Source: Myxococcales bacterium (lineage in GTDB: Bacteria; Myxococcota_A; Polyangia; Polyangiales; DASUME01). Taken from it: a stretch of DNA of 64,000 bases. The notes beneath the pieces were generated by a model. That model had not been told where the DNA came from. It worked only from the letters and a program-made list of their open reading frames with translations, and did not search any database. The DNA is taken from the NCBI GenBank assembly GCA_047601445.1, contig JASGJH010000001.1:5472001-5536000 (forward strand), read 5' to 3'. This document shows positions 1 through 64,000 of the stretch, piece after piece (positions within the stretch are counted from its first letter, which is position 1; the number at the start of each line of letters is the position of its first letter). Made by a program: the position numbers and the translations under genes.

Positions 1-138
1 GGAGAAGTCGACCAAGCTTTCGAGCATTCCAAGCTTTGTTACCCGAAGCCACACGCACCGGCCTTACCTGGAGATTAAGACTTCGTAATAATTCAAAACC
101 GCCCGGGACCAGCGCAGGCGCGCTATGTTCGCCGAGTC

Positions 139-807
139 GTGAAACTCCTGGTCGCCGAGGACGACCGCAAGTTGGCCAGCTTCTTGCGCCGCGTCTTTTT
201 GGAAGAGGGCTACGTGGTGGACACCTGCGCGAGCGGGTTGGACGCCGTGACCCAGGCCAAGAGCGGGATCTACGACCTGCTCGTGCTCGACTGGATGCTG
301 CCCGGCCTGGACGGCCTCGAGGTGTGTCGGCGCCTACGCGAGGGCGGAGCCACGCTGCCCATCCTCATGCTCACGGCGCGCGGCGAGGTCAGCGAGCGGG
401 TGCTGGGGCTCTCGGCGGGTGCCGACGACTACCTGCTCAAGCCCTTCGAGGTGGAAGAGCTCCTGGCCCGCGTGAAGGCCCTGCTACGGCGCGCCACGGG
501 CCACGGTCGCCTGCAGGTCGGCCCCTTGCTGATCGACCAGGTGCAGCGACGCGTGAGCGCCGACGGTGAGGTCCTGCAGCTCACCCAGCGCGAGTTCACG
601 CTGCTGCTTCACCTGGTGCACCAGCGGCATCGCGTGGTGAGCCGCTCGGAGCTGTGGAGCGCGGTGTGGTCGCTGCAGTTCGACCCCGAGTCCAACATCG
701 TCGAGGCCCACATGAGCCGGCTGCGCACCAAGCTCGGGCGACACGCCTGGATGATCGACACCGTGCGCGGTCGTGGCTACAAGCTGCGGTCGGAGCCCGA
801 GTCATGA
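139..807 (+). CDS. OmpR/PhoB-family DNA-binding response regulator
   Basis: Receiver (VAEDD...LDWMLP...KPF) plus winged-helix C-terminus (LTQREFTLL...VEAHMSRLRTKL...TVRGRGY). Confidence 0.95.
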   Translation: MKLLVAEDDRKLASFLRRVFLEEGYVVDTCASGLDAVTQAKSGIYDLLVLDWMLPGLDGLEVCRRLREGGATLPILMLTARGEVSERVLGLSAGADDYLLKPFEVEELLARVKALLRRATGHGRLQVGPLLIDQVQRRVSADGEVLQLTQREFTLLLHLVHQRHRVVSRSELWSAVWSLQFDPESNIVEAHMSRLRTKLGRHAWMIDTVRGRGYKLRSEPES

Positions 808-2189
808 GACGCAGGCGCCGCCTGGTGGCCTCCATCGCCAGCTTCAGCTTGGTTGGGTTGGGAGGCGCGTTCGTCGCCGTGTGGCTCTCGAACACCCACC
901 TGCAAGAACGCCAGCTCGACCAAGCGCTCTTGCACGAAGCGCGCGAGGAGGCCCGCGAGGTGGGCATGGCGGGCGGCACCCGTCTGATGATCAGCGCGCG
1001 CCCGGGTCCCCAGGCAAACGACGTGGGCCCACTGACCAAGTACGCGGCCCTGTACGCCGCGAACGGTAAGGTGCTGGCCCAGACAGGCAGCTTCGAGGGC
1101 GACGCTCCGCTGCGTCCCGAGTCCAAGGCGCTGCGCCTCGCGCGACCCTTCAACATGTGGCACCGCGCCGAACACCTGCGCGCCGTGTGGGCCGAAGTCC
1201 CCACGCGCAAGGGCCTCCTGCTGCTTTTGGCCGCGCCGCGCACGGACCTCGACGGCGACGAGGCGTTCTTGGGCCGTGCCATGCTGCTCGCCTTCGGAGT
1301 CGCCTTCGCCTGGGCCCTGGCCGTGTCGGCTTGGCTGGTCGGACGCTTCACGCGCGGCTACGAACTGGTGGCCAACGTGGCCCACACGGTGGCACTGGGA
1401 GATCTCAGCGCGCGCGTACCGGCCTCGGACCAGGACACCGAGCTGGAGCAGCTGGCGCGCGACGTGAACCAAATGATCGAACGCCTGGGCTCGTTGCTCT
1501 CCTCGCATCAACACTTCATCGCCCACGCGGCGCACGAGCTGCGCTCGCCTTTGACGGCGCTCTACGGCGAGCTCTCGCATGCGTTGCGCCGCGAGCGCGA
1601 CGCCGACACCTACCGCGTGATGATCGCCGAAGCCCTGGAGTCGACCCAGCGACTGCGCACGCTGGCCGAGGACCTGCTCGCCCTGGCACGCATGTCCAGC
1701 GATGCCGACCCCGAACCCAAGAGCCCGCTCCGCCTCGACGAGCTGCTCGCCCGCGTGTCGCTCACCGTCCGCAATGAAGCCGACGCCAAGAACGTTCAGC
1801 TCGAGCTCCACACGCAACCAGCATGCGTCGTTGGGCGCGCCCTCGATCTCGAACGGCTCTTTCGCAACCTGTTCGAGAACGCCATCCAGCACGCACCGAG
1901 CGGCACCCATGTGCAGGTGGAGCTCGCGCGGGGGTCCCAGCACCTGGTGCGCATCGAGAACCAGGGGCCGGCCATTCCGGACGCCGATCTCGAGCGCCTG
2001 TTCGAGCCCTTCGTGCGTGGCGCCAACGAAAACGCCGAGGGCCGCAGCGGATCCGGACTCGGGCTCGCGATCGCGCGCCGCATCGCGCTCAACCATGGCG
2101 GAAAGCTCGCGCTGAGCCCCGGACGCCCTACCGGCGTGGAGCTCACGGTGAACCTGCCTAAGTCACAAGGCGAGCCCCCCTCCAGCTGA
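804..2189 (+). CDS. HAMP-domain sensor histidine kinase
   Basis: Two TM segments, HAMP, H-box AAHELRSPLT, N-box NLFENAIQH, G-box GSGLGLAIA; ATG at 804 overlaps the regulator stop (ATGA). Confidence 0.92.
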   Translation: MRRRRRLVASIASFSLVGLGGAFVAVWLSNTHLQERQLDQALLHEAREEAREVGMAGGTRLMISARPGPQANDVGPLTKYAALYAANGKVLAQTGSFEGDAPLRPESKALRLARPFNMWHRAEHLRAVWAEVPTRKGLLLLLAAPRTDLDGDEAFLGRAMLLAFGVAFAWALAVSAWLVGRFTRGYELVANVAHTVALGDLSARVPASDQDTELEQLARDVNQMIERLGSLLSSHQHFIAHAAHELRSPLTALYGELSHALRRERDADTYRVMIAEALESTQRLRTLAEDLLALARMSSDADPEPKSPLRLDELLARVSLTVRNEADAKNVQLELHTQPACVVGRALDLERLFRNLFENAIQHAPSGTHVQVELARGSQHLVRIENQGPAIPDADLERLFEPFVRGANENAEGRSGSGLGLAIARRIALNHGGKLALSPGRPTGVELTVNLPKSQGEPPSS

Positions 2190-2209
2190 ACGGCGGGGGC
2201 TGCGGTCCG

Positions 2210-3607
2210 TCAGCCGCCGTTGGGCACACGCACCCCCGCGGGGTGCGTCTCGGGCGAGAGCAGCGTGATCAACGGCGACGTCGCGAAAGTGGTCACCAGG
2301 GCCATCACCACCATCATGGCGAACAGGGCAGGGCTGATCACGCCGAGGTCGAGGCCGATGTTGAGCGCGACCAGCTCCACCAAACCACGCGTGTTCATCA
2401 GCGCGCCGAGGCTCCACGCATCGCGCCGCGAGACCCCCGTGAGCCGCGCCGCCACCACGGTGCCTCCGATCTTGCCCGCGCAGGCCACCAGCACGATGGC
2501 TGCACACATCCACCAGCCCTCCGCCCCCGACACCAAGCTGAGCTGTGTACGCAGACCCGTGAACGCAAAGAACGCCGGCAACAGGAGAACCACCGCCAAA
2601 TCCTCGAGGCGCTGCTTCATGGTGCGAGCGAGCAAGGAATCGGCCGGCACGAGGGCGCCCATCAAGAAGGCGCCGAAGATGGCGTGGATGCCGATGGCCT
2701 CCGCGATCAACGCACACACCACCACGCCCACCAGCATCAGCGCGATGGCATCGCGACTCACACTCTGCTTCACCTCTTGAGCGCGCACGAAGCGCTGCAT
2801 CAAGGGCCTGCCCACCATGAACATGAAGACCATGAACGCCACGGTGAGCCCCACGGTGATGGCCGCCGCTTGCGGATTGGACTCAGCGATGCCCACGACC
2901 AGCGCCAACAAACACCAGGCGGTGGCGTCGTCTACCGCGGCGCAGCTCAGGGCCAGCACTCCCAGGTGCGTGCGGTGCATCTCGCGATCGGTGAGGATGC
3001 GGGCCAGCACCGGGAAGGCGGTGATCGACATGGCGACGCCCATGAACAACCCGAACACGTCGAAGGGAACTCCGGCCGGCGCGAGCGTGGGGTAGAGCCA
3101 GAGCGCGAGCGCGCCGCCGAGCAGCATGGGGGCGAGGATGCTGGCGTGAGAGATGGCGAGGGCCGCCTCCCCTTTCTTGCCGAGCTGCTTGGTGTCGAGG
3201 TCCAAGCCCACCAGGAACATGAAGACGATCACGCCGATCTGGGCGAGAACACCGATGAGCGGCACCACGGCCGGGGGGAACAAGAAGCTGCTCGCCTCGG
3301 GCGCGATGCGTCCCAGAAGGGAAGGCCCGAGGGCGATGCCGGCCACCACTTCGCCGATCACCGCCGGCTGGTGGAAGTAGCGGAACAGCATGCCGACCAG
3401 GCGCGACGCCACGATCACCACGACCAGCGCGAGCAACACATGGAAGAGCGTCCCGCCATGCAGGGCTGGACCGCCCTTCGGTGCGCCGACCAAGGTCGAA
3501 GGCGTGAGCTCGGAGCCCAGCGAGCGAATCCAGTACAGGAGTGCTCCCGAAAGGGAGAGCATCAACCCGTAAGCGACCATTCCCTTTGTTGAACGCTTGG
3601 TTGCCAT
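2210..3607 (-). CDS. Cation:proton antiporter (CPA2/Kef-type)
   Basis: Multi-TM; QPAVIGEVVAGIALGPS, SITAFPVLARIL, AAVDD, MNTRGLVEL motifs; start taken at MATKR. Confidence 0.9.
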   Translation of the reverse strand: MATKRSTKGMVAYGLMLSLSGALLYWIRSLGSELTPSTLVGAPKGGPALHGGTLFHVLLALVVVIVASRLVGMLFRYFHQPAVIGEVVAGIALGPSLLGRIAPEASSFLFPPAVVPLIGVLAQIGVIVFMFLVGLDLDTKQLGKKGEAALAISHASILAPMLLGGALALWLYPTLAPAGVPFDVFGLFMGVAMSITAFPVLARILTDREMHRTHLGVLALSCAAVDDATAWCLLALVVGIAESNPQAAAITVGLTVAFMVFMFMVGRPLMQRFVRAQEVKQSVSRDAIALMLVGVVVCALIAEAIGIHAIFGAFLMGALVPADSLLARTMKQRLEDLAVVLLLPAFFAFTGLRTQLSLVSGAEGWWMCAAIVLVACAGKIGGTVVAARLTGVSRRDAWSLGALMNTRGLVELVALNIGLDLGVISPALFAMMVVMALVTTFATSPLITLLSPETHPAGVRVPNGG

Positions 3608-3736
3608 GAGGACCTGCCAAAGGTGTCTCCGGCCATGGTCCCTGTCGAGGAGCAGCGTGAGCAAGCGTTGGATCTACACCGAAAATCCTGCAAGGATTGC
3701 GAGTGCGCGCGGTTTCGTGCGCGTGACCCAGAGGCC

Positions 3737-5092
3737 ATGCGAGCGCGGTCCACTCACCAGCGTGCAGTGCCTAGCGACGGTCTCCGCTCCCGCTGCAGCG
3801 AGGGCTGGCGGCTGTTGGCCTTCGCTTGCCTCGTGACGAGCATGTTGGCGAGCCAACGTGTCCGCGCCGGCAATGACGACAGCATCTTGGTCGGCACCGA
3901 GGCTGCACAGATGGCGGGCGCGATCACCGCGATCGTCTCCGACGGCGCCGCCGTCTACTACAACCCCTCAGGTCTCGCGAACACCAAGGCCGCCAGCCTG
4001 GACGCGAGCCTCTCCACCTATGGCGTGCGCTTCATCGCCGTGAAGGACCTGCTCGAGGGGCCTCAGAACTCCGTGGGCGCCAAGTACACGGACTGGGTCG
4101 TGGTGCCGAGCTTGGTTTCCCACGTGTTGAAGCTGAGCGAGCGTTGGCGCTTCTCCTATGCGGTGATCGTGCCGCGCGTCCAGAACTACAGCGTGGAGGT
4201 CACGCTGCGCGCCCCCGATGAAACGCGCTGGCAAGCGCTGCAACAGGAGCAGAGCCAGGAGATCGACATCGGCGCTGGCGTGGGTGGCTACGTGCTGGAC
4301 AACTTGCGCTTTGGCGCCTCGCTGCTCGGCATCTACAACACCGACAACCTGATCTCGTCCGCCTTCGCCGGCAACCCCATGTATCCCAACATGGCGGTCT
4401 CGGCGCTCTCCCTCGTGAGCACCCACGACTACGGCTTGAGCGTGCGCACGGGCTTGCAGTGGGACGCGCTCCCGCAACTCGCGTTCGGCGTGATGGTGGT
4501 GTCGCCAAACCTGGTGGTGGTGCGTAACACCACGGACAACGGCTCGGTGTTCACCCCCGGGAACGCCGCAGGCGTGCCGCCAGTCCAAAACTTCGATCGC
4601 TCGTCGGATACGAGCGCAGCCTTCGACCTGAGCGGAGTGCCCCAAGTGCGCATGGGCGGGGCCTACCACTATGGGCCCGGGAGCGTGACGCTCGACTCGA
4701 CCCTGAACTTCCCGCTCAACAACCTCACCTACGAGGGCGACCGCAAGTTCTCCTGGAACCTGCGCGCAGGCATGCGCCACCGCTTGACCGACACCGTCTC
4801 CATCGGCTCCGGCCTATTCACCGATCGCAACCCCTACCGCAAACACGGAGCCGACTTCTACGGATTCACGCTGGGTGCTTCCTTCGCCAAGGTCTTCGAC
4901 CTGAGCAAGGGCGGCTCACTCAGCGTCCTGACGAGCCTGAACGTCCGCTATGCCTACGGCTACGGCACCGCCACCGGCTCCAAGGTGCCCGCGCTCGAGA
5001 ACGCAGTGGGAGGACTGAGCTTCGACGCGGTGAGCACAGGAGTGCGCATCAACGAGCTCGGAGTGAGCTTGGGCGCGGGGCTGAAGTACTAG
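3737..5092 (+). CDS. FadL/OmpP1-like outer-membrane beta-barrel protein
   Basis: GTEAAQMAGA...DGAAVYYNPSGL N-terminal FadL-like motif; amphipathic strands; C-terminal aromatic (LKY); start uncertain. Confidence 0.7.
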   Translation: MRARSTHQRAVPSDGLRSRCSEGWRLLAFACLVTSMLASQRVRAGNDDSILVGTEAAQMAGAITAIVSDGAAVYYNPSGLANTKAASLDASLSTYGVRFIAVKDLLEGPQNSVGAKYTDWVVVPSLVSHVLKLSERWRFSYAVIVPRVQNYSVEVTLRAPDETRWQALQQEQSQEIDIGAGVGGYVLDNLRFGASLLGIYNTDNLISSAFAGNPMYPNMAVSALSLVSTHDYGLSVRTGLQWDALPQLAFGVMVVSPNLVVVRNTTDNGSVFTPGNAAGVPPVQNFDRSSDTSAAFDLSGVPQVRMGGAYHYGPGSVTLDSTLNFPLNNLTYEGDRKFSWNLRAGMRHRLTDTVSIGSGLFTDRNPYRKHGADFYGFTLGASFAKVFDLSKGGSLSVLTSLNVRYAYGYGTATGSKVPALENAVGGLSFDAVSTGVRINELGVSLGAGLKY

Positions 5093-5229
5093 ACACGGGT
5101 GCTTCCGCGCGCTGCGAATCCGCAGGAAGACGAACGCGACACACTACCTGGCGCTTGTACACCTGGCGCGCGCGCTGGTTGCCTAACGCCCAGCAACCCG
5201 AAGAAACCGATACCAGTTCTGATCGGGGC

Positions 5230-5434
5230 CGTGAGCGTGGCCCTGGCCGTTGGCGCTCCCGTGATGGTGGCCGCGCTCGTGAACCGGAACGACTTCGTGA
5301 AGGTGTTCGACACCGCCCGATGCTCACGGGCGTGGATCACGGCCATGGCATCGTTCCCGCTCGCGAGCGCGGCCACGGCCACGGGTGCGACCAGGTCCAC
5401 GGCCACGGCCGCGGCATCACCGCGGCGGCTCACG
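5230..5434. repeat. ~200-bp imperfect intergenic palindrome built from GTGGCC/GGCCAC hexamers
   Basis: cccgtgatggtggccgcgctcg pairs with cgagcgcggccacggccacggg; central hairpin cgcccg-atgctca-cgggcg at 5314-5332; lies between convergent genes. Confidence 0.7.
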
Positions 5435-5542
5435 TCACAGGTCTGATTGCCCGTTCCAAGCTAGATCCGGCTTTAAACCGAAGCGGCCGAGCGAGTTGCC
5501 CGGCCGTTCTCGACACTACCTCACGCGCTTACGCGCGCGCCC

Positions 5543-7474
5543 TCAGAGATTGGTCCAGTCGTGCCCGATGGCGTCGTCGCACGTCTTCTTGTTGGCCGCG
5601 TCCACCGAGTAATACACCTCGGTCACGTGCAGCGTGACCGCGTCGTACTCGCAGGTGCCGTAGGCCGTGTTGTTGGCGGCCTTGACCGGGCAGGGGCGAC
5701 CCGTATCCCACGTGCGGCCCGTGCCCACGCAATCCCAGACGTTCGTGCCGGCGCCAGCGCCCTTGTACTGGACGCAGTAGGGCACGTTGTTGGTCACCCA
5801 GCGGCAGCTGGCCACGTTGCTCTGGTTGTCCGCCGGCAGCTGACCGCAGCCGAGGAAGGTAGAGGTTCCCGTCCAGTTGCCCATGCCGGTGGCCGTGCAG
5901 GTATGGGTCTGCTCCTGCGGCGCGCACGCCGCGTCCGGGAAGGCTGCGCCGTAGCGAACCCGAGTCTCGAACTCGCCCACGTAGAGCTTCTTGGCGTCCA
6001 CCGTGCAGTACGCCTTGCACGTGGCCTTGTTGTACGTGCTGGGGCTGCCGCTCCAGACCGACCAGGTGCCGTCGCTGCAGGTGCGCTGCTGATCCTGCGA
6101 CTTGCAGGTCGCCGGCACCGCCACTTCGAGGTCCTGGTACACGGTGCGCGACTGCGTGGCGCCGTGATCGCCGCCGTCGCAGTTGTGCTTGCACTCGGCC
6201 GCCGTCCAGGCGGGGTGGTTGCCCACGAAGGGTCCCCAAGTGCCATCGGTGCAGGTGCTGACCTGGATCTCACTCACGCACTGGGCGTTGAATGCCACGC
6301 GCGCGTTCTCCCAGCGGGTCTGCGTCTTGGTGCTGCCACTCGGCACGGTGCCGCCGCCATCCGCCGCGCAAGCGGCAGGGTTCAGCACGGTGCAGCTCGT
6401 GAAGGTGAAGGCACCCGTGTACGGGTCCAAGACGCCGTTGTTGCAGGTCGCCACCTGGCTATCGAGATTGCACTGCTGGCCCGAGGGCACGGTGGCCGTC
6501 TGGTAGCGCTTCCAGGTGTACTTGGCGCCGTGCGCGAGGGGCGCGCCGCCGTCGGGGTTCGTGCAGGTCTTCTGGCCGTAGGGCGCGCAGGAAGCCTTGG
6601 TGAAGAGCGCGGCGCCGCCGGCAGCGGTCCACGCACTCCAGGTGCCATCATTGCAGGTGCTCGACTGCTCCTGCGACGCGCACGGGGTGTTCTGCGTGGC
6701 TTCTTCGGTCTCCCACAAGGTCTGCTTGCGGACCGTGCCGTCCGGCTGTCCGTCGCAGCTCTTCTTCGTCAGCTTCTCGCAGGTCTCGAAGGTGTAAGCG
6801 GTACCGGACCACCCGCTCCAGGTGCCGTCGTTGCAGGTCCGACTCGCGGTCTGCTTCTGACACTCCTGGTCGGGCTGCACGGTGGCCGCGGCGTAGCGAT
6901 CCTGGGTCTGCACGGTGCCGTGGGGCTGGCCATCACAGGCATCGAAGGTCAGCGGACACTGCGGGAACAAGTAGGTACCCGACCAGTCACCCCATACGCC
7001 GCCGGTGCAAGTGCGCGTCTGGGTCTCCTTCAAGCACTCGCCTTCCACGCCGGCGTCGGTCTGCGTGATCACGCCGTCCCACATCTCGCGGGACTGGCTG
7101 GTGCCCTCTTCACTGCAGGGCTCGGGGGTGTTCCCACCGGCGTCGCCCGGCTCATCGCAGGAGATCACACGGTAGGTGCCGCTCCAGTCGGACCAGGTGC
7201 CGTCCTCGAGGCAGGTGCGCGTCTGGGTCTCCTCCATGCAGGTCTGGCCCGCCGCAGGCGCCGCTTCCTTGTAGCGCGTGCGCGAGTCCTCGGTGCCCAC
7301 CTCGTCGCCGTCGCAATCGACCCCGTCGGTGGAGCCGTCGATGCCCGCGTCGTCGTCGCCGAACGGCGGGAGCTCGATGCCGGGGAACTTCGGCGTGATG
7401 GAATCGGTGCTGCACGCGGCGAGCGTGAGTCCGAGTGCGGCGAGCGTCGGCCAAAGAACTGAGCGGGCGTGCAT
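5543..7474 (-). CDS. Lipoprotein with eight tandem 4-Cys repeats (C...C-x-QxRTCxDGTWSxWSG...C)
   Basis: Lipobox LAAC; ~55-60 aa modules with WxxW motif visible in the translation. Confidence 0.85.
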   Translation of the reverse strand: MHARSVLWPTLAALGLTLAACSTDSITPKFPGIELPPFGDDDAGIDGSTDGVDCDGDEVGTEDSRTRYKEAAPAAGQTCMEETQTRTCLEDGTWSDWSGTYRVISCDEPGDAGGNTPEPCSEEGTSQSREMWDGVITQTDAGVEGECLKETQTRTCTGGVWGDWSGTYLFPQCPLTFDACDGQPHGTVQTQDRYAAATVQPDQECQKQTASRTCNDGTWSGWSGTAYTFETCEKLTKKSCDGQPDGTVRKQTLWETEEATQNTPCASQEQSSTCNDGTWSAWTAAGGAALFTKASCAPYGQKTCTNPDGGAPLAHGAKYTWKRYQTATVPSGQQCNLDSQVATCNNGVLDPYTGAFTFTSCTVLNPAACAADGGGTVPSGSTKTQTRWENARVAFNAQCVSEIQVSTCTDGTWGPFVGNHPAWTAAECKHNCDGGDHGATQSRTVYQDLEVAVPATCKSQDQQRTCSDGTWSVWSGSPSTYNKATCKAYCTVDAKKLYVGEFETRVRYGAAFPDAACAPQEQTHTCTATGMGNWTGTSTFLGCGQLPADNQSNVASCRWVTNNVPYCVQYKGAGAGTNVWDCVGTGRTWDTGRPCPVKAANNTAYGTCEYDAVTLHVTEVYYSVDAANKKTCDDAIGHDWTNL

Positions 7475-7725
7475 AAGCTACCTTGCTGGCTGTGGGGACT
7501 GGCTAGTGGGGGACCGCGTTGAGATGTGGCGCACACTGCCCCAGCTCACGGGTGAGGGGCCTTCAGTAACACGGCTCTGGGCCGAGAGACCACAGGGTAT
7601 GTGCTGGATCTGGGCCAGATCGACGGCGCCCGTGCGCTCGGAGGTCAATTCGGCGGTCAACTGGGCAAATCTCGGTCCGGGTTTGTTCGACTGTTCACGG
7701 ACCCTACGACCGGGGTGATGAACGC

Positions 7726-7765
7726 AAAAAGCGCGAGGCCGCCCCGTGAAGAGCGGCCTCGCGCT
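7726..7765 (-). terminator. Intrinsic terminator after the Cys-rich lipoprotein gene 7790..9778
   Basis: 13-bp stem agcgcgaggccgc/gcggcctcgcgct followed by a T-run on the minus strand. Confidence 0.75.
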
Positions 7766-7789
7766 GGAGAGCCCCGTGGTGTCGTCGGC

Positions 7790-9778
7790 TCAGGTGGGGT
7801 TGTCGTAGTAGCCGTTCGGCGCGCAGAAGGGCACCGAATAGTCCACGTCGCAGACCCAGCCCTCGTGCATGAACACGCAGTCACCCGACGCGCAGTCGTC
7901 GCCACCCTTGGCCGGGTCGCAGGTCTCACCGGTGTGCAGGTACTTCGTGCAGGTGCCTGTCTGAGGCGTGGGGCCGTCAGCGCAGTAGGAACCTTCAGCG
8001 CAGCGGAAACCGTTGGGGTTCGTCTGATCGCAGGTGGCGCCGTCGGCGAGCGGCGCCGCGCACGCGTAAGAGGTTGCGGTTTTCTGACACCAGTTGCTCT
8101 TGCACCAGGCGTGCACGCCGGCGCAGTAAGTGCCGTCGGGCAGGTCGACGAGCTGGCTCTGGGTCTCGTTGAGCTGGAAGCACTTGCCTGCGCTGGCCCC
8201 GTCGGACGGCCAACAGTAGAGGCCGATGTCGCAGTTCGAGAACCCGTTGGGCGTAGTGCACGGGTTGTTCAGCGCCACCGCGCCCGCCGTGCAAGTGCCA
8301 GCGCTGCACCACTGACCGGCCGGACACTCGTGGTTGCTCCCGGTCGGACAAAGCGCGCCCGCGGCTACCTTCGGAGCGCACTTCGAATTGCCGTCGCAGA
8401 AGCCCGACTGGCAGCTGTTGTCGCGCACGTAGTCGCTGCAGTCGTTACCGCTCGCGATCAACGGCTCGCAGTAGTAGCCGTCATCAGTGACCTCGCAGAA
8501 GCTCCCCTGCGGGCACTTGTCACAGTCGGGACCCACGCAACCGTATTCACAATACGCCGAGCACTTCTTGTCCGTGGCGCAGTGCCCACTCGAACAGTCG
8601 CTGCTGTCGTCGCAGGCCGCGCCCAGGTCGCCCGGCACGCACAGGCCCACGAACGTGTCGTTGCTCTCACTGAAGTCCTGTAGCTCAGGGCTCGCCTTGT
8701 TGCTGCACACCTCGCCCGCCGGGCACATCGAGTTCGAGTAGCAATACGCCCCCTGGGCGCAGTCGGACTTGGTGCACGTCTTGCTCACGGCGTTGCAGGT
8801 GAAGCCCACTTCGCAGTCGATGGACGTGCTGCTACCCCAGTCCCGCAGGTAGGTGGATCGGTCGATCGGCGGAGCGATGTTCTTGAAGGTGGGGTCCAAC
8901 AGGGCGCACGGCTCGCCCTCCTTGGCGCGCGTCTTACAGGTGCCCGCGGTGAAGTCGCAGTAGAGCTCGTCGCAGTCCGACTGCTGCGTGCAGCGGTCGC
9001 CCACCGCAGCCTTGGCTCCGCAGGTGCCCGACTGACCATTCTGATCGTAGGGATCCCCGCGGCAGATCAGGCCGTCCCCGCACTCGTCGAAGTAGAGGTT
9101 GGGCTCGCAGGTGTCGCCGTCGCGCTCCTGACCCTTGAGCAGCTTGGAGAGCGAACACGGATCGGCAGGCTGGGGCAGCGCGGTACAGCTCTCCGCTTGC
9201 TGTAGGTCGCGCGGACACACCTCGGCGCCGATGAACGTGGCACAGGCAGTCACTGCCGTGTCGTCGATCTTCACCAGAATATCGGTGTCGTTGAGCGCGT
9301 GCGCGGCGCGCACGATGGTCTCGAGATATTGCCCGACGCGGCCTCCTAGATCGGACACCTGGGCGTTGTTGATCAGATCCTTGAAGGTGGCCTTGCACTC
9401 GTCGGCGTTCTTCACGCTCGGCCCGTAGAGATAGGAGAGCTCTCCCGTGGTGCAGCAGTTGGCCTCTTTGTCGCACAGCGCGTCGATGACGGGCTGCAAG
9501 CCCGAGCTCACCAGCGAGATGCCATCCGGAATGCACAGCTCCCCCGTGCTGCACGAGCCCGGCACCTTGGGGGTCTCGAGCACGTCGGTGCGCATATCGA
9601 GGCCGTTCAGCTGCGTGTTCAGATTCCCGATCTGATCGCGCAGCTCCTTGACCTGATCACTGAAGTTTTGCGTGCCAGCGTCCGCGTCTCCTCCCTGGTC
9701 GTCGTCGTCAGAGCCGCCGCAGGCCGCAAGTCCCAACACCAGGCAGATCCCCGCTGCCCTCCACCCTTCACGAATCAT
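7790..9778 (-). CDS. Cysteine-rich lipoprotein (Dickkopf-like Cys repeats, short coiled coil)
   Basis: Lipobox LAAC, coiled coil QVKELRDQIGNLNTQL, many GxxC-x3/4-C-x4-C modules; start at MIREGW. Confidence 0.8.
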   Translation of the reverse strand: MIREGWRAAGICLVLGLAACGGSDDDDQGGDADAGTQNFSDQVKELRDQIGNLNTQLNGLDMRTDVLETPKVPGSCSTGELCIPDGISLVSSGLQPVIDALCDKEANCCTTGELSYLYGPSVKNADECKATFKDLINNAQVSDLGGRVGQYLETIVRAAHALNDTDILVKIDDTAVTACATFIGAEVCPRDLQQAESCTALPQPADPCSLSKLLKGQERDGDTCEPNLYFDECGDGLICRGDPYDQNGQSGTCGAKAAVGDRCTQQSDCDELYCDFTAGTCKTRAKEGEPCALLDPTFKNIAPPIDRSTYLRDWGSSTSIDCEVGFTCNAVSKTCTKSDCAQGAYCYSNSMCPAGEVCSNKASPELQDFSESNDTFVGLCVPGDLGAACDDSSDCSSGHCATDKKCSAYCEYGCVGPDCDKCPQGSFCEVTDDGYYCEPLIASGNDCSDYVRDNSCQSGFCDGNSKCAPKVAAGALCPTGSNHECPAGQWCSAGTCTAGAVALNNPCTTPNGFSNCDIGLYCWPSDGASAGKCFQLNETQSQLVDLPDGTYCAGVHAWCKSNWCQKTATSYACAAPLADGATCDQTNPNGFRCAEGSYCADGPTPQTGTCTKYLHTGETCDPAKGGDDCASGDCVFMHEGWVCDVDYSVPFCAPNGYYDNPT

Positions 9779-10053
9779 TCGTCGTGTCCCTCTCGAGAGG
9801 CCACACCCGCGCGCCGTCACGCCGCACGCTGACGGTGGACACCCCCCGGTGCGGTTAAGGCTAACGGGGACGCCGCTTCGAATTCACCTCTAAAAATGGG
9901 AACTTGGGACAAGGCTCTGCGGGCCCCACGGACTCGGCGACGTAGCTCACCAAAACCTGCGGCTGCGAGTTCGGGCGTCCTGCCGAGAGGTGGGCGATGT
10001 GAGGCCGCCTCGAGGAGCGAAGAGAGCGTCTGCCCGCGCGCTAGCATGGGCCC

Positions 10054-10719
10054 ATGGCCACGAGCTTCGAGGATCTAGGCGAATCAACCAGCATGGCGGC
10101 GCTGAAATCGCGCTTCGCGGAGTGCCCCTGGTGGGACAACTTTCGGGAGGCCGAGTCGCTCAATGACGAAGCGCCTCGGGTACGCCTGATCGAGGGCCCG
10201 CTCGAGCTCGACGGTGACTTGCACACCGGGTCCGACCCGTGGGCGGTCATCGTGGATGGCTCGCTGACCCTGAGCGGCACCCTCGAGTGCTACACGGAGG
10301 ATGCGCGCACCAGCACCTTGATCGTCACCGGACCCGTGCGTGCGGCGAATCTCTTCTTTGCCAGCGCGGCTCAGGTGTGGGTCGGGTCCCTCGAGCTCTC
10401 CGGCTTCGTGATCGGCACCTGGGGCGACAGCGGTGCGTGGCTGAGTTCAGCAGGACCGCTCATCGCGCGCGGAGTCCTGCTCGACTCTCACACGGCCGCA
10501 TACGGACACCCCACCCAGGCCATCGTGCTCGCCGGCCGCGGCTGGCAAAACCTGGTCCCCGACATCGCCGACGGCGAAAACGCGCTCTTCGTGCCCGAGG
10601 TGCGGGATCGCGGAGGCCCGTTCTTGAACTTTCACGCGGCACGCGACGCTGCGAAATCCGGCCGGCCCGTCTTCGATGTGGCGCAGGAAGCCTCGCTACG
10701 CGGGCGCAAGGGACTCTAG
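10054..10719 (+). CDS. Hypothetical protein with bactofilin-like beta-solenoid repeats
   Basis: Repeats IEGPLELDGDL / IVDGSLTLSGTL / IVTGPVRAANL; plausible codon usage. Confidence 0.6.
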   Translation: MATSFEDLGESTSMAALKSRFAECPWWDNFREAESLNDEAPRVRLIEGPLELDGDLHTGSDPWAVIVDGSLTLSGTLECYTEDARTSTLIVTGPVRAANLFFASAAQVWVGSLELSGFVIGTWGDSGAWLSSAGPLIARGVLLDSHTAAYGHPTQAIVLAGRGWQNLVPDIADGENALFVPEVRDRGGPFLNFHAARDAAKSGRPVFDVAQEASLRGRKGL

Positions 10720-11138
10720 TTGGGGGGTTGCGCTTCGCGCTGACGATCTGAATCGAGGTCGCACTCCCGCACGGACACTGGGATCCGAGCAGCGGAGCTT
10801 GCCCGCGCGTGTGCCAACTCACCGTGCGACCGTGTCGATCTGAGCGTTGTGCAGACAGCTCAAGCTCGTGTCAGGTTAAGTCAGACATCGCGTTAGGGAT
10901 GGGTGCCCGCCGAAGCGCGGCGAAGAGTCGCTGCGCCAGTGAGTTCGCTGGCGACCCGGAACGCGTAGAACCTCGTGGAGTCAAGCGTCCCGCCAGAGCG
11001 CAGGTCGCATCCGCCACCTCTATTCGACCCTTCTTCGATCGCACAGGCGAGCGCTCGCACGGTCTGGCCAGGCAGTGCGACGGTGCGTCGTTTTGTGCCG
11101 CGATCTTTCTTGATCAACCAGAAACAGTGGAGAGGCAC

Positions 11139-12191
11139 ATGATCAAAGCGAAACCGAGAAACCACCGAAAATCGACGAGCTGCCTAGTCAGCGGGGCGGC
11201 CGCCATGGCGATGCTCCTCAGCAGCGCCCAGCACGCATCCGCCCTGGAAGACAACATCTGCATCCAGACGAACTGGGCGAGCCACGGCAACAGTCAGAAC
11301 CTTACTTGCACGGCCAATGACGTGCGGGTTGCCGAGGCCTTCAACATCTGTGTGCCCGATGCCACACAGCCATCCGGCCAGTGCTGCCAGTCGGACGGCT
11401 GCCAGCCGACTTGCATCCAGGGCACGCAGTTCACCTTTACCGCGGACTTCAGGGTCGACCTGACCGCACAAACTCGCTACGACGTCGGCATCTACTTCGC
11501 GACCGACGGCGGTGGCAGCGACGGTGCGCTCACCGGGGCGTGCGAACTCAACACCATCGATCCCGCGAACGGACAGAACTTCACCAACCAGGATCGCCCG
11601 CCGGATGTCTGCGGCGACATCGTGAACACTTCCGCCTTCAATCCTCAGATCGTGCACCTCGAGGTTGGCGCTACGTGCCAGGGAACCGCGGCGAACCCCG
11701 AGCAGGTGAACCTGCCGAACTGCACGAGCTGGCGACAGTCGGGCGCTAACGAGGTCTGCGATGAGGCGCGCGATGCCTTCCCGGGCTCGCCCTCCAAGTG
11801 TAACTGCCAGCCGAACTTCGCGATCGACATCTTCGTCGAGCCGCCGGACGCGGCGGTGGTCAAGACCGCCAAGTCGGCCTGCGTCACCTTCGAAGTCAAA
11901 GTGAGTAACCCGACGCAGACCAAAACCTTGAGCCTGAACTCGCTCATCGACGCGCCGTACGGCGACATCACCAACGCTGCGAACCCGAACCTGTGCAGCA
12001 CGACCTGCGGCGGTCTTCCCCGCACGCTCGCGCCGGGCGCGGACTACACCTGCACCTTCGCGGCGCGCGTAGCGAGCTTGGCCACCGTGCAGACCGACAC
12101 GGTCACCGCGACGCTGACGAGCGATGGCCAGAACATCCAGCGCAGTGGTAGCGAACGGGTGCTGATCGATCTGGACCCGCCCAGCAATTAG
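11139..12191 (+). CDS. Secreted Cys-containing hypothetical protein with Ig-like C-terminal domain
   Basis: SD GGAGAG before ATG 11139; signal peptide ending ASA; C-terminal beta-rich domain (VVKTA...VTFEVKVSN...LAPGADYTCTF). Confidence 0.7.
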   Translation: MIKAKPRNHRKSTSCLVSGAAAMAMLLSSAQHASALEDNICIQTNWASHGNSQNLTCTANDVRVAEAFNICVPDATQPSGQCCQSDGCQPTCIQGTQFTFTADFRVDLTAQTRYDVGIYFATDGGGSDGALTGACELNTIDPANGQNFTNQDRPPDVCGDIVNTSAFNPQIVHLEVGATCQGTAANPEQVNLPNCTSWRQSGANEVCDEARDAFPGSPSKCNCQPNFAIDIFVEPPDAAVVKTAKSACVTFEVKVSNPTQTKTLSLNSLIDAPYGDITNAANPNLCSTTCGGLPRTLAPGADYTCTFAARVASLATVQTDTVTATLTSDGQNIQRSGSERVLIDLDPPSN

Positions 12192-12225
12192 CGAGAAGGA
12201 GAGGGGAGAGCGGGCACGGGCACGT

Positions 12226-13830
12226 TTACGGGGAGTTCTCTCGGGCCTGAATCCGTTCGTAGGAGAGCCCGAACCGTGCGAGGTACTTCCGCAAGCGGTC
12301 AGCATCGTTGCTGCTGTTCTTCTTCGCCCGCGAGGCCGCGAACAGTTTACGCCCGGCATCGCTCAGGGACTTCGACTCGCGACATACCCGCACCACCACG
12401 GCGAGCTGCGCTTGGTCGAACAGATCGATCTGCTCCAGGGCTTCCGCATCCAGGTACGCGCTCAGTGCAGGCTCGGGTGTGCTCGCCACCGGTCCCCAGC
12501 TGAATCGCAGGCGCTCGATCTCTCCGCGCACCGTGGCCACGTCGATGCGTCCGCCGGAGGCCAGCGTGGCCATACGGGTCACGGCGGCACGGAAGTCTCG
12601 AAAATTACCCAGCCAGCGCGCATCACGCGAGCGCGCGAACTCCAGGAACAGCGCGCGTGCTTCACGGTTCATGGTGACGCGCCGGTGCTGCTCGGTGTCC
12701 CAGTGCTCGAGCTCGTAGTCGAGGTTGGGCTCGATGTCCTCGAGCCGCTCCGAGAGCCCCGGCAGTTCGAACGTCCACAAGTTGATGCGCGCCAGCAAGT
12801 CCTCGCGAAATGCCCCGTCGCGCGAGGTGAGCTTGCGGTTGGTGCCAGCTAGCAGCTGAAATTCACTGGTCACCGTGCGGTCGCTGCCCACGGGCATGAA
12901 CTTCCGCTCCTCCAAGGCGCGCAGCAACATGGCCTGTTCGTCGCTGCCGAGCTCCCCGATCTCGTCCAGGAAGAGCACGCCGCCGTGGGCCGCACGCAAC
13001 AGGCCCGCGCGGTCGGTGGCGGCACCGGTATAGGCCCCCTTCACGTGACCGAACAGTGCGCTCATGGCGCCGTCGCCGCGGAGAGTGGCGCAGTTGACCT
13101 CCACGAAGGGACCCCTCACCTGCTGCCGATCACGCTTGAGCTCGTACACCCTGCGGGCGAGCTGCGACTTGCCAGCGCCCGTGGGCCCCATCAAGAGAAT
13201 GGGCTCGCGCGAGCGCGTGGCCACCAGCTCGAGCTGCTCGATCAGGCGATTGAAGGCGGCGTTCTTGGTGTCGATGCCCGCCTTGAGGAAGCTGATGCTG
13301 TCTTGTTTCTCGGCCTCGAAGCGACGCGCGATGCTGTCGTACCGACTCAGATCGAGATCGATGATGCCGTACTTGCCCGGCTCGGAACGCTGACGCGCGG
13401 GCGGGGGCGAGGCTTGCAGCAAGCGACCCGGAATGTGGCGCGACTCGGTGAGCAAGAACCAGCAGATCTGCGCCACGTGGGTGCCCGTGGTGATGTGCAC
13501 CAGGTACTCCTCGCGGTCGGGCGCGAAGGGGTAGCTGCGGGCCCAGCTCGAGAGCGCCGCGTAGACCTCCTCGAAGTCCCAGGGATCCTTGAGCGACAGG
13601 CCGTGGTGTCGGACCTCGGTGTGAGGGGACACGCTCACCATGTCCCGGGCCACCAGCTCCGCGAGCGCATGGTTCTCCGGATCGCAGAGCAGCTCGAAGC
13701 GCTCGATCAACAGGTCCTCGTGGCGGCACAGGTCCACGTTCGGCCGCCAGCGCTCCCAACGCTGCTCGCGCATGCCGCCGTCGAGCACGCTGCCCAGGAT
13801 GCCGATCACCACCGTCTTCAGCTTGGCCAC
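12226..13830 (-). CDS. rtcR: Sigma54-dependent RNA-repair transcriptional activator RtcR
   Basis: N-terminal RtcR/CARF region (RWERWRP, DPWDFEEVY, HITTGTHVAQIC), Walker A GPTGAGKS, GAYTGA, C-terminal NDADRLRKYLARFGL; divergent from rtcB. Confidence 0.97.
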   Translation of the reverse strand: MAKLKTVVIGILGSVLDGGMREQRWERWRPNVDLCRHEDLLIERFELLCDPENHALAELVARDMVSVSPHTEVRHHGLSLKDPWDFEEVYAALSSWARSYPFAPDREEYLVHITTGTHVAQICWFLLTESRHIPGRLLQASPPPARQRSEPGKYGIIDLDLSRYDSIARRFEAEKQDSISFLKAGIDTKNAAFNRLIEQLELVATRSREPILLMGPTGAGKSQLARRVYELKRDRQQVRGPFVEVNCATLRGDGAMSALFGHVKGAYTGAATDRAGLLRAAHGGVLFLDEIGELGSDEQAMLLRALEERKFMPVGSDRTVTSEFQLLAGTNRKLTSRDGAFREDLLARINLWTFELPGLSERLEDIEPNLDYELEHWDTEQHRRVTMNREARALFLEFARSRDARWLGNFRDFRAAVTRMATLASGGRIDVATVRGEIERLRFSWGPVASTPEPALSAYLDAEALEQIDLFDQAQLAVVVRVCRESKSLSDAGRKLFAASRAKKNSSNDADRLRKYLARFGLSYERIQARENSP

Positions 13831-13836
13831 CGATAT

Positions 13837-13852
13837 TTATCTTATACGATAA
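13837..13852. promoter_or_regulatory. Probable RtcR binding site (TTATC-N6-GATAA palindrome)
   Basis: AT-rich inverted repeat in a high-GC background, ~120 bp upstream of the sigma54 promoter and next to the rtcR start. Confidence 0.7.
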
Positions 13853-13969
13853 TTTTATCCGTGCCTCTCGAGATTGAGCCACCGTCAGTGCCCCGGCGCT
13901 TCCAGCATCTCGCGGAATAGCCACATCTATCCGAGTACTTAGAGCTCTGGTCGTCATCGCCCACCCGGA

Positions 13970-13985
13970 CGGCACGCGGGCTGCT
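13970..13985 (+). promoter_or_regulatory. Sigma54 (-24/-12) promoter of the rtcB operon
   Basis: cGGCACGCGGGCTGCt = GG-N10-GC with the GGCAC -24 core, ~36 nt before the rtcB ATG. Confidence 0.8.
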
Positions 13986-14020
13986 CTAGCAAGGGTCAGA
14001 ATCAACTTCTGGAGTTCCCG

Positions 14021-15256
14021 ATGACCCGCGAGCACAACTACGACTTCCTCCCCACGCCCTCAGGCCTGCCCATCAAGAGCTGGACGCGCGGGGTGCCGGT
14101 GGAAGCTCCGGCGCTCAAGCAGCTGCAGAACATGGCGAGCTTGCCCTTCATCTACAAGTGGCTGGCCGTGATGCCCGACGTGCACCTCGGGAAGGGCGCC
14201 ACCGTGGGCAGCGTGGTGCCTACCCACAAGGCGATCATCCCGGCGGCCGTGGGCGTGGATATCGGCTGCGGCATGATGGCCGTGCAAACATCGCTCAACG
14301 CCCGCGATCTGCCGGACTCGTTGCGCGACGTGCGCTCCGCCATCGAGCGCGCGGTGCCCCATGGCCGCGAGGTGACGCGTGGTGGACGCGACAAGGGCTC
14401 CTGGGGAAACCCGCCCGAGGCGCAGATCCAGGCCTGGAAGGGCTCGCTCGTGGAGCGCTTCGACGTCATCACCGCCAAGCACCCGGCGATCAAGAACTCG
14501 AACCACGTGGTGCACCTCGGCACGCTGGGTACCGGAAACCACTTCATTGAGCTGTGTCTCGACGAGTCCGATCAGGTGTGGGTGATGTTGCACTCGGGAT
14601 CGCGCGGCGTGGGAAACCGGATTGGGAGCTACTTCATCGAGCTCGCCAAGAAGGAGATGGGTCGCTTCTTCGTGAACTTGCCGGACCGGGATCTGGCGTA
14701 TCTGCCCGAGGGAAGCCAGCACTTCGAGGACTATGTGGAGGCCGTACAATGGGCGCAGGACTTCGCGATGCAGAACCGCCGCTTGATGATGAGTCAGGTG
14801 CTCGGCGCGCTGCGCGGACTCGGGAGCTTGCCCGAGTTCACCACAGATCGCCTAGCGGTGAACTGCCACCACAACTACGTGGCGCGTGAGACGCACTATG
14901 GAGAAGAGGTGTTGGTGACCCGCAAGGGCGCGGTGCGTGCGGGCGTGGGGGATCTCGGGATCATCCCGGGCAGCATGGGAGCGCGTTCGTTCATCGTGCG
15001 CGGCAAGGGAAATCCTGAGAGCTTCTGCAGCTGCAGCCACGGGGCGGGGCGCGTGATGTCGCGCACCGAGGCCAAGAAGCGCTTCACCACGGAGGACCAC
15101 GTGCGGGCCACCGAGGGCATCGAGTGCCGCAAGGACGCGGACGTGATCGACGAGACGCCGATGGCCTACAAGGACATCGACGCGGTGATGGAAGCGCAAA
15201 AGGATCTGGTGGAGGTCGCGCACACGCTGCGTCAAGTGGTGTGCGTGAAGGGTTGA
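14021..15256 (+). CDS. rtcB: RNA 2',3'-cyclic/3'-phosphate-5'-OH ligase RtcB
   Basis: MPDVHLGKGATVG, VGVDIGCGM, GTLGTGNHFIE, HSGSRG, CHHNY, PGSMG, SCSHGAGR, DETPMAYK, VCVKG. Confidence 0.98.
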   Translation: MTREHNYDFLPTPSGLPIKSWTRGVPVEAPALKQLQNMASLPFIYKWLAVMPDVHLGKGATVGSVVPTHKAIIPAAVGVDIGCGMMAVQTSLNARDLPDSLRDVRSAIERAVPHGREVTRGGRDKGSWGNPPEAQIQAWKGSLVERFDVITAKHPAIKNSNHVVHLGTLGTGNHFIELCLDESDQVWVMLHSGSRGVGNRIGSYFIELAKKEMGRFFVNLPDRDLAYLPEGSQHFEDYVEAVQWAQDFAMQNRRLMMSQVLGALRGLGSLPEFTTDRLAVNCHHNYVARETHYGEEVLVTRKGAVRAGVGDLGIIPGSMGARSFIVRGKGNPESFCSCSHGAGRVMSRTEAKKRFTTEDHVRATEGIECRKDADVIDETPMAYKDIDAVMEAQKDLVEVAHTLRQVVCVKG

Positions 15257-15257
15257 A

Positions 15258-16325
15258 ATGGACGAGCTGATTCACATCGATGGTTCGATCGGCGGCGGGC
15301 AGGTGTTGCGTAGCGCGCTCTCGTTGAGTGCGCTCACGGGCAAGCCCTTCGTCATCGAGTCGATCCGGATGCTGCGCGAGCGGCCCGGGTTGATGCGACA
15401 GCACCTGACGGCCGTGCAAGCGGTGGCCCGCATCTGCGGCGCGGAACTGCGTGGCGCAGAGCTCGGCTCGACGCGGCTCGAGTTCCGTCCGGGCCCTGTG
15501 CAGGCCGGGGACTACGAGTTCCCCATCGGCTCGGCGGGCAGCGCTTGCCTGGTGTTGCAGACCGTGTTGCCGCCGCTCGCCGTGGCGGGCGGTGCGTCGC
15601 AGCTGGTGTTCGAGGGCGGTACGCACAACCCGCTGGCGCCGCCCTACCCCTTTCTGGACCAAGTGTTCTTGCCGATCTGGGAGAAGCTGGGGCTGGGCGT
15701 GGAGCGTGAGCTCGTGCGCGCGGGCTTCTACCCGGCGGGCGGCGGGCGTTTCCGCGTGCGGCTCGAGCCGGTGGAGCGCGTGTCGCGGCTGGATCTGCTC
15801 GAGCGTGGGAGCATGCGGCGCATCTGGGCCGAGGCCTCGGTGTCGAATCTGCCGATTCACATCGCACGGCGCGAGCTTGAGGTCGTCAAGAAGCGCTTCC
15901 AGCTGGACGATGCGGATCTTCTGCTGCGCACGCCCGAGGCTTACGGGCCGGGCAACGTGCTCACCATTTGCGCGGAGTTCGAGCACGCCACGGAGATGGT
16001 GGTTGAGTTCGGGGCGCCCAAGCTGGCCGCGGAGCGATTGGCCGAGCGCGCAGTGCGGGCCCTCGGGCGCTACCTGGCGAGCGGCGCCGCGGTGGGCGAG
16101 CACCTCTCGGATCAGCTGTTGGTTCCGCTGGCGATGGCCGGTTCGGGCAGCTTCTCCACGCTCGAGCTCACGGAGCACGCGCGCTCGAACATCTCGGTGA
16201 TCGAGCGCTTCATGCCGGTGAAGTTCCAGGTGGAGAGCGAGTCGCAAGCACGGACGCTGGTGAAAGTGCACCCGATGTTCGAAGCCAGGGATGAACAAAC
16301 TGGGACCGACGTGATCGCGAGCTGA
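15258..16325 (+). CDS. rtcA: RNA 3'-terminal phosphate cyclase RtcA
   Basis: GGGQVLRSALSLS, RPGLMRQH, GGTHNPLAP, GFYPAGGG, HLSDQL, TEHARSN. Confidence 0.96.
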   Translation: MDELIHIDGSIGGGQVLRSALSLSALTGKPFVIESIRMLRERPGLMRQHLTAVQAVARICGAELRGAELGSTRLEFRPGPVQAGDYEFPIGSAGSACLVLQTVLPPLAVAGGASQLVFEGGTHNPLAPPYPFLDQVFLPIWEKLGLGVERELVRAGFYPAGGGRFRVRLEPVERVSRLDLLERGSMRRIWAEASVSNLPIHIARRELEVVKKRFQLDDADLLLRTPEAYGPGNVLTICAEFEHATEMVVEFGAPKLAAERLAERAVRALGRYLASGAAVGEHLSDQLLVPLAMAGSGSFSTLELTEHARSNISVIERFMPVKFQVESESQARTLVKVHPMFEARDEQTGTDVIAS

Positions 16326-16397
16326 GTCCGAACTCCGCGCGACGAGAATGACCTTCCACGTGCTCCTGCGCGGGCGCGGCGGGCGCGGTGCGTCCCG

Positions 16398-16410
16398 TGC
16401 TCTTTGACAA
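16398..16410 (+). promoter_or_regulatory. boxA (Nus-factor antitermination) motif
   Basis: TGCTCTTTGACAA, close to the rrn boxA consensus TGCTCTTTAACA, preceded by a GC-rich hairpin and directly ahead of RNA genes. Confidence 0.65.
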
Positions 16411-16433
16411 GCGAAGTCTTGCCTCCGTTCTTT

Positions 16434-16510
16434 GGTGGACGTGGTGTAGTGGTCTGCACGCTTGGTTGTGGCCCAGGCAGTGGTGGGTTCGATTCCCCCC
16501 GTTCACCCCA
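16434..16510 (+). tRNA. tRNA-His (GTG), with encoded G-1 and CCA
   Basis: G-1:C73; acceptor GTGGACG/CGTTCAC; D stem GTGT/GCAC; anticodon arm CTTGG-TTGTGGC-CCAGG (GTG at 16468-16470); T arm GTGGG-TTCGATT-CCCCC (one mismatch); 3' CCA. Confidence 0.9.
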
Positions 16511-16534
16511 TGCAGCGTACGAGAGTACGCTGCA
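16511..16534 (+). other. Perfect 10-bp GNRA hairpin immediately after the tRNA CCA
   Basis: tgcagcgtac-gaga-gtacgctgca; no U-tract, so more likely a processing/stability element than a terminator. Confidence 0.6.
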
Positions 16535-16601
16535 GTTCGCGCGCCTCGCCCGTCGAGGGAAACGCGGCCCGTGTGCATGCGGCGAGTCATCCCTCGCGGC
16601 A

Positions 16602-16829
16602 TCTGCAGGCGGGTTTCGCAGGGACGCGCGATGCGCGCATTTCGGTGCGCTTACCTATGGGTCGAGGGTTCGATTCCCTCCCGCGGCGCAAGCTCGGTAG
16701 CTCAGTGGTAGAGCAATAGGCAACCATGGGCCTGCGTTCACGCGCAGGCGGCCAACCTCGGCCAAGACGTGCGCTGGCCGCTTCTCATCTCTCATGGTGA
16801 AGCGGGCGCGTCCTCCCGGGAAACGCAGA
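16602..16829 (+). ncRNA. Y-RNA (YrlA)-like ncRNA with circularly permuted tRNA-like core (16654-16720); outer boundaries inferred
   Basis: CCTAT-GGGTC-GAGGG TTCGATT CCCTC-CCGCGGC GCAA GCTCGG-TA-GCTC AGTGGTA GAGC-A-ATAGG: T arm, tetraloop-capped acceptor, D arm in that order; enclosed by GGGACGCGC/GCGCGTCCT, GTTTC/GAAAC, TCTGC/GCAGA. Confidence 0.75.
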
Positions 16830-17067
16830 GCGCAGCAGCGCGCGAGCCAGCCAGCCATGGACCGCTCGCGCAGCCCCGCGCTCCGCCATTCCCTGCGGAC
16901 GACGCGTTAGCTCAAGGCAAACGACGACCTCACGAGCCCTCGCTGACGCTTGCTGCGTCTAGAGCGCTGGAGGTCCTCCGCCGCCGAGCGGCTCGCGTGC
17001 GTCGCGGCCATCTATGTTCGCGCTCTCTGGGAGAGAGCGCTCGAAACGCTGAAAAAGGAGCGTCGTC

Positions 17068-18171
17068 ATGTACTGGTACAAGGTTCTGCGTGTGAAGTTG
17101 AACGAACGCGTCGTGCTGCTCGACGACGGGCTGCCACTGCGTGCCCTCGGGCCGGGTCGGCACCGCGTGTGGGGAAGCCGCTTGACGGAGGTGCGCTGGA
17201 ACCTGGACCAACTCGTGTTCGACGCGCTCCCCGAAGTGCGCGCGATGTTGCCCGCGGAGTGGTTCGAGGAGGTCGCCCTCCGAACGCGTGAGCGTGGCGT
17301 ACTCTTCAAGGACGGGCGTCCGCAGGTCTATTTGCGGCCTGGTGTGCACCGCTTCTGGAAGACCGAGGCCGGGATCACCCTGCGCGTCTTCTCCACGGAC
17401 GAACCCATGCCCGAGCTGAGCGAGGAGCTCTTGAAGCTCATTCCGGCCCACGAGTACACGCGCAAGACCATCGAGTCCTACGAGCGCGGTCTCCTGCTGG
17501 TGAAGGGTGTGCTGCGCTCGGTGCTCGAGCCCGGGCAGTATGCCCTGTGGTCCACGCCCGAGGACCCGGCGCGCATCCTGAGCGTGGACATGCGCACGCA
17601 GCAGGCCAGCCTGGCGGCCCAGGAGCTGATGACCCGCGACAAGGTCACGCTGCGACTGACGCTGACGGCCGAGTACGCCGTCGAGGATCCGGCGCTGGCC
17701 CACCAGGCGGTGAGCGATCTGCGAGACCACGTCTACCTGCAGACGCAGCTCGCGGCGCGCGACTACGTGGCCAGCGTGACCCTCGACGAGCTGCTGGAGG
17801 GGCGTGAAGAAATGACCCGCTATCTCGAAAGCGAGGTGGTGCCGCGCGCCGCGAAGGCGGGCGCACGCGTGCGGCGCATCGGCGTGAAGGACGTGGTGCT
17901 GCCCGGCGAGATGAAGGGGTTGCTCAACCGCGTCATCGAAGCCGAGAAGGCGGCCATGGCCAACGTGATCCTGCGGCGTGAGGAGGCTGCGGCCACGCGG
18001 CTGTTGGCCAGCAGCGCGCGCATGATGGCGGACCAACCGGTGCTTCTGCGGCTGAAGGAGCTCGAGACCTTGAAGGAGATGGCGAGCCAAATCGACGAGG
18101 TGCGGCTCGTGGTGGGGTCCGATGGCCTCGAGAAGCTCTTGCCGGCCCAGCTGATCGGCGCCGGGCGCTGA
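17068..18171 (+). CDS. SPFH/Band 7 (slipin-family) protein
   Basis: Three N-terminal (E)RGLL...L.PG repeats, QELMTRDKVTLR, GVKDVVLPGEMK, VIEAEKAAMANVILRREEAAATR, LRLKELE; SD AAGGAG. Confidence 0.92.
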   Translation: MYWYKVLRVKLNERVVLLDDGLPLRALGPGRHRVWGSRLTEVRWNLDQLVFDALPEVRAMLPAEWFEEVALRTRERGVLFKDGRPQVYLRPGVHRFWKTEAGITLRVFSTDEPMPELSEELLKLIPAHEYTRKTIESYERGLLLVKGVLRSVLEPGQYALWSTPEDPARILSVDMRTQQASLAAQELMTRDKVTLRLTLTAEYAVEDPALAHQAVSDLRDHVYLQTQLAARDYVASVTLDELLEGREEMTRYLESEVVPRAAKAGARVRRIGVKDVVLPGEMKGLLNRVIEAEKAAMANVILRREEAAATRLLASSARMMADQPVLLRLKELETLKEMASQIDEVRLVVGSDGLEKLLPAQLIGAGR

Positions 18172-18201
18172 ACGGGGCTTCGTGCCGCGCGAACTCCTCG
18201 C

Positions 18202-19068
18202 TCACTCCGGGCGCTGCGCGAGGCCCCACTTCGCGATGGCGGCGAGCGCCGACTCGCGGCTACCGAACACGGCGATGAAGCGGTTCTTGTGGCAGAACCT
18301 GGCGTCAGGCACGCCGACTACCTTGGAGAGCTCCTCGTCGACCAGGCCGGCCCAGGCCTCCGGCAGCGGACGCTTCTTATCGAAGCTGTCGTGCTCCGGC
18401 GGGATGGCCACGAGCTGCCAGCGATCGCCCTCGGGGAAGAGCGCGTAGTCCGTGGGGTGTTGCGCGCCGCCGAACTCGAAGTACGCGCGCTTCCACTTCA
18501 GGTGGCGATCGAACGTCATGATGCGGGTGTGGTCGCGCAGCGCCTGATCCATGGCCTCTTTCACCGCGGCGCGCGCGAGCTCGGTGCGCAGCTGAGCCTG
18601 GCGCAGGCCGCGCAAGATGCCCTCGCACAACTGAACCGCTTCGGCGTAGCGCTCGTCGAACTCGCCACTACTCTCGGCCTGCTCGCACAGCGCGCCGACC
18701 ACACTGGGCAGACACGGCACCCCTTCGTCGGGCTTGCGGCGGCCGTTGTCCACCGCGTCGATGTAGTCCACCCACTGCTCCCGCAGCTTGCGCGCGAGCG
18801 CGAGATCGACCCGACCCTCGCTCTCGAGCCAGCTCAGCACCATGCCAGCCGACGAGAGCGGGCCCGTGTATTCGCGCTGGTGGTGATCGAAGCGACCGCG
18901 CGCCGCGTCGTACTCCCCGCCCACGTCGATCGCGATGTCGGCCTCGGCAATGCGCGCGAGATCGCGGGTGCGCACGAAGCGCAACGCGGGGTCGAGGAAG
19001 CAACGCAGCAGCGCTCCCGCGAAGACGTCGTCACAGTGAAAGGGGCCTGAGTGCGTAGCGACCAGCAT
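18202..19068 (-). CDS. MYG1-family (DHH-like) 3'-5' exonuclease
   Basis: THSGPFHCDD, RTRD, DVGGEYD, FDHHQ, LSSAG, IDAVDNG, FCHKNRFIA. Confidence 0.92.
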   Translation of the reverse strand: MLVATHSGPFHCDDVFAGALLRCFLDPALRFVRTRDLARIAEADIAIDVGGEYDAARGRFDHHQREYTGPLSSAGMVLSWLESEGRVDLALARKLREQWVDYIDAVDNGRRKPDEGVPCLPSVVGALCEQAESSGEFDERYAEAVQLCEGILRGLRQAQLRTELARAAVKEAMDQALRDHTRIMTFDRHLKWKRAYFEFGGAQHPTDYALFPEGDRWQLVAIPPEHDSFDKKRPLPEAWAGLVDEELSKVVGVPDARFCHKNRFIAVFGSRESALAAIAKWGLAQRPE

Positions 19069-19176
19069 CGCCCTGCTGTAGAGCAATCCTCGCCCCTGAC
19101 AAGTCTTTTGTACGGCACCCACCCTACCGCGAGGTTCGCTGCGCTCACGCTGTGCGCCCGGTGCCCGGGTCGGGCG

Positions 19177-19623
19177 TCAGCCGGCGGCTTTTTTGGCGAC
19201 CTCGTGGGCCGGCGACACGCCACGGTTGGTGGCGAGCTCACGCCGCGCTTCCTCGAGTACGCGCTCACCCTCCTGGAGGGAGCTCACCACGACGGTCACG
19301 TCGTCGCCGGGCGACGCCATCCGCGCCACGCGCGACGTTTGCAATCGCTGCACCGTATCGTCCGACAGATGCGCGCAGCGCACACAGCCGTGCTGTCGCG
19401 CATAGCCAATCTCGGCTCCCAAAACGGCCGCCACGTCCGGGTGGGTCGGCTTCATGCCTCGCATGTCCGCGAGTACGAGATGGGGCCGGTCATGAAAGCT
19501 GTCGGTTGCCTTACGGTACTCGGCAGCCCAGTCGACCATGTCTTCCATGGAGAACACACCCGCCATCTTGACGTACACCGTCATGCGGGCCTTGTCCGTG
19601 CGAATTTCGGATTCCTTCTTCAT
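19177..19623 (-). CDS. STAS/SEC14-like small protein
   Basis: VYVKMAGVFSMED...VLADMRGMKP pattern; start at MKKES; downstream of the hybrid kinase. Confidence 0.6.
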   Translation of the reverse strand: MKKESEIRTDKARMTVYVKMAGVFSMEDMVDWAAEYRKATDSFHDRPHLVLADMRGMKPTHPDVAAVLGAEIGYARQHGCVRCAHLSDDTVQRLQTSRVARMASPGDDVTVVVSSLQEGERVLEEARRELATNRGVSPAHEVAKKAAG

Positions 19624-19781
19624 GTCCCCGCGTGCCTCTCCCACCGGTGAGCGACATGACCGCGCGACTCGCCGAAAGCCCTGCGATCGGACTCGGATCG
19701 TAACTCCGTTCCCTCGGCAGAGTCTATGCGTGTGTTTCCGAATTGGGAGCGCGCACCGACAACACCACTTGCGCTTACTGG

Positions 19782-22700
19782 CTACGACGAGCGCGCCCCG
19801 TCGAGCAGGCGGCGCACCGTGGCGCGCAAGGTGTCGGCGTTGAGGGGCTTCGCGACGCACTCCACCGAGGGGCCCATGTCGCGTCCGAGCGTGACGGGAT
19901 CCGAGTATCCGGAAATGAGCAGCACGGGCAGCGCGAGGTTCACGCGCCTGAGCTCGTCGACCAGCTCGTAGCCGCTCATGCCCGGCATGACCACGTCGCT
20001 GATCACGAGGTTCGGCGCTTCGCCCGCGCGCTGAACCAGACGCAACGCCTCGAGCGGATCCCGCGTGGTGAGCACGCGATAGCCGTCCCGTGCCAGCACC
20101 TCGCGCACCACGGTTCGCACGCTATCGTTGTCCTCCACCACCAAGAGAGACTCACCACGCCCGAACTGGCTCTGCGTCTCGGACCGCGGCGCCGAAGTCT
20201 GTTCGCCCTGTGCGCCCGCGCGCGGCTCTCCTGGCACGCTGTCCACGCGCGGCAACAGGATGTCGAAGCGGGTGCCCTTGCCGACCTCGCTGCTTAGCTC
20301 CACGCGACCGCCGTGCTGCGCCACGATGCCGTGCACGGTGGGCAGGCCGAGCCCCGTCCCCTTGCCCACCTCCTTGGTAGTGAAGAACGGCGCGAACGCG
20401 CGCCCCATGGCCTCCTTGTCCATGCCGATGCCGGTGTCACTGACCCGCAAGAGCACGCAGGGCCCGCTCTGCCCCTCGCCCTGCGCGCCCTTGGCATCCG
20501 ACACCTCCGGCAGCAGCACGTTGCGGGTCTCGAAGGTCATGCGCCCACCGCGAGGCATGGCGTCGGCCGCGTTCATGGCCAGGTTCATCAGCACGCGCTG
20601 CATCTGGGCGGGGTCCGCACGCACCTGGCCAAGGTCCGACGCCAAGTGCAGCTCGATCGCGATGTTCTCACGCAGCACGCGCCGCAACATGCGCTCGAAC
20701 TTGCCGAGCTCGGCGTTCAGATCGAGGATGTGGGGCTTCAACACCTGCTGACGTCCGAAGGCCAGGAGCTGCTTGGTGAGCTCGGCCGCCTGCTCGGCCG
20801 CGTCCTTCACCTGCGTCACGTGTCGGCGTACGGTGGAGTCCTCCGGCAGCGCCTGTTGAGCCAGCTCTGCGTAGATCAACATCGGCGTGAGGAGGTTGTT
20901 GAAGTCGTGGGCGACACCGCCGGCCAGACGGCCGATGAACTCGAGCCGCTCCGCCTGATGCAGCTGGTGCTCGAGGCGCGTGCGCTCGGCTTCGGCGGCG
21001 CGTTGCGGTCCGATGTCCTGGAAGGCGGCCATGGCGTAGCGAATGGCGCCATCCTCACCGAGCACGGGCGTGCCCCAGACGGCCAGTGGCACCACCTTGC
21101 CATCGATGCGGATCTCGATGTCGTCGACCATCGAACGCTCCCCGCGCAGCGCCCGCGCCAGCGGCGTGCGTTCAGTCGGATAGGGTTGGTCGGTGCCGGC
21201 CACGTAAATACTGTAAGCGCCGAGCGTGTCACCCGGCCAGCCGGCGTCCTCGTTGACCACGCGCAAGAGCTCGCCCGCGCGCCGGTTGGAGAAGGCATGG
21301 CGGCCCTTGGCGTCCACCACGTAGACGCCCACGGGCATGCCTTCGAAGAACTCTCGCAGCAGGGATTCGCTCGAGCGCAGGGCCGAGTTGAGCTTCTGAG
21401 TCGCTTCGAAAAGCTGGGCGTTCTCCAGGGAGATGGCCGCCTGCGCCAAAAGAACCCGCAAGAGCTCCAGGCGCTCCTCCGTGAACACTCCGTCCGCGAG
21501 CGAGTTCTCCAGGAACAGCAGGCCCGGCACGTGGTCACGGTGCCGTACGGCCATGCACAAGATCGACTTCGAGTGATGGAACACCACGTAGGGATCGGCG
21601 GTGAAGGGGCCGACCTGGCCTGCGTTCTCCAGGGCGACGTCCTTTCCGGTGCGCAGCGTGTAGCGGACGATGGCCTGCGACACGAGGGTGTCGTCTTCGA
21701 GGGGCGCGTCTTCGCTGGCGAGGCGCAGCTGGCTGCTCTGAAGGTCCAGGTGAGCCCGCACGCGGAACTCCCCCTGGCGAGACACGAGCAGGGCACCCCG
21801 CTGGGCCCCGGAGGCCTGCACGATCACGTGCAGCATGCGATCGAGCAAGACCGGCATGGAGATCTCGCTGGCCAGCGCCTGCGAGGCGCGTAGAGCGCTC
21901 TCCATGTCGAGCGACCAAGTCGGGCGTATCGCGGGCCCAGGTGACGCAGTGTACTCGAGTTGGACCTCGTCGAGCGCCCTCACCTTTCCGAAGGCCCCCC
22001 AGCGCTGGTAGGCCTCGCGGGCAGCCCGCGAGAAACCGCGGGCTACGTCGGTGTTGCCACGGCGTGCGTGGGCGCGCGCGGTGAGCTCGAGCGCGAGAGC
22101 TGCGTGGTGGGGGTAACCGTTCTCCGTGGCCAGGCGGATCGCTCGCTCGTAGAACTCGGCCGCCCGTACGCGACGGCCCTCGGCCTCGGCGAGCTCGGCC
22201 TGGACGAGTGCGTAGCGGTGTTGGAAGTTCACCGGCGCGCTCTCGGCCCATTGCTTCAACAGCGCGAGCTTCGGCTCGAGCAATGCCTCGATCTGCGCGC
22301 CCTCGAAGGCGGGATCGGAGCGCGCCTCCACCAGTGAGAGACAGACCAGGAAGGTGTACTCACTGAGCCGGAGGTTCGCGGCGTTGGCCTCCTCGATCAG
22401 CGAACCCGCCTCCAGAAGGACGCGCACCACCTCGCGATGGGCGCCGAACCAGGCGTAGGCCGTGAGCTTGCAGAGGAAGAGCTGGCCGCGTGCCGGCACC
22501 GAGTCGCGCTCGCGGATGTGCTGCCGTAGTTGCTCCTCGCTCAGGTCGTCCGTGCTCAGGCTCAGGCGCTCCAAGGTCTGACCGCGCAAGCAGCGCACGA
22601 GCTGCCGTAGCGTGCGCAGCAGGAGCAAGCGCTCGTCTCCTCGCAGCGCGCGGATCTCGCGCTCTTGGTGCTCCGCCTCGGCGCATACCTCCTGCAAGGG

Positions 22701-25700
22701 CTCACCGAGCAAGAAGCGGAACTCGGGGACCCAGGAAGCGCCGAAGCTAGCGAAGAAATAGTCTCCGCTCTGAAGTCCCATCTCGATGCCGCGCTGGACG
22801 ATCGGAAGCGAGCTGCGGATGTGGTTGCCGACGAAGGCGTTGGCGCAAATGGCGAACAGGACGTGGACCTGGCCACGATAGGCGAACGCGTCGGGCCGCC
22901 GTGCGAGCGCAAGGCCCAGCTGTCCGTAGGCATAGGCGCGCTCGTAGTCGTGCTCCCGGGCCACCAAGTATCCGCTGTAGCCCGAGCAGAAGGTGGCCGC
23001 CACGGACGTCAGCCCATGGCGCGCCGCGAGGCGCATGCCCTCGTGGGCGAACCAGAAGAACAACTTGCGGTCCGCGATGAAGGCTGGCGCATGCAGCTGG
23101 CTCATCAACTTGAGCACAGCCACTTGCTGGGGGTCGGTGGCGTCGCGCTGCTTCGCGAAGCGCTCGATGCCCATGGCGCGCAACACGACTTCGGTCTTCA
23201 CCTTGGTCGTCACCAAGGGGACGTTGCTGCGGAGATCGGGGATGGGGTGACCGAGCGCCGCGAGCACCTCGCGACCGAGCTCCACCGCGCGCGCGTAGTT
23301 GCCGCGGTTGGTCTCGAAGCCGATGCGGATGGTCTCGAGCTCGGCTCGCTCGAGTACGCTGCGCAGGCCCGGGGTCATCTCCTCCAGGAGACGCCCTGCG
23401 TCCTCGAAGCGCCCGGCCAGATAAGCGCACTCCACGCGCCCGCGCTGCAGCGCGAACCACAGTGCGTAGTGCACATGGGCGGGGTCGCGCGCCCCCGCCC
23501 TCGCCTGCAGGGCTTCTAGGCCCGACTCGTGGTAGCGCAGCCCTTGCTCGTAGGCCGTCCCGCTACGAGCGCGCTGTCCTGCCTGCAAATTGAGCTCTGC
23601 CAACGAGAGTTGCTCACGCGGATCGTCGATCAGCGCGACGCCGCGGTTGAGATGATCGACGATGTCGAACACGGCGTCGACGTCGGGGTCGCTGTCGGCC
23701 GGGCTCCTCCGATCCCGCATGACGCGCCCAACCCGGAGATGCAGGGGCGCTCGTTCGTGCTCCAGCGGCGCGGCGATCTGCTGCAGACGATCATGGCGAA
23801 AGCGATAGTGGTAGTTGACGCCTTGTTGCGTGACCGGCGCGCTCACGTCGACGAGACCCGAGGGATAGCGATCCTCGAGGGCCACGATCAAACGCTCCCG
23901 GATCGCGGGTGCCAGGCGGGCGCGCATGTCCTCGGACGAGGTGTCCGCGGCGGCCGCGATCAGCTGCAAGTCGAACTGATTGCCTACACAGGCCGCCAGC
24001 TGCAGTGCGCTCTGCGTGGCGGGCGGCAGGCGCTGGAGCTTCTTCGCCATCAATTCGGCGAGACTCGCGGTGATGCCCAGGTCTTCGACCTCGCGCAGAT
24101 CCCAGGTCCAGCGGCCGTGCTCCGCCGAGAAGCGCAGCAATTTGTGTTCGTAGAGCGCGCGCAGGAATTGGTCGATGTAGAACGGGTTCTTGCCGGTGCG
24201 TTCGGCGATCAGCTCGGCCAGCGCCTCCACCTCCACGTCGTCGCGATGCAGGGTGTCTGCGACCCAGAGCTGCACGTCCTGCTGCGTCAGGCCAGACAGC
24301 GCGAACTGGCGTACGTCGACCACCTGACGCTCGAGTTCGGCGAGCAACGAGCTCAGGGGATGGTCTGGCGATACCTCGGAGGCGCGGTAGGCACCGATCA
24401 CGAGCAGCGCAGGCGGTTCCGGCAAGCGCAGGAGCGCCGACAGCGCGTGCAAGGTGGCAGCATCGGCCCACTGCAGATCGTCGAGGAACATCACCAGGGG
24501 TCGCTGCGGTCCCGCAAAGACCGAGAGGAACCTGGCCAGCGTGAGGTCGAAGCGATCCTGAGCCTGTACCAGGGAGGTCTCGGGCACTTCGGCCTGGGGC
24601 CCGACGATCTTCTCGAGCTCTGGCACCAAGCCCACGATGAGTCCTGCGTTGCTCGAGGTGCGCTCGAGGATCTCCCGACGGTAGCGGCTGAGCTCGTGCT
24701 CCGGCAGCGAGAGCAGGCAGCGGCAGAGCTGGCCGAGCGCCTGGGCCAGCGCCGAGTACGGGGCGTTGCGGTGGACCTGATCGAACTTGCCCGACACGAA
24801 GCGACCGCCTCGTTTGAGCGTGGGCTCGCGCAGATCCCCGATCAGGGAAGACTTGCCCAAGCCTGGGTCTCCGCTCACGAGCAGCATCGTTTTGTGGCCC
24901 GTCACGGCCGCGTCGAGCGCCCCCAGCAGCGCAGCCCGCTCGCTGCTGCGGCCGTAGTGGCGCTCGGAGACCACGAAGCGCTCCGGCAGGTCGTCGACCC
25001 CGAGCGCGAACGGCTGCGGGTTTCCCGAACGCAGGCGCCACAGACACTCGTCGAGGTCCACCACGATGCCGCGTGCGCTCTGGTAGCGCTCGTCTGGACT
25101 CTTGGCCAAGAGCTTCTCCACCAGCCGCGAGACGTGCTGGGGAATGCGCGGGTCGAGCTCGCTGAGCGCAGGCGCCGTGAGTGCAATGTGCGAGTGGACC
25201 ATCGCCAGCGCATCCGATGACTCGAAGGGAGTCCGCCCGGCGAGCGCGTGATAGAGCACGGCCCCCAGGGAATAGAAGTCCGAGCGGTGGTCCACGCCGC
25301 GGTGGATGCGTCCCGTGTGCTCGGGCGAGATGTAGGCCAGCGGCATGGCGTGCTCGTCGAGCTCGAGCGGCGGCGTCTCGCATCCGTCCTTGCCCTGCTG
25401 CGGCAGCTGCACCGCCCAGGCAAAGTCCACGATCTTGGCGGTCCAGAGCTGCGTGTTCACCACGATGTTGCCGGGATGGATCGCCCGGTGAACCACGTCC
25501 TGGCGGTGGATTTCGCTCAGCCCGAGCGCCACCTGTCTCGCGAGGTGCAGCGCGCGATCCGACTCGAGCGGTCCGGCGCGCAAGAGCTGCGCGAGCGAGG
25601 TATCGCCGAAGGCTTCCTCCACCAACGTGACGCGGTCGCGCTCGTGCTTGACGGCCAGGTAGCGCACCACATGGGGCGAGCGAATCGACTTGCCGATGGT

Positions 25701-25871
25701 GTACTCGCGCTCGAGCCGCGCGAGCGCGAGGGCATGAGGGGGCTCTCCGGCACTCTCCTTGAGCACGACCGGTTCCCCCGTCGAGCGCTGGGTCGCACGT
25801 AGGATCCGAGACCGCACTCCACGATGCACTTGTTCGCCGATCACGAAGTCGGAACGCACCGGACTGCTCAC
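19782..25871 (-). CDS. Multidomain (pseudo)Ser/Thr kinase-AAA ATPase-GAF-PAS-His kinase-receiver protein
   Basis: Kinase-like N-terminus (YISPEHTGR, SDFYSLG), Walker A GDPGLGKS, FLDDLQWAD, GAF (QAAISLENA), H-box GVAHDFNNLL, GTGLGL, receiver SDVVMP. Confidence 0.93.
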   Translation of the reverse strand: MSSPVRSDFVIGEQVHRGVRSRILRATQRSTGEPVVLKESAGEPPHALALARLEREYTIGKSIRSPHVVRYLAVKHERDRVTLVEEAFGDTSLAQLLRAGPLESDRALHLARQVALGLSEIHRQDVVHRAIHPGNIVVNTQLWTAKIVDFAWAVQLPQQGKDGCETPPLELDEHAMPLAYISPEHTGRIHRGVDHRSDFYSLGAVLYHALAGRTPFESSDALAMVHSHIALTAPALSELDPRIPQHVSRLVEKLLAKSPDERYQSARGIVVDLDECLWRLRSGNPQPFALGVDDLPERFVVSERHYGRSSERAALLGALDAAVTGHKTMLLVSGDPGLGKSSLIGDLREPTLKRGGRFVSGKFDQVHRNAPYSALAQALGQLCRCLLSLPEHELSRYRREILERTSSNAGLIVGLVPELEKIVGPQAEVPETSLVQAQDRFDLTLARFLSVFAGPQRPLVMFLDDLQWADAATLHALSALLRLPEPPALLVIGAYRASEVSPDHPLSSLLAELERQVVDVRQFALSGLTQQDVQLWVADTLHRDDVEVEALAELIAERTGKNPFYIDQFLRALYEHKLLRFSAEHGRWTWDLREVEDLGITASLAELMAKKLQRLPPATQSALQLAACVGNQFDLQLIAAAADTSSEDMRARLAPAIRERLIVALEDRYPSGLVDVSAPVTQQGVNYHYRFRHDRLQQIAAPLEHERAPLHLRVGRVMRDRRSPADSDPDVDAVFDIVDHLNRGVALIDDPREQLSLAELNLQAGQRARSGTAYEQGLRYHESGLEALQARAGARDPAHVHYALWFALQRGRVECAYLAGRFEDAGRLLEEMTPGLRSVLERAELETIRIGFETNRGNYARAVELGREVLAALGHPIPDLRSNVPLVTTKVKTEVVLRAMGIERFAKQRDATDPQQVAVLKLMSQLHAPAFIADRKLFFWFAHEGMRLAARHGLTSVAATFCSGYSGYLVAREHDYERAYAYGQLGLALARRPDAFAYRGQVHVLFAICANAFVGNHIRSSLPIVQRGIEMGLQSGDYFFASFGASWVPEFRFLLGEPLQEVCAEAEHQEREIRALRGDERLLLLRTLRQLVRCLRGQTLERLSLSTDDLSEEQLRQHIRERDSVPARGQLFLCKLTAYAWFGAHREVVRVLLEAGSLIEEANAANLRLSEYTFLVCLSLVEARSDPAFEGAQIEALLEPKLALLKQWAESAPVNFQHRYALVQAELAEAEGRRVRAAEFYERAIRLATENGYPHHAALALELTARAHARRGNTDVARGFSRAAREAYQRWGAFGKVRALDEVQLEYTASPGPAIRPTWSLDMESALRASQALASEISMPVLLDRMLHVIVQASGAQRGALLVSRQGEFRVRAHLDLQSSQLRLASEDAPLEDDTLVSQAIVRYTLRTGKDVALENAGQVGPFTADPYVVFHHSKSILCMAVRHRDHVPGLLFLENSLADGVFTEERLELLRVLLAQAAISLENAQLFEATQKLNSALRSSESLLREFFEGMPVGVYVVDAKGRHAFSNRRAGELLRVVNEDAGWPGDTLGAYSIYVAGTDQPYPTERTPLARALRGERSMVDDIEIRIDGKVVPLAVWGTPVLGEDGAIRYAMAAFQDIGPQRAAEAERTRLEHQLHQAERLEFIGRLAGGVAHDFNNLLTPMLIYAELAQQALPEDSTVRRHVTQVKDAAEQAAELTKQLLAFGRQQVLKPHILDLNAELGKFERMLRRVLRENIAIELHLASDLGQVRADPAQMQRVLMNLAMNAADAMPRGGRMTFETRNVLLPEVSDAKGAQGEGQSGPCVLLRVSDTGIGMDKEAMGRAFAPFFTTKEVGKGTGLGLPTVHGIVAQHGGRVELSSEVGKGTRFDILLPRVDSVPGEPRAGAQGEQTSAPRSETQSQFGRGESLLVVEDNDSVRTVVREVLARDGYRVLTTRDPLEALRLVQRAGEAPNLVISDVVMPGMSGYELVDELRRVNLALPVLLISGYSDPVTLGRDMGPSVECVAKPLNADTLRATVRRLLDGARSS

Positions 25872-26095
25872 TTCACTTCCTAGCCATCATCGTAGCCCGC
25901 AACTGGCCCAGCTCGGCTACGGTTGCAGCTGATTCGTTTCAGCAGAAGATATCGGTGCGAGAGGTATGCTGCATAGCGTGCGCTCACGCTCTGTTTCGTG
26001 AGCTGGCAACCAACGCTCGCCCGCTCCCGTCCCAGATGGACCACCCATCCGAGTCGTGCGAGCGAGCGAGCTAGCCCACGTGCTAACAAGGCGCC

Positions 26096-26581
26096 ATGAA
26101 TCCACTCGCGAGTCGTCGCTTGAGTCCCGACGACTGGGCGCTGTGGCGTGAGCTGCGACTGCAGGCATTGGCCGAGTCTCCCCATGCCTTCGGTTCCACG
26201 CTCGCCGACTGGCAAGGACGTGCGGACGCGGAGCAGCGCTGGCGCGCGCGGCTGCGCGACGTCCCCTTCAACGTGGTGGTCCAGCGCGGGGGAACCTGGG
26301 CGGGCATGGCGAGCGGAACCACCTGCCAGACAAACACCGTGGAGTTGCTCTCGATGTGGGTCGCGCCCTGGGCGCGCGGTGCAGGCGCGGGCGACCATCT
26401 GGTTCGCGAGGTGGCCGAGTGGGCTCGCGCGCAGAGCGCTCGGCAGCTCGTGCTGCGCGTGTACGTGGGCAATGCGGCGGCCCTTTCGCTCTACCGACGC
26501 AACGGCTTCGAACAGACCAGCGTGATCAAGGCGCGCTCGGCAGGTCGTGCAGACGAAGTCGAGCTCGCGCTCGCGCTCTAG
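26096..26581 (+). CDS. GNAT-family N-acetyltransferase
   Basis: SMWVAPWARGAGAG (motif A), NAAALSLYRRNGF. Confidence 0.9.
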   Translation: MNPLASRRLSPDDWALWRELRLQALAESPHAFGSTLADWQGRADAEQRWRARLRDVPFNVVVQRGGTWAGMASGTTCQTNTVELLSMWVAPWARGAGAGDHLVREVAEWARAQSARQLVLRVYVGNAAALSLYRRNGFEQTSVIKARSAGRADEVELALAL

Positions 26582-26738
26582 GGGGTGTCCCTAATTCCGG
26601 TGCGCGTCAGGGCGCGGATTTCCGTCGCATCGCGAGCGCGCCCGCAGGCTCGACCTGAAGGTCGGGCCGAGGACGAAAGCCGCGATGCGGCGGAAAGGCG
26701 CGATGCTGGCGTGCGCCGGAATTAGGCACGCCCCCTAG
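26578..26738. mobile_element. Palindromic MITE-like element flanked by CTAG
   Basis: 33-nt terminal inverted repeats including the CTAG (ctagggggtgtccctaattccggtgcgcgtcag / ctggcgtgcgccggaattaggcacgccccctag), internal nested IRs, no ORF. Confidence 0.7.
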
Positions 26739-26747
26739 GGACACCGC

Positions 26748-27599
26748 CTACGGACAGCGTCGTCCGTCGCGATCAATGGCGCAGGGCTCGTTGGACTCCG
26801 TGAAGCCATTGGGCTGGCAGCCGTTCGAGAACTGGTAGCACTGCCCCTCCGAATCACGTCCGTAGGTGACGAACTCACTGCATCCCTGCACGCTCGTGCC
26901 GCAGCCCACCTCCACCTCGCGATAGCAGCCCAGCTTGGCGTCGAACTGTTCCGCATGGAAGGTCGAGCAGCGCGGGTCGCCCTTGCAGGACTCTACCGGA
27001 AGCGAAGCACAGTGCTCGTCGCACGTCGCGCCGCTCGCATCCGAGGGACAGCCGACGTCGATGTAAGCCACCACGTCGAAATCGAGCAGCGCCCTGACCT
27101 GCTCGTAGGTGACCTGCGGCAGCACCACCTGCTCATTCCACTCTTGTGGCTCGAAGCCCAGCTGCGCCGCGTACGCCAGCACGCAGCCGCGATCGTCGTA
27201 GCCCTCCACGCGCAGGAAGAAGGAGGAACGCGCGTTCGGCTCGTCCATCAAGAGCTGCAGCCAGTTGCCGAAGTTGACGGGAGCGCGGGGCATGTCATCG
27301 CGCAAGGCCTGCTGGCAGGCTCCGCCGTCGACCTCGGGAAACGACCCATCGTGGGGTCGCTGCATCGAGGCGTCGTAGGGCGAGGGCTTGGCTTGTTGCG
27401 CTTGCATCCACGCCACCAACTCGCGCCGCACGGCCTCCCAGTCGATGTCCGGCTCGGACGACGCATCGGTCGCGCCCGCATCGAGCGCGTCACCGTGCTG
27501 GGGTCGGCCGACATCCGAGGGAGGCGCAGCGTCATCGCCACACCCACTGGAGAGCGACAAGACGGCCACGACCGCGTGGAAGACGGGAGAAAGTCGCAT
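26748..27599 (-). CDS. Cys-rich lipoprotein, hypothetical
   Basis: Lipobox SSGC after a hydrophobic stretch (start MRLSP); Cys-rich C-terminus. Confidence 0.7.
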   Translation of the reverse strand: MRLSPVFHAVVAVLSLSSGCGDDAAPPSDVGRPQHGDALDAGATDASSEPDIDWEAVRRELVAWMQAQQAKPSPYDASMQRPHDGSFPEVDGGACQQALRDDMPRAPVNFGNWLQLLMDEPNARSSFFLRVEGYDDRGCVLAYAAQLGFEPQEWNEQVVLPQVTYEQVRALLDFDVVAYIDVGCPSDASGATCDEHCASLPVESCKGDPRCSTFHAEQFDAKLGCYREVEVGCGTSVQGCSEFVTYGRDSEGQCYQFSNGCQPNGFTESNEPCAIDRDGRRCP

Positions 27600-27619
27600 G
27601 GGAGATGGAGAGGTTTCTA

Positions 27620-27930
27620 TCACCGAGCGCGCTGCACAGGAAGAAGCTCGGGCGGGGTGGTCTTCACATAGAGCACCGCGGTCACCAGGCTCATCAAGCT
27701 CGCCAGGCTGACCATGAAGGGCAAGGTCCGGCTGCGACCTTGGGCAGCAGACTCCACATGCCGGCCCACAGGCTGGGCGGCGTGACCGCACGGGAGAGCA
27801 CGTCCGGGGCTCGCGCGACGCAGTCGGTGCACAGCTCGCGCCCCCAAGAGGCCTGCAGCGGGGCAAAGGTCCTGCCGCACAGGCAGGGCGTGGGCACCGA
27901 ACCGACCGGTTCGGGGTCGAGCGACGTCAT
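27620..27930 (-). pseudogene. Possible frameshifted zinc-finger + membrane protein remnant
   Basis: CLC...CTDC N-terminus in one frame continues into hydrophobic TLPFMVSLASLMSLVTAVLY in another frame near 27728. Confidence 0.3.
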
Positions 27931-28028
27931 CTCGACCCACTCTATCTCGCCGGCGCATTGGACGTGGATGTTGCCGCGCCCCTCCCCCGCGGGTGCACCA
28001 AGCGCACTCAGAGGGTATCTTCGGCGCC

Positions 28029-31000
28029 GTGTCCGACCCCTCCGAAAAGCGCCCGAACTCGTCTCTGAAAGCTCCGCTCGCCGACTTCCAACTACCGAAG
28101 ATCGAAGAGGAAATCCTCGCGCTCTGGGAACGCCAGAAGACCGAGCGAAAGAGCCTGACCCCGAGTGGTCAGAAGGCCTTCGTGTTCTACGACGGTCCGC
28201 CCTTTGCCACCGGCCTTCCGCACTACGGTCACCTGCTGGCCGGCACCATCAAGGACATCGTGCCGCGCTACTGGGCCATGCAGGGCCGCGACGTGGAGCG
28301 CCGGTTCGGCTGGGATTGCCACGGCCTGCCCATCGAGAGCCTGATCGAGAACGAGCTCGGGCTGCACAGCAAGTCCGAGATCGAGGCCTTCGGCGTGCCG
28401 CAGTTCAACGCGGCCTGCCGCGCAGGCGTGCTGCGCTTCACCAAGGAATGGGAGCGCACGGTCAAGCGCATGGGGCGCTGGGTCGACTTCGAGAACGACT
28501 ACAAAACCATGGACCCGAGCTTCATGGAGACCGTGTGGTGGGTCTTCAAGCAGCTGTGGGACAAGGGACTCATCTACGAGGGTTTCCGCATCCAACCCGT
28601 GAGCCCGATGCTGGGCACGCCGCTGTCGAACTTCGAGGTAGCGCAGGGACCCCAGGAGCGCGACCCGGTGACCAAGAAGGACGGTCACAAGCGGCGTCAG
28701 GATCCGAGCGTCACCATCCGCTTCAAGCTCGAAGACGAAGACGGCGCCTATCTGTGGGCATGGACGACCACCCCCTGGACGCTGCCGAGCAACCTCGCTC
28801 TCGCCGTGCATCCAGACGTGGAATACGTGAAGGTGCGCCTGAACGAGACCGGTGAGATCGCCTATCTCGAGCCGGGCCGGCTGAGGGACTACCAGGAGCG
28901 CAAGCGCGTGGGTGAGACCACCGAGCTCGCGCGCATGAAGGGCAAGGATCTCGTGGGGCGCACCTACGAGCCGCTCCTGCCCTACTTCGAGAAGTACAAG
29001 AACAAGGAAGACGGTTCGCGCTGGTGCTTCCGCGTGGTGGGCGCCGAGTACGTCACCACCGAGAGCGGCACAGGCATCGTTCACCAGGCGCCGGCCTTCG
29101 GTGAAGACGACTATCAGGTGGGCTTGAAGGAAGGCCTGCCGGTGATCCGTCCGATGGATCTGACGGGCATCTTCGACGAGCGCGTACCGGACTTCAAAGG
29201 TCAGTTCGCCAAGGACGCCGACAAGCACATCATCCACAAGCTCAAGGAAGAGGGCAAGGTCGTGGACCAGGACACGCTGGTCCACCCCTACCCGCACTGC
29301 TACCGCACCGAGCAGCCCCTGCTCTACATGGCGCTCTCCACCTGGTTCATGAAGGTGGAAGCGATCCGCGACGAGCTGGTCGCGAACAACAAGCAGATCC
29401 ATTGGGTGCCCGATCACGTGGGCGAAGGGCGCTTCGGCAACTGGCTGGAAGGCGCGCGCGACTGGAACCTGAGCCGCAACCGCTTCTGGGGCACGCCGAT
29501 CCCGGTCTGGCGCAACGAAGAGGATCCGAACGACATGGTGTGCGTGGGCTCCACGCATGAGCTCGAAGAACTCGCAGGCTTGCCGGCCGGTTCCATCAAG
29601 GATCTTCACCGCGAGACCGTCGACAACATCACCTTCCCCTCGCGCAAGAACGCCAAGGGCCGCATGCGGCGACTCGAGGAGGTGTTCGATTGCTGGTTCG
29701 AGTCGGGCAGCATGCCCTACGCGCAGAACCATTACCCATTCGATGGGAGCAAGAAGCAGTACGTGGAGCAGAACCTGCCCGCGGACTTCATCGCGGAAGG
29801 GCTCGATCAGACGCGCGGCTGGTTCTACACGCTGCACGTGCTGTCGACGGCGCTGTTCGGGCGTCCGGCCTTCAAGAACGTGATCGTGAACGGGCTCATC
29901 TTGGCCGCCGACGGCAAGAAGATGAGCAAGCGCCTGAAGAACTATCCGGATCCCAACGACGTGATCCAGAACTTCGGCGCCGATGCCCTGCGCGCGTACT
30001 TGATCAACAGCGCCGTGGTGCGCGCAGAGCCCATGCGCTTCGGCAAGGACGCCCAGGACACCAGCGGCGAAGCCGTGAAGGACACGGTGCGCCTGGTGGT
30101 GCTGCCGCTGTTCAACGCCTACAACTTCCTCACCACCTACGCCATCGCCGACGGTTGGTCGCCCAGTGCAGCCGACCTCGAGGTGCACCCGAGCGGCGAC
30201 CTGGATCGCTGGATCCTCTCGCGCGTGCAGCACTTCCTGAAGGAGATGCAGCAGGAGTACGAGGACTACGAGCTCTCGAACCTGGTGCCAGCCTTCATCC
30301 GCCTCTCGGACGAGCTCAACAACTGGTACATCCGGCGCGGTCGGCGCCGCTACTGGCGCAAGGCGGGCGAGAGCAAGGAAGGCGACAAGGACAAGCGCGA
30401 AGCGTACGCGACGTTGTTCCGCGTCATTGTCACCGTGGCGCGCGCGATGGCGCCCGTGATGCCGTTCTTCTGCGAGCACCTGTATCAGCGCCTGATGGTG
30501 GACACGGGCCTGGCAGCGCAGGGCGACAGCGTGCACCTCACGCGGTTCCCCAACGCCGATGAGAGCCTGCTCGACCTCGCCCTCGAGGCGCGCATGCAGG
30601 CCGCCCGCGACGTGGTGGGCCTGGGACTCGTGATCCGCGAGCGCGAGAAGATCGGCGTGCGGCGTCCGCTCGGCAAGGTCACCGTGGCGAGCACCCACGC
30701 GAACGCGCGCGAGGCCGTGGCCCAGTTCATCGAGGCCATCACGGGCGAGCTCAACGTGAAGGAAGTGAGCGTGCTCGAGGACGACTCGTCGCTGTGCAAG
30801 ATCACCGCTCAACCCAACTTCCGTACCCTCGGCAAGCGCCTGGGGCCGAAGCTCAATGCCGTGAAGGCTGGACTCGCGGCACTCAAGCCCGCCGATTTCC
30901 AGCGCCTCGAGAGCGAGGGCAAGCTCGAGATCGAGGGCGAGGTGCTCGCGCAGGAGGACATCCTGCTCAAGCGCGAGAACACCGGCGGCGGCGCCGTGGA

Positions 31001-31328
31001 GAGCCAAAACGGCATCACGGTGGTGCTGGACACCAAGATCACGCCCGAGCTCCACGCCGAAGGCATCGCGCGCGAGCTCGTCAACCGCATCCAGAACCTG
31101 CGCAAGGCCGCCGACCTCGACGTGAGCCAGCGCATCCGCCTGGTGCTCGCCTGCGACGGCGTGCTGGGCGAGGTCGCGGAAAGCGAGACCCTGAGCGAAC
31201 TGATCGCCCACGAGACCCTGGCCGTGGAAGTCGAACGCGTACGTGAGAGCGCCGCCCCCGACTGGAAGCACACCAAGGCCGACTCCATCGACGGCGAAAA
31301 AGTCGTCATCGCCCTCGAGCCGGTCTAG
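28029..31328 (+). CDS. ileS: Isoleucine--tRNA ligase, type 2
   Basis: FYDGPPFATGLPHYGH, GWDCHGLP, WTTTPWTLPSN, EGLDQTRGWFY, KMSKR; no C-terminal Zn finger; C-terminal EGIARELVNRIQNLRK; start GTG inferred. Confidence 0.97.
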   Translation: MSDPSEKRPNSSLKAPLADFQLPKIEEEILALWERQKTERKSLTPSGQKAFVFYDGPPFATGLPHYGHLLAGTIKDIVPRYWAMQGRDVERRFGWDCHGLPIESLIENELGLHSKSEIEAFGVPQFNAACRAGVLRFTKEWERTVKRMGRWVDFENDYKTMDPSFMETVWWVFKQLWDKGLIYEGFRIQPVSPMLGTPLSNFEVAQGPQERDPVTKKDGHKRRQDPSVTIRFKLEDEDGAYLWAWTTTPWTLPSNLALAVHPDVEYVKVRLNETGEIAYLEPGRLRDYQERKRVGETTELARMKGKDLVGRTYEPLLPYFEKYKNKEDGSRWCFRVVGAEYVTTESGTGIVHQAPAFGEDDYQVGLKEGLPVIRPMDLTGIFDERVPDFKGQFAKDADKHIIHKLKEEGKVVDQDTLVHPYPHCYRTEQPLLYMALSTWFMKVEAIRDELVANNKQIHWVPDHVGEGRFGNWLEGARDWNLSRNRFWGTPIPVWRNEEDPNDMVCVGSTHELEELAGLPAGSIKDLHRETVDNITFPSRKNAKGRMRRLEEVFDCWFESGSMPYAQNHYPFDGSKKQYVEQNLPADFIAEGLDQTRGWFYTLHVLSTALFGRPAFKNVIVNGLILAADGKKMSKRLKNYPDPNDVIQNFGADALRAYLINSAVVRAEPMRFGKDAQDTSGEAVKDTVRLVVLPLFNAYNFLTTYAIADGWSPSAADLEVHPSGDLDRWILSRVQHFLKEMQQEYEDYELSNLVPAFIRLSDELNNWYIRRGRRRYWRKAGESKEGDKDKREAYATLFRVIVTVARAMAPVMPFFCEHLYQRLMVDTGLAAQGDSVHLTRFPNADESLLDLALEARMQAARDVVGLGLVIREREKIGVRRPLGKVTVASTHANAREAVAQFIEAITGELNVKEVSVLEDDSSLCKITAQPNFRTLGKRLGPKLNAVKAGLAALKPADFQRLESEGKLEIEGEVLAQEDILLKRENTGGGAVESQNGITVVLDTKITPELHAEGIARELVNRIQNLRKAADLDVSQRIRLVLACDGVLGEVAESETLSELIAHETLAVEVERVRESAAPDWKHTKADSIDGEKVVIALEPV

Positions 31329-31355
31329 GGGGTGCCCAGGGGGCCGGTTGTCGCC

Positions 31356-31988
31356 CTACCCCGCGCGGTCCCCGAGCAGCGGCGTGACGCCGAGTCCGCG
31401 CGCCGCTCGAGTCGCGACCCTGCGGGCGTCCGCGAGCCCGGCCGACTCCACGCGTGCGCGGGCCCGCGCGTGCGCTTTCGCGTCCATGAAGCGCGCCTCA
31501 TGGAACGAGGTGGTCGCAACGGGGTCGAATCCGACGAAGCCCAGCGTGCCGCGCACGAAGCCCTTGTGCAGCGGGCTCCCCTGCACCAGCTGATACCAGA
31601 AGCCAGGGCTGTCCATGCTCGTGATCAAGCGCGCCGAACGCCCCCGCAGCAAACGCTCCGGCGGAGCGTGGCGGCTGCGATAGCGGTAGGCGAAGCCAGG
31701 GCGCAGCACGCGGTCCACGAAGCCCTTCATCAGAGCGGGGGGTGCGCCCCACCAGTTGGGAAAGATCCAGGTCACGTGACGCGCCCGTAGGAGTGCCTGG
31801 GAGGCGCGCTCGAGGTCGGGCTCGAAGGGTTGATCCGCCCGCCTCAGGACGAGGTCGAAGACCAGCTCACGCAGGTCGATGCGCTCTACCTGCACCAGGC
31901 TCTGCGCGGCGGCGACGTAGGCGCCCGTGAGCTCGGCCGTGAGTCCGTCTGCTTCCGGGTGACCGTTCAGGACCAATAGCGATTCCAT
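31356..31988 (-). CDS. NAD(P)H dehydrogenase (quinone), flavodoxin-like fold
   Basis: LNGHP, FPNWWGAPPALMKGFVDRVLRPGFAY. Confidence 0.88.
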   Translation of the reverse strand: MESLLVLNGHPEADGLTAELTGAYVAAAQSLVQVERIDLRELVFDLVLRRADQPFEPDLERASQALLRARHVTWIFPNWWGAPPALMKGFVDRVLRPGFAYRYRSRHAPPERLLRGRSARLITSMDSPGFWYQLVQGSPLHKGFVRGTLGFVGFDPVATTSFHEARFMDAKAHARARARVESAGLADARRVATRAARGLGVTPLLGDRAG

Positions 31989-32039
31989 GCATCTACAACT
32001 AGCGACGCTTCGTGCGCGCAGGGAGTCGAACGATCGCAT

Positions 32040-32939
32040 ATGCTCCATGCAATCGTGCATAGGCCCACCGACGCCACCCGTTGGGATGACCTGCGGGTCT
32101 TCCTAGCCGTCCTGCGGCAGGGGAGCTTCTCGGGCGCCGCGAGCTCGCTCGGCATCGAGCAATCCACCGTGAGCAGGCGCATCGCCGCCCTCGAAGCGGC
32201 GCTCGGAGCTGCGCTCTTCGATCGCACCGCCGCCGGACCGCGGCCCAGCGAGCTGGCCCTCGAGCTACGCGAGCACGCCGAGCGCGTGGAGCAGGAGATC
32301 CTGGAGTTGCTGGATCACGCGGGCTCGCAGGGCAAGGTGGTGGAAGGACGCGTGCGCCTGGCGACCACCGAGTCCTTCGCGGTGCACGTGATCATCCCGC
32401 ACCTCCTGTCAGGCCTGCGTGCGCTGCATCCGGAGCTGCGCGTCGATCTCCTGGTGAGCGAGCGCGCGGCGGACCTCACGCAGCGCGAGGCCGACGTGGC
32501 CTTGCGCTTCTTCCGTCCCAAGCAAGGGGACCTGGTAGCCAAGCGCATCGCGGTGTTGCCCACCGTGGTGCTGGCCCACGAACGTTACTTGGCCGGGCGC
32601 ACCGAGCTGCGCGTCGATACGCTGGACTGGATCGTGCTCGACCATGACTCTGCCGAGCCCGCGTTGCCGGCCTACCTTTCGGCCCACGGCAAGCTCGAGC
32701 CCGTGCTGCGCACCAATGGCCACCTCGCGCAGGTGGAAGCGGTGCGCGCGGGACTCGGCGTGGCGTTGTTGGCCAAGTCACTCACTCGGCTCGATCCCGG
32801 TCTCAAGGTACTCTCGCTCGATCTCCCTGCGAGCCCGCCCGTCGAGCTGTGGCTGGTGACACCGCGCAGCTTGAGTCGTATCCCGCGCATCCGCGCGCTC
32901 TGGGAGTACCTCGAAAAGACCCTGACCGCGCTCGCCTAA
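32040..32939 (+). CDS. LysR-family transcriptional regulator
   Basis: WDDLRVFLAV..GSFSGAA..LGIEQSTVSRRIAALE; READVALR; divergent from the oxidoreductase; start uncertain. Confidence 0.93.
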   Translation: MLHAIVHRPTDATRWDDLRVFLAVLRQGSFSGAASSLGIEQSTVSRRIAALEAALGAALFDRTAAGPRPSELALELREHAERVEQEILELLDHAGSQGKVVEGRVRLATTESFAVHVIIPHLLSGLRALHPELRVDLLVSERAADLTQREADVALRFFRPKQGDLVAKRIAVLPTVVLAHERYLAGRTELRVDTLDWIVLDHDSAEPALPAYLSAHGKLEPVLRTNGHLAQVEAVRAGLGVALLAKSLTRLDPGLKVLSLDLPASPPVELWLVTPRSLSRIPRIRALWEYLEKTLTALA

Positions 32940-32977
32940 CTGCGGGCGTCCAAGACCCGACGAACCAGCGCCACGGC

Positions 32978-33349
32978 TCAGCTCTTATCGTAGAAGAACT
33001 CTTCCTTCACGATCTTGTCGTCCTTCACCGTGAACACGGCGATCTCGTCCATTTGCATGCGCTGCTTCTGCGTCTTGTTGGTCACGTCGTAGCTGAAGCG
33101 CACTGCAAACTTGGCGTCTCCGTGAGGCCACGGCCCTTCGACCTTGGCACTGTGGATCTCGTGGTTGTCCTCCCACCACTTGTTCTTGCCGAGCACGCCG
33201 TCTTTGCCCTTGGTGATGCGCTCTCCGTTGGGCATCGCTGCCGCCTCCACGCTCTCGATGTTGTCTGCGTAGAGCGAGCGAATGCACTCCAAGTTCTTGC
33301 CTGCCTTGCAGTAGTCGACGAGTTTGTGACTGATCTGCTGGATCGTCAT
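32978..33349 (-). CDS. SnoaL/NTF2-like protein
   Basis: LYADNIESVE, KNKWW, EIAVFTVKDDKIVKEEFFY; SD GGAGGG. Confidence 0.85.
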   Translation of the reverse strand: MTIQQISHKLVDYCKAGKNLECIRSLYADNIESVEAAAMPNGERITKGKDGVLGKNKWWEDNHEIHSAKVEGPWPHGDAKFAVRFSYDVTNKTQKQRMQMDEIAVFTVKDDKIVKEEFFYDKS

Positions 33350-33510
33350 GGTCTCACCCTCCTGGCATGGCTCGCGGAACGAGCTCCAAGGAAGCCTCCC
33401 ACAACGTCACGCGTGGCGCTCGACCTCGGCGAGGAAGCGCTGGCCCCCCGACTACGAACGCTTTTGAACGTCACACCCCACGTTTCGCCCCTTTCGGAGC
33501 GCGACGTGAA

Positions 33511-34440
33511 TCAGAGCTCGACGGCCTCGATGCGGCGATTCTCTTGGCGCCCAGCGTCGGTATCGTTCGGCGCAATCGGACGCTCGTCGCCGTACCCTAC
33601 GGCCGTTACGCGTGCGCCGTCGATGCCCTTCGAGACGAGGTAATCGCGGCACGCCTGGGCGCGCTTCTCGGAGAGCTGCTTGTTGGTCTTCGGGTTGCCG
33701 ACGTTGTCGGTGTGCCCGGCGATCTCGATCTTCGCGCTCAGTTTGTGCGCCATGTACTCGACCACGGTATCGAGCTGGGCGAACGACTCCGGCCGAATGC
33801 TGGCCTTGCCGCTGTCGAAGGTGACGCCGTTCAGCACGAAGCCAGCAGGCTCTGGTAGCGCAGCCGCCGCGGCGGGACGAGGCGGCGGCTCCCAGCGCTT
33901 GTAGCGCAAGGTCAGTCGGACGTTTTGGTTCGGCTCTTCGCTCACGGGCACCGTGGCCGCGATGTCCTTGCGACCGAGCGCGAGATAAACCAGGTCGTAC
34001 TTCTTGCCCACAGGCACCAGCACCTCGGCGTAGCCTTCGGCGTTGGTCTCCTGCGTGTAGTACTTGATGCCGTCGGGCGAGGTCAGCGAGATCACGATGC
34101 CGCGGATGGGCCCCTTCTCCTTGTCCACGACTGTGAACTTGAGAGCGGCCTCGGTGCGCGTGGCCTTGATCTGCGACTCGGGATGCTCCTGCGGCTTGTT
34201 CTTGGGATCGGTCTTCGCGACCTGGAACTCCATGGGCTTGCTCGGATCGACGTCGGTGACCGGCGCGACACCCGAGCCGTCACCACCCGTGCCTTCGCTC
34301 GATTCCGCGCTCGTGGTGGCGACCTCTCCTCCGGCTGCGGCTTCTGCAGGATCAGCCGACGCGGCGGGCTCGGACTTCTGTCCCCCGCCGCAGGCAACTA
34401 GGGCCAAGGCTGTGATCGTTGTGCCTACAAGGTGGCGCAT
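33511..34440 (-). CDS. OmpA-family lipoprotein
   Basis: Lipobox LVAC (start MRHLV); FDSGKA, IAGHTDNVG, LSEKRA, GYGDERP, NRRIE. Confidence 0.9.
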   Translation of the reverse strand: MRHLVGTTITALALVACGGGQKSEPAASADPAEAAAGGEVATTSAESSEGTGGDGSGVAPVTDVDPSKPMEFQVAKTDPKNKPQEHPESQIKATRTEAALKFTVVDKEKGPIRGIVISLTSPDGIKYYTQETNAEGYAEVLVPVGKKYDLVYLALGRKDIAATVPVSEEPNQNVRLTLRYKRWEPPPRPAAAAALPEPAGFVLNGVTFDSGKASIRPESFAQLDTVVEYMAHKLSAKIEIAGHTDNVGNPKTNKQLSEKRAQACRDYLVSKGIDGARVTAVGYGDERPIAPNDTDAGRQENRRIEAVEL

Positions 34441-34505
34441 CGTGCTCCCTTTATGGTCAGAAAGGCTGCGCACGACGCTAACACACGGGACTGCCGCAAA
34501 TCGAA

Positions 34506-35753
34506 CTAACGCTCGCTGCGCGGAGCGCGCGCAGGGCCTCTCGCGACCGCCAAACGACGGCGCCCCAACCACACGAGCACGCCCAGCAGAACCAGGCTCG
34601 CGGTGGAGCCTTGCCTTGCGTGCGCGGCGTTCGGACCGAGGCTGCAGGCCCCGGCTCCCACCTTCGACTCCTGCGGCGGCTCGTCCGCGACGGGCCCACG
34701 TTTAGGAACTACCGGCTGGGTCGGCTGCTCTGGATCCATGTCGAGCGTCTCGATCTCGTCCTCGAGTGCCTGCACATCGCAGTTGTGCTCGAACTCATCG
34801 CAGTCTGGCGCGGGTTCGCTCGAATACCCAGCCTCGCTGTCAGCCAGGCAAAACGCGGCGCGCGCATGGCACCAGTCGGCAAGCAGCTTGGCCGGTGCAT
34901 CCCCTCCGTCCACCGAGGGTGGTGCGAGGCAGGACGCTAGATTGAAATCCGACAGCTGTGCATTTTCGCGCTCAGGCCCAGGAATCGACCCGGTCAGACA
35001 TACCTGGCGGCGCTCCTCGTGCCCGTCGTACACGTTGCGAGCCACGAGCGTGACACACGATTGCACACCGGGTTTGAGGGGAACGCGGGCGGAGGCAGTG
35101 AGTGCGAGAGTCCAACCAGCGGGCAGCGGCTGGGGTGTGTTCATGGAGGACGCCGCGAACAACCAGCCATCCCGTTCCGCAATCTCGACCTCGAGCTGCG
35201 AGGCATCCACGACATGGGTCGTGGTGAAGATCTGGTCGTCCAAAGCACAGCCTCCATGGTCGATGCCCGTATGGCAGGAGTAGCGTGAGCCGGCCGAAAC
35301 CTCGTCCCATGTCTCGCTGGCCATCACCGCATCGAGCCCAGCGCCTACGCTCGATTGCGCGAGCTGAAATTTCTTGGCTGAATCGGCCCAAATCTCGACC
35401 TGGCCTTGCGCGCTCAACCCATAGTCCACGCCCGCGACGAGCGGCGTGGTGGGGGTAAACGCGAGGAGCGCGTAGTGGCTACCTTCCTCATGCGTGCGCG
35501 ACCAGGTGCCAGCGATCTCGCTGTCTGGCGCGTCCTGTCGGAAGACGCGCAGCGTAAGCACGGCGTCTCTACACTGATCGGGGTTGTCCGAACATCCCAA
35601 CCAAAACCACAAGGGACCGGCGGGCTGCGCCAAACCCGCGGGGGCCAACAGGAGCCCTCGAAAGGGAGGCGAGCACGCAGCAGCGCGCTCGGGCGTAGCC
35701 AGCACTCCAAACGCAAGAAGAGACAAGGCGGAAGCGAGACTTCGATTGATCAT
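34506..35753 (-). CDS. Secreted protein with MYXO-CTERM-like C-terminal sorting signal
   Basis: Signal peptide ending AAA-CS; C-terminal GACSLG...hydrophobic helix...RRR. Confidence 0.75.
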   Translation of the reverse strand: MINRSLASALSLLAFGVLATPERAAACSPPFRGLLLAPAGLAQPAGPLWFWLGCSDNPDQCRDAVLTLRVFRQDAPDSEIAGTWSRTHEEGSHYALLAFTPTTPLVAGVDYGLSAQGQVEIWADSAKKFQLAQSSVGAGLDAVMASETWDEVSAGSRYSCHTGIDHGGCALDDQIFTTTHVVDASQLEVEIAERDGWLFAASSMNTPQPLPAGWTLALTASARVPLKPGVQSCVTLVARNVYDGHEERRQVCLTGSIPGPERENAQLSDFNLASCLAPPSVDGGDAPAKLLADWCHARAAFCLADSEAGYSSEPAPDCDEFEHNCDVQALEDEIETLDMDPEQPTQPVVPKRGPVADEPPQESKVGAGACSLGPNAAHARQGSTASLVLLGVLVWLGRRRLAVARGPARAPRSER

Positions 35754-35765
35754 GCCCGACCTGTC

Positions 35766-35780
35766 GCAACGCTCATGCCA
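35766..35780 (-). promoter_or_regulatory. Sigma54 promoter of the 34506..35753 gene
   Basis: Minus strand TGGCATGAGCGTTGC (GG-N10-GC). Confidence 0.75.
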
Positions 35781-35856
35781 GCCCCAAAGCTCAATCCTTG
35801 CGCTTTTAACCCCGTGTCAGCGTGTGCCGAGCGCCAGCTCGAGCAAGGAGTCGGCG

Positions 35857-36099
35857 CTAGCGCTTGTTCCCTCGAGTGCACGCAGCGCGCTTTGCGACCC
35901 CGGATCGACGGCGCCCAAGCAACGCGAGCATGCTCAGCAACGCCAAGCTCGCGGTGGAGCCCTCGTCTCCCTGTGCGAGGCCCACCGGGCTCACCACGAG
36001 CACCTTCGGCTCCGGCGAGCACGCAGCCGCAGGCTCGGGCGTGACCATCACGCCGAGCGCCAGGAGAGAAAAGGCTGAAGCGAAACTGCGGTCGATCAT
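35857..36099 (-). CDS. 80-aa internally deleted paralog of the 34506..35753 gene (mini-protein or pseudogene)
   Basis: N-terminal ~43 aa match the larger gene's N-terminus, then join in frame to GSTASL..LGRRR matching its C-terminus. Confidence 0.65.
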   Translation of the reverse strand: MIDRSFASAFSLLALGVMVTPEPAAACSPEPKVLVVSPVGLAQGDEGSTASLALLSMLALLGRRRSGVAKRAACTRGNKR

Positions 36100-36111
36100 T
36101 CCCGACCCACC

Positions 36112-36126
36112 GCAACGCCTATGCCA
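36112..36126 (-). promoter_or_regulatory. Sigma54 promoter of the mini-paralog
   Basis: Minus strand TGGCATAGGCGTTGC, same spacing to ATG as the first copy. Confidence 0.75.
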
Positions 36127-36183
36127 GCCTAAAACCTCAATCCTTACGCCGTAACACCGTGTCAGCCTGTGCCGGACACCCGC

Positions 36184-37704
36184 TCAAGGAGCAGGAGCCG
36201 GCGCAGGCGTTGGCGCCGTGTCTGGCGCGGGCGTCGGCGCAGTGTCTGGCGCCGCGGGCTGCTCACCCGGCTGCGCAGGCTTCGTATCGAAGTCCTCCAG
36301 ATTCACGTCATCCAGGTCTTCGAGACTGGGTGCGTCCTCTTCGAGCTCATCCAGCCCCACGCCGCCAGGTTCACCCTGGTCAGGCGCCGGCGCGGCGCCG
36401 GTGTCTGCGGGGGAGAGGTCCGCCGTCTTGGACAGCGAGGGCAGGAAGGTGGAGAGCCAGGGCACATAGGTGGTGATGACGAGCGTCACACCGAGCACCG
36501 CGATGAAGGGCAACACCGAGCGGTAGACGTTGGTCACCGGCACGTTGAAGCGGAAGCTCGAGATAATGAGGTTGAGGCCGAGCGGCGGCGCCAGGTAGGC
36601 GATCTCCAGGTTCACCAGGAAGGTGATGGCCAGGTGGTAGGGATCGACCGCGAAGTGCTTGGCGATGGGCACGATCAGCGGAACCACCACGAAGATGGCC
36701 GCGAAGATCTCCATCACCATGCCCGCGAGCAAGCAGAACACGTTGAGCACCAGCAGGAACATGGTCTTGGAGGTGATCAGGGTCTGCATCGCCTCGAGCA
36801 CGCGCATGGGCACCTGGGCCTGCACGAGATACGAGGTGAAGCCGATGGCCGTGGAGAGGATGGCGAGGATGGCGCCCACCAGGGTCATCGACTCGCGGAT
36901 GATGCGCGGAAGATCCCGACGGACGTCGAGCTCACGGTAGATGAAGGTCTCGATGAAGAGCACGTACAGGCCGGTGAAGGCCGATGCCTCGTGCACGCGC
37001 AAAAGACCCGAAGCCAGGCCGCCCACGATGACCACGGGCAGACCGATCTCCCACTTGGTCTCCTTGATGGCCTCCCAGGCGACCTTCCTGTCGAACTTGG
37101 TGCGTGGGACGTTGGACTTGACGCCGATGAACGCCGAGTAGACGCAGGTGGCGATCACGGTGAGGATGCCGGGCAACAGACCTGCAAGGAACAGCTTGTC
37201 GAGCAGGATGTTGGCCACGATGCCGTAGAGGATGAGCGGCAGCGCGGGCGGGAACATGATGCCGAGCGAGCCGGCCGTGGTCACGAGGCCGAGTGAGAAC
37301 TGCCGGGGGTAGTTCTCCTGGATCAGCGCCGGGAACAACAGACCACCGATGGCCACGATGGTGATGCCGCTACCGCCAGTGAAGGTGGTAAAGAACGCGC
37401 TGGTGATCAGGCACACCACGGCCAGACCGCCGGGCATCCATCCGAAGACGGCGCGCGAGAACTTGATCAAGCGGCGAGGCGTGCCGCCCTCCGCCATCAG
37501 GTAGCCGGCGATGGTGAAGAGCGGGATGGTCACCAACTGGGGCGAATCGGCGAACTTCTCGCTGAACACGTCGATGGCGACCGACGTGATGGTGCCACCT
37601 TGATCCTGGTTGAACAGGTACATGGCACTGGCGCCGAACATCATGAACAGCGGCATGCCGATGAGAGCGACGGCCAGGAAGGCCAGGGTAATGATCAGCG
37701 TCAT
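36184..37704 (-). CDS. dctM: TRAP transporter large permease subunit
   Basis: IPLFTIAGYLM, GWMPGGLA, GSLGIMFPPA, NLEIAYLAPPLGLNL; acidic Pro/Ala-rich tail. Confidence 0.92.
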   Translation of the reverse strand: MTLIITLAFLAVALIGMPLFMMFGASAMYLFNQDQGGTITSVAIDVFSEKFADSPQLVTIPLFTIAGYLMAEGGTPRRLIKFSRAVFGWMPGGLAVVCLITSAFFTTFTGGSGITIVAIGGLLFPALIQENYPRQFSLGLVTTAGSLGIMFPPALPLILYGIVANILLDKLFLAGLLPGILTVIATCVYSAFIGVKSNVPRTKFDRKVAWEAIKETKWEIGLPVVIVGGLASGLLRVHEASAFTGLYVLFIETFIYRELDVRRDLPRIIRESMTLVGAILAILSTAIGFTSYLVQAQVPMRVLEAMQTLITSKTMFLLVLNVFCLLAGMVMEIFAAIFVVVPLIVPIAKHFAVDPYHLAITFLVNLEIAYLAPPLGLNLIISSFRFNVPVTNVYRSVLPFIAVLGVTLVITTYVPWLSTFLPSLSKTADLSPADTGAAPAPDQGEPGGVGLDELEEDAPSLEDLDDVNLEDFDTKPAQPGEQPAAPDTAPTPAPDTAPTPAPAPAP

Positions 37705-37707
37705 GGT

Positions 37708-38430
37708 TCAGCCCTTCCCATCGCGGTTGAGATCCTTGGCGACGGCATCGGCGTTGCCCTGCAGGCCCTGCTCGTGCGGATCACCAGGATCGACTTCGCC
37801 GCGGGCGAGCCGCTGGGCGTTGAGCACACCGCCGGCGAACATGCGCACGGCCATGAAGGAGAACATGGCGGGCACGATCAGCTGGAACGCCGCGCCAGGG
37901 GTTTCCATCTTCATGCCGAGGGCGGAGAAGATGCCACGTACGATGCAGTAGGGGCCGGCCACCGACTGAGTGTCCTTGAGCACCTGGGCGCTCGCGTCAC
38001 AGACGTGGATGGCACCCTCAGGGGTCAGCGTCTCGTACGCCGCGGTGAGCTCCTCACCGTTGATAATCACGGCGTCCATGAAGGCGCGCGCGAGGTAGAA
38101 GCAGATCACCGAGCCGATGAACCCGACGAGCATCTGGAAGATGGTGCGCACGAAGGGCGACACGAAACGCGGCACGATATCGATGGCCACGTGCTTGTTG
38201 GCGTGCACGCCGAGCGACGCACCGAGGAAGGCCAGCCAGAGCGTGCCCTTGGTGAGAATGAAGTCTGCCCAGTCCATCCACTCGAGGCCGGCGTTGGCCC
38301 AAGAGATGCCCATGTTGGCGAGGTTGCGCATGAGGGCCTGCGCGAAAGCCATCACCAACATCAGGAGCAACATCCACATCGCGACCGTGGCCTCGCCATG
38401 GGCGATGCCATCGTTGAAACGTTTCAGCAT
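37708..38430 (-). CDS. dctQ: TRAP transporter small permease subunit
   Basis: Four TM helices, WLAFLGASLG...HVAID; directly upstream of dctM. Confidence 0.88.
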   Translation of the reverse strand: MLKRFNDGIAHGEATVAMWMLLLMLVMAFAQALMRNLANMGISWANAGLEWMDWADFILTKGTLWLAFLGASLGVHANKHVAIDIVPRFVSPFVRTIFQMLVGFIGSVICFYLARAFMDAVIINGEELTAAYETLTPEGAIHVCDASAQVLKDTQSVAGPYCIVRGIFSALGMKMETPGAAFQLIVPAMFSFMAVRMFAGGVLNAQRLARGEVDPGDPHEQGLQGNADAVAKDLNRDGKG

Positions 38431-39489
38431 GGTCAACCTCTCGATCCCATGTGGTGGAGGGTCGCGATCATCGCGGCGAGGCCAGCGGGGCCTCGGCGCT
38501 GAATGAGCGCATTGCCTTCGCCATCGGCCGCGGGACCCGACGATGACTCCGACGTTTCTAAGCTGTTATTGGACATGACAAACCCCATATGCACGCGCAG
38601 GGTCGCGCGTCAGTGCTTTTCCAAGACGGGCCGTGTCACGGACCACCTGGGCGTGTGACACAGCGCGCCACGACCAGTGACCGCGCGAACCCCGTGGATG
38701 AGCGCGGAGACCTGCTGCGGGATCGGGCCTCGCTGCTTCAAAAAGCGCGGAAAAAAGCGGCGATCGCGGCAGCATGCTCGACACGGCGCGCGATAGTACA
38801 CGCGCACCTGAGGCCTATCAAGCTGTCCCCAGTTGACGCTCCGTGAGCCTTGGGCTGAAGCAGAAGGAGGCTTTTCCACGCGGGCCCACGCAGCGATCCG
38901 GATTGGCGATCGCTGCGCTGTCGACGCGTCGAGGTGAGAAGCGCACGGACGGGAGCGTCGCGCGGAAGCTCGCCGTTGGTAGCTGGCCAGCGCCTGGCGC
39001 GGCGCGGTCCGGGGGCGCGTTGCGCGGACCGTGAGGACGGGGAGTGCAGGGCGCTGCGCGAGCCACGGCACAGAAGGGCCGGGCTGTACACGAGGCGCCG
39101 CTCGGGGCAGCCGTTGGATGCGGAAGCTGGGCGGCCTGGGCATTCGTTTCGCAGGGGGCGGATCACGGGAGGCACACGAGGGGGATTCCGCGAGACACCC
39201 TGCGGCGGGCCCGGTCCAACCGGGGCGGGCATAGGTGGCGCGAGTGACACCGGCCGCGGCGCGGGGACCCGTGTCATGTGTGGGCCGCGGCAGACCACGT
39301 GGGCCGAGCGGAGTCCGAGCACCACGTCCGACCCGGCTCGGACGTGGCAAAGAGCCTCGCACGGGCCGACTGCTCGAGCCTCACTCATCCGATCCCGAAT
39401 GACACATCACGTGGAGCGCGTGTTCGGGCACACCCAAGCGGCGTTAGCGACATAGAAAGGCTCAATCGTTCCGCGTATCCTGGCCCGAC

Positions 39490-43359
<3,870 letters not shown>

Positions 43360-43552
43360 GAACACGCCCTACCGACGTGCCCGTCCTGGAGTGATGTCGA
43401 ATCACGACAGGCATGTCGCGGGGTGAAGTGAAACGACGACAGCCCTTCACCCCATTCGTTCTTTCACCTTCTCGCGATTCACACCGAACCTCCACGAAAG
43501 CGGGTGATTTCGCGATGGGCGCGCTGGCCTCGGACTTGCACTGGGCGGCCCC

Positions 43553-44080
43553 ATGGACGCTCTCGCAACTCGACTTCGCCCGCTCCGCAGCTGGCTCGCT
43601 CCCGCCCTCGTGCTCTCGTGTCTGTTCTTCCTCACGGACACGGCCGCGGCGCAGCAACAGCCCACGCTCACCTCGCCGGCTCCCTATCAACTCAGCACCA
43701 ACTCCGAGCAGGGGCCGGCCCACATGCCCTCGCTCACCATGCCTCGCTTCGAGCTCGCCTCGGGCATCACTCTGTTGGCCGCGGCCGTGCCGGTCGCCGT
43801 CGTGGCAGGGTTACTGGCAGGCCCACCTTTGTTCGCCGATTGCGAGGACAGCTCCGATCCCTATTGCTCCGAGCGACTCGATGAGAAGGAGGAACGAGGA
43901 CGCGCGGTCGGCATCGTCACGGGGCTCTTGTTTGCGGGATTGGGCACGGTTCTGACCGTCCACGGAGCCCTCCGCATTGGCCGCGTCAAGGCCCAGCGTC
44001 GAGCTCTCCTGCAACCGAGCGCCTTCAACGTGCTGCCCGCCCCCGGACGCGCGGTCGCCCAGGTGAGCTGGCGCTTCTGA
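43553..44080 (+). CDS. Hypothetical exported membrane protein
   Basis: Signal peptide, two hydrophobic segments, C-terminal VSWRF. Confidence 0.6.
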   Translation: MDALATRLRPLRSWLAPALVLSCLFFLTDTAAAQQQPTLTSPAPYQLSTNSEQGPAHMPSLTMPRFELASGITLLAAAVPVAVVAGLLAGPPLFADCEDSSDPYCSERLDEKEERGRAVGIVTGLLFAGLGTVLTVHGALRIGRVKAQRRALLQPSAFNVLPAPGRAVAQVSWRF

Positions 44081-44099
44081 GGTCGCCTGGGGTCCTGGG

Positions 44100-45347
44100 T
44101 CAAACGCGAATGCGCAGCGCGCTGAGCACGAGCCCGCCCACGAACAGAGAGCCGAGCGCCCAGACTAGCTCCTGCCCGGATGCCTCGGTGAAGATCCACA
44201 AGCTCACCAGTGAACCGAGCAGGGGCACCGCATAGCTCCCCACCCTCCCCGCGAGCCCGCCGCGACGACGCAAGGCGAGCACCGCCAGACACGTGGACAG
44301 GTACTGCACGGCGACGCTCACGTTCGACATGCCCAGCAGGGCGCGATAGTCGAAGGCCGCCACCAAACCGCTCACCACCAACGCGGTCACCACCACCGCG
44401 CGATAGGGAGAGTCGAAGCGGGGGTGCACCGCCGCGAGCCCGCGCGGCAGCAGGCCGTCGACCCCCATCGCATAGAGGTAGCGCGGGATGCCCAGCGCGC
44501 TGCCGGAGACGAAACCCAGCGTGGACACGAGGCCTCCACAGAGCACCAGAAACGCCAGCCCTGGCACCACGGCCAGCGCGGCGTCTGCGAGCGGTGCGTC
44601 GCTGGGAGCGGAGAGCTTCGGATAGGACAACACCAAGACCGTCTGCACCACCACGTAGACCAGCGAGGCGGCCAGCAGCGATCCCACGATGGCACGCGGC
44701 ATGGCGCGCTCCGGATCCCGCGTCTCGCCCGCCGGTACCGGCACCACCTCGAAGCCCTGGGCCGCGAACAGCGCGGCGAAGGTCGCAGCGCTCACGCCCG
44801 CGAGACCGCGCGGCAGTTCGGCGCTGTGCTGAGCCAACGAGAGGTGAGGCACGAGCGCGAAGACCAGCGTGAACAGCACCGCGAACTTGGCGAAGGTAAA
44901 GGTGTTGACCGCGCGCGCACCGGGCCTGGCCCCACGGTAGTTCAGGGCCGCGAACGTGAACACGATGACGAGCGCCACCAGCTTCGGCCAAGCCGCTCCG
45001 CTCAGCCGAGGCCAGATGCGCCCCGCATAGGCTGCGGCCGCCGACGCGACCGCCGCGAAGGAGAACATCGAATTGGCCACGCACATCCAGCCCACGGCGA
45101 AGCCCACGCCCGGGCCGAACGCCTCGCGCGCGTACACGTAGGGCCCCCCGGTGCGGTCCACCTTGGAGGCGGCTTCGGCGTAGCAGAGCGCCACCGGGAG
45201 CAGGCCCACCGCGCACAGCAAGAACGCGAGTGGCGAGAGCGAGCCCATGTCGCGTGCCAGGTCGTCGGGCAGCACGAAGATGCCCGACCCCACGATGGCA
45301 TTGAGCCCGATGCAGACCACGTCGAAGAGCGAGAGCGAACGCCGCAC
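44100..45347 (-). CDS. APC-family amino acid permease
   Basis: IVGSGIF, LCYAEA, GGPYVYAREAFG, GFE..AGETRDP. Confidence 0.92.
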   Translation of the reverse strand: MRRSLSLFDVVCIGLNAIVGSGIFVLPDDLARDMGSLSPLAFLLCAVGLLPVALCYAEAASKVDRTGGPYVYAREAFGPGVGFAVGWMCVANSMFSFAAVASAAAAYAGRIWPRLSGAAWPKLVALVIVFTFAALNYRGARPGARAVNTFTFAKFAVLFTLVFALVPHLSLAQHSAELPRGLAGVSAATFAALFAAQGFEVVPVPAGETRDPERAMPRAIVGSLLAASLVYVVVQTVLVLSYPKLSAPSDAPLADAALAVVPGLAFLVLCGGLVSTLGFVSGSALGIPRYLYAMGVDGLLPRGLAAVHPRFDSPYRAVVVTALVVSGLVAAFDYRALLGMSNVSVAVQYLSTCLAVLALRRRGGLAGRVGSYAVPLLGSLVSLWIFTEASGQELVWALGSLFVGGLVLSALRIRV

Positions 45348-45407
45348 AGCGGCCAGAGTGTAAGTGCACTCGCATCTTCACGAAAGAGGTCACGCGAGGT
45401 TCCGCAC

Positions 45408-45431
45408 GGGGGAGGTCACACGACCTCCCCC
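45408..45431. terminator. GC-rich hairpin, possible terminator of the zinc-finger gene
   Basis: gggggaggtc-acac-gacctccccc perfect 10-bp stem; no clear U-tract. Confidence 0.45.
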
Positions 45432-45446
45432 CGGAGTGCCGGGGCC

Positions 45447-45710
45447 TCAGTTCTGGAAGGCTTGCTCGCGCAGCGCGAGCGGCACCGGCTGGAACTCATT
45501 TCGAGCGCCGCCGCAGCTCACGCAAACCACCTCGTCGATCTCATCGATGAGCTCGACGCAGCTCGGGCAGACCTTGGCCTCGCAATACACGCAGACGCAC
45601 TCTGCGATCGCTGGGTAGAGGCCGGTGCAGTGGGCGCACATCTGATAGGCGAGTTCCGTTCGAAGGCCGACACTCGGGCGCACTCCGCCCGCGGCGTGGT
45701 TCGCTGACAT
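45447..45710 (-). CDS. Small four-CxxC zinc-finger protein (87 aa)
   Basis: SD GAGGAG; C-x2-C-x11-C-x2-C-x4-C-x2-C-x11-C-x2-C. Confidence 0.7.
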   Translation of the reverse strand: MSANHAAGGVRPSVGLRTELAYQMCAHCTGLYPAIAECVCVYCEAKVCPSCVELIDEIDEVVCVSCGGARNEFQPVPLALREQAFQN

Positions 45711-45968
45711 GGTTCTCTCCTCGTAGGGGTCTCGACACTGGTCGAGCCGAGTGATGGAACGTCTTACAGCAACAACAACTACGCGAGCGACAGTAACAAG
45801 AACCGGGCCAGCGAAAGGGGTCGCAGAGCACTTTGCCGATTTCGGTGGAGATTTCGCGACTTCCATGGTCTAGCGCGCCGTCCCGATCTCGGAATTTGGA
45901 GGTCGCCCAATTTCGCACAAGAGCGCCTCAGGCTTTCATCCCTGTAGCGCCTGACACCCATGATTCGT

Positions 45969-47711
45969 TCAATCTTGCAAACCCACCCGACGCCGCGCCT
46001 TGGCCGTCACGGTCTGCCCACGCAGCTTGGCGTAGTCACGCCACGGATCGACCTCACCAATCCGGCTCAGCACGCTGCCCACGTGAAACCGCTTTGGATC
46101 GAGCTCCGGCTCGAGCTCGTCCCAGCTCAACGGCGTGGCCACGGTGGCCCCTTCGCGCGCCCGCGTCGAATACGGCGCAATCGCCGTGGCGCCGCGGCCA
46201 TTGCGCAGATAGTCCAAGTAAACGCGGCCCCGGCGCAGGTCCTTGCGCACGTTGGTGAGGTATTTCTTCGGGCTGTCCTGGGCCATCGCCTCGGCCACCG
46301 CCAGTGCGAAAGCTTTGTGAAGCTCCCAATCGAGCTGACGCTTCACCGGCAACACCACGTGCAGCCCCTTGCCTCCCGTGGTCTTCACGAAGCTCACGAG
46401 GCCGAGCTCCACGAGGCGCTGACGCAACTCGAGTGCGGCGTCTACCACGGCGCGAAAGGGCAGACCTTCCGCCGGATCCAGGTCGAACACGAACTGATCG
46501 GGCTGCTCCACTTTGTCGGCGTGGCACGGCCAGGTGTGCACCTCTAGGGCACCGAGCTGCGGCAACGCGAGCAAGCCCGCCACGTCGTCGAGCGCCAGAT
46601 AAGGTTCGAGCTTCTGATTGCGCTCGGGAATCTGTACGCGGCGCAGCACGTGGGGTACGCCGCTGTTGGCGTGCTTCTGATAGAAGCATTTGGCCGCTCG
46701 ACCGTTCGGACAACGCACGAGCGTAAGCGGGCGCCCCTGCACGTGAGGCAACATCAGCCCCGCCACCGAAGCGAAGTAGGCGATGAGCTCGGCCTTGCGC
46801 AGGTTGCGCTCCGGATAGAGCACTTTCTGCAGGTTGCTGAACTCGACGCCCACGGCGAGGTTTCGTACCAGCTCGATCAAGTCACGGGTCGTCGTCTGCT
46901 TGGGCGTTGGGCCCGCCGGCTTCTCCGCACGATTCGAGCGCCACACACGCGTGGGCGCCTGAGCGACCTCCTCGATGGTGCGCCCGCTCAGCGTACTCTC
47001 GGGGCGACTCTCCACGATCTCGCGCGCGTTCGCCTTGGCCTCGCGCGCATCGTGGCCCTTGAACAGGAGCCAGTTCTCTCGCTTGTTCGCCAGTCCCTTG
47101 GTGCGCACCAGGTGAAAGCGCCCGCGGAGCTTCTCGCCCTTCAAGTCGAACGCCAGATGCCCTTTCGCCATGCCAGCGCGCGCATCGCCCTCGGCGGTCC
47201 AGGTCCCATGATCCCATACGATCACCGTGCCGCCCCCGTACTGTCCCTTCGGGATGATGCCTTCGAAGTCGGCGTACTCGGTCGGATGGTCCTCGGTGCG
47301 CACGGCCAGACGCTTCTCCTCGGACTTGAGGCTGGGCCCCTTGGGCACGGACCAGCTCAGGAGCACGTCGTCGAGCTCGAGCCGGAAGTCATAGTGAAGG
47401 TTGCGGGCCGCGTGCTTCTGCACCACGAACTGGCTGCCGCCTGCCAAACGCGGGCGCTTCGCGGTGCGGCCGCTCGGCTCCGGCGTTTGCGCGAAATCAC
47501 GCTTCTCGTGGTAGGTGCGAAGCGCTTCCGGTGCCGCCTTGGAGCGCTTGCGCGAGGTCGTCGCTGGGCGCGTTCGCGTCGCGCCGCGTGCAGAGGTCCC
47601 GGTCTGGGTTCGTTTGCTGCGAGCCGACGCGGCACGCGCCTTGGTGGCGCGCCGAGCAGCCTTGCGAACGGCGGTCTTCTTGGGGCGAGCGGTGGTCGCG
47701 CTGGTCGGCAT
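45969..47711 (-). CDS. ligD: LigD-like 3'-phosphoesterase + primase-polymerase fusion lacking the ligase domain
   Basis: PE: QKHAARNLHYDFRLE, KGPS, TEDHPTEY; POL: RCPNG..FYQKH, FDLDP, KTTGGKGLHV, YLDYLRN; no ligase domain between them. Confidence 0.9.
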   Translation of the reverse strand: MPTSATTARPKKTAVRKAARRATKARAASARSKRTQTGTSARGATRTRPATTSRKRSKAAPEALRTYHEKRDFAQTPEPSGRTAKRPRLAGGSQFVVQKHAARNLHYDFRLELDDVLLSWSVPKGPSLKSEEKRLAVRTEDHPTEYADFEGIIPKGQYGGGTVIVWDHGTWTAEGDARAGMAKGHLAFDLKGEKLRGRFHLVRTKGLANKRENWLLFKGHDAREAKANAREIVESRPESTLSGRTIEEVAQAPTRVWRSNRAEKPAGPTPKQTTTRDLIELVRNLAVGVEFSNLQKVLYPERNLRKAELIAYFASVAGLMLPHVQGRPLTLVRCPNGRAAKCFYQKHANSGVPHVLRRVQIPERNQKLEPYLALDDVAGLLALPQLGALEVHTWPCHADKVEQPDQFVFDLDPAEGLPFRAVVDAALELRQRLVELGLVSFVKTTGGKGLHVVLPVKRQLDWELHKAFALAVAEAMAQDSPKKYLTNVRKDLRRGRVYLDYLRNGRGATAIAPYSTRAREGATVATPLSWDELEPELDPKRFHVGSVLSRIGEVDPWRDYAKLRGQTVTAKARRRVGLQD

Positions 47712-47732
47712 GGGAGAGAGGTAAGCGCCAGC

Positions 47733-47747
47733 GCAATGGGCGCCCCA
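47733..47747 (-). promoter_or_regulatory. Possible sigma54 promoter upstream of ligD
   Basis: Minus strand TGGGGCGCCCATTGC (GG-N10-GC); -24 box imperfect. Confidence 0.35.
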
Positions 47748-47970
47748 AACGGGGACACGTGAATTGTGTGAGCAGACGGGCTAGCCGACGCCTGACCCGC
47801 GCCGAATTCGCGTCACTTCGCACAGACCCAAGTGAGCTCGTGAGGGTCCACGCGGCCCGCGGTGCTCCCAATCTGGGACACGAGGTTTCTCCTCAACCCC
47901 TCGGCCTGCTAGCCTTGCTGAATGCCCCGCCGAGACCCCGCGGGGCAGACGCCAGATTGGGAGGCAGTTT

Positions 47971-48285
47971 GTGAGGCACGTCATCCGGCACGACCTAACA
48001 CCCGAGCAACTTAGACTCGCGGTGCAACGGTTTGCGGACGTCTATTGCCAGCGCTTCTCCGAGTACGGAACCACCACCGAGTGGACCAGCCAAGACCGCG
48101 TGGAAGTCCGCTTCAAGGTGAAGGGCATCAAGCTGGCTGGCTCGCTCGAGCTCTTGCCCCGTGAGATCGGCATCGACATGGACGTGCCGCTGCCGCTGAG
48201 GCTGTTCAAGAGCCGGGCCGTCGCAGCCATCGAAGAAGAAGTCACGCCGTGGCTGGCCAAGGCCAAGAACGGCGAGCTCGGCTAA
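47971..48285 (+). CDS. Polyhydroxyalkanoic acid system family-like small protein
   Basis: H.I.HDL...W...V.F.VKG..L.G.L...I.MDVP..L..F pattern; SD GGAGG. Confidence 0.65.
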   Translation: MRHVIRHDLTPEQLRLAVQRFADVYCQRFSEYGTTTEWTSQDRVEVRFKVKGIKLAGSLELLPREIGIDMDVPLPLRLFKSRAVAAIEEEVTPWLAKAKNGELG

Positions 48286-48290
48286 AAGCA

Positions 48291-48321
48291 AACCGCGCCC
48301 GCTCGATGGAGGGGCGCGGTT
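48291..48321. terminator. Hairpin between convergent genes
   Basis: aaccgcgccc / gggcgcggtt 10-bp stem. Confidence 0.5.
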
Positions 48322-48334
48322 GGGATGTGGGTCG

Positions 48335-48571
48335 CTATTCCTCTTTGGCGGCGGCTTTGCGCTTGGCCTTGCTGGCCTTGGCCTTGGGTTGGACCACGGG
48401 GCCTTCGACCGTGACCGTGAAGTGCTGTTCGGCCACGCTGGTCAGGAAGGTGCGCTCGCCCGAGGCGAAGCGAACGCGCACCGCGCCCTTGTCGACCATA
48501 AGGACTTCTCCAGCACCCAGCTCGGAGAGTTTGGCGTGGATAACGAATGAACCTGGAACGATGAGAGACAT
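48335..48571 (-). CDS. Small SH3-like hypothetical protein with basic tail
   Basis: VIHAKLSELGAGEVL...VRVRFASGERTF; Lys/Ala-rich C-terminus. Confidence 0.6.
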   Translation of the reverse strand: MSLIVPGSFVIHAKLSELGAGEVLMVDKGAVRVRFASGERTFLTSVAEQHFTVTVEGPVVQPKAKASKAKRKAAAKEE

Positions 48572-48736
48572 GCAGCTCCGACGGCAATGCCACCGCGAGG
48601 CAGCTTTGCTCCACAGTACCAGGTATTTGCGCGGAGCGCCTCGTCTCGTAAGCAGTCGCCCAGAATCTACGCCGCCCGGTGGTCGAAGCGGGCGGTTCCG
48701 CCCACGAGAAAACCATGGCCGGGCGTACCCTCGCCC

Positions 48737-49189
48737 TCAGCGCTCCGTGGCGATGTTCACCACGACGCGGTGCCCATCGAGCTCGCTATGGTGGGTGGCG
48801 CTGATGATCCGCGGCGCGTCCTTGCGGTCGACCAAGGTGACGAAGCCGAAATTCCGGCTGGCTCCCGTCTCGCGGTTCGTGATGACCACCGCCTCGATGA
48901 GGGGGGCGTGAGCCTCGAAGTGCCGGCGCAGCCCGGCACTCGTGGTGATGTCGGAGAGGCTCCCGACGAACAACTTGGCGGGGATCGGTTGCGCGCTACG
49001 GTCGACGTTCTTCGAGTCCAGAGACGCCATGATCGTCTCGATGGACGGGACGTCGCCGATGATGCTTTCCGAGCTGACGATCTCGGGACCGCTACGGGGC
49101 GCGAAGCGCCGATCTTGCCGGCGCCGCTCCTTTTCACGCTGTTTGTTGAGCTGTTTTTGCTCGCGTTCTCGCTTGTTGGGCGTGGTCAC
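48737..49189 (-). CDS. RRM-domain RNA-binding protein
   Basis: RNP2 KLFVGSL, RNP1 RNFGFVTL; basic coiled-coil N-terminus; GTG start inferred. Confidence 0.88.
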   Translation of the reverse strand: MTTPNKREREQKQLNKQREKERRRQDRRFAPRSGPEIVSSESIIGDVPSIETIMASLDSKNVDRSAQPIPAKLFVGSLSDITTSAGLRRHFEAHAPLIEAVVITNRETGASRNFGFVTLVDRKDAPRIISATHHSELDGHRVVVNIATER

Positions 49190-49456
49190 GTGCACCCCCG
49201 GGTTGGGCTGATGCCGTTGTTGCGCTCGCTCCGCGTTGATTTCGTCAGGACTCACCTGCTTGTGCGTTGGACCTGAAAAGACCGGCACCAAGGGCCGTTC
49301 CCCAAGCCTAGCGCTTCGTTGCGCCTGGAACGACCACGATCGCTCATAGGAAAAAAACCCCGGGGATCCCGCCGGCTCTGCGCACCCCTGCGACCGGGGC
49401 CCCTGAAGCTACGCCTGGGCGGGGTCGGGACGCCGGGGTCCGCCGGAGGGCCCGGC

Positions 49457-50902
49457 TCAGCGCGCCTGGTAGAGCGAGAGGAGCCCCACGTACAGGAAGC
49501 CCACCATGAAGAGCACCAGGAAGGGGATGCTCATGTAGCTGCCCGTGTAGGCGGCGAGCCCAATGGTGAACACAAAGTACATGCCGAACAGCACTTCGAG
49601 CACCGTGGCGATGTTCTTGCTCGCCTTGTAGTTCTTCTTCTTCTTCCAGTTGTCGCTCTTCTGCGTGATGCCGTGCTTGGGCGTGCGCACGAACTCGGCG
49701 TCGCGGCTGAACAGCCCCTCGAGCACCGCGTGGGCGTTGTTCAGGCTGAGGCCGATGCCGAGCGCCATCATCAAGGGCAGGCGCTTCGCGGCATCCCACC
49801 AGTTCTGGTACAGGAAGTGGTGCGTGCTCAGGTAGAACAGGATGATCGAGCCCGAGGTCGCCAGGAAGAGCGGCACGTCGAGCAGCAGGAGCTCGGGGTT
49901 GTTCATCTCCTTGCGCATCAGCATGTTGGGCAGCTGAAGGCAGGCGAGAGCCACCAGGAACAGGTAGGCGAAGTTATTGGTGAGGTGGAAGACAGCTTCC
50001 ATCTTGATGCGCCAGGGCAAGTCCGAGCGCAGCACCATGGGCAGGATCTTCTTGGTGGTCTGGGCAGACCCCTTGGCCCAGCGGAACTGCTGGCCCTTGA
50101 AGCTGTTCATCTCACAGGGCACCTCAGCGGGCGCCACGGCCTCGGGCACGTACACGAAGCGCCAGCCGCGGATCTGCGCGCGGAAGGAGAGATCCATGTC
50201 TTCGGTGATGGTGTCGTGCTGCCAGCCACCCGCGTCGATGATGGCGGTCTTGCGCCAGATGCCGGCGGTGCCGTTAAAGTTGAAGAAGCGGCCCGAGCGG
50301 TTGCGCGCGATGTGCTCGATGACGAAGTGCCCGTCGAGCATCATGGCCTGGGCGCGCGTGAGCATGGAGTAGTTGCGGTTCAGGTGATCCCAGCGTGCCT
50401 GCACCATGGCCACCTTGGGATCCGTGAAGTGATGGATCAGGTGGTGGATGATGCCGGGGTTCGGGACGAAGTCGGCGTCGAACACCATGAGGAAGGCGCC
50501 CTTGGCGATCTTCATGCCCTGCTCGAGCGCGCCAGCCTTGAAGCCCGTGCGATCGGTGCGGTGGATGTGGCTGATGTCGAAGCCACGCGCCTTCAGCTCC
50601 GCCACCTTGCGGCTCACGATTTCCGTGGTCTCGTCGATGGAGTCGTCGAGCACCTGCAGCTCGAGCTTGTCCTTCGGGTAGTCGATCAGCGCCACGCTCT
50701 CGAGCAGACGCTCGGCCACGTAGAGCTCGTTGAACATCGGGAGCTGGATCGTGATGTGGGGCAGCTCTTTGAACTGCTCGTGGGGGTCGATGCGATGGTC
50801 CCGGTGCTTCCAGAACAGGTAGACCAAATGGGCGCGATGGAAGCCGTAGACACCGAGGATGGTCAGCGTGACCAGGTACAGCACAATGATCGCGACATCC
50901 AT
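49457..50902 (-). CDS. Processive GT2 glycosyltransferase (cellulose/mannan synthase-like)
   Basis: [36 protein letters not shown] (QxxRW); C-terminal TMs. Confidence 0.92.
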
Positions 50903-51016
50903 GGGGGGAGCCTGCTCCGAGTAAGGGACTAGTCCGCCACCATCGGTAGCAAATGCCGCTGCAATCGTTGTCACCCAGATGTAATTCTTTGTCACACGTG
51001 GGCAATAGAGCTGAAA

Positions 51017-51367
51017 TCAGCCCTGTTTGGGCTTGGTGGCCCCGGGCTCCAGCAGCCGCTGGTAGCGACGCTCGTGACGCGCCCAGACAATCCCCAAAAC
51101 CAGGCCGGCGGCGACCAGGGCGATGACCACGTTCATCAGCACCGTGGCGGTGACGGCGTACATGGTCAGGGCGCCCGGCTCGAAGGTCCGCTGCTCGATC
51201 TGACCCACCACCGTGAAGGGGTTCACCGCCAGGGGCCAGAACACGAACATGCCGCCCCAGGCCAGCACCAGGGCCACGAGGGCGGCCGGAAGGATGTAGA
51301 GGCCAACCGACTTGCGCGCCTTGCGGCGCTCCAAGAACTGGTGATCGGAATGGGGAGCTTGGGTCAT
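51017..51367 (-). CDS. Small two-TM membrane protein
   Basis: Two hydrophobic helices; start at MTQAPH. Confidence 0.6.
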   Translation of the reverse strand: MTQAPHSDHQFLERRKARKSVGLYILPAALVALVLAWGGMFVFWPLAVNPFTVVGQIEQRTFEPGALTMYAVTATVLMNVVIALVAAGLVLGIVWARHERRYQRLLEPGATKPKQG

Positions 51368-51491
51368 GCGATCCGAAGGGTGCCCAAAGGTAGGCAATGT
51401 AGCAAATTGACCGCCAAATCCGCGTTGAAACGGGCGCCCGCAAGCGTTTTTGCTCAGAAGCCCACAGGGGATCCACTCACCACACTCGCAT

Positions 51492-51881
51492 ATGCTTCCG
51501 CCGCCCGCGCGCCCCCGAGCCAACGTCCTCATCCTGGATGACGACGCCGGTGTGCGCGACGTGTGCACGAGCCTGCTGCACGCCCTCGGTTATGGAGCCT
51601 CAGGCGCCGAAGACCGGGCCCAGGCGCTGGCGACCCTACGTGGGGACGGCGCCCAGGTCGCCCTGGCCATGGTGGACCTGGAGCTACCCGGGGCCCAGGA
51701 CGGCAGCCTGGTGCGCGCCCTCAAGGTTCAGCAGCCCGAGCTGCGCGTGCTGCTCATGAGCGGCCGCCCCCGCGCGGACCTGTCGCGCTTCCTGGCCATC
51801 GGCGCCGACGCCGTGCTCGAAAAGCCCTTTCGTTTGGGTGAGCTGGACCAGTCCCTCGACGTCGCCCTCGCGCGCGCCTGA
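51492..51881 (+). CDS. Single-domain response regulator
   Basis: ILDDD, MVDLELP, LMSG, EKPF. Confidence 0.85.
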   Translation: MLPPPARPRANVLILDDDAGVRDVCTSLLHALGYGASGAEDRAQALATLRGDGAQVALAMVDLELPGAQDGSLVRALKVQQPELRVLLMSGRPRADLSRFLAIGADAVLEKPFRLGELDQSLDVALARA

Positions 51882-52064
51882 ACCGGGGACTTCGACCGCT
51901 TCTTGAATCCTCCCCCGCGGACCGTCGTCGCCCTCCCCCGAGCGCGTTCGGCGGCTGGCGGCGCCGTGTGAGGCCCCGGAGCCAGCACGCTCGAAAGCTT
52001 GCCGGCCGTTTGGCGCGGCACGCACAATGGAGCGACTGACGGGCGGGAGGCTTTCGTGGGCGGC

Positions 52065-52562
52065 ATGCGTGGACTGAGGGCGCTTGGCATCGGATGTCTG
52101 GCCTGGGCGGCCCTTTCCCTGGCGGCTGACGTCCCCACGGCTTCGCAGCTCACGGGGCCGGCCACGGCCCGCGCCGAAGAGAAGCAATCGGTGCTCGGGC
52201 CGGGTCTGTACATCTATCAACAGCGTGTCCGCGAGGCGACGTGCAAGGACGCCGAGCCCGACGGCTACGTGCTGAGCTTCATGGCCGCCATCGACGGCGT
52301 GCCCGGCTCGGTCACCATGACCATGCAGCTGGTAAACACGGCGTACTTCAAGGAGTGGACGCTCAAGGTCATGGGCAGCCAGGTGGTCGGCGAGTCCCGA
52401 CTCGGCAAGACACCCGACAGCCCCGACGCTCACTTCGAGGTCACGCGCGACGGCGATCGCTTCAAGGGCACCGGCTTTCGCACCTACAACGGCAGCTTCC
52501 AGGGTAAGCCCCAGCGCTGCAAAGTGAGCTACGACGCCCTGCTCAAGCGGCTGGATAGCTGA
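52065..52562 (+). CDS. Secreted hypothetical protein
   Basis: Signal peptide MRGLRALGIGCLAWAALSLAA; strong GC3 codon bias. Confidence 0.65.
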   Translation: MRGLRALGIGCLAWAALSLAADVPTASQLTGPATARAEEKQSVLGPGLYIYQQRVREATCKDAEPDGYVLSFMAAIDGVPGSVTMTMQLVNTAYFKEWTLKVMGSQVVGESRLGKTPDSPDAHFEVTRDGDRFKGTGFRTYNGSFQGKPQRCKVSYDALLKRLDS

Positions 52563-52730
52563 CCCCTCCCGCGCCCCTCCCCTGTCCGCAACCAACCCGC
52601 GCGCTCTCTGTTGGCCTCGGTGCGCCCTCTGGTCTGGGCCGGCGCTGCGGGGGCTCAGGGGCGGGATGGCTGCGCGAGGGCGCTTTGTCGCGCGCAGGTT
52701 GGTTGAGGGCAAGCGCGAGGGCAGAGGAGT

Positions 52731-53603
52731 TCAGTTGGGGAACACCGCGCGCGTCGCCGCCAGCGGATCCTGATGCTTCTCGTACTCCGCGATCCAGCGC
52801 GCCACTTGCTCGGGCATCCCCGAATCCCATGGGTGGAAGCTTGGCTTGAACCACGCCAGATAGCTCGGGATCATGCGCGTGATGAACCCGCGCGGACCGT
52901 ACATGCCCCATAGGCCACGCGCGACAAGGCGGGGGCGATCGCGGATGCCGTCGACCTCGAACATGTGACCCATGATCGCGGCCACGCGCACGTGCAGGTA
53001 GAGCGTGAAGTACACCATGGCGAGCGTACGGGTGAGATAGTCCCCGCGCGCCACGCCGCGATAGACGTCGAAGGCCACGGCCTTGTGCTCCACCTCTTCC
53101 ACCGCGTGCCACAGAAACAACGCGCGCATCTCCGGGTGCGCCGCCTCGTTGACGAAGGGGGCGAACGCGAGGATGCCCTCGGCGAGCGTGGCGGTGAGGT
53201 GCTCGGCCGCGGCGGTCAGCGCGAGCTGCATCTTGGGGCTGAGCTCACGTTGGGCCCAGCGCTTCTGGGCGGCAATGCCCTTGATGATGCGCTCGACCTT
53301 CACGCCCTGCTCGGTGAGCCGCCTGTTGTAGGCGCTATGGGCCGCGCCGTGCTGGGCTTCCTGTCGGCTGAAGAGCTTCACGTCCTCGCGCAACTTCGGA
53401 TCGTCGACCTGGGTCTCGAAGGCGCGCACGGACTCCATGAAGAAGCGCTCGCCCTCGGGGAAGTTGATCGACAGCGCGTCGAGGAAACGCGTGATGAAGG
53501 GATCGCCACCATTCCAGTGCCTGGGCACCCCGTCGAAGGCGAACTTGGTCTTGCGATGGTGAAGGTCCGCGTGGCTCTTGTGGACCGTCTGACTGCGCTG
53601 CAT
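52731..53603 (-). CDS. Metal-dependent hydrolase (ferritin-like predicted hydrolase family)
   Basis: FPEGERFF, QEAQH..AH, AAEHLTA, WHAVEEVEHKAVAFDVY, FHPW. Confidence 0.88.
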   Translation of the reverse strand: MQRSQTVHKSHADLHHRKTKFAFDGVPRHWNGGDPFITRFLDALSINFPEGERFFMESVRAFETQVDDPKLREDVKLFSRQEAQHGAAHSAYNRRLTEQGVKVERIIKGIAAQKRWAQRELSPKMQLALTAAAEHLTATLAEGILAFAPFVNEAAHPEMRALFLWHAVEEVEHKAVAFDVYRGVARGDYLTRTLAMVYFTLYLHVRVAAIMGHMFEVDGIRDRPRLVARGLWGMYGPRGFITRMIPSYLAWFKPSFHPWDSGMPEQVARWIAEYEKHQDPLAATRAVFPN

Positions 53604-53880
53604 CGAAACCCCCTCTGCTCTATGGGTGCACGGGGAGGGCACGCGCCCTCTCCCCGCCCAGCACGGCAAAGCCGCGCTGGGACCCACCTCTCCGCGAGGT
53701 TCGCTACGCTCACGGGAGGCTTGGGTGATGTTTGATGATGGCGCGAAAGAACACCCTGGCGGTAGGTGAGCAGAGGACAGCCTTTGGTGAGTAAAGGCCA
53801 ATGCGGAAATCACGATTACACACATCTATTCGCAAGAGACGCGCACATGACACGACCACACATTGGATCGGAAATCCGAA

Positions 53881-54723
53881 TTACGGCCACCACCGCGAGG
53901 GCAAACCCGCTCCCCCCAAGAGCGCCACGGCGTCCATGGTGAAGGCCACGGCCACATGCAGCGCAGCGCCGCCCCAGATCGAGCGTGTGCGCATGGCGAG
54001 CAGGCCCAACACCACGCCAGCGGGGATCGCGGCCACCACCTCGAGCAGCGGTTTGGTGAAATGGATCATGCAATAGGGCACGACCATGAAGGCGATGGCG
54101 TACACGCCGAGCGCGCGCCGCGAGCTCTCCAGCCAGAAGCCGCGGAAAAAGAACTCCAGGGCCACGAAGTGCGCCGCGTACATCAGCTCCCAGGCGAGCA
54201 GGTCGAACCAGCTCTCGCCGGCGCGCTTGTAGAATGGGTAGTAGCTCGAGAACTCTGGCCGTATGGCCGCCAGCAAGATCACTGGCAACAGCAGCAGGTA
54301 GAGCCCCCCATAAATCGGCAGCGCCTCGCGCAGCGAGTGCAAGGCGAGCCCGAACTCGTGCACGGGACGTCGCAAGAGCAGCCGCACTGCGAGCGCCGGC
54401 AGCACGAAGAAGCCGATCAAACGCCAGCCGATCCACCACGAGAGATCGAGCAGAGGCATCCAACGCGAGGCATAGAGTCCCTCGGATCCCCACAGCGTGC
54501 CGGGCACCCGCGCTTCGTAGAGCGAGAGCACCCGTGAGAGCGTGGCGGGCACGCCGACGTACTCCATGATCACCAGCGCAAGCGCGCCCACCACGCATGC
54601 CACCCAGGGGCCTGGGTCGATGCCTTGCGTGGTGCTCGATGCTGTCGCTCGCTCTGCCCGCGCGCCGTGCTCGATTGCTTCGAAGGACTCTCGAAGCCAG
54701 ATCAGCGCGCGCGCAGGGCTCAT
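53881..54723 (-). CDS. CPBP (Abi/CAAX) family intramembrane glutamic protease
   Basis: LEFFFRG, YCMIHFTKP, RTRSIWGGAALH; start overlaps the gltX stop. Confidence 0.85.
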   Translation of the reverse strand: MSPARALIWLRESFEAIEHGARAERATASSTTQGIDPGPWVACVVGALALVIMEYVGVPATLSRVLSLYEARVPGTLWGSEGLYASRWMPLLDLSWWIGWRLIGFFVLPALAVRLLLRRPVHEFGLALHSLREALPIYGGLYLLLLPVILLAAIRPEFSSYYPFYKRAGESWFDLLAWELMYAAHFVALEFFFRGFWLESSRRALGVYAIAFMVVPYCMIHFTKPLLEVVAAIPAGVVLGLLAMRTRSIWGGAALHVAVAFTMDAVALLGGAGLPSRWWP

Positions 54724-56171
54724 GCGCGCTCGGCGAGCGCTTTGCCGTGCTCGAGCCGCGCCGCGCTCATCTCACGCCCCAGCACGCCCATGATCTCGTA
54801 GAGGCCGGGGGCCGCACCACGCCCAGTGAGCGCCACGCGCGCCGCCTGTGCGAAGTCTTTCATGGCCACGCCGCTCTCGGCCATCCACGCGTTCACGCGC
54901 GCCTCGAGCTCGGCTTCCGTGAAGGGCTCGGCCGTGCGGGCGATCTGCGCCAAAGCGCCCAGCGCAGCGGCCACGGCAGGCACCAGGAACTTCTTCACGC
55001 TGGCCTCTTCCATCACCGGCTCGGCGCGGAAGTAGAAGTCCACGCGCTCGGCCGCATCAGCCAAGGTGCTGGCTCGCAGGCGTACGCTGGCGAAGGCCTT
55101 CTCGAGCCGCGGATCGTCCGCGCTCACCTGAAGGCCACGAGCCTGCACGAAGGGCAGCGCCAGCTCCGCGATGCGCGCCGGCGGGAGCATGCGCAGATGC
55201 TCGCCCTGCACGGCCGTGAGCTTCTTGAGGTCGTACTTGGCGCCGCCCGTACCCACGTGCTCGAAGTCGAACTTCTCGATGAGCTCCGCGCGCGTGAAGA
55301 TCTCCTGGTCGCCGTGGGACCAGCCGAGGCGCACCAGGTAGTTGAGCATGGCGTCCGGCAGATAACCCTGCTGCTCGTACTCCTTGACGCTCACGGCGGC
55401 GTGGCGCTTGGAGAGCTTCTGGCCGTTCTGCGCGAGGATCACCGGGCAGTGCGCGAAGACCGGTGCCTGGGCGCCGAGCGCCTCGAACAACAGCAGCTGC
55501 GGGGCCGTGTTGATGATGTGCTCCTCGCCGCGCACGACGTGGCTGATTTGCATGGTGAGGTCGTCGATGACGCAGGCGAAGTTGTAGAGCGGGATGCCGT
55601 CGCCGCGCACCAGGACGAAGTCCTGGATGTCCTTGTTGGGGATCGCAATCGGACCACGCACCATGTCCTGCCAGCCTGTCTCACCCGACTTGGGAGTCTT
55701 GAAGCGGATGACATGGGGCTTCTGCGGGTCGCCGTCGGTGCGATCGCGCCAGGGGCTCTCGAACGCGAAGCCCTCCGCCTTGCCGCCCGCCTGGACGAAC
55801 GCGGTGCGTGCCACCTCCTTCTCCTCCTGGGTGGCGAAGCAGCGATAGGCGTGGCCCGAGGCGAGCAAACGCTCGGCCGCCTCGCGGTAAGACTCGAGGC
55901 GCTCCGTTTGCCGGTACGGACCAAAGGGTCCCCCGATGTCGGGGCCTTCGTCCCAGCTGAGCCCTGCCCAGCGCATGCCGTCGAAGATGGCCTGCACGGC
56001 CTCGGGCGTGTTGCGCTCCTTGTCGGTGTCCTCGATGCGCAGCACGAACTTGCCGCCGTGTTTGCGCGCATACAACCAGCTGTACAGGGCCGTGCGGACG
56101 CCGCCGATGTGGAGGTATCCGGTGGGCGAGGGCGCAAAACGCGTGCGGACGGGCGGAGTGAGTGAGGTCAT
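54720..56171 (-). CDS. gltX: Glutamate--tRNA ligase
   Basis: RTRFAPSPTGYLHIGG, LRIEDTD, HVVRGEEH, KLSKR, RLGWSHGDQEIF. Confidence 0.97.
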   Translation of the reverse strand: MTSLTPPVRTRFAPSPTGYLHIGGVRTALYSWLYARKHGGKFVLRIEDTDKERNTPEAVQAIFDGMRWAGLSWDEGPDIGGPFGPYRQTERLESYREAAERLLASGHAYRCFATQEEKEVARTAFVQAGGKAEGFAFESPWRDRTDGDPQKPHVIRFKTPKSGETGWQDMVRGPIAIPNKDIQDFVLVRGDGIPLYNFACVIDDLTMQISHVVRGEEHIINTAPQLLLFEALGAQAPVFAHCPVILAQNGQKLSKRHAAVSVKEYEQQGYLPDAMLNYLVRLGWSHGDQEIFTRAELIEKFDFEHVGTGGAKYDLKKLTAVQGEHLRMLPPARIAELALPFVQARGLQVSADDPRLEKAFASVRLRASTLADAAERVDFYFRAEPVMEEASVKKFLVPAVAAALGALAQIARTAEPFTEAELEARVNAWMAESGVAMKDFAQAARVALTGRGAAPGLYEIMGVLGREMSAARLEHGKALAERA

Positions 56172-56383
56172 GGGTGTGTGCCCGGGTAGCATTCCGCGGC
56201 CTCGTTTCAACCAGCTCCGAGTCCCCGTTTGGGAATGAGCTCCAATGTGCGTCTACGGGCTGCTTAGAAAAAGCGTCTTTTCCCGACAAATTCTCACTTC
56301 TCCAGTGACCGTACGGAGCTAGAGTGCGAGGAATACGCGCTGGTGGGGGACTGGCGCGGCGTGGGGCCTGAGGGGGGCCACGC

Positions 56384-57106
56384 ATGACGAATGTGGAATC
56401 GACTCGCGCGGAGCGGCGCATCGCGACGCGCTATCCGATCCGAGGACAGGCCCGGCTTTTTTGGCCGGGCGGTGACAGTGCACTGGTGGATCTCGCAGAT
56501 ATGTCGGCAAGCGGGTGCTCGATCGTAGCCCGCAGCGTGTTGCCCACGGCCGGCACGCGCGTCTTTCTTTCGCTCGATATCGGTGGTCTCCCCAATGTCC
56601 GCTTGCCCGCCGTCGCGGTGCGTTCCGACTCGAACGCGACCGCACGTGGCACGGGCGGAGCCGTGCGCTTCGTCCTTCCGCACAGCAGCGCCGGGGGCCT
56701 CGATCGCCTGTTGGCGCAGCACAGTCGGATGAGTCGCGCGCCCTTTCGCGTGCTCCTGATCGACAGCCAGGTCCGCACCCGCGAGCGCATCGCGCAGGCT
56801 CTGCAGCTGGCCGGCGCCGAGGTCACGAGCGTCAGCACCGCGAACGACGCCATGCTGCGGCTGCGCTCCGAGAACATCGCCATGGTGCTCGCCCGCGGAG
56901 ATCTCGAGGGGCTGTCGGCCCTGGGCGCCCTCGGCCGGGTCTCGCCCGAGACCTTCCGGGTCGTCTTTGGGCGCGGCAGCGCGCGCGACGAAGCCCTCAG
57001 GCTGAGACTGGCCCAGGCGTCGGCCGACGATCCCTGCTCGGCCAAGTGCCTCGGGGCGCTGCTGCAGGACCGCTTGGCCGCCGCGATCAGCAGCGCGGAC
57101 CGCTGA
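56384..57106 (+). CDS. PilZ-domain protein with degenerate receiver-like domain
   Basis: RRIATR (RxxxR) and DMSASG (DxSxxG); C-terminal RVLLID receiver-like start. Confidence 0.75.
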   Translation: MTNVESTRAERRIATRYPIRGQARLFWPGGDSALVDLADMSASGCSIVARSVLPTAGTRVFLSLDIGGLPNVRLPAVAVRSDSNATARGTGGAVRFVLPHSSAGGLDRLLAQHSRMSRAPFRVLLIDSQVRTRERIAQALQLAGAEVTSVSTANDAMLRLRSENIAMVLARGDLEGLSALGALGRVSPETFRVVFGRGSARDEALRLRLAQASADDPCSAKCLGALLQDRLAAAISSADR

Positions 57107-57151
57107 GAGCCGGCCACCCGCTTCCACCCCCCCGCTGCTACACTGCGCGCA

Positions 57152-58636
57152 ATGGGGCAATTTTCCGCAGACATCGACCGTGTGGCTCTCACCTCGCGCC
57201 TAAACTCACGCGCCTCGGGGGCCCACGCAGAGCTCACGTTCTTGGGCTCCAAGGCCTTCGGTGAGGGTCTCACCACAGGCCAGAGCGACGCACCCGATGC
57301 GCCCGTCGAAGCGGGCGGGTCCGCCCGCGAGCCCAACATGGTGGCGCGCTATCGCATGCAGAACGGCCTTCGCATCCTGCTGCTGCGCGATCCTTCCGCC
57401 CCCGTGGTGAGCTATCACACCTGGTTCGGCGTGGGTTCGCGCCATGAACGCCCGGGCAAAACGGGCCTGGCGCACCTGTTCGAACACTTGATGTTCAACG
57501 AGACCAAGAACCTGCCCAAGGGCGAGTTCGACCGCACCCTCGAGGCCGCCGGCGGCGAGGTCAACGCGGCCACCTGGATCGACTGGACCTTCTACTACGA
57601 GAACGTCCCGAGCTCCGAGCTCGGGCTGGTGGCGCGACTCGAGGCCGAGCGCATGAACAACCTGGTGCTGCGTGAGCCGCAGGTGGTCTCGGAGAAGGAA
57701 GTGGTGGCCAACGAGCGCCGCTACCGCGTGGATGACGATGTCGAAGGTGCGGTGAACGAGCTGCTCTACAAGACCGCCTTCACCGTGCATCCCTACCACT
57801 GGCCCACGATCGGCTGGATGGAGGACATCCAGGCCTTTACCACCGAGGACTGCGAGAGCTTCTACGGCACCTACTACGCGCCCAACAACGCCATCCTGGT
57901 GATCGCGGGCGACCTCGACGAAGAGGGCGCGCTCTCGTTGATCCAGGAGCACTACGGCAAGTTGCCCGCTGCTCTCTTGCCCAAGCACGAGTTTCAGGCG
58001 GAGCCCGAGCAGACCGTGGAACGCGTGCTTTCGGTGGCCAAGCCCACGCCCACCGAGAAACTGGCGCTCGGCTACAAGAGCCCAGCGCTCGGCACGCAGG
58101 AGCACGCCACGCTCAGCGTGCTCAACGAGATCTTGTTCGGGGGCCGCAGCTCACGTCTGTATCGGACGCTGGTCGTGGAACAGGAGCTCGCCAGCGAGGT
58201 GCGGGGCAGTCTGAGTCCGTCGCAGGATCCGGGGTTGTACGAGATCTGGATCTCGCTGCGTGAAGACAAGGAGGCCAAGAGCGCCCTCGAGCTCGTGGAC
58301 GCGGCGCTGGGCCTTTTGGCGCGCGAAGCGGTGCGAGCGGAGGAGCTGACCAAGGCGAAAAATCGCCTGGAATTGGGCTTTTTGCAGGGCATGGAGACGG
58401 CCAGCGGCAAGGCCGAGCAGCTCGGTTTCTACGAGCTGGTGCTGGGCGACGCGCACCGCGTGTTCAGTCAGCTCGAGGCCTATCGAGCGGTGACGCCGGC
58501 GGACCTGATGGCGGCCGCGGCACACCTGACACCGGCGAAGCGCACCACGATCTTCGTGGAGCCGTCGGGGGAAGAGCCGGAAGGGGATGACGGGGACGAT
58601 GAAGCGGATCTGGAAGCGAACGGGGCAGCAGCGTGA
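57152..58636 (+). CDS. M16 family zinc peptidase, catalytic subunit
   Basis: GLAHLFEHLMF (HxxEH), EKEVVANERR, HPYHWPTIGW, YYAPNNA; start uncertain. Confidence 0.93.
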   Translation: MGQFSADIDRVALTSRLNSRASGAHAELTFLGSKAFGEGLTTGQSDAPDAPVEAGGSAREPNMVARYRMQNGLRILLLRDPSAPVVSYHTWFGVGSRHERPGKTGLAHLFEHLMFNETKNLPKGEFDRTLEAAGGEVNAATWIDWTFYYENVPSSELGLVARLEAERMNNLVLREPQVVSEKEVVANERRYRVDDDVEGAVNELLYKTAFTVHPYHWPTIGWMEDIQAFTTEDCESFYGTYYAPNNAILVIAGDLDEEGALSLIQEHYGKLPAALLPKHEFQAEPEQTVERVLSVAKPTPTEKLALGYKSPALGTQEHATLSVLNEILFGGRSSRLYRTLVVEQELASEVRGSLSPSQDPGLYEIWISLREDKEAKSALELVDAALGLLAREAVRAEELTKAKNRLELGFLQGMETASGKAEQLGFYELVLGDAHRVFSQLEAYRAVTPADLMAAAAHLTPAKRTTIFVEPSGEEPEGDDGDDEADLEANGAAA

Positions 58637-59916
58637 GTGACAAACTGCTTGTGGAGGAGAGCCACGCGCTCCCGCTCGTGCACTTTCAGGTCGTGTTGCC
58701 CACCGGGAGCCTCGCCGATCAGCCCGGACACGAAGGGCTCACGCGCCTCGCCGCGCGCCTGATGCGGCGCGGAACCCGGCAGCAAACCACGCAGCAAATC
58801 GAGGAGCGTATCGACTCGCTGGGGGCCGAGCTCGGCATCGAGACCGCACCGGGCTTCGTGCGCTTCAGCGGTTCCACCATCAAGCGCAGCCTGGAGCCGT
58901 TGCTCGCGCTATTGGGAGAGATCCTGGCCGAGCCTAGCTTCCCGGAGCGCGAGCTGGCGCAGCTCAAGCGCGAGTCGGTGGCGGCCCTGGTGGAGCTCAC
59001 GGACAGCGACCAAAGCCTGGTCAGTACGCACTTTCGGCGCGCGCTCTACCGCGGTCATCCCTACGGGCGCACCAGCCTGGGCACGCGCAGCACGCTCGAG
59101 GCGATCACGCTCGACCAGGTGACCGCGCGCTATCGGGACGGGCTCGCCAAGAGCGCACGCACGGTGGGTTTCGCAGGCGACATCAAGCCCAGCGAGGCCC
59201 AGCGCTTGGTGGAGAAGTACCTTGCCAGCCCGGCTGGCGCCGTGAGCGCGCGGACGCGTCCGCCGGAGCCGAGCATGCCCAAGGGGCGCCACCTGCGCAT
59301 CGTGGACAAGCCCGAACGCACGCAGACGCAGATTCAGATCGGGCGCCTGGGCACGCACCCGCATGATCCGGACCACGTGGCGCTGGTGGTGGGCAACGCG
59401 GTCTTCGGCGGCGCCTTCACGGCGCGCTTGATGCGCGCGGTGCGCTCCGAGCGCGGCTGGTCCTACGGAGCCTCGAGCCGACTGGCCATCGACCGCGTGC
59501 GCGAGGCCTGGAACATGTGGACCTTCCCGGCGGCGAGCGACGCCGCGCCCTGCATCGCCCTGCAGCTCGAGCTCATGCAGAGCTGGGTCGAGGGTGGCAT
59601 CACCGACGAAGAGCTCGCGTTCGCCAAGAGCTTCTTGATCAAGAGCCACGCCTTCGCGGTGGACACGGCGGACAAGCGCCTCGAACAGGCCGTGGAGGTT
59701 TGGCTCTACGATCTGCCGAGCGACTACTTCAGCGACTACACGAAGCACGTGGAGGCCGTGACCACGGACCAGGTCAATCAAGCCCTGCGCGCGCGTCTCT
59801 CGGTCGACGACCTGGTGCTTTCCGTGGTCGCCACGGAGGGCGAGATCGGCACCGCGCTCAAGGCCTTACCGGGCCTCACGAGCAGCGAGGTCGTCGCCTT
59901 CGACGCGGATACCTAA
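58633..59916 (+). CDS. M16 family peptidase, non-catalytic partner subunit
   Basis: M16 fold motifs (GHPYGR, GGAFTARLM..VRSERGWSYG) without HxxEH; GTGA overlap with the upstream gene. Confidence 0.9.
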   Translation: MSDKLLVEESHALPLVHFQVVLPTGSLADQPGHEGLTRLAARLMRRGTRQQTTQQIEERIDSLGAELGIETAPGFVRFSGSTIKRSLEPLLALLGEILAEPSFPERELAQLKRESVAALVELTDSDQSLVSTHFRRALYRGHPYGRTSLGTRSTLEAITLDQVTARYRDGLAKSARTVGFAGDIKPSEAQRLVEKYLASPAGAVSARTRPPEPSMPKGRHLRIVDKPERTQTQIQIGRLGTHPHDPDHVALVVGNAVFGGAFTARLMRAVRSERGWSYGASSRLAIDRVREAWNMWTFPAASDAAPCIALQLELMQSWVEGGITDEELAFAKSFLIKSHAFAVDTADKRLEQAVEVWLYDLPSDYFSDYTKHVEAVTTDQVNQALRARLSVDDLVLSVVATEGEIGTALKALPGLTSSEVVAFDADT

Positions 59917-60869
59917 AAGAGCACGATGTCGTCGCAGGCGAGGGCGAAGGTATCGAGTGCCTCCTCCAGCGCCACGTCGAGCTTGCCCGTGCAGATATTG
60001 CTGAACACCGCGTTCTTGCCGGTGTCCTTCACGAACTCCTTCAAGCGCGTGGCCTCGCTGGCGTCACCGAGCTCCGACTTGCAGTCCATCTGACCTGCGA
60101 TCACGGCGGTGGCCCAGCGGCTGCGGTTTCCCTTGATGCCATCGAAGGTCTTGATGAAGTCGGCGACCGGTACCTCGTTGCCGAACGAGAGCCCAGGGAT
60201 GATGGTGGAGCCCGGCGGCACGGTCCCGTCGTCTTCGTCGGTGAGGATCACGATGGCGAGCAGCGCATCCTCGCGCAAGAAGTCCTTGTTGGTGTCCTTG
60301 AGCCGCGTGGTCAGGGCCGACTGGGCGGCGCCGAGCGGTTGCTCTTGGCCCGAACCGTTGGTGCCCACGGTGGCGATCTTGGTGAAGGTGGCCGTGAGGT
60401 CGGCATCGCCCGCGGAGAGCCAGGCGTGCTGCATCTCCTGGGACTTGATGAACATGCCGTCTTGGACGTTGTCGAGCTTCATGCCGAAGAACTCTTCCGG
60501 GAACGACGTGGTGGTCACCGCGACGCGATAGTCGAGCAGGCCGCCTTTGTAGTCCTCGAGGACCTCGATCATCTTGGGGAAGCTCTGGGCCAGGAGCTTT
60601 TGCTCCTCTTCCATGGAGCCCGAGTTATCCACCACGAACACGATGTCCATCTTGCTGCAGCCGTTGCCGGTCTCGCCGCCGCCACCGCCGTCACCGTCGC
60701 CATCACCGTCGCCGTCACCGTCACCATCGCCGTCGCCGTCGCCGTCACCGGCGTCGGCTCCACTGGTGTTGGGAGTCACGAGTGGATCGGGATCTGCGCA
60801 AGAGGACACGCCCAAGCCGAGCAAGAGACCAGAAGAGAGAAGCGATAAGCAAAAGCGTCGGGATGTCAC
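59913..60869 (-). CDS. vWA-domain lipoprotein with Gly-Asp repeat linker
   Basis: Lipobox VSSC, (GD)n tract, MIDAS DIVFVVDNSGSM, LTDEDD. Confidence 0.8.
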   Translation of the reverse strand: MTSRRFCLSLLSSGLLLGLGVSSCADPDPLVTPNTSGADAGDGDGDGDGDGDGDGDGDGDGGGGGETGNGCSKMDIVFVVDNSGSMEEEQKLLAQSFPKMIEVLEDYKGGLLDYRVAVTTTSFPEEFFGMKLDNVQDGMFIKSQEMQHAWLSAGDADLTATFTKIATVGTNGSGQEQPLGAAQSALTTRLKDTNKDFLREDALLAIVILTDEDDGTVPPGSTIIPGLSFGNEVPVADFIKTFDGIKGNRSRWATAVIAGQMDCKSELGDASEATRLKEFVKDTGKNAVFSNICTGKLDVALEEALDTFALACDDIVLF

Positions 60870-61141
60870 GACTCACCTCACACGTAAGACCTGCACTCTA
60901 TCCCGCATGCCGAGGGATGGGTATGCCTCCCGTGGCCAACCGCTTTGACTGTTGTGGAAAACACCCCACCCCGACGGAATTCATTTTGGTTTTGCGAGGT
61001 CGCTCTCAAGCCGGACCGATTCCGCCTCTTCCTGGTACTGTGCGAAAGACAGGGAACTTTCTAGTCTCGCTCGATTTGGATGCAGCGTAGGGTGCTGCCA
61101 CGCGCTTCGATGACGGGATTTGGGACCAGGTGGGGTGACTC

Positions 61142-62395
61142 ATGGGTAGGAACGAGCGGAAGAGCGGTGTGGCGGCGGCGAGCTTGGGCGGACTCTCGCT
61201 GGCGCTCCTGGGCCTGGGTCTCCTGGGCTGCGGAGGAAGCGAAGGCTCCAAGGGCAAACCCCTACCCTGCCTCCGCGGCGATCTCGAGGGTTGCTACGAG
61301 AAGTGCGACACCACCGCCGACTGCGGCTCGGGCCTTACCTGCCAGCAAGACGGACTGAAGCGCCAGTGCTTGGCCTACTGCACGGCCGAAAGCGCCAGCA
61401 CCGACTGTGGTCCCAACAGCAGCTGCAGCGCGCTCGGACAATGCGAGAAGGGGAGTCTCGACGGCGGCAGCTCAGACGGCGACGGTGGCAAGCCCGGCGG
61501 GGGCGGCTGCGGCAAGGTCGACGTGGCGGCCCACCCGCAGACTCCTAACGTGATCCTGATCGTGGACCAGTCGAGCAGCATGGCCGAGGACCTCGGGGGC
61601 GTGAGCCGCTGGCAAGCACTCAAGAACGTGCTGCTCGCCAACGACGGCTTGATCGCCGACCTGCAGTCCAAGGTGCGCTTCGGGCTCTTCCTGTACTCGA
61701 GCAAGAACCACGAGATCGCCTGTCCCGCGCTGACCTCGGTCAGCGCGAAGCTCGACAACCTCGCGGCCATTCGCGACGTGTACCTGCCGGCCGACATGAT
61801 CGAGGACACCCCCACCGGCGATGCGGTCACCGCCATCACGGACATGGTGACCAATCAGTTCGTGGATATGGGCGTGTCCGACGAGACCATCTTCATTCTC
61901 GCCACCGACGGCGAGCCCGACACCTGCGCCCAGCCCGACCCGCAGAACGGGCAGCAGCAGGCGATCGCCGCGGTGAAGCGCGCCTTCGACATGGACATCA
62001 AGACCTACGTGATCGCGGTCTCGAAGGACAACCAGGAGGGCATCTCGAGCGGGCACGCCCAGGCCCTGGCGAGTGCCGGCGTGGGCGGAGCTTCGAGCGC
62101 CAAATTCTACCGCGTGAGCAACGTGACGGAGCTCGAGAGTTCGCTGCGCGAAATCGTGGAGGGCCAGCTCGACTGCGTGCAGAAGCTCAACGGCACCTTC
62201 CCCGACGAAGTGAAGACGGCCTGCGACGCCGACGGCACGGTGTCGGTGAGCGGGAAGGCCCTGATGTGCGACGCTGACTGGGTGATCGTCAATCCTTCCA
62301 CCATCGAGATCAAGGGCGAGGCTTGCGATCGCGTCAAGGCGGACAACGCGTCGATCTCCGCGCAGTTCGCTTGCGGCGTCATCGACCTGTTCTGA
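61142..62395 (+). CDS. Cys-rich vWA-domain lipoprotein
   Basis: Lipobox LLGC, Cys-rich N-terminus, MIDAS IVDQSSSM, TPTG, LATDGEP. Confidence 0.8.
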   Translation: MGRNERKSGVAAASLGGLSLALLGLGLLGCGGSEGSKGKPLPCLRGDLEGCYEKCDTTADCGSGLTCQQDGLKRQCLAYCTAESASTDCGPNSSCSALGQCEKGSLDGGSSDGDGGKPGGGGCGKVDVAAHPQTPNVILIVDQSSSMAEDLGGVSRWQALKNVLLANDGLIADLQSKVRFGLFLYSSKNHEIACPALTSVSAKLDNLAAIRDVYLPADMIEDTPTGDAVTAITDMVTNQFVDMGVSDETIFILATDGEPDTCAQPDPQNGQQQAIAAVKRAFDMDIKTYVIAVSKDNQEGISSGHAQALASAGVGGASSAKFYRVSNVTELESSLREIVEGQLDCVQKLNGTFPDEVKTACDADGTVSVSGKALMCDADWVIVNPSTIEIKGEACDRVKADNASISAQFACGVIDLF

Positions 62396-62535
62396 CGGTC
62401 ACTGCCTTGGGCAACCGCGTGCTGTGCTGGGGCTCGTGCTCAACAGCCCACGCGTCGCAGGCGGAGCCGTCGTGCACGCGCACGAGCACGAGCTCGCAAA
62501 AGGCGCTTGGTCGGCGGCCCTGCTAGAACCGGTCC

Positions 62536-64000
62536 GTGGGGATCAACGTCGCCCAGTTCGTACGTCAGTGGTCGTTGCGCGATGGCGCGCGCACGGCGCT
62601 GGTATTGCCCGCGCGAGACGCGAGTCAGCCCGCGCAGGTGATGAGCTATGCGGAGCTCGATCAGCGGGCCTCCCAGGTGGCCGCGAGTCTGCGCCAGGCC
62701 GGCTTCGAGGTCGGCGCGCGCCTCGCGCTGTGCCTGCCCAACGGAGCCGCGTTTTTGGACGCCTTCCTGGGAGGTCTGTACGCGGGTTGCACCTTGATTC
62801 CGGTGCCACCGATGTCGGCCCCACCGGAGCTCGCGCATCGCCTACAGCACGGGCGTTGCAGCGGGCTCATCACGGACGCACGCACGCGCGCCCTCGGTGA
62901 GCAGGCCTTGCAGCTCGCCCCCGGAGCACGCTCGCTCGACAGTGCGGAGCTGCTTCAAGGTCGGGCGGACGAGCAGGCTGGGCCCGTGGATTTGCCCGCG
63001 GGTGCTAACGCGATGCTCCTTTACACCTCGGGCACCACCGGCGTGGCGAAGGGCGCGATGATCACCCACGCCTCGCTGGCCACCCACACGGCGGCCCTGG
63101 TGCACCACGTGCTGCGCTTCGACCAACGCGATTGCGTGCTCGCGGTGTTACCGCTGACCCACAGCTACGGCATTCGCATGACGCTGCTCGCACCCTTCTA
63201 CGCGGGCGCGCGCAGCCTTTTGGTGGAGCGCTTCGAGAGTTCCCTGGTGAACCAGCTGCTCGGCAGCGAGCCGATCACTTGGTTCCCGGGTGTACCCACC
63301 ATGTTCCATGCACTGGTGCACCATGCGGCGGACGCTCGCGCCGCCCAGGCACCGGCCCTTCGCTGGTGCCTCAGCGCGGGCGCACCCCTGGCGCCCGAGA
63401 TTCGGCGCCGCTTCGAGACCAGCTACGGCGTGCCATTGCGCCAGGGCTTCGGACTCACCGAGGCGACGTTCAGCTCCGTCGCGGACCCGGCCGACACGGC
63501 CGGCGCAGACAGCGTGGGCAAGCCCGTGTTCGGCGTGGAAGTCCGCATCGGCGACGAGCAGGGCGCGCCGCTGCCGCACGGGACCCGCGGCGAGATCATG
63601 GTGCGTGGACAGAACGTGATGGCGGGCTACTTCGACGATCCCCAGGCGTCCGAGGCTGCGCTCTCGGGCGGCTGGCTGCGGACCGGGGACGTGGGCGTAC
63701 TCGACGCCGAAGGCCGCCTGAGCGTGGTCGATCGCATCAAGGACATGATCGTACGCGGCGGCTTCAACGTGTACCCGGCCGAAGTGGAGGCGGTCCTTTT
63801 GAGTCATCCCGACGTGCGCCAGGTGGTCGTGGTGGGCATCGCGGACGAGCACTACGGAGAAGAGGTGGTGGCCGCGGTGGTGCCGCAACCCGGGGGCAGC
63901 ATGAGCGCGAGTGCGCTCGCGAGCTTCTGCAGGCTGCACTTGTCGACCACGAAATTGCCCCGCTTGTGGACGCAGCTCGACGCCATCCCGGAGGGACCCT
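62536..64000 (+). CDS. AMP-binding acyl-CoA synthetase (runs off the window end)
   Basis: Open frame from GTG 62536 (absent from the ORF track because it has no stop); YTSGTTGVAKG, GFGLTE, GWLRTGDVG, DRIKDMIVRGGFNVYPAEVE. Confidence 0.92.
   Translation, partial: MGINVAQFVRQWSLRDGARTALVLPARDASQPAQVMSYAELDQRASQVAASLRQAGFEVGARLALCLPNGAAFLDAFLGGLYAGCTLIPVPPMSAPPELAHRLQHGRCSGLITDARTRALGEQALQLAPGARSLDSAELLQGRADEQAGPVDLPAGANAMLLYTSGTTGVAKGAMITHASLATHTAALVHHVLRFDQRDCVLAVLPLTHSYGIRMTLLAPFYAGARSLLVERFESSLVNQLLGSEPITWFPGVPTMFHALVHHAADARAAQAPALRWCLSAGAPLAPEIRRRFETSYGVPLRQGFGLTEATFSSVADPADTAGADSVGKPVFGVEVRIGDEQGAPLPHGTRGEIMVRGQNVMAGYFDDPQASEAALSGGWLRTGDVGVLDAEGRLSVVDRIKDMIVRGGFNVYPAEVEAVLLSHPDVRQVVVVGIADEHYGEEVVAAVVPQPGGSMSASALASFCRLHLSTTKLPRLWTQLDAIPEGP

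What the first reader, a model, noticed from the sequence alone, without database searches (positions are those of the whole stretch)
12226..19068. Composite RNA damage-response module: RtcR / RtcB-RtcA-boxA-tRNAHis-tRNA mimic-SPFH, closed by MYG1
Seen: one sigma54 promoter ahead of rtcB, a 1-nt gap between rtcB and rtcA, no U-tailed terminator in the ~740-nt spacer, then an SPFH gene on the same strand. Known: RtcR is activated by cleaved tRNA fragments, RtcA/RtcB convert and seal RNA ends, and SPFH/slipin genes and tRNAs occur in some rtc operons. Inference: one transcript supplies repair enzymes, a replacement tRNA, a tRNA decoy and an oligomeric SPFH scaffold occupying the position where Rsr is often found, so the SPFH protein is a candidate partner for the ncRNA. 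I cannot tell from sequence alone whether this exact combination has been described.
Basis: partly seen in the sequence, partly recalled or inferred. Interest (0 to 1): 0.8.

Follow-up and report, generated by a model that had tools for sequence, protein, structure and literature searches.

The report
RNA-repair operon with tRNA mimic and slipin
This is an RtcR-controlled RNA-repair operon (rtcB, rtcA) followed by a spare tRNA-His, a tRNA-shaped decoy RNA and a soluble SPFH (slipin) protein; it is a trimmed member of a system already predicted in the literature, and the neighbouring MYG1 gene is only a flank.

Summary
These are rtcR, a sigma54 -24/-12 box, rtcB and rtcA 1 nt apart, a boxA-like 13-mer, tRNA-His, a permuted tRNA mimic, an SPFH gene and a convergent MYG1.

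The mimic is a YrlA-type tRNA-like domain without the Ro-binding stem. The genome has no Rsr.

The mimic lies upstream of the SPFH orthologue in 61 of 75 testable Polyangia loci, so the RNA-SPFH pairing is real. In 14 of 80 loci the pair sits inside same-strand arrays of 10-29 tRNA genes. 8 of 80 loci carry rtc genes, and several have a sigma54-like box ahead of the first tRNA.

A same-genus genome has rtcB-rtcA, tRNAs, a full YrlA, rsr, tRNA-His and the mimic on one contig, and an SPFH fragment on another. The window therefore looks like a reduced form, and SPFH adds to Rsr rather than replacing it.

MYG1 is next to SPFH in 0 of 80 loci.

RtcB with a Band-7 protein and a tRNA-like RNA was already predicted by Burroughs and Aravind (2016), which I know only through a citing preprint.

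Co-transcription and RNA binding remain untested.

Verdict: a new member of a known kind, of moderate interest.

The parts
12226..13830 (-). rtcR: CARF-like RtcR domain plus sigma54 AAA+ activator, divergent from rtcB
   Evidence: Pfam PF06956 2.3e-81 and PF00158 1.2e-44. NCBIfam NF038308 793 bits, over the cut-off of 650.
13970..13985 (+). sigma54-type -24/-12 promoter element CGGCACGcgggCTGCT, about 37 nt before the rtcB ATG
   Evidence: Sequence read. Weighted consensus scan gives score 21 of 23. Only 2 sites with score >=21 occur in the whole window on both strands. rpoN is present in the genome.
14021..15256 (+). rtcB RNA ligase
   Evidence: PF01139 2.4e-131, full-length match.
15258..16325 (+). 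rtcA RNA 3'-phosphate cyclase, 1 nt after rtcB
   Evidence: PF01137 2.4e-74. NF003246 403 bits, over the cut-off of 352. Coordinates.
16398..16410 (+). boxA-like 13-mer TGCTCTTTGACAA, 24 nt upstream of tRNA-His; function inferred only
   Evidence: Unique in the genome. The same or a near-identical motif with extended conservation lies 64-144 nt before tRNA genes in L002, L004, L008, L022, L043 and L079 (TTTGACAA 10 on the + strand, 2 on the - strand). It occurs twice in G001. It does not match the own rrn leader or ITS beyond CTTTGA.
16434..16510 (+). extra tRNA-His(GTG) with encoded G-1, C73 and CCA
   Evidence: ARAGORN. Rfam tRNA 47 bits. It is 88% identical to the tRNA-His in the same position in G001 and 68% identical to the genome's housekeeping tRNA-His. 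A housekeeping copy exists in a His-Arg-Lys cluster.
16511..16534 (+). perfect 10-bp hairpin with a GAGA loop right after the tRNA and no U-tail; specific to the window
   Evidence: It appears as an insertion relative to G001 in alignments A5 and A6.
16634..16743 (+). SPFH-type YrlA-like permuted tRNA mimic (core 16656-16718). Order: T-arm, acceptor hairpin, D-arm, closed by an anticodon-stem-like helix. No anticodon loop and no Ro-binding stem.
   Evidence: Rfam RF02553 partial hit, 37.5 bits, E 1.6e-6, model 23-85 of 114. RNAalifold on 10 sequences: 14 of 19 pairs have compensatory changes. My own model R1 scores 79.6 bits, but the window was in the seed.
17068..18171 (+). soluble SPFH/slipin protein of 367 aa with an AAGGAG Shine-Dalgarno. 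It has three five-strand beta units, an SPFH core and a long C-terminal helix.
   Evidence: PF01145. AlphaFold model with pLDDT 86. Stomatin Z 17, 27-29% identity. N-terminal units resemble the SPFH1 beta part of QmcA and HflK, Z 5.4-5.7. No hydrophobic N-terminus.
18202..19122 (-). MYG1 (UPF0160) gene, convergent to SPFH: a flank, not part of the module
   Evidence: PF03690 9.3e-57. Next to SPFH in 0 of 80 related loci. Its distribution is uncoupled from SPFH within the genus.

Best explanation
This is a sigma54/RtcR-dependent RNA-damage response locus. RtcR is divergent from rtcB. In Salmonella RtcR is activated by tRNA fragments (Hughes 2020, passages seen). Here it would fire the -24/-12 promoter at 13970 and drive rtcB-rtcA. 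Transcription would then most likely read on through a boxA-like element into a spare tRNA-His, a tRNA-shaped non-coding RNA and a soluble slipin (SPFH) gene.

The RNA is a YrlA-type permuted tRNA domain. It lacks the Ro-binding stem and carries its own conserved flanks. It is the conserved cis-neighbour of this SPFH family and is probably its bound RNA. By homology to stomatin and HflK, the SPFH protein would form a ring or cage. It would be cytosolic, because the membrane anchor is replaced by two extra SPFH1-like beta units. The RNA-protein particle would act as a cofactor or decoy in tRNA repair, in the way Rsr and YrlA are thought to act.

The window is a cut-down form of a Polyangia cassette. 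In relatives that cassette carries 10-29 backup tRNA genes, an HNH endonuclease, and sometimes rsr with a full YrlA.

Shown: the identities of the genes and RNAs, the covariation, and the co-occurrence. Inferred: co-transcription, RNA binding, cage formation and the repair or decoy role.
For: Components.

RNA structure: 14 of 19 pairs are compensatory.

RNA-SPFH linkage: the mimic lies within 900 nt upstream of SPFH in 61 of 75 loci that have enough flank. Eight of these 61 were seed sequences, so 53 of 67 are independent. The only other hit in the own genome is a tRNA-junction artefact.

Links to Rtc, sigma54 and tRNAs:
- At least 10 same-strand tRNAs in 14 of 80 loci, and at least 4 in 21 of 80.
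- rtc genes in 8 of 80 loci.
- TGGCACG-N4-CTCGCA lies 366-413 nt before the first tRNA in L008, L028, L076 and L079, and 496 nt before the mimic in L032. rtcR lies just upstream of that box in L028 and L076.
- The congener G001 has rtcB-rtcA, tRNAs, a full YrlA (72.6 bits), rsr, tRNA-His and the partial mimic on one contig, with an SPFH fragment on a second contig.
- L020 (Labilithrix luteola) has a like arrangement.

Other phyla:
- Citrobacter has rtcR divergent from a sigma54 box, a T-arm RNA, a slipin and a nucleotidyltransferase.
- PA4582 is a gene of the P. aeruginosa rtcB operon. The Atlas cluster with the structure closest to this protein bears that name, TM 0.88.
- In Anabaena a slipin, rtcB, an HNH gene and the tRNA operon are all de-repressed in a trcR mutant.

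Window spacer: no sigma70-like promoter was found in it.
Against: There are no expression data, so one transcript is not shown.

Only 9 of 56 loci have a sigma54-like box within 900 nt upstream of the RNA cassette, against 4 of 56 on the opposite strand. 72 of 80 loci show no rtc gene within about 6 kb. The RNA-SPFH pair therefore mostly lives without visible Rtc control.

Several relatives have T-runs after hairpins 60-90 nt before SPFH (L006, L007, L016, L023), which hints at termination before SPFH in those loci. The window has a strong hairpin after tRNA-His. High-GC bacteria can terminate without U-tails (my own knowledge).

The motif I call boxA-like contains TTGACA. In G001 it is followed by CATAAT at a 15-nt spacing, so it could be a -35 box.

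The SPFH orthologue was not found in 8 of 9 same-genus genomes, and one has only a fragment. It is therefore dispensable.

The conserved 3' domain and the 5'-UTR hairpin seen in relatives are weak or absent in the window.
Confidence: 0.6

Rival explanations
1. There are two adjacent but separately transcribed units. rtcBA would end after rtcA or after tRNA-His. The tRNA-His, mimic and SPFH unit would have its own promoter that is independent of RtcR, so the adjacency would reflect shared ancestry of a mobile cassette rather than one regulon.
For: Most related RNA-SPFH cassettes have neither rtc genes (72 of 80) nor a sigma54-like box (47 of 56). Terminator-like T-runs precede SPFH in some relatives. 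A 10-bp hairpin follows tRNA-His. A TTGACA hexamer lies after rtcA, and in G001 it has a CATAAT partner.
Against: In the window no -10 partner follows TTGACA, and a start from it would fall inside the tRNA. No sigma70-like site was found in the spacer. In L079, L028, L076, L008 and L032 a sigma54-like box directly leads the tRNA, mimic and SPFH unit. In the congener the whole string lies on one strand behind rtcBA.
Confidence: 0.27
2. The mimic is not a functional RNA. It would be a decayed junction of two neighbouring tRNA genes (the 3' half of one and the 5' half of the next), left over from a shrinking tRNA array.
For: Model R1 also hits real tRNA-tRNA junctions inside arrays and in the genome's housekeeping tRNA cluster, at 20-50 bits. 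The window looks like a reduced array.
Against: 14 of 19 pairs show compensatory changes, including the closing helix and the short acceptor hairpin that no tRNA junction has. The element keeps a fixed distance of 250-470 nt from SPFH in loci with no tRNA genes at all. It has conserved flanking linker sequence. It scores 50-99 bits, above the junction artefacts.
Confidence: 0.04
3. The SPFH protein is an ordinary membrane stomatin or HflK-like scaffold that is unrelated to RNA, and its neighbourhood is fortuitous.
For: The best structural matches are membrane SPFH proteins (stomatin Z 17; HflK, QmcA and prohibitin Z 14-15). NCBIfam gives only a weak HflK match.
Against: There is no hydrophobic N-terminal segment; residues 1-126 are two beta units. 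There is no NfeD-type neighbour: the adjacent features are RNAs and MYG1. The RNA neighbour is conserved in 61 of 75 loci. Relatives of the same architecture sit in rtc operons of gamma-proteobacteria.
Confidence: 0.06

Closest known systems
Band-7/SPFH with 'b7a-tRNA' RNA-repair modules next to RtcB (Burroughs and Aravind, NAR 2016). I know this only from the Discussion of bioRxiv 10.1101/312249; the paper itself is not held.
   Same: An RtcB operon with a Band-7 protein and a predicted tRNA-like RNA. The source also states that YrlA is occasionally adjacent to the Band-7 protein. RtcR-sigma54 context, as in Citrobacter and P. aeruginosa PA4582.
   Different: Here the RNA next to SPFH is the permuted YrlA type, not an ordinary cloverleaf, and a bona fide tRNA-His precedes it. 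In Polyangia the pair is embedded in long tRNA arrays. No nucleotidyltransferase gene follows the slipin.
Salmonella rsr-yrlBA-rtcBA operon (Rsr/Ro60 with YrlA; Chen 2014 seen as a search listing and abstract; Hughes 2020 seen as passages)
   Same: RtcR/sigma54 control. rtcBA together with a tRNA-mimicking RNA whose domain order is T-arm, acceptor hairpin, D-arm.
   Different: No Rsr in this genome. The mimic lacks the Ro-binding stem (model positions 1-22 and 86-114 are unmatched; 37.5 bits against a gathering score of 69). In G001 and L020 a full YrlA accompanies rsr, while the stem-less type accompanies SPFH.
[quoted passage not shown]
   Same: Relatives carry arrays of 10-29 tRNAs with an HNH gene inside (17 loci) and rtc genes nearby. 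In Anabaena a slipin gene is de-repressed together with the array, rtcB and HNH.
   Different: The window keeps one tRNA only. Control here is by an RtcR/sigma54 activator rather than the TrcR repressor. SPFH and Band-7 are not mentioned in PMC8421152 (0 occurrences). Orthology of the Anabaena slipin to this protein was not tested.
Major vault protein / vault particle
   Same: The order of beta repeats, then an SPFH-like shoulder, then a long helix. MVP residues 458-711 align to model residues 131-342 at Z 10.5-11.7. Vaults also pair a cage protein with a small RNA.
   Different: The N-terminal units match SPFH1 of QmcA and HflK (Z 5.4-5.7) better than an MVP repeat (Z 3.2). The protein is far smaller. 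No cage was shown.

Membership tests
Rtc RNA-repair operon (RtcR / sigma54 / RtcBA) | RtcR with a CARF-like N-domain and a sigma54 AAA+ domain, divergent from rtcB-rtcA | tested here: met
Rtc RNA-repair operon (RtcR / sigma54 / RtcBA) | A -24/-12 sigma54 promoter ahead of rtcB, and rpoN in the genome | tested here: met
   CGGCACGcgggCTGCT at 13970. PF04552 hit at 215 bits. The consensus used is recalled from memory.
Rtc RNA-repair operon (RtcR / sigma54 / RtcBA) | Induction by damaged tRNA | not testable with these tools
   No RNA run was listed.
YrlA (Rfam RF02553) | tRNA-like domain: T-arm, acceptor hairpin and D-arm, closed by a helix | tested here: met
   Model positions 23-85 aligned, E 1.6e-6. 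Covariation.
YrlA (Rfam RF02553) | Full-length match including the Ro-binding stem, reaching the gathering score | tested here: not met
   37.5 bits against 69, with positions 1-22 and 86-114 unmatched. 0 of 13 related loci have a YrlA hit at gathering score. The full YrlA in G001 scores 72.6 bits.
YrlA (Rfam RF02553) | An rsr (TROVE) gene as partner | tested here: not met
   No PF05731 match in the 98.7%-complete genome. tblastn with the G001 Rsr found nothing.
Band-7 / tRNA-like RNA repair module (Burroughs and Aravind 2016) | A Band-7 protein encoded beside RtcB with a tRNA-like RNA gene next to it | tested here: met
   The definition is taken second-hand.
SPFH / stomatin (PF01145) | SPFH domain followed by C-terminal helices | tested here: met
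   PF01145 83 bits. Stomatin Z 17.
SPFH / stomatin (PF01145) | N-terminal membrane anchor and/or an NfeD partner gene | tested here: not met
   The sequence and the model show beta units from residue 4. The neighbours are RNAs and MYG1. No transmembrane predictor was run.
Long tRNA array (L-array) | Many (about 20 or more) same-strand tRNA genes at high density | tested here: not met
   One tRNA in the 64-kb window, and no array in the genome. The feature is met in relatives.
boxA (Nus-factor antitermination site) | Match to the rrn boxA of the same organism, and NusB/NusE binding | tested here: inconclusive
   12 of 13 positions match the E. coli consensus, which I recall from memory. The motif is conserved in arrays. 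The own rrn leader and ITS share only CTTTGA. Binding cannot be tested with these tools.
Circularly permuted tRNA gene | Both halves can rebuild a complete tRNA with an anticodon loop | tested here: not met
   The closing helix has no anticodon loop in the window.
Major vault protein | MVP-type repeat domains before the shoulder | tested here: inconclusive
   MVP R-domain Z 3.2 against SPFH1 units Z 5.4-5.7.

The most novel reading that the evidence does not exclude
Polyangia carry an emergency translation-repair cassette under RtcR/sigma54 control. It would combine a full spare set of tRNAs, made Rho-proof by a boxA-like element, with a cytosolic vault-like SPFH cage. That cage would be loaded with a dedicated stem-less YrlA-type tRNA mimic and would work alongside, not instead of, Rsr-YrlA. 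The window's genome would be a natural minimal version: one tRNA, one mimic, one cage protein and no Rsr. This SPFH-type mimic would be a distinct RNA class that deserves its own family.
Probability: 0.25. Interest if true: 0.75.

Novelty: new member of a known kind. Interest (0 to 1): 0.5.

Why it matters
The role of the Band-7/slipin protein and its tRNA-like RNA in Rtc systems has only been predicted. I found no experimental test of it.

This locus is a compact natural case in a complete 9.5-Mb genome. It has a slipin and a mimic without Rsr, and it keeps RtcR, RtcB and RtcA. That would let the SPFH-RNA arm be studied on its own.

The comparative data add three points I did not find in print:
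- Two classes of YrlA-type RNA can sit in one operon, each beside its own protein.
- In Polyangia the pair is embedded in long tRNA arrays that are led in several cases by sigma54-like boxes and rtcR.
- A boxA-like motif recurs in these arrays.

If these points hold, tRNA arrays would be part of an inducible answer to tRNA-cleaving toxins.

Tried and rejected
- RNA-seq evidence: the look-up of sequencing runs listed no RNA holder.
- SPFH self-association: complex prediction with 2 copies gave no verdict, score 0.00.
- Reading Burroughs and Aravind (2016): the paper is not held, by DOI or by PMC id.
- Earlier scan notes: none found.
- boxA in the own rrn operons: no close match within 1200 nt upstream of 16S or in the ITS.
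- TTGACA as a -35 box for the tRNA: rejected for the window, because no -10 follows and the start would fall inside the tRNA. It remains open for G001.
- MVP-like repeats: weak, Z 3.2.
- A closing stem formed by the flanks of the mimic: no convincing conserved long-range helix for the window.
- BLASTN of the spacer against the loci found only the tRNA and the mimic core.
- Protein-neighbour clustering found no protein other than SPFH conserved in all loci.
- Rfam on the Citrobacter intergenic region gave only a T-arm hairpin.
- MYG1 as a module member: rejected.

Full report
**What is in the window**

- rtcR lies at 12226-13830 on the minus strand, divergent from rtcB (14021-15256). rtcA (15258-16325) follows rtcB after a 1-nt gap. 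An SPFH/Band_7 gene lies at 17068-18171 on the same strand, and a convergent MYG1 gene at 18202-19122.
- A sigma54-type element, CGGCACGcgggCTGCT, sits at 13970-13985. It has the correct GG-N10-GC spacing and lies about 37 nt before the rtcB start. It is one of only two sites of that quality on both strands of the window. The genome encodes sigma54.
- The 742-nt spacer between rtcA and SPFH holds a boxA-like 13-mer at 16398-16410, TGCTCTTTGACAA. It also holds a tRNA-His(GTG) at 16435-16510 with encoded G-1, C73 and CCA.
- A partial match to Rfam YrlA lies at 16656-16718: 37.5 bits, E 1.6e-6, model positions 23-85 of 114.
- The promoter and terminator scan found no sigma70-like site in the spacer. 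It found only weak terminator-like sites that were not enriched over shuffles.
- A perfect 10-bp hairpin without a U-tail follows the tRNA.

**The tRNA mimic is a real structured RNA**

I aligned the window element with nine similar elements from related loci. The consensus fold has a T-arm, a short acceptor hairpin and a D-arm, closed by an anticodon-stem-like helix. 14 of 19 pairs show compensatory changes. This is the permuted topology of the YrlA tRNA-like domain.

The part of YrlA that binds Ro is not matched. The genome has no TROVE/Rsr gene, by Pfam search (98.7% complete, one contig) and by tblastn with a congener's Rsr. The element is therefore YrlA-like in how it folds, but it fails two defining features of the Rfam family.

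**The RNA and the SPFH protein form a conserved pair**

A search with the SPFH protein returned 80 loci. All are Polyangia/Myxococcota, mostly metagenome bins, plus Labilithrix luteola.

A covariance model of the mimic found it within 900 nt upstream of the SPFH start, not overlapping a called tRNA, in 61 of the 75 loci that have that much upstream sequence. Eight of those were seed sequences, so 53 of 67 are independent. The usual distance is 250-470 nt, and in the window it is 325 nt. Hits in the Kofleriaceae-type loci are weak, at 20-31 bits.

Other model hits are junctions of adjacent tRNA genes, which mimic the permuted order. The one extra hit in the window's own genome is of this kind. 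No other protein is conserved across the loci.

**Links to tRNA arrays and to Rtc**

- In 14 of 80 loci the pair lies inside same-strand arrays of 10-29 tRNA genes by ARAGORN. 21 of 80 loci have at least four.
- 17 loci carry an HNH endonuclease inside the array. That is the hallmark reported for cyanobacterial long arrays (PMC8421152, passages).
- rtc genes lie within about 6 kb in 8 of 80 loci.
- A sigma54-like box, TGGCACG-N4-CTCGCA, lies 366-413 nt before the first tRNA in L008, L028, L076 and L079, and 496 nt before the mimic in L032. In L028 and L076 rtcR ends just before that box. L079 reads: box, tRNA-Phe, mimic, SPFH, then rtcR on the other strand, then a second box, rtcB and rtcA.
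- Against this, only 9 of 56 evaluable loci have such a box upstream of the cassette, compared with 4 of 56 on the opposite strand. Most loci show no rtc gene.

**The same-genus comparison is the most telling**

Contig C485 of G001 carries the following, in order:
- the end of rtcB and rtcA (66% identical to the window's);
- a copy of the TTTGACAAGCG motif;
- about eight tRNAs;
- a full-length YrlA (72.6 bits, above the gathering score);
- an rsr gene (TROVE plus the Ro60 vWA domain);
- a tRNA-His 88% identical to the window's (89.6% over the BLASTN-aligned 77 nt);
- the partial, stem-less mimic.

The contig ends there. An SPFH fragment lies on another small contig.

Labilithrix luteola has rtcB-rtcA, rsr, tRNAs and two near-full YrlA copies (65-67 bits). 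These are followed by a partial mimic (37.4 bits) directly before SPFH.

Two conclusions follow. First, there are two classes of YrlA-type RNA: the full form beside Rsr and the stem-less form beside SPFH. Second, SPFH does not stand in for Rsr, because they co-occur. None of 13 further loci has a YrlA hit at gathering score. The window looks like a deletion derivative that kept the last tRNA, the SPFH-type mimic and SPFH. The direction of change is my inference.

**The boxA-like motif**

The 13-mer is unique in the genome. The same or a near-identical motif, with about 30 nt of extended conservation, lies 64-144 nt before tRNA genes in L002, L004, L008, L022, L043 and L079, and twice in G001. 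TTTGACAA occurs 10 times on the cassette strand and 2 times on the other strand across the 80 loci.

Its likeness to the E. coli rrn boxA is recalled from memory. The genome's own rrn leader and spacer share only CTTTGA with it. A role in keeping RNA polymerase going across long untranslated arrays is plausible but unproven. In G001 the embedded TTGACA could instead be a -35 box.

**The SPFH protein**

The model (pLDDT 86) shows three five-strand beta units (residues 4-45, 66-109 and 130-174), the SPFH core and a long helix at 279-341. The core is closest to stomatin (Z about 17, 27-29% identity). HflK, QmcA and prohibitin follow at Z 14-15, and the MVP shoulder plus cap helix at Z 10.5-11.7.

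Residues 1-128 were folded alone (pLDDT 90.9). The first unit best matches the N-terminal beta part of QmcA and HflK (Z 5.4-5.7) and an MVP repeat only at Z 3.2. These are weak scores for a 46-residue unit. There is no hydrophobic N-terminus. I read it as a soluble slipin in which two extra SPFH1-like units replace the membrane anchor. Oligomerisation is inferred from homology only.

**Relatives in other phyla**

- The ESM Atlas finds clusters with the same full-length fold in several phyla. One is auto-named after PA4582 (TM 0.88). A paper states that PA4582 lies in the P. aeruginosa rtcB operon next to rtcR (PMC8619066, passage).
- In a Citrobacter record rtcR is divergent from a sigma54 box, a T-arm hairpin RNA, a slipin gene and a nucleotidyltransferase gene.
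- In Anabaena a slipin gene, rtcB, an HNH gene and the tRNA operon are all de-repressed in a trcR mutant (PMC10272220, passages). I did not test orthology of that slipin.

**MYG1 is a flank**

MYG1 is absent from all 80 related loci. It is present in 6 of 9 same-genus genomes, most of which lack the SPFH orthologue. It was not found in G001, which has the cassette. In G007 MYG1 is convergent to rtcB across about 925 nt, with no rtcA, tRNA, mimic or SPFH in between. The rtc locus has therefore sat beside MYG1 within this genus, but MYG1 does not travel with the module.

**Prior knowledge and novelty**

The Discussion of bioRxiv 10.1101/312249 cites Burroughs and Aravind (2016). It states that in some bacteria RtcB is encoded beside a Band-7 protein and a predicted tRNA-like 'b7a-tRNA', and that YrlA is occasionally adjacent to the Band-7 protein. 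I could not read the 2016 paper or its supplements, which may already list these myxobacterial loci.

Searches for tRNA arrays together with RtcB, myxobacteria or SPFH, and for slipin with RtcR or RtcB, found no description of the Polyangia arrays or of experiments on the slipin.

The window is a new, reduced member of a predicted system. The array-embedded form, the stem-less mimic class and the boxA-like motif may be new details.

**Mechanism and confidence**

Most likely (0.6): RtcR senses damaged tRNA and fires the sigma54 promoter. One transcript then yields RtcB, RtcA, a spare tRNA-His, the mimic and SPFH. The mimic loads onto a soluble SPFH assembly that aids or shields tRNA repair.

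The main rival (0.27) is that the tRNA, mimic and SPFH unit is transcribed on its own.

No expression data could be obtained.

Noticed in passing
L002, L003, L005, L007, L009, L011, L015, L016, L020, L022-L026, L029, L031, L042: the 20-70 nt before the SPFH start: A conserved 5'-UTR element just before the Shine-Dalgarno. It consists of a variable hairpin, then CCGC, then a small hairpin GCCG(G/A)CGGnn(C/T)CGGC with covarying stem positions. It is absent from the window, which has only a GCGCTCTCT/AGAGAGCGC hairpin there.
   Followed up: no
L010, L013, L015-L019, L025, L031, L034, L036-L039: 107-148 nt upstream of the mimic: Loci without called tRNAs still carry one or two tandem T-arm-like hairpins (GGTTCGAnTCC), some ending in CCA, that ARAGORN does not call. 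These may be the 'b7a-tRNA' of the literature.
   Followed up: partly
L001-L005, L008, L078, L079: between the last tRNA and the mimic, and 40-200 nt after the mimic: The linker (GACGCCGCGC ... GCGTCCGGTG..TCGGTTCCAC) and a downstream domain (CGGCCGA.AGGG ... GGCCATCG.CGCGGCGA) are conserved in sequence. The non-coding unit is therefore longer than the tRNA-like core. Both are weak in the window.
   Followed up: partly
17 loci, e.g. L002:2129-2728, L013:4810-5340: An HNH endonuclease gene (PF14279/PF01844) sits inside the tRNA arrays, usually between a tRNA-Leu and a tRNA-Pro.
   Followed up: partly
L023:6284-8015: A second strong mimic copy (76.9 bits) is followed by a tRNA-Arg and a distant RtcB paralogue (29% identity), about 4 kb downstream of SPFH.
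   Followed up: no
L041, L044, L046-L049, L051-L060, L063-L065, L068, L069, L071-L073: The Kofleriaceae/Haliangiales-type SPFH orthologues are about 480-497 aa long and carry an insertion of about 120 residues after the N-terminus.
   Followed up: no
L006, L007, L016, L023: 60-90 nt before the SPFH start: Hairpins followed by T-runs (for example GGTACCGTTTTTTTT) look like intrinsic terminators between the mimic and SPFH in some relatives. There is none in the window.
   Followed up: no
L001:5550-5605, L003:3460-3524: In some relatives the 3' strand of the mimic's closing helix can also pair with a downstream repeat to give an anticodon-like hairpin. Rfam tRNA scores this at 30-33 bits, which suggests alternative folds or an origin from tandem tRNAs.
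   Followed up: no
genome C1:2555890-2555983 and C1:8058530-8059654: A 94-nt 'tRNA-His' call by ARAGORN looks spurious. A second RtcB paralogue lies elsewhere in the genome (203 bits).
   Followed up: no
window 19782-25871 (-), 10054-12191 (+), 7790-9820 (-): There is a 2029-aa ORF just beyond MYG1. Three ORFs upstream of rtcR have no Pfam match.
   Followed up: no

Follow-up and report, generated by a model that had tools for sequence, protein, structure and literature searches.

A permuted tRNA-like element upstream of a Band-7/SPFH gene in a myxobacterial RNA-repair operon: a probable member of the predicted b7a-tRNA class

Introduction

In some bacteria, the gene for the RNA ligase RtcB adjoins a gene for a Band-7 protein and a predicted non-coding RNA called b7a-tRNA, and YrlA, a bacterial Y RNA, occasionally adjoins a Band-7 gene as well. 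Both observations are credited to Burroughs and Aravind in a passage of Wang et al. (2018, 10.1101/312249), which states that b7a-tRNA "strongly resembles an authentic tRNA". A 2026 paper (PMC13086221) notes that the rtc locus of Pseudomonas aeruginosa contains an SPFH gene. In YrlA, which occurs in RNA-repair operons, a T arm, an acceptor closed by a hairpin and a D arm are combined with a closing stem that replaces the anticodon stem. Chen et al. (2014, PMC4201824) looked for YrlA only in the vicinity of Ro60 genes. Our literature search on b7a-tRNA, on Band-7 with RtcB and tRNA, and on RlaP/RtcB/SPFH found no experimental study, and no b7a-tRNA family matching the RNA described here was found in Rfam 15. 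The 2016 article by Burroughs and Aravind in NAR reportedly names, in its abstract, modules of SPFH/Band-7 proteins and a novel tRNA-like molecule that may act as scaffolding cofactors. The vault particle, which consists of the major vault protein with its SPFH-like shoulder and of vault RNA, is another case in which an oligomer-forming protein with an SPFH fold is combined with a small structured RNA.

Here we analyze a tRNA-like element of a myxobacterium. The window, which is the whole stretch of DNA that was analyzed, is 64 kb long. A predicted non-coding RNA that resembles a tRNA adjoins both a Band-7 gene and rtcB in the window, as described for b7a-tRNA, and rtcA is present as well, under RtcR. 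The likeness to b7a-tRNA is one of description only, and the window copy is permuted, with a sealed acceptor and no anticodon loop. The element has the arms and the closing stem of YrlA and also lies in an RNA-repair operon. It differs from YrlA in its score, in lacking the terminal stem with the Ro60 site, in residing in a genome without rsr, in its link to a Band-7 gene and in continuing into a large predicted downstream domain.

Results

The RNA-repair operon

The window belongs to a genome that is assembled as a single contig of 9.5 Mb and is 98.7% complete. Pfam matches to RtcB and RTC confirmed the placement of the element in an rtcBA operon, which had been proposed in the initial annotation (Table 1). 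The candidate sigma-54 promoter before rtcB is weak, and matches to the consensus used were not enriched in the window (68 found versus 77 expected). The tRNA-His gene of the operon is diverged, since it scores 47 bits versus 62.6 bits for the housekeeping copy elsewhere and has a U-C mismatch in the T stem. Its orthologue in the congener G001 is identical at 67 of 76 positions, and three acceptor pairs are altered yet paired. It has the look of a spare tRNA gene attached to the repair operon. Directly past its CCA lies a perfect 10-bp hairpin with a GAGA loop (16511-16534), which is absent from G001, where the alignment has a gap. Elsewhere in the same genome, a further ARAGORN call, a 'tRNA-His' of 94 nt (C1:2555890-2555983), has 71% G+C and a long extra arm and looks doubtful.

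The Band-7 gene begins 348 nt downstream of the core on the same strand. The MYG1-family gene that converges on it is probably unrelated to the module, because tblastn found no copy of it in 80 Band-7 loci (the best 80 of 438).

Table 1. Positions of genes and RNA features in the window
Feature	Position	Strand	Evidence or remark
rtcR (RtcR/CARF N-domain and sigma-54 activator)	12226-13830	-	Pfam RtcR 272 bits, Sigma54_activat 152 bits; divergent from rtcB
Candidate sigma-54 promoter GG-N10-GC, weak	13970-13984	+	37 nt before rtcB; 2 mismatches
rtcB, RNA ligase	14021-15256	+	Pfam RtcB 439 bits
rtcA, RNA 3'-phosphate cyclase	15258-16325	+	Pfam RTC 250 bits and RTC_insert
tRNA-His(GUG), encoded G-1 and CCA	16434-16510	+	ARAGORN; Rfam tRNA 47 bits
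UUCG-loop hairpin, 3 nt 5' of core	16635-16650	+	6 pairs
tRNA-like core, whole	16654-16720	+	sequence reading, partial YrlA match, R1 match, covariation in 42 relatives
Closing strand CCTAT	16654-16658	+	pairs with ATAGG 16716-16720
Variable loop, 5 nt	16659-16663	+	
T arm, loop TTCGATT	16664-16680	+	
Acceptor-like stem	16681-16687 with 16692-16697	+	6 pairs and one bulged C
GCAA loop sealing acceptor	16688-16691	+	
D arm, preceded by TA	16700-16714	+	
Closing strand ATAGG	16716-16720	+	back-pairs to CCTAT
GC-rich hairpin 3' of core	16730-16749	+	complementary stretches
Long-range helix, 5' strand	16760-16780	+	RNAalifold, 9 sequences
Long-range helix, 3' strand, 58 nt before Band-7 start codon	16989-17009	+	RNAalifold; 14/15 pairs in window
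Band-7/SPFH gene, 367 aa	17068-18171	+	Pfam Band_7 83 bits
MYG1/UPF0160-family gene, converging on Band-7 gene	18202-19122	-	

Anatomy of the tRNA-like core

The T arm, sealed acceptor, D arm and closing strands that the initial annotation had read at 16654-16720 agree with our reading base for base. The core does not behave as a canonical tRNA: the acceptor is closed by GCAA, there is no CCA, no anticodon loop and no cloverleaf order, and neither ARAGORN nor the Rfam tRNA model called it as a tRNA. The Rfam model of YrlA (RF02553) matches 16656-16718 with 37.5 bits (E 1.6e-6), only over model positions 23-85 of 114, and the gathering score of 69 bits is not reached. The terminal stem of YrlA with the Ro60 site (model positions 1-22 and 86-114) was unmatched in the core and in its G001 orthologue. 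At the gathering threshold, Rfam 15 reported the tRNA-His gene alone in the scanned stretch and gave no match to the core. Two other RF02553 matches in the genome (L002 and L003) were rejected as Y RNAs, as they are pairs of adjacent tRNA genes.

R1, a covariance model of the core, was built from 12 sequences and gives the window core 70.2 bits. The next R1 matches in the same genome reach at most 39.7 bits and were found on inspection to be junctions between neighboring tRNA genes. When 16511-16900 was compared with 41 relatives by blastn, the core alone was matched in three genomes, and one tRNA/SRP locus was matched in addition. Single-sequence folding of the 76-nt core gave a z of -0.79 and a minimum free energy structure that misses the D arm. 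Folding the whole spacers of the window and G001 brought no improvement, and single-sequence folding was judged uninformative in this GC-rich DNA.

Covariation of the core and an anticodon-like hairpin

Covariation was analyzed in 71 sequences (69 Band-7-linked loci, the window and G001), 42 of which could be parsed by simple expressions that describe a canonical D arm. The 29 sequences outside the parse are mostly of a Kofleriaceae type with a different D arm, or have long inserts in the acceptor loop. Among the 42 parsed sequences, 99.5% of the cells in the T stem are paired, with up to 5 pair types per position, and 92.2% of those in the acceptor stem are paired, with 5 or 6 pair types at several positions. 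The D stem is paired in 99.4% of cells and is nearly invariant, and therefore it is uninformative on covariation. The closing stem is paired in 75.7% of cells, versus a mean of 49.7% and a maximum of 59.5% in 1000 shuffles. When its 5' strand was slid by 1-3 nt, pairing was 24-40%; the signal is carried by the four inner pairs. Because covariation is seen in the T, acceptor and closing stems of 42 relatives, the core exceeds chance, and the YrlA-like topology is under selection. The initial annotation had claimed a YrlA-like, circularly permuted tRNA and had proposed covariation in spacers of related myxobacteria as a check. The anatomy, the partial YrlA match and the covariation of the three stems all bear out this topology.

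A perfect 5-bp hairpin with a 7-nt loop of the consensus C-U-N-N-N-A-A, the pattern typical of anticodon loops, was found in 29 of the 42 parsed sequences. It is built from the 3' closing strand itself in 13 copies and begins 0-6 nt past this strand in the other 16 (2 nt or less in 14). This hairpin was not found in the window copy, where the best candidate has 3 of 5 pairs, and it is present in G001. Judged against G001, it looks as if the anticodon-like arm of the window copy had been deleted. Several spacer blocks kept in relatives are also missing from the window copy. Because the hairpin and these blocks are absent, the window copy may be a reduced or decaying one.

Two further observations were made by eye. 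The loci L136-L166 (Kofleriaceae/Haliangiales), in which the RNA lies about 300-400 nt upstream of the Band-7 gene, form a subclass whose D arm differs. Its anticodon-like arm is local, and it has a long closing helix of its own, in which sequence 5' of the T arm pairs with sequence 3' of the anticodon arm; this subclass is outside the covariation counts. In L088, L089, L093 and L094, a small hairpin just past the anticodon-like hairpin is a candidate H-type pseudoknot, whose loop could pair with a stretch beyond an A-rich linker and whose sequences vary among the loci.

Association with the Band-7 gene

When the 401 genomes of the order were searched for a pattern that runs from the T loop to the D arm, 67 had matches. 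Among the matches listed, 22 overlap ARAGORN tRNA calls and are tRNA genes or junctions between them. The elements with a sealed acceptor fall into two groups. Those of the first group, at 15 loci, adjoin Rsr orthologues and are ordinary Y RNAs. Those of the second group are found in 12 genomes, including the window genome, and have a Band-7 orthologue (59-65% identical) downstream on the same strand.

Band-7 relatives were searched for with an alignment of eight proteins, using one genome per species, and the best 80 of 438 were kept. According to the record titles, nearly all of these 80 loci are from Myxococcota (Polyangiales, Kofleriaceae/Haliangiales, Nannocystaceae and Labilithrix luteola), and a few are titled simply as Proteobacteria or as an uncultured bacterium. 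In 69 of these 80 loci, R1 detected the element on the strand of the Band-7 gene, 219-540 nt upstream of it. The 11 misses include three loci with less than 140 nt of upstream sequence, one partial match and one weak match. RtcB was found within 3 kb in 3 of the same 80 loci (best 80 of 438), RtcR likewise in 3, and Rsr in 1. In 12 Band-7 loci sampled with Pfam, the neighbors were unrelated. Thus, in contrast to the context described for b7a-tRNA, the pair in Myxococcota mostly has no RtcB within 3 kb.

Same-strand tRNA genes lie upstream of the element in 25 of the 69 loci drawn from the best 80 of 438. At least five such genes, and up to 20, are present in 15 of these 25, while the window has one. 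Arrays of 13-20 tRNA genes stand directly before the RNA-Band-7 pair in the upstream 3 kb of loci in several Polyangiales MAGs (L092, L116, L129, L098 and L091). The cultured strain Labilithrix luteola DSM 27648 (NZ_CP012333.1; L114, positions 6-3001) has both modules side by side: an rsr orthologue comes first, three R1 matches of 53.5, 46.2 and 51.5 bits follow, and the Band-7 gene is last.

Within the genus, the element was found in one of nine congeners, G001, with an R1 score of 79.8 bits. The remaining R1 matches in the genus do not exceed 46 bits, and we presume that those outside the window genome are junctions of tRNA genes. The window genome (G000) and G001 each contain the full-strength RNA and the Band-7 orthologue, which in G001 is a C-terminal fragment at a contig edge. 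Neither the RNA nor the Band-7 orthologue was found in the other eight genomes of the genus, which are MAGs of 72-97% completeness. The gene neighborhoods show that the predicted RNA is tied to the Band-7 gene, rather than to RtcB or Ro60, and that the two are inherited together.

Absence of Ro60 and comparison with a congener

TROVE (PF05731) gave no match in the window or in the whole genome, and control genomes were positive. The vWA domain of Ro60 (PF25045) gave no match in the whole genome either, and the Rsr protein of G001 detected no Rsr there (best tblastn E 0.99). The same query detected Rsr genes of 51-65% identity in many loci of the order, indicating that it is sensitive. The initial annotation had stated that the 64 kb contains no TROVE/Rsr gene, and this statement now extends to the whole genome. 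It had also called an element without Ro60 unusual, which no longer stands: the element belongs to a class linked to Band-7/SPFH, and this link has already been predicted in print. When TROVE and the Rsr protein of G001 were used as queries, Rsr was undetectable in 8 of the 12 genomes of the order that have the RNA-Band-7 pair (G000, G021, G038, G089, G102, G110, G250 and G375; 85-99% complete), while positive controls were detected. The other four (G011, G013, G257 and G262) are Rsr-positive. Since this RNA class travels with the Band-7 gene and not with Ro60, the missing Ro60 is expected and not strange.

G001 offers a direct comparison. Its contig L082 (G001:C485) contains, in this order, rtcA, 6-7 tRNA genes, an HNH nuclease domain, one tRNA gene, a canonical YrlA, rsr (TROVE and vWA_Ro60), the tRNA-His orthologue and the element orthologue, after which the contig ends. 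The block of tRNA genes, HNH domain, YrlA and rsr between rtcA and the tRNA-His orthologue (1735-4738) is missing from the window genome. The canonical YrlA of G001 scores 72.6 bits over model positions 1-114, whereas the element orthologue scores 36.9 bits with RF02553, over positions 23-85 only. Because G001 has a canonical YrlA and a separate orthologue of the element, the element is a second RNA that is distinct from the Ro-type Y RNA. One operon of G001 thus contains both a Ro-type and a Band-7-type RNA. Between the window and G001, 60 of 72 positions are identical in the core, compared with 68 of 140 in the 5' flank and 45 of 107 in the 3' flank.

A downstream domain closed by a long-range helix

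The initial annotation had placed the core in a fold of 230 nt. The hairpins of this fold (16635-16650, 16730-16749 and 16778-16805) and its three outer helices are present as complementary stretches, but the outer helices are not conserved: 1/5, 0/5 and 3/9 of their pairs are kept in G001, versus 5/5 in the closing stem, 5/5 in the T stem and 4/4 in the D stem. Because the three outer helices fail in this congener, the 230-nt fold is unsupported. The folding of the 228-nt stretch was also no better than that of its shuffles (z -1.80; 8 of 200 shuffles were as good). At the place of the UUCG hairpin, G001 has a 6-bp hairpin with a different loop; this was read by eye, and MAFFT misaligns the two.

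The more general idea of a larger RNA held up, with the extension running downstream, over 16760-17009, and not through helices closing around the core. RNAalifold was applied to the spacers of the window and the eight relatives with the closest Band-7 proteins (9 of 70 sequences), and it predicted a long-range helix that encloses about 250 nt. In this helix 89.6% of cells are paired, versus 75.9% in shuffles (none of 500 reached the observed value) and 41-53% when the strands were slid, and changes on both sides are seen at 12 of 15 pairs of the nine-sequence alignment. In a scan with a fixed template, 30 of 70 loci had 14 or more of the 15 pairs, versus 19 of 210 pairings with a foreign 3' partner. 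RNAduplex, applied to the 5' and 3' segments of the spacers, was non-discriminating (mean -85.9 kcal/mol for own partners and -81.1 kcal/mol for foreign ones) and was replaced by the alignment-based pair count and the fixed-template scan. The long-range helix crosses the outer helices of the 230-nt fold, and therefore both cannot coexist in a nested fold. The covariation shows a predicted RNA that extends into a downstream domain of about 250 nt, closed by this helix and reaching almost to the Band-7 start codon. No terminator-like site was found between the core and the Band-7 gene in the window.

The SPFH protein

The SPFH domain is recognized by sequence (PF01145, 83.3 bits versus a cut-off of 23.6). 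The structural model of the Band-7 protein (pLDDT 74.8) consists of three five-stranded N-terminal beta units, the SPFH domain and a long helix, and its best structural match is the SPFH domain of stomatin (Z 17.0, rmsd 1.4, 104 aligned). No hydrophobic N-terminal segment was found. On the basis of this absence and the structural match, we read the protein as soluble, with a stomatin-type fold. Chains of the vault protein match the SPFH part at Z of about 11-12, and the best long vault alignment, which reaches into the repeats, has Z 10.5 and rmsd 6.6 over 185 aligned residues; in Foldseek, vault protein chains align over 383-467 columns (E about 1e-10). However, the likeness to the vault protein is weak outside the SPFH part, the matches to stomatin are stronger, and the vault particle is no more than an analogy. 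The vault likeness of the modeled N-terminal repeats is a lead only.

Discussion

We consider that the element is best explained as the tRNA-like module of a structured RNA associated with Band-7/SPFH, of the b7a-tRNA class, and as a probable partner of the SPFH protein; we put the probability of this reading at about 0.6. Its identity as a tRNA mimic that is linked to Band-7 and independent of Ro60 is highly probable. Membership in the b7a-tRNA class is inferred from context, not from sequence comparison. The element is a newly found member of the predicted class, in somewhat reduced form, and not a new kind of RNA. The loci compared show that the predicted pair exists in the absence of Ro60 and, for the most part, with no RtcB close by. 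The initial annotation had supposed that the RNA serves another partner than Ro60, and given the association with Band-7 and the absence of Ro60 it was probably right. The most likely role of the RNA is that of a partner or a leader of the SPFH protein.

The element lies on the same strand as the SPFH gene and is probably transcribed jointly with it, at the tail of the RtcR-controlled rtcB-rtcA-tRNA-His operon. As a partner, the RNA would bind the oligomeric SPFH protein, as a Y RNA binds Ro60. By this analogy, the formation of an RNA-protein particle is a tentative proposal with slightly less than even odds. The resulting particle might aid the RtcR-controlled response to damaged RNA, and the tRNA-shaped body could be a handle for tRNA-recognizing enzymes or for damaged tRNAs. 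A wider proposal, which we regard as rather doubtful, is that the RNA and the soluble SPFH protein with its beta repeats form a self-contained ribonucleoprotein, a bacterial counterpart of Ro-Y or vault particles that is independent of both Ro60 and RtcB. Its settings would differ: it might be part of rtc operons, accompany arrays of spare tRNAs (up to 20 genes) or stand alone, and the species-variable anticodon-like loop displayed by most members might read or bait tRNA-directed enzymes.

The adjacency of RNA and gene fits a cis-acting 5' leader of the SPFH mRNA equally well. The tRNA-like module and the downstream domain would then control read-through, processing or translation without a stable particle, for example as a target that tRNA-processing enzymes recognize or cut, or as a sensor of damaged tRNA. 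The element is on the same strand as the gene in all located loci, 219-540 nt from the start codon, no terminator-like site separates core and gene in the window, and conserved non-coding blocks and the covarying helix extend to 58 nt before the start codon. However, we identified no alternative pairing in which the ribosome-binding site would be hidden, and Y RNAs, which are the closest analogues, act in trans. We therefore consider a leader acting in this way unlikely, though a serious contender. A leader and a particle-forming RNA are compatible, and the two readings are not mutually exclusive.

The tRNA shape might instead matter by itself, in a decoy or sensor for tRNA-cleaving toxins, in a substrate of RtcA/RtcB, or in a permuted pre-tRNA that is matured by ligation. 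The location in the rtcBA operon, the anticodon-like hairpin in 29 of 42 relatives and the spare tRNA genes upstream in 25 of 69 loci are consistent with such a role, and a portion of Hughes et al. (2020, PMC7790460) suggests YrlA as a possible competitive inhibitor of an anticodon nuclease. The same portion reports no YrlA fragments on damage in Salmonella, however, and the window copy has no anticodon-like loop, its acceptor is sealed by 4 nt and lacks CCA, and RtcB is not nearby in 77 of 80 loci (best 80 of 438). The covariation of the closing stem indicates that the two ends stay paired, which also counts against it. Nothing favors the decoy or the RtcA/RtcB substrate, both of which the initial annotation had considered, over a partnership with Band-7, and we regard a role of the tRNA shape alone as improbable. 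Still less credible, and in our estimate very improbable, is a relic of a conventional Ro60-dependent Y RNA that was left when the window genome lost rsr. G001 does have rsr and a canonical YrlA between rtcA and tRNA-His, in the same operon as the element orthologue. Nevertheless, that orthologue is a separate second RNA (36.9 bits, model positions 23-85 only), the core is identical at 60 of 72 positions between the genomes while the flanks are at 42-49%, and the class persists in eight genomes without detectable Rsr, where it follows Band-7 instead.

Significance

Band-7-associated tRNA-like RNAs were predicted in 2016 by comparative genomics, and in the literature that we searched neither their existence as RNA nor their function is reported. 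This locus and its 69 relatives provide a testable RNA model, in which a permuted tRNA body is shut by a closing stem, can be accompanied by an anticodon-like hairpin and is followed by a large downstream domain. For annotation, YrlA-like matches are to be expected even where Ro60 is absent from the genome, if a Band-7 gene lies downstream. The two congeners give a natural comparison of the same operon with and without the Ro60/YrlA block. Together with the evidence that the RNA follows the SPFH gene and not Ro60 or RtcB, the locus offers a complete genome, of a cultivable-looking organism, in which to ask whether a soluble SPFH protein is an RNA-binding scaffold.
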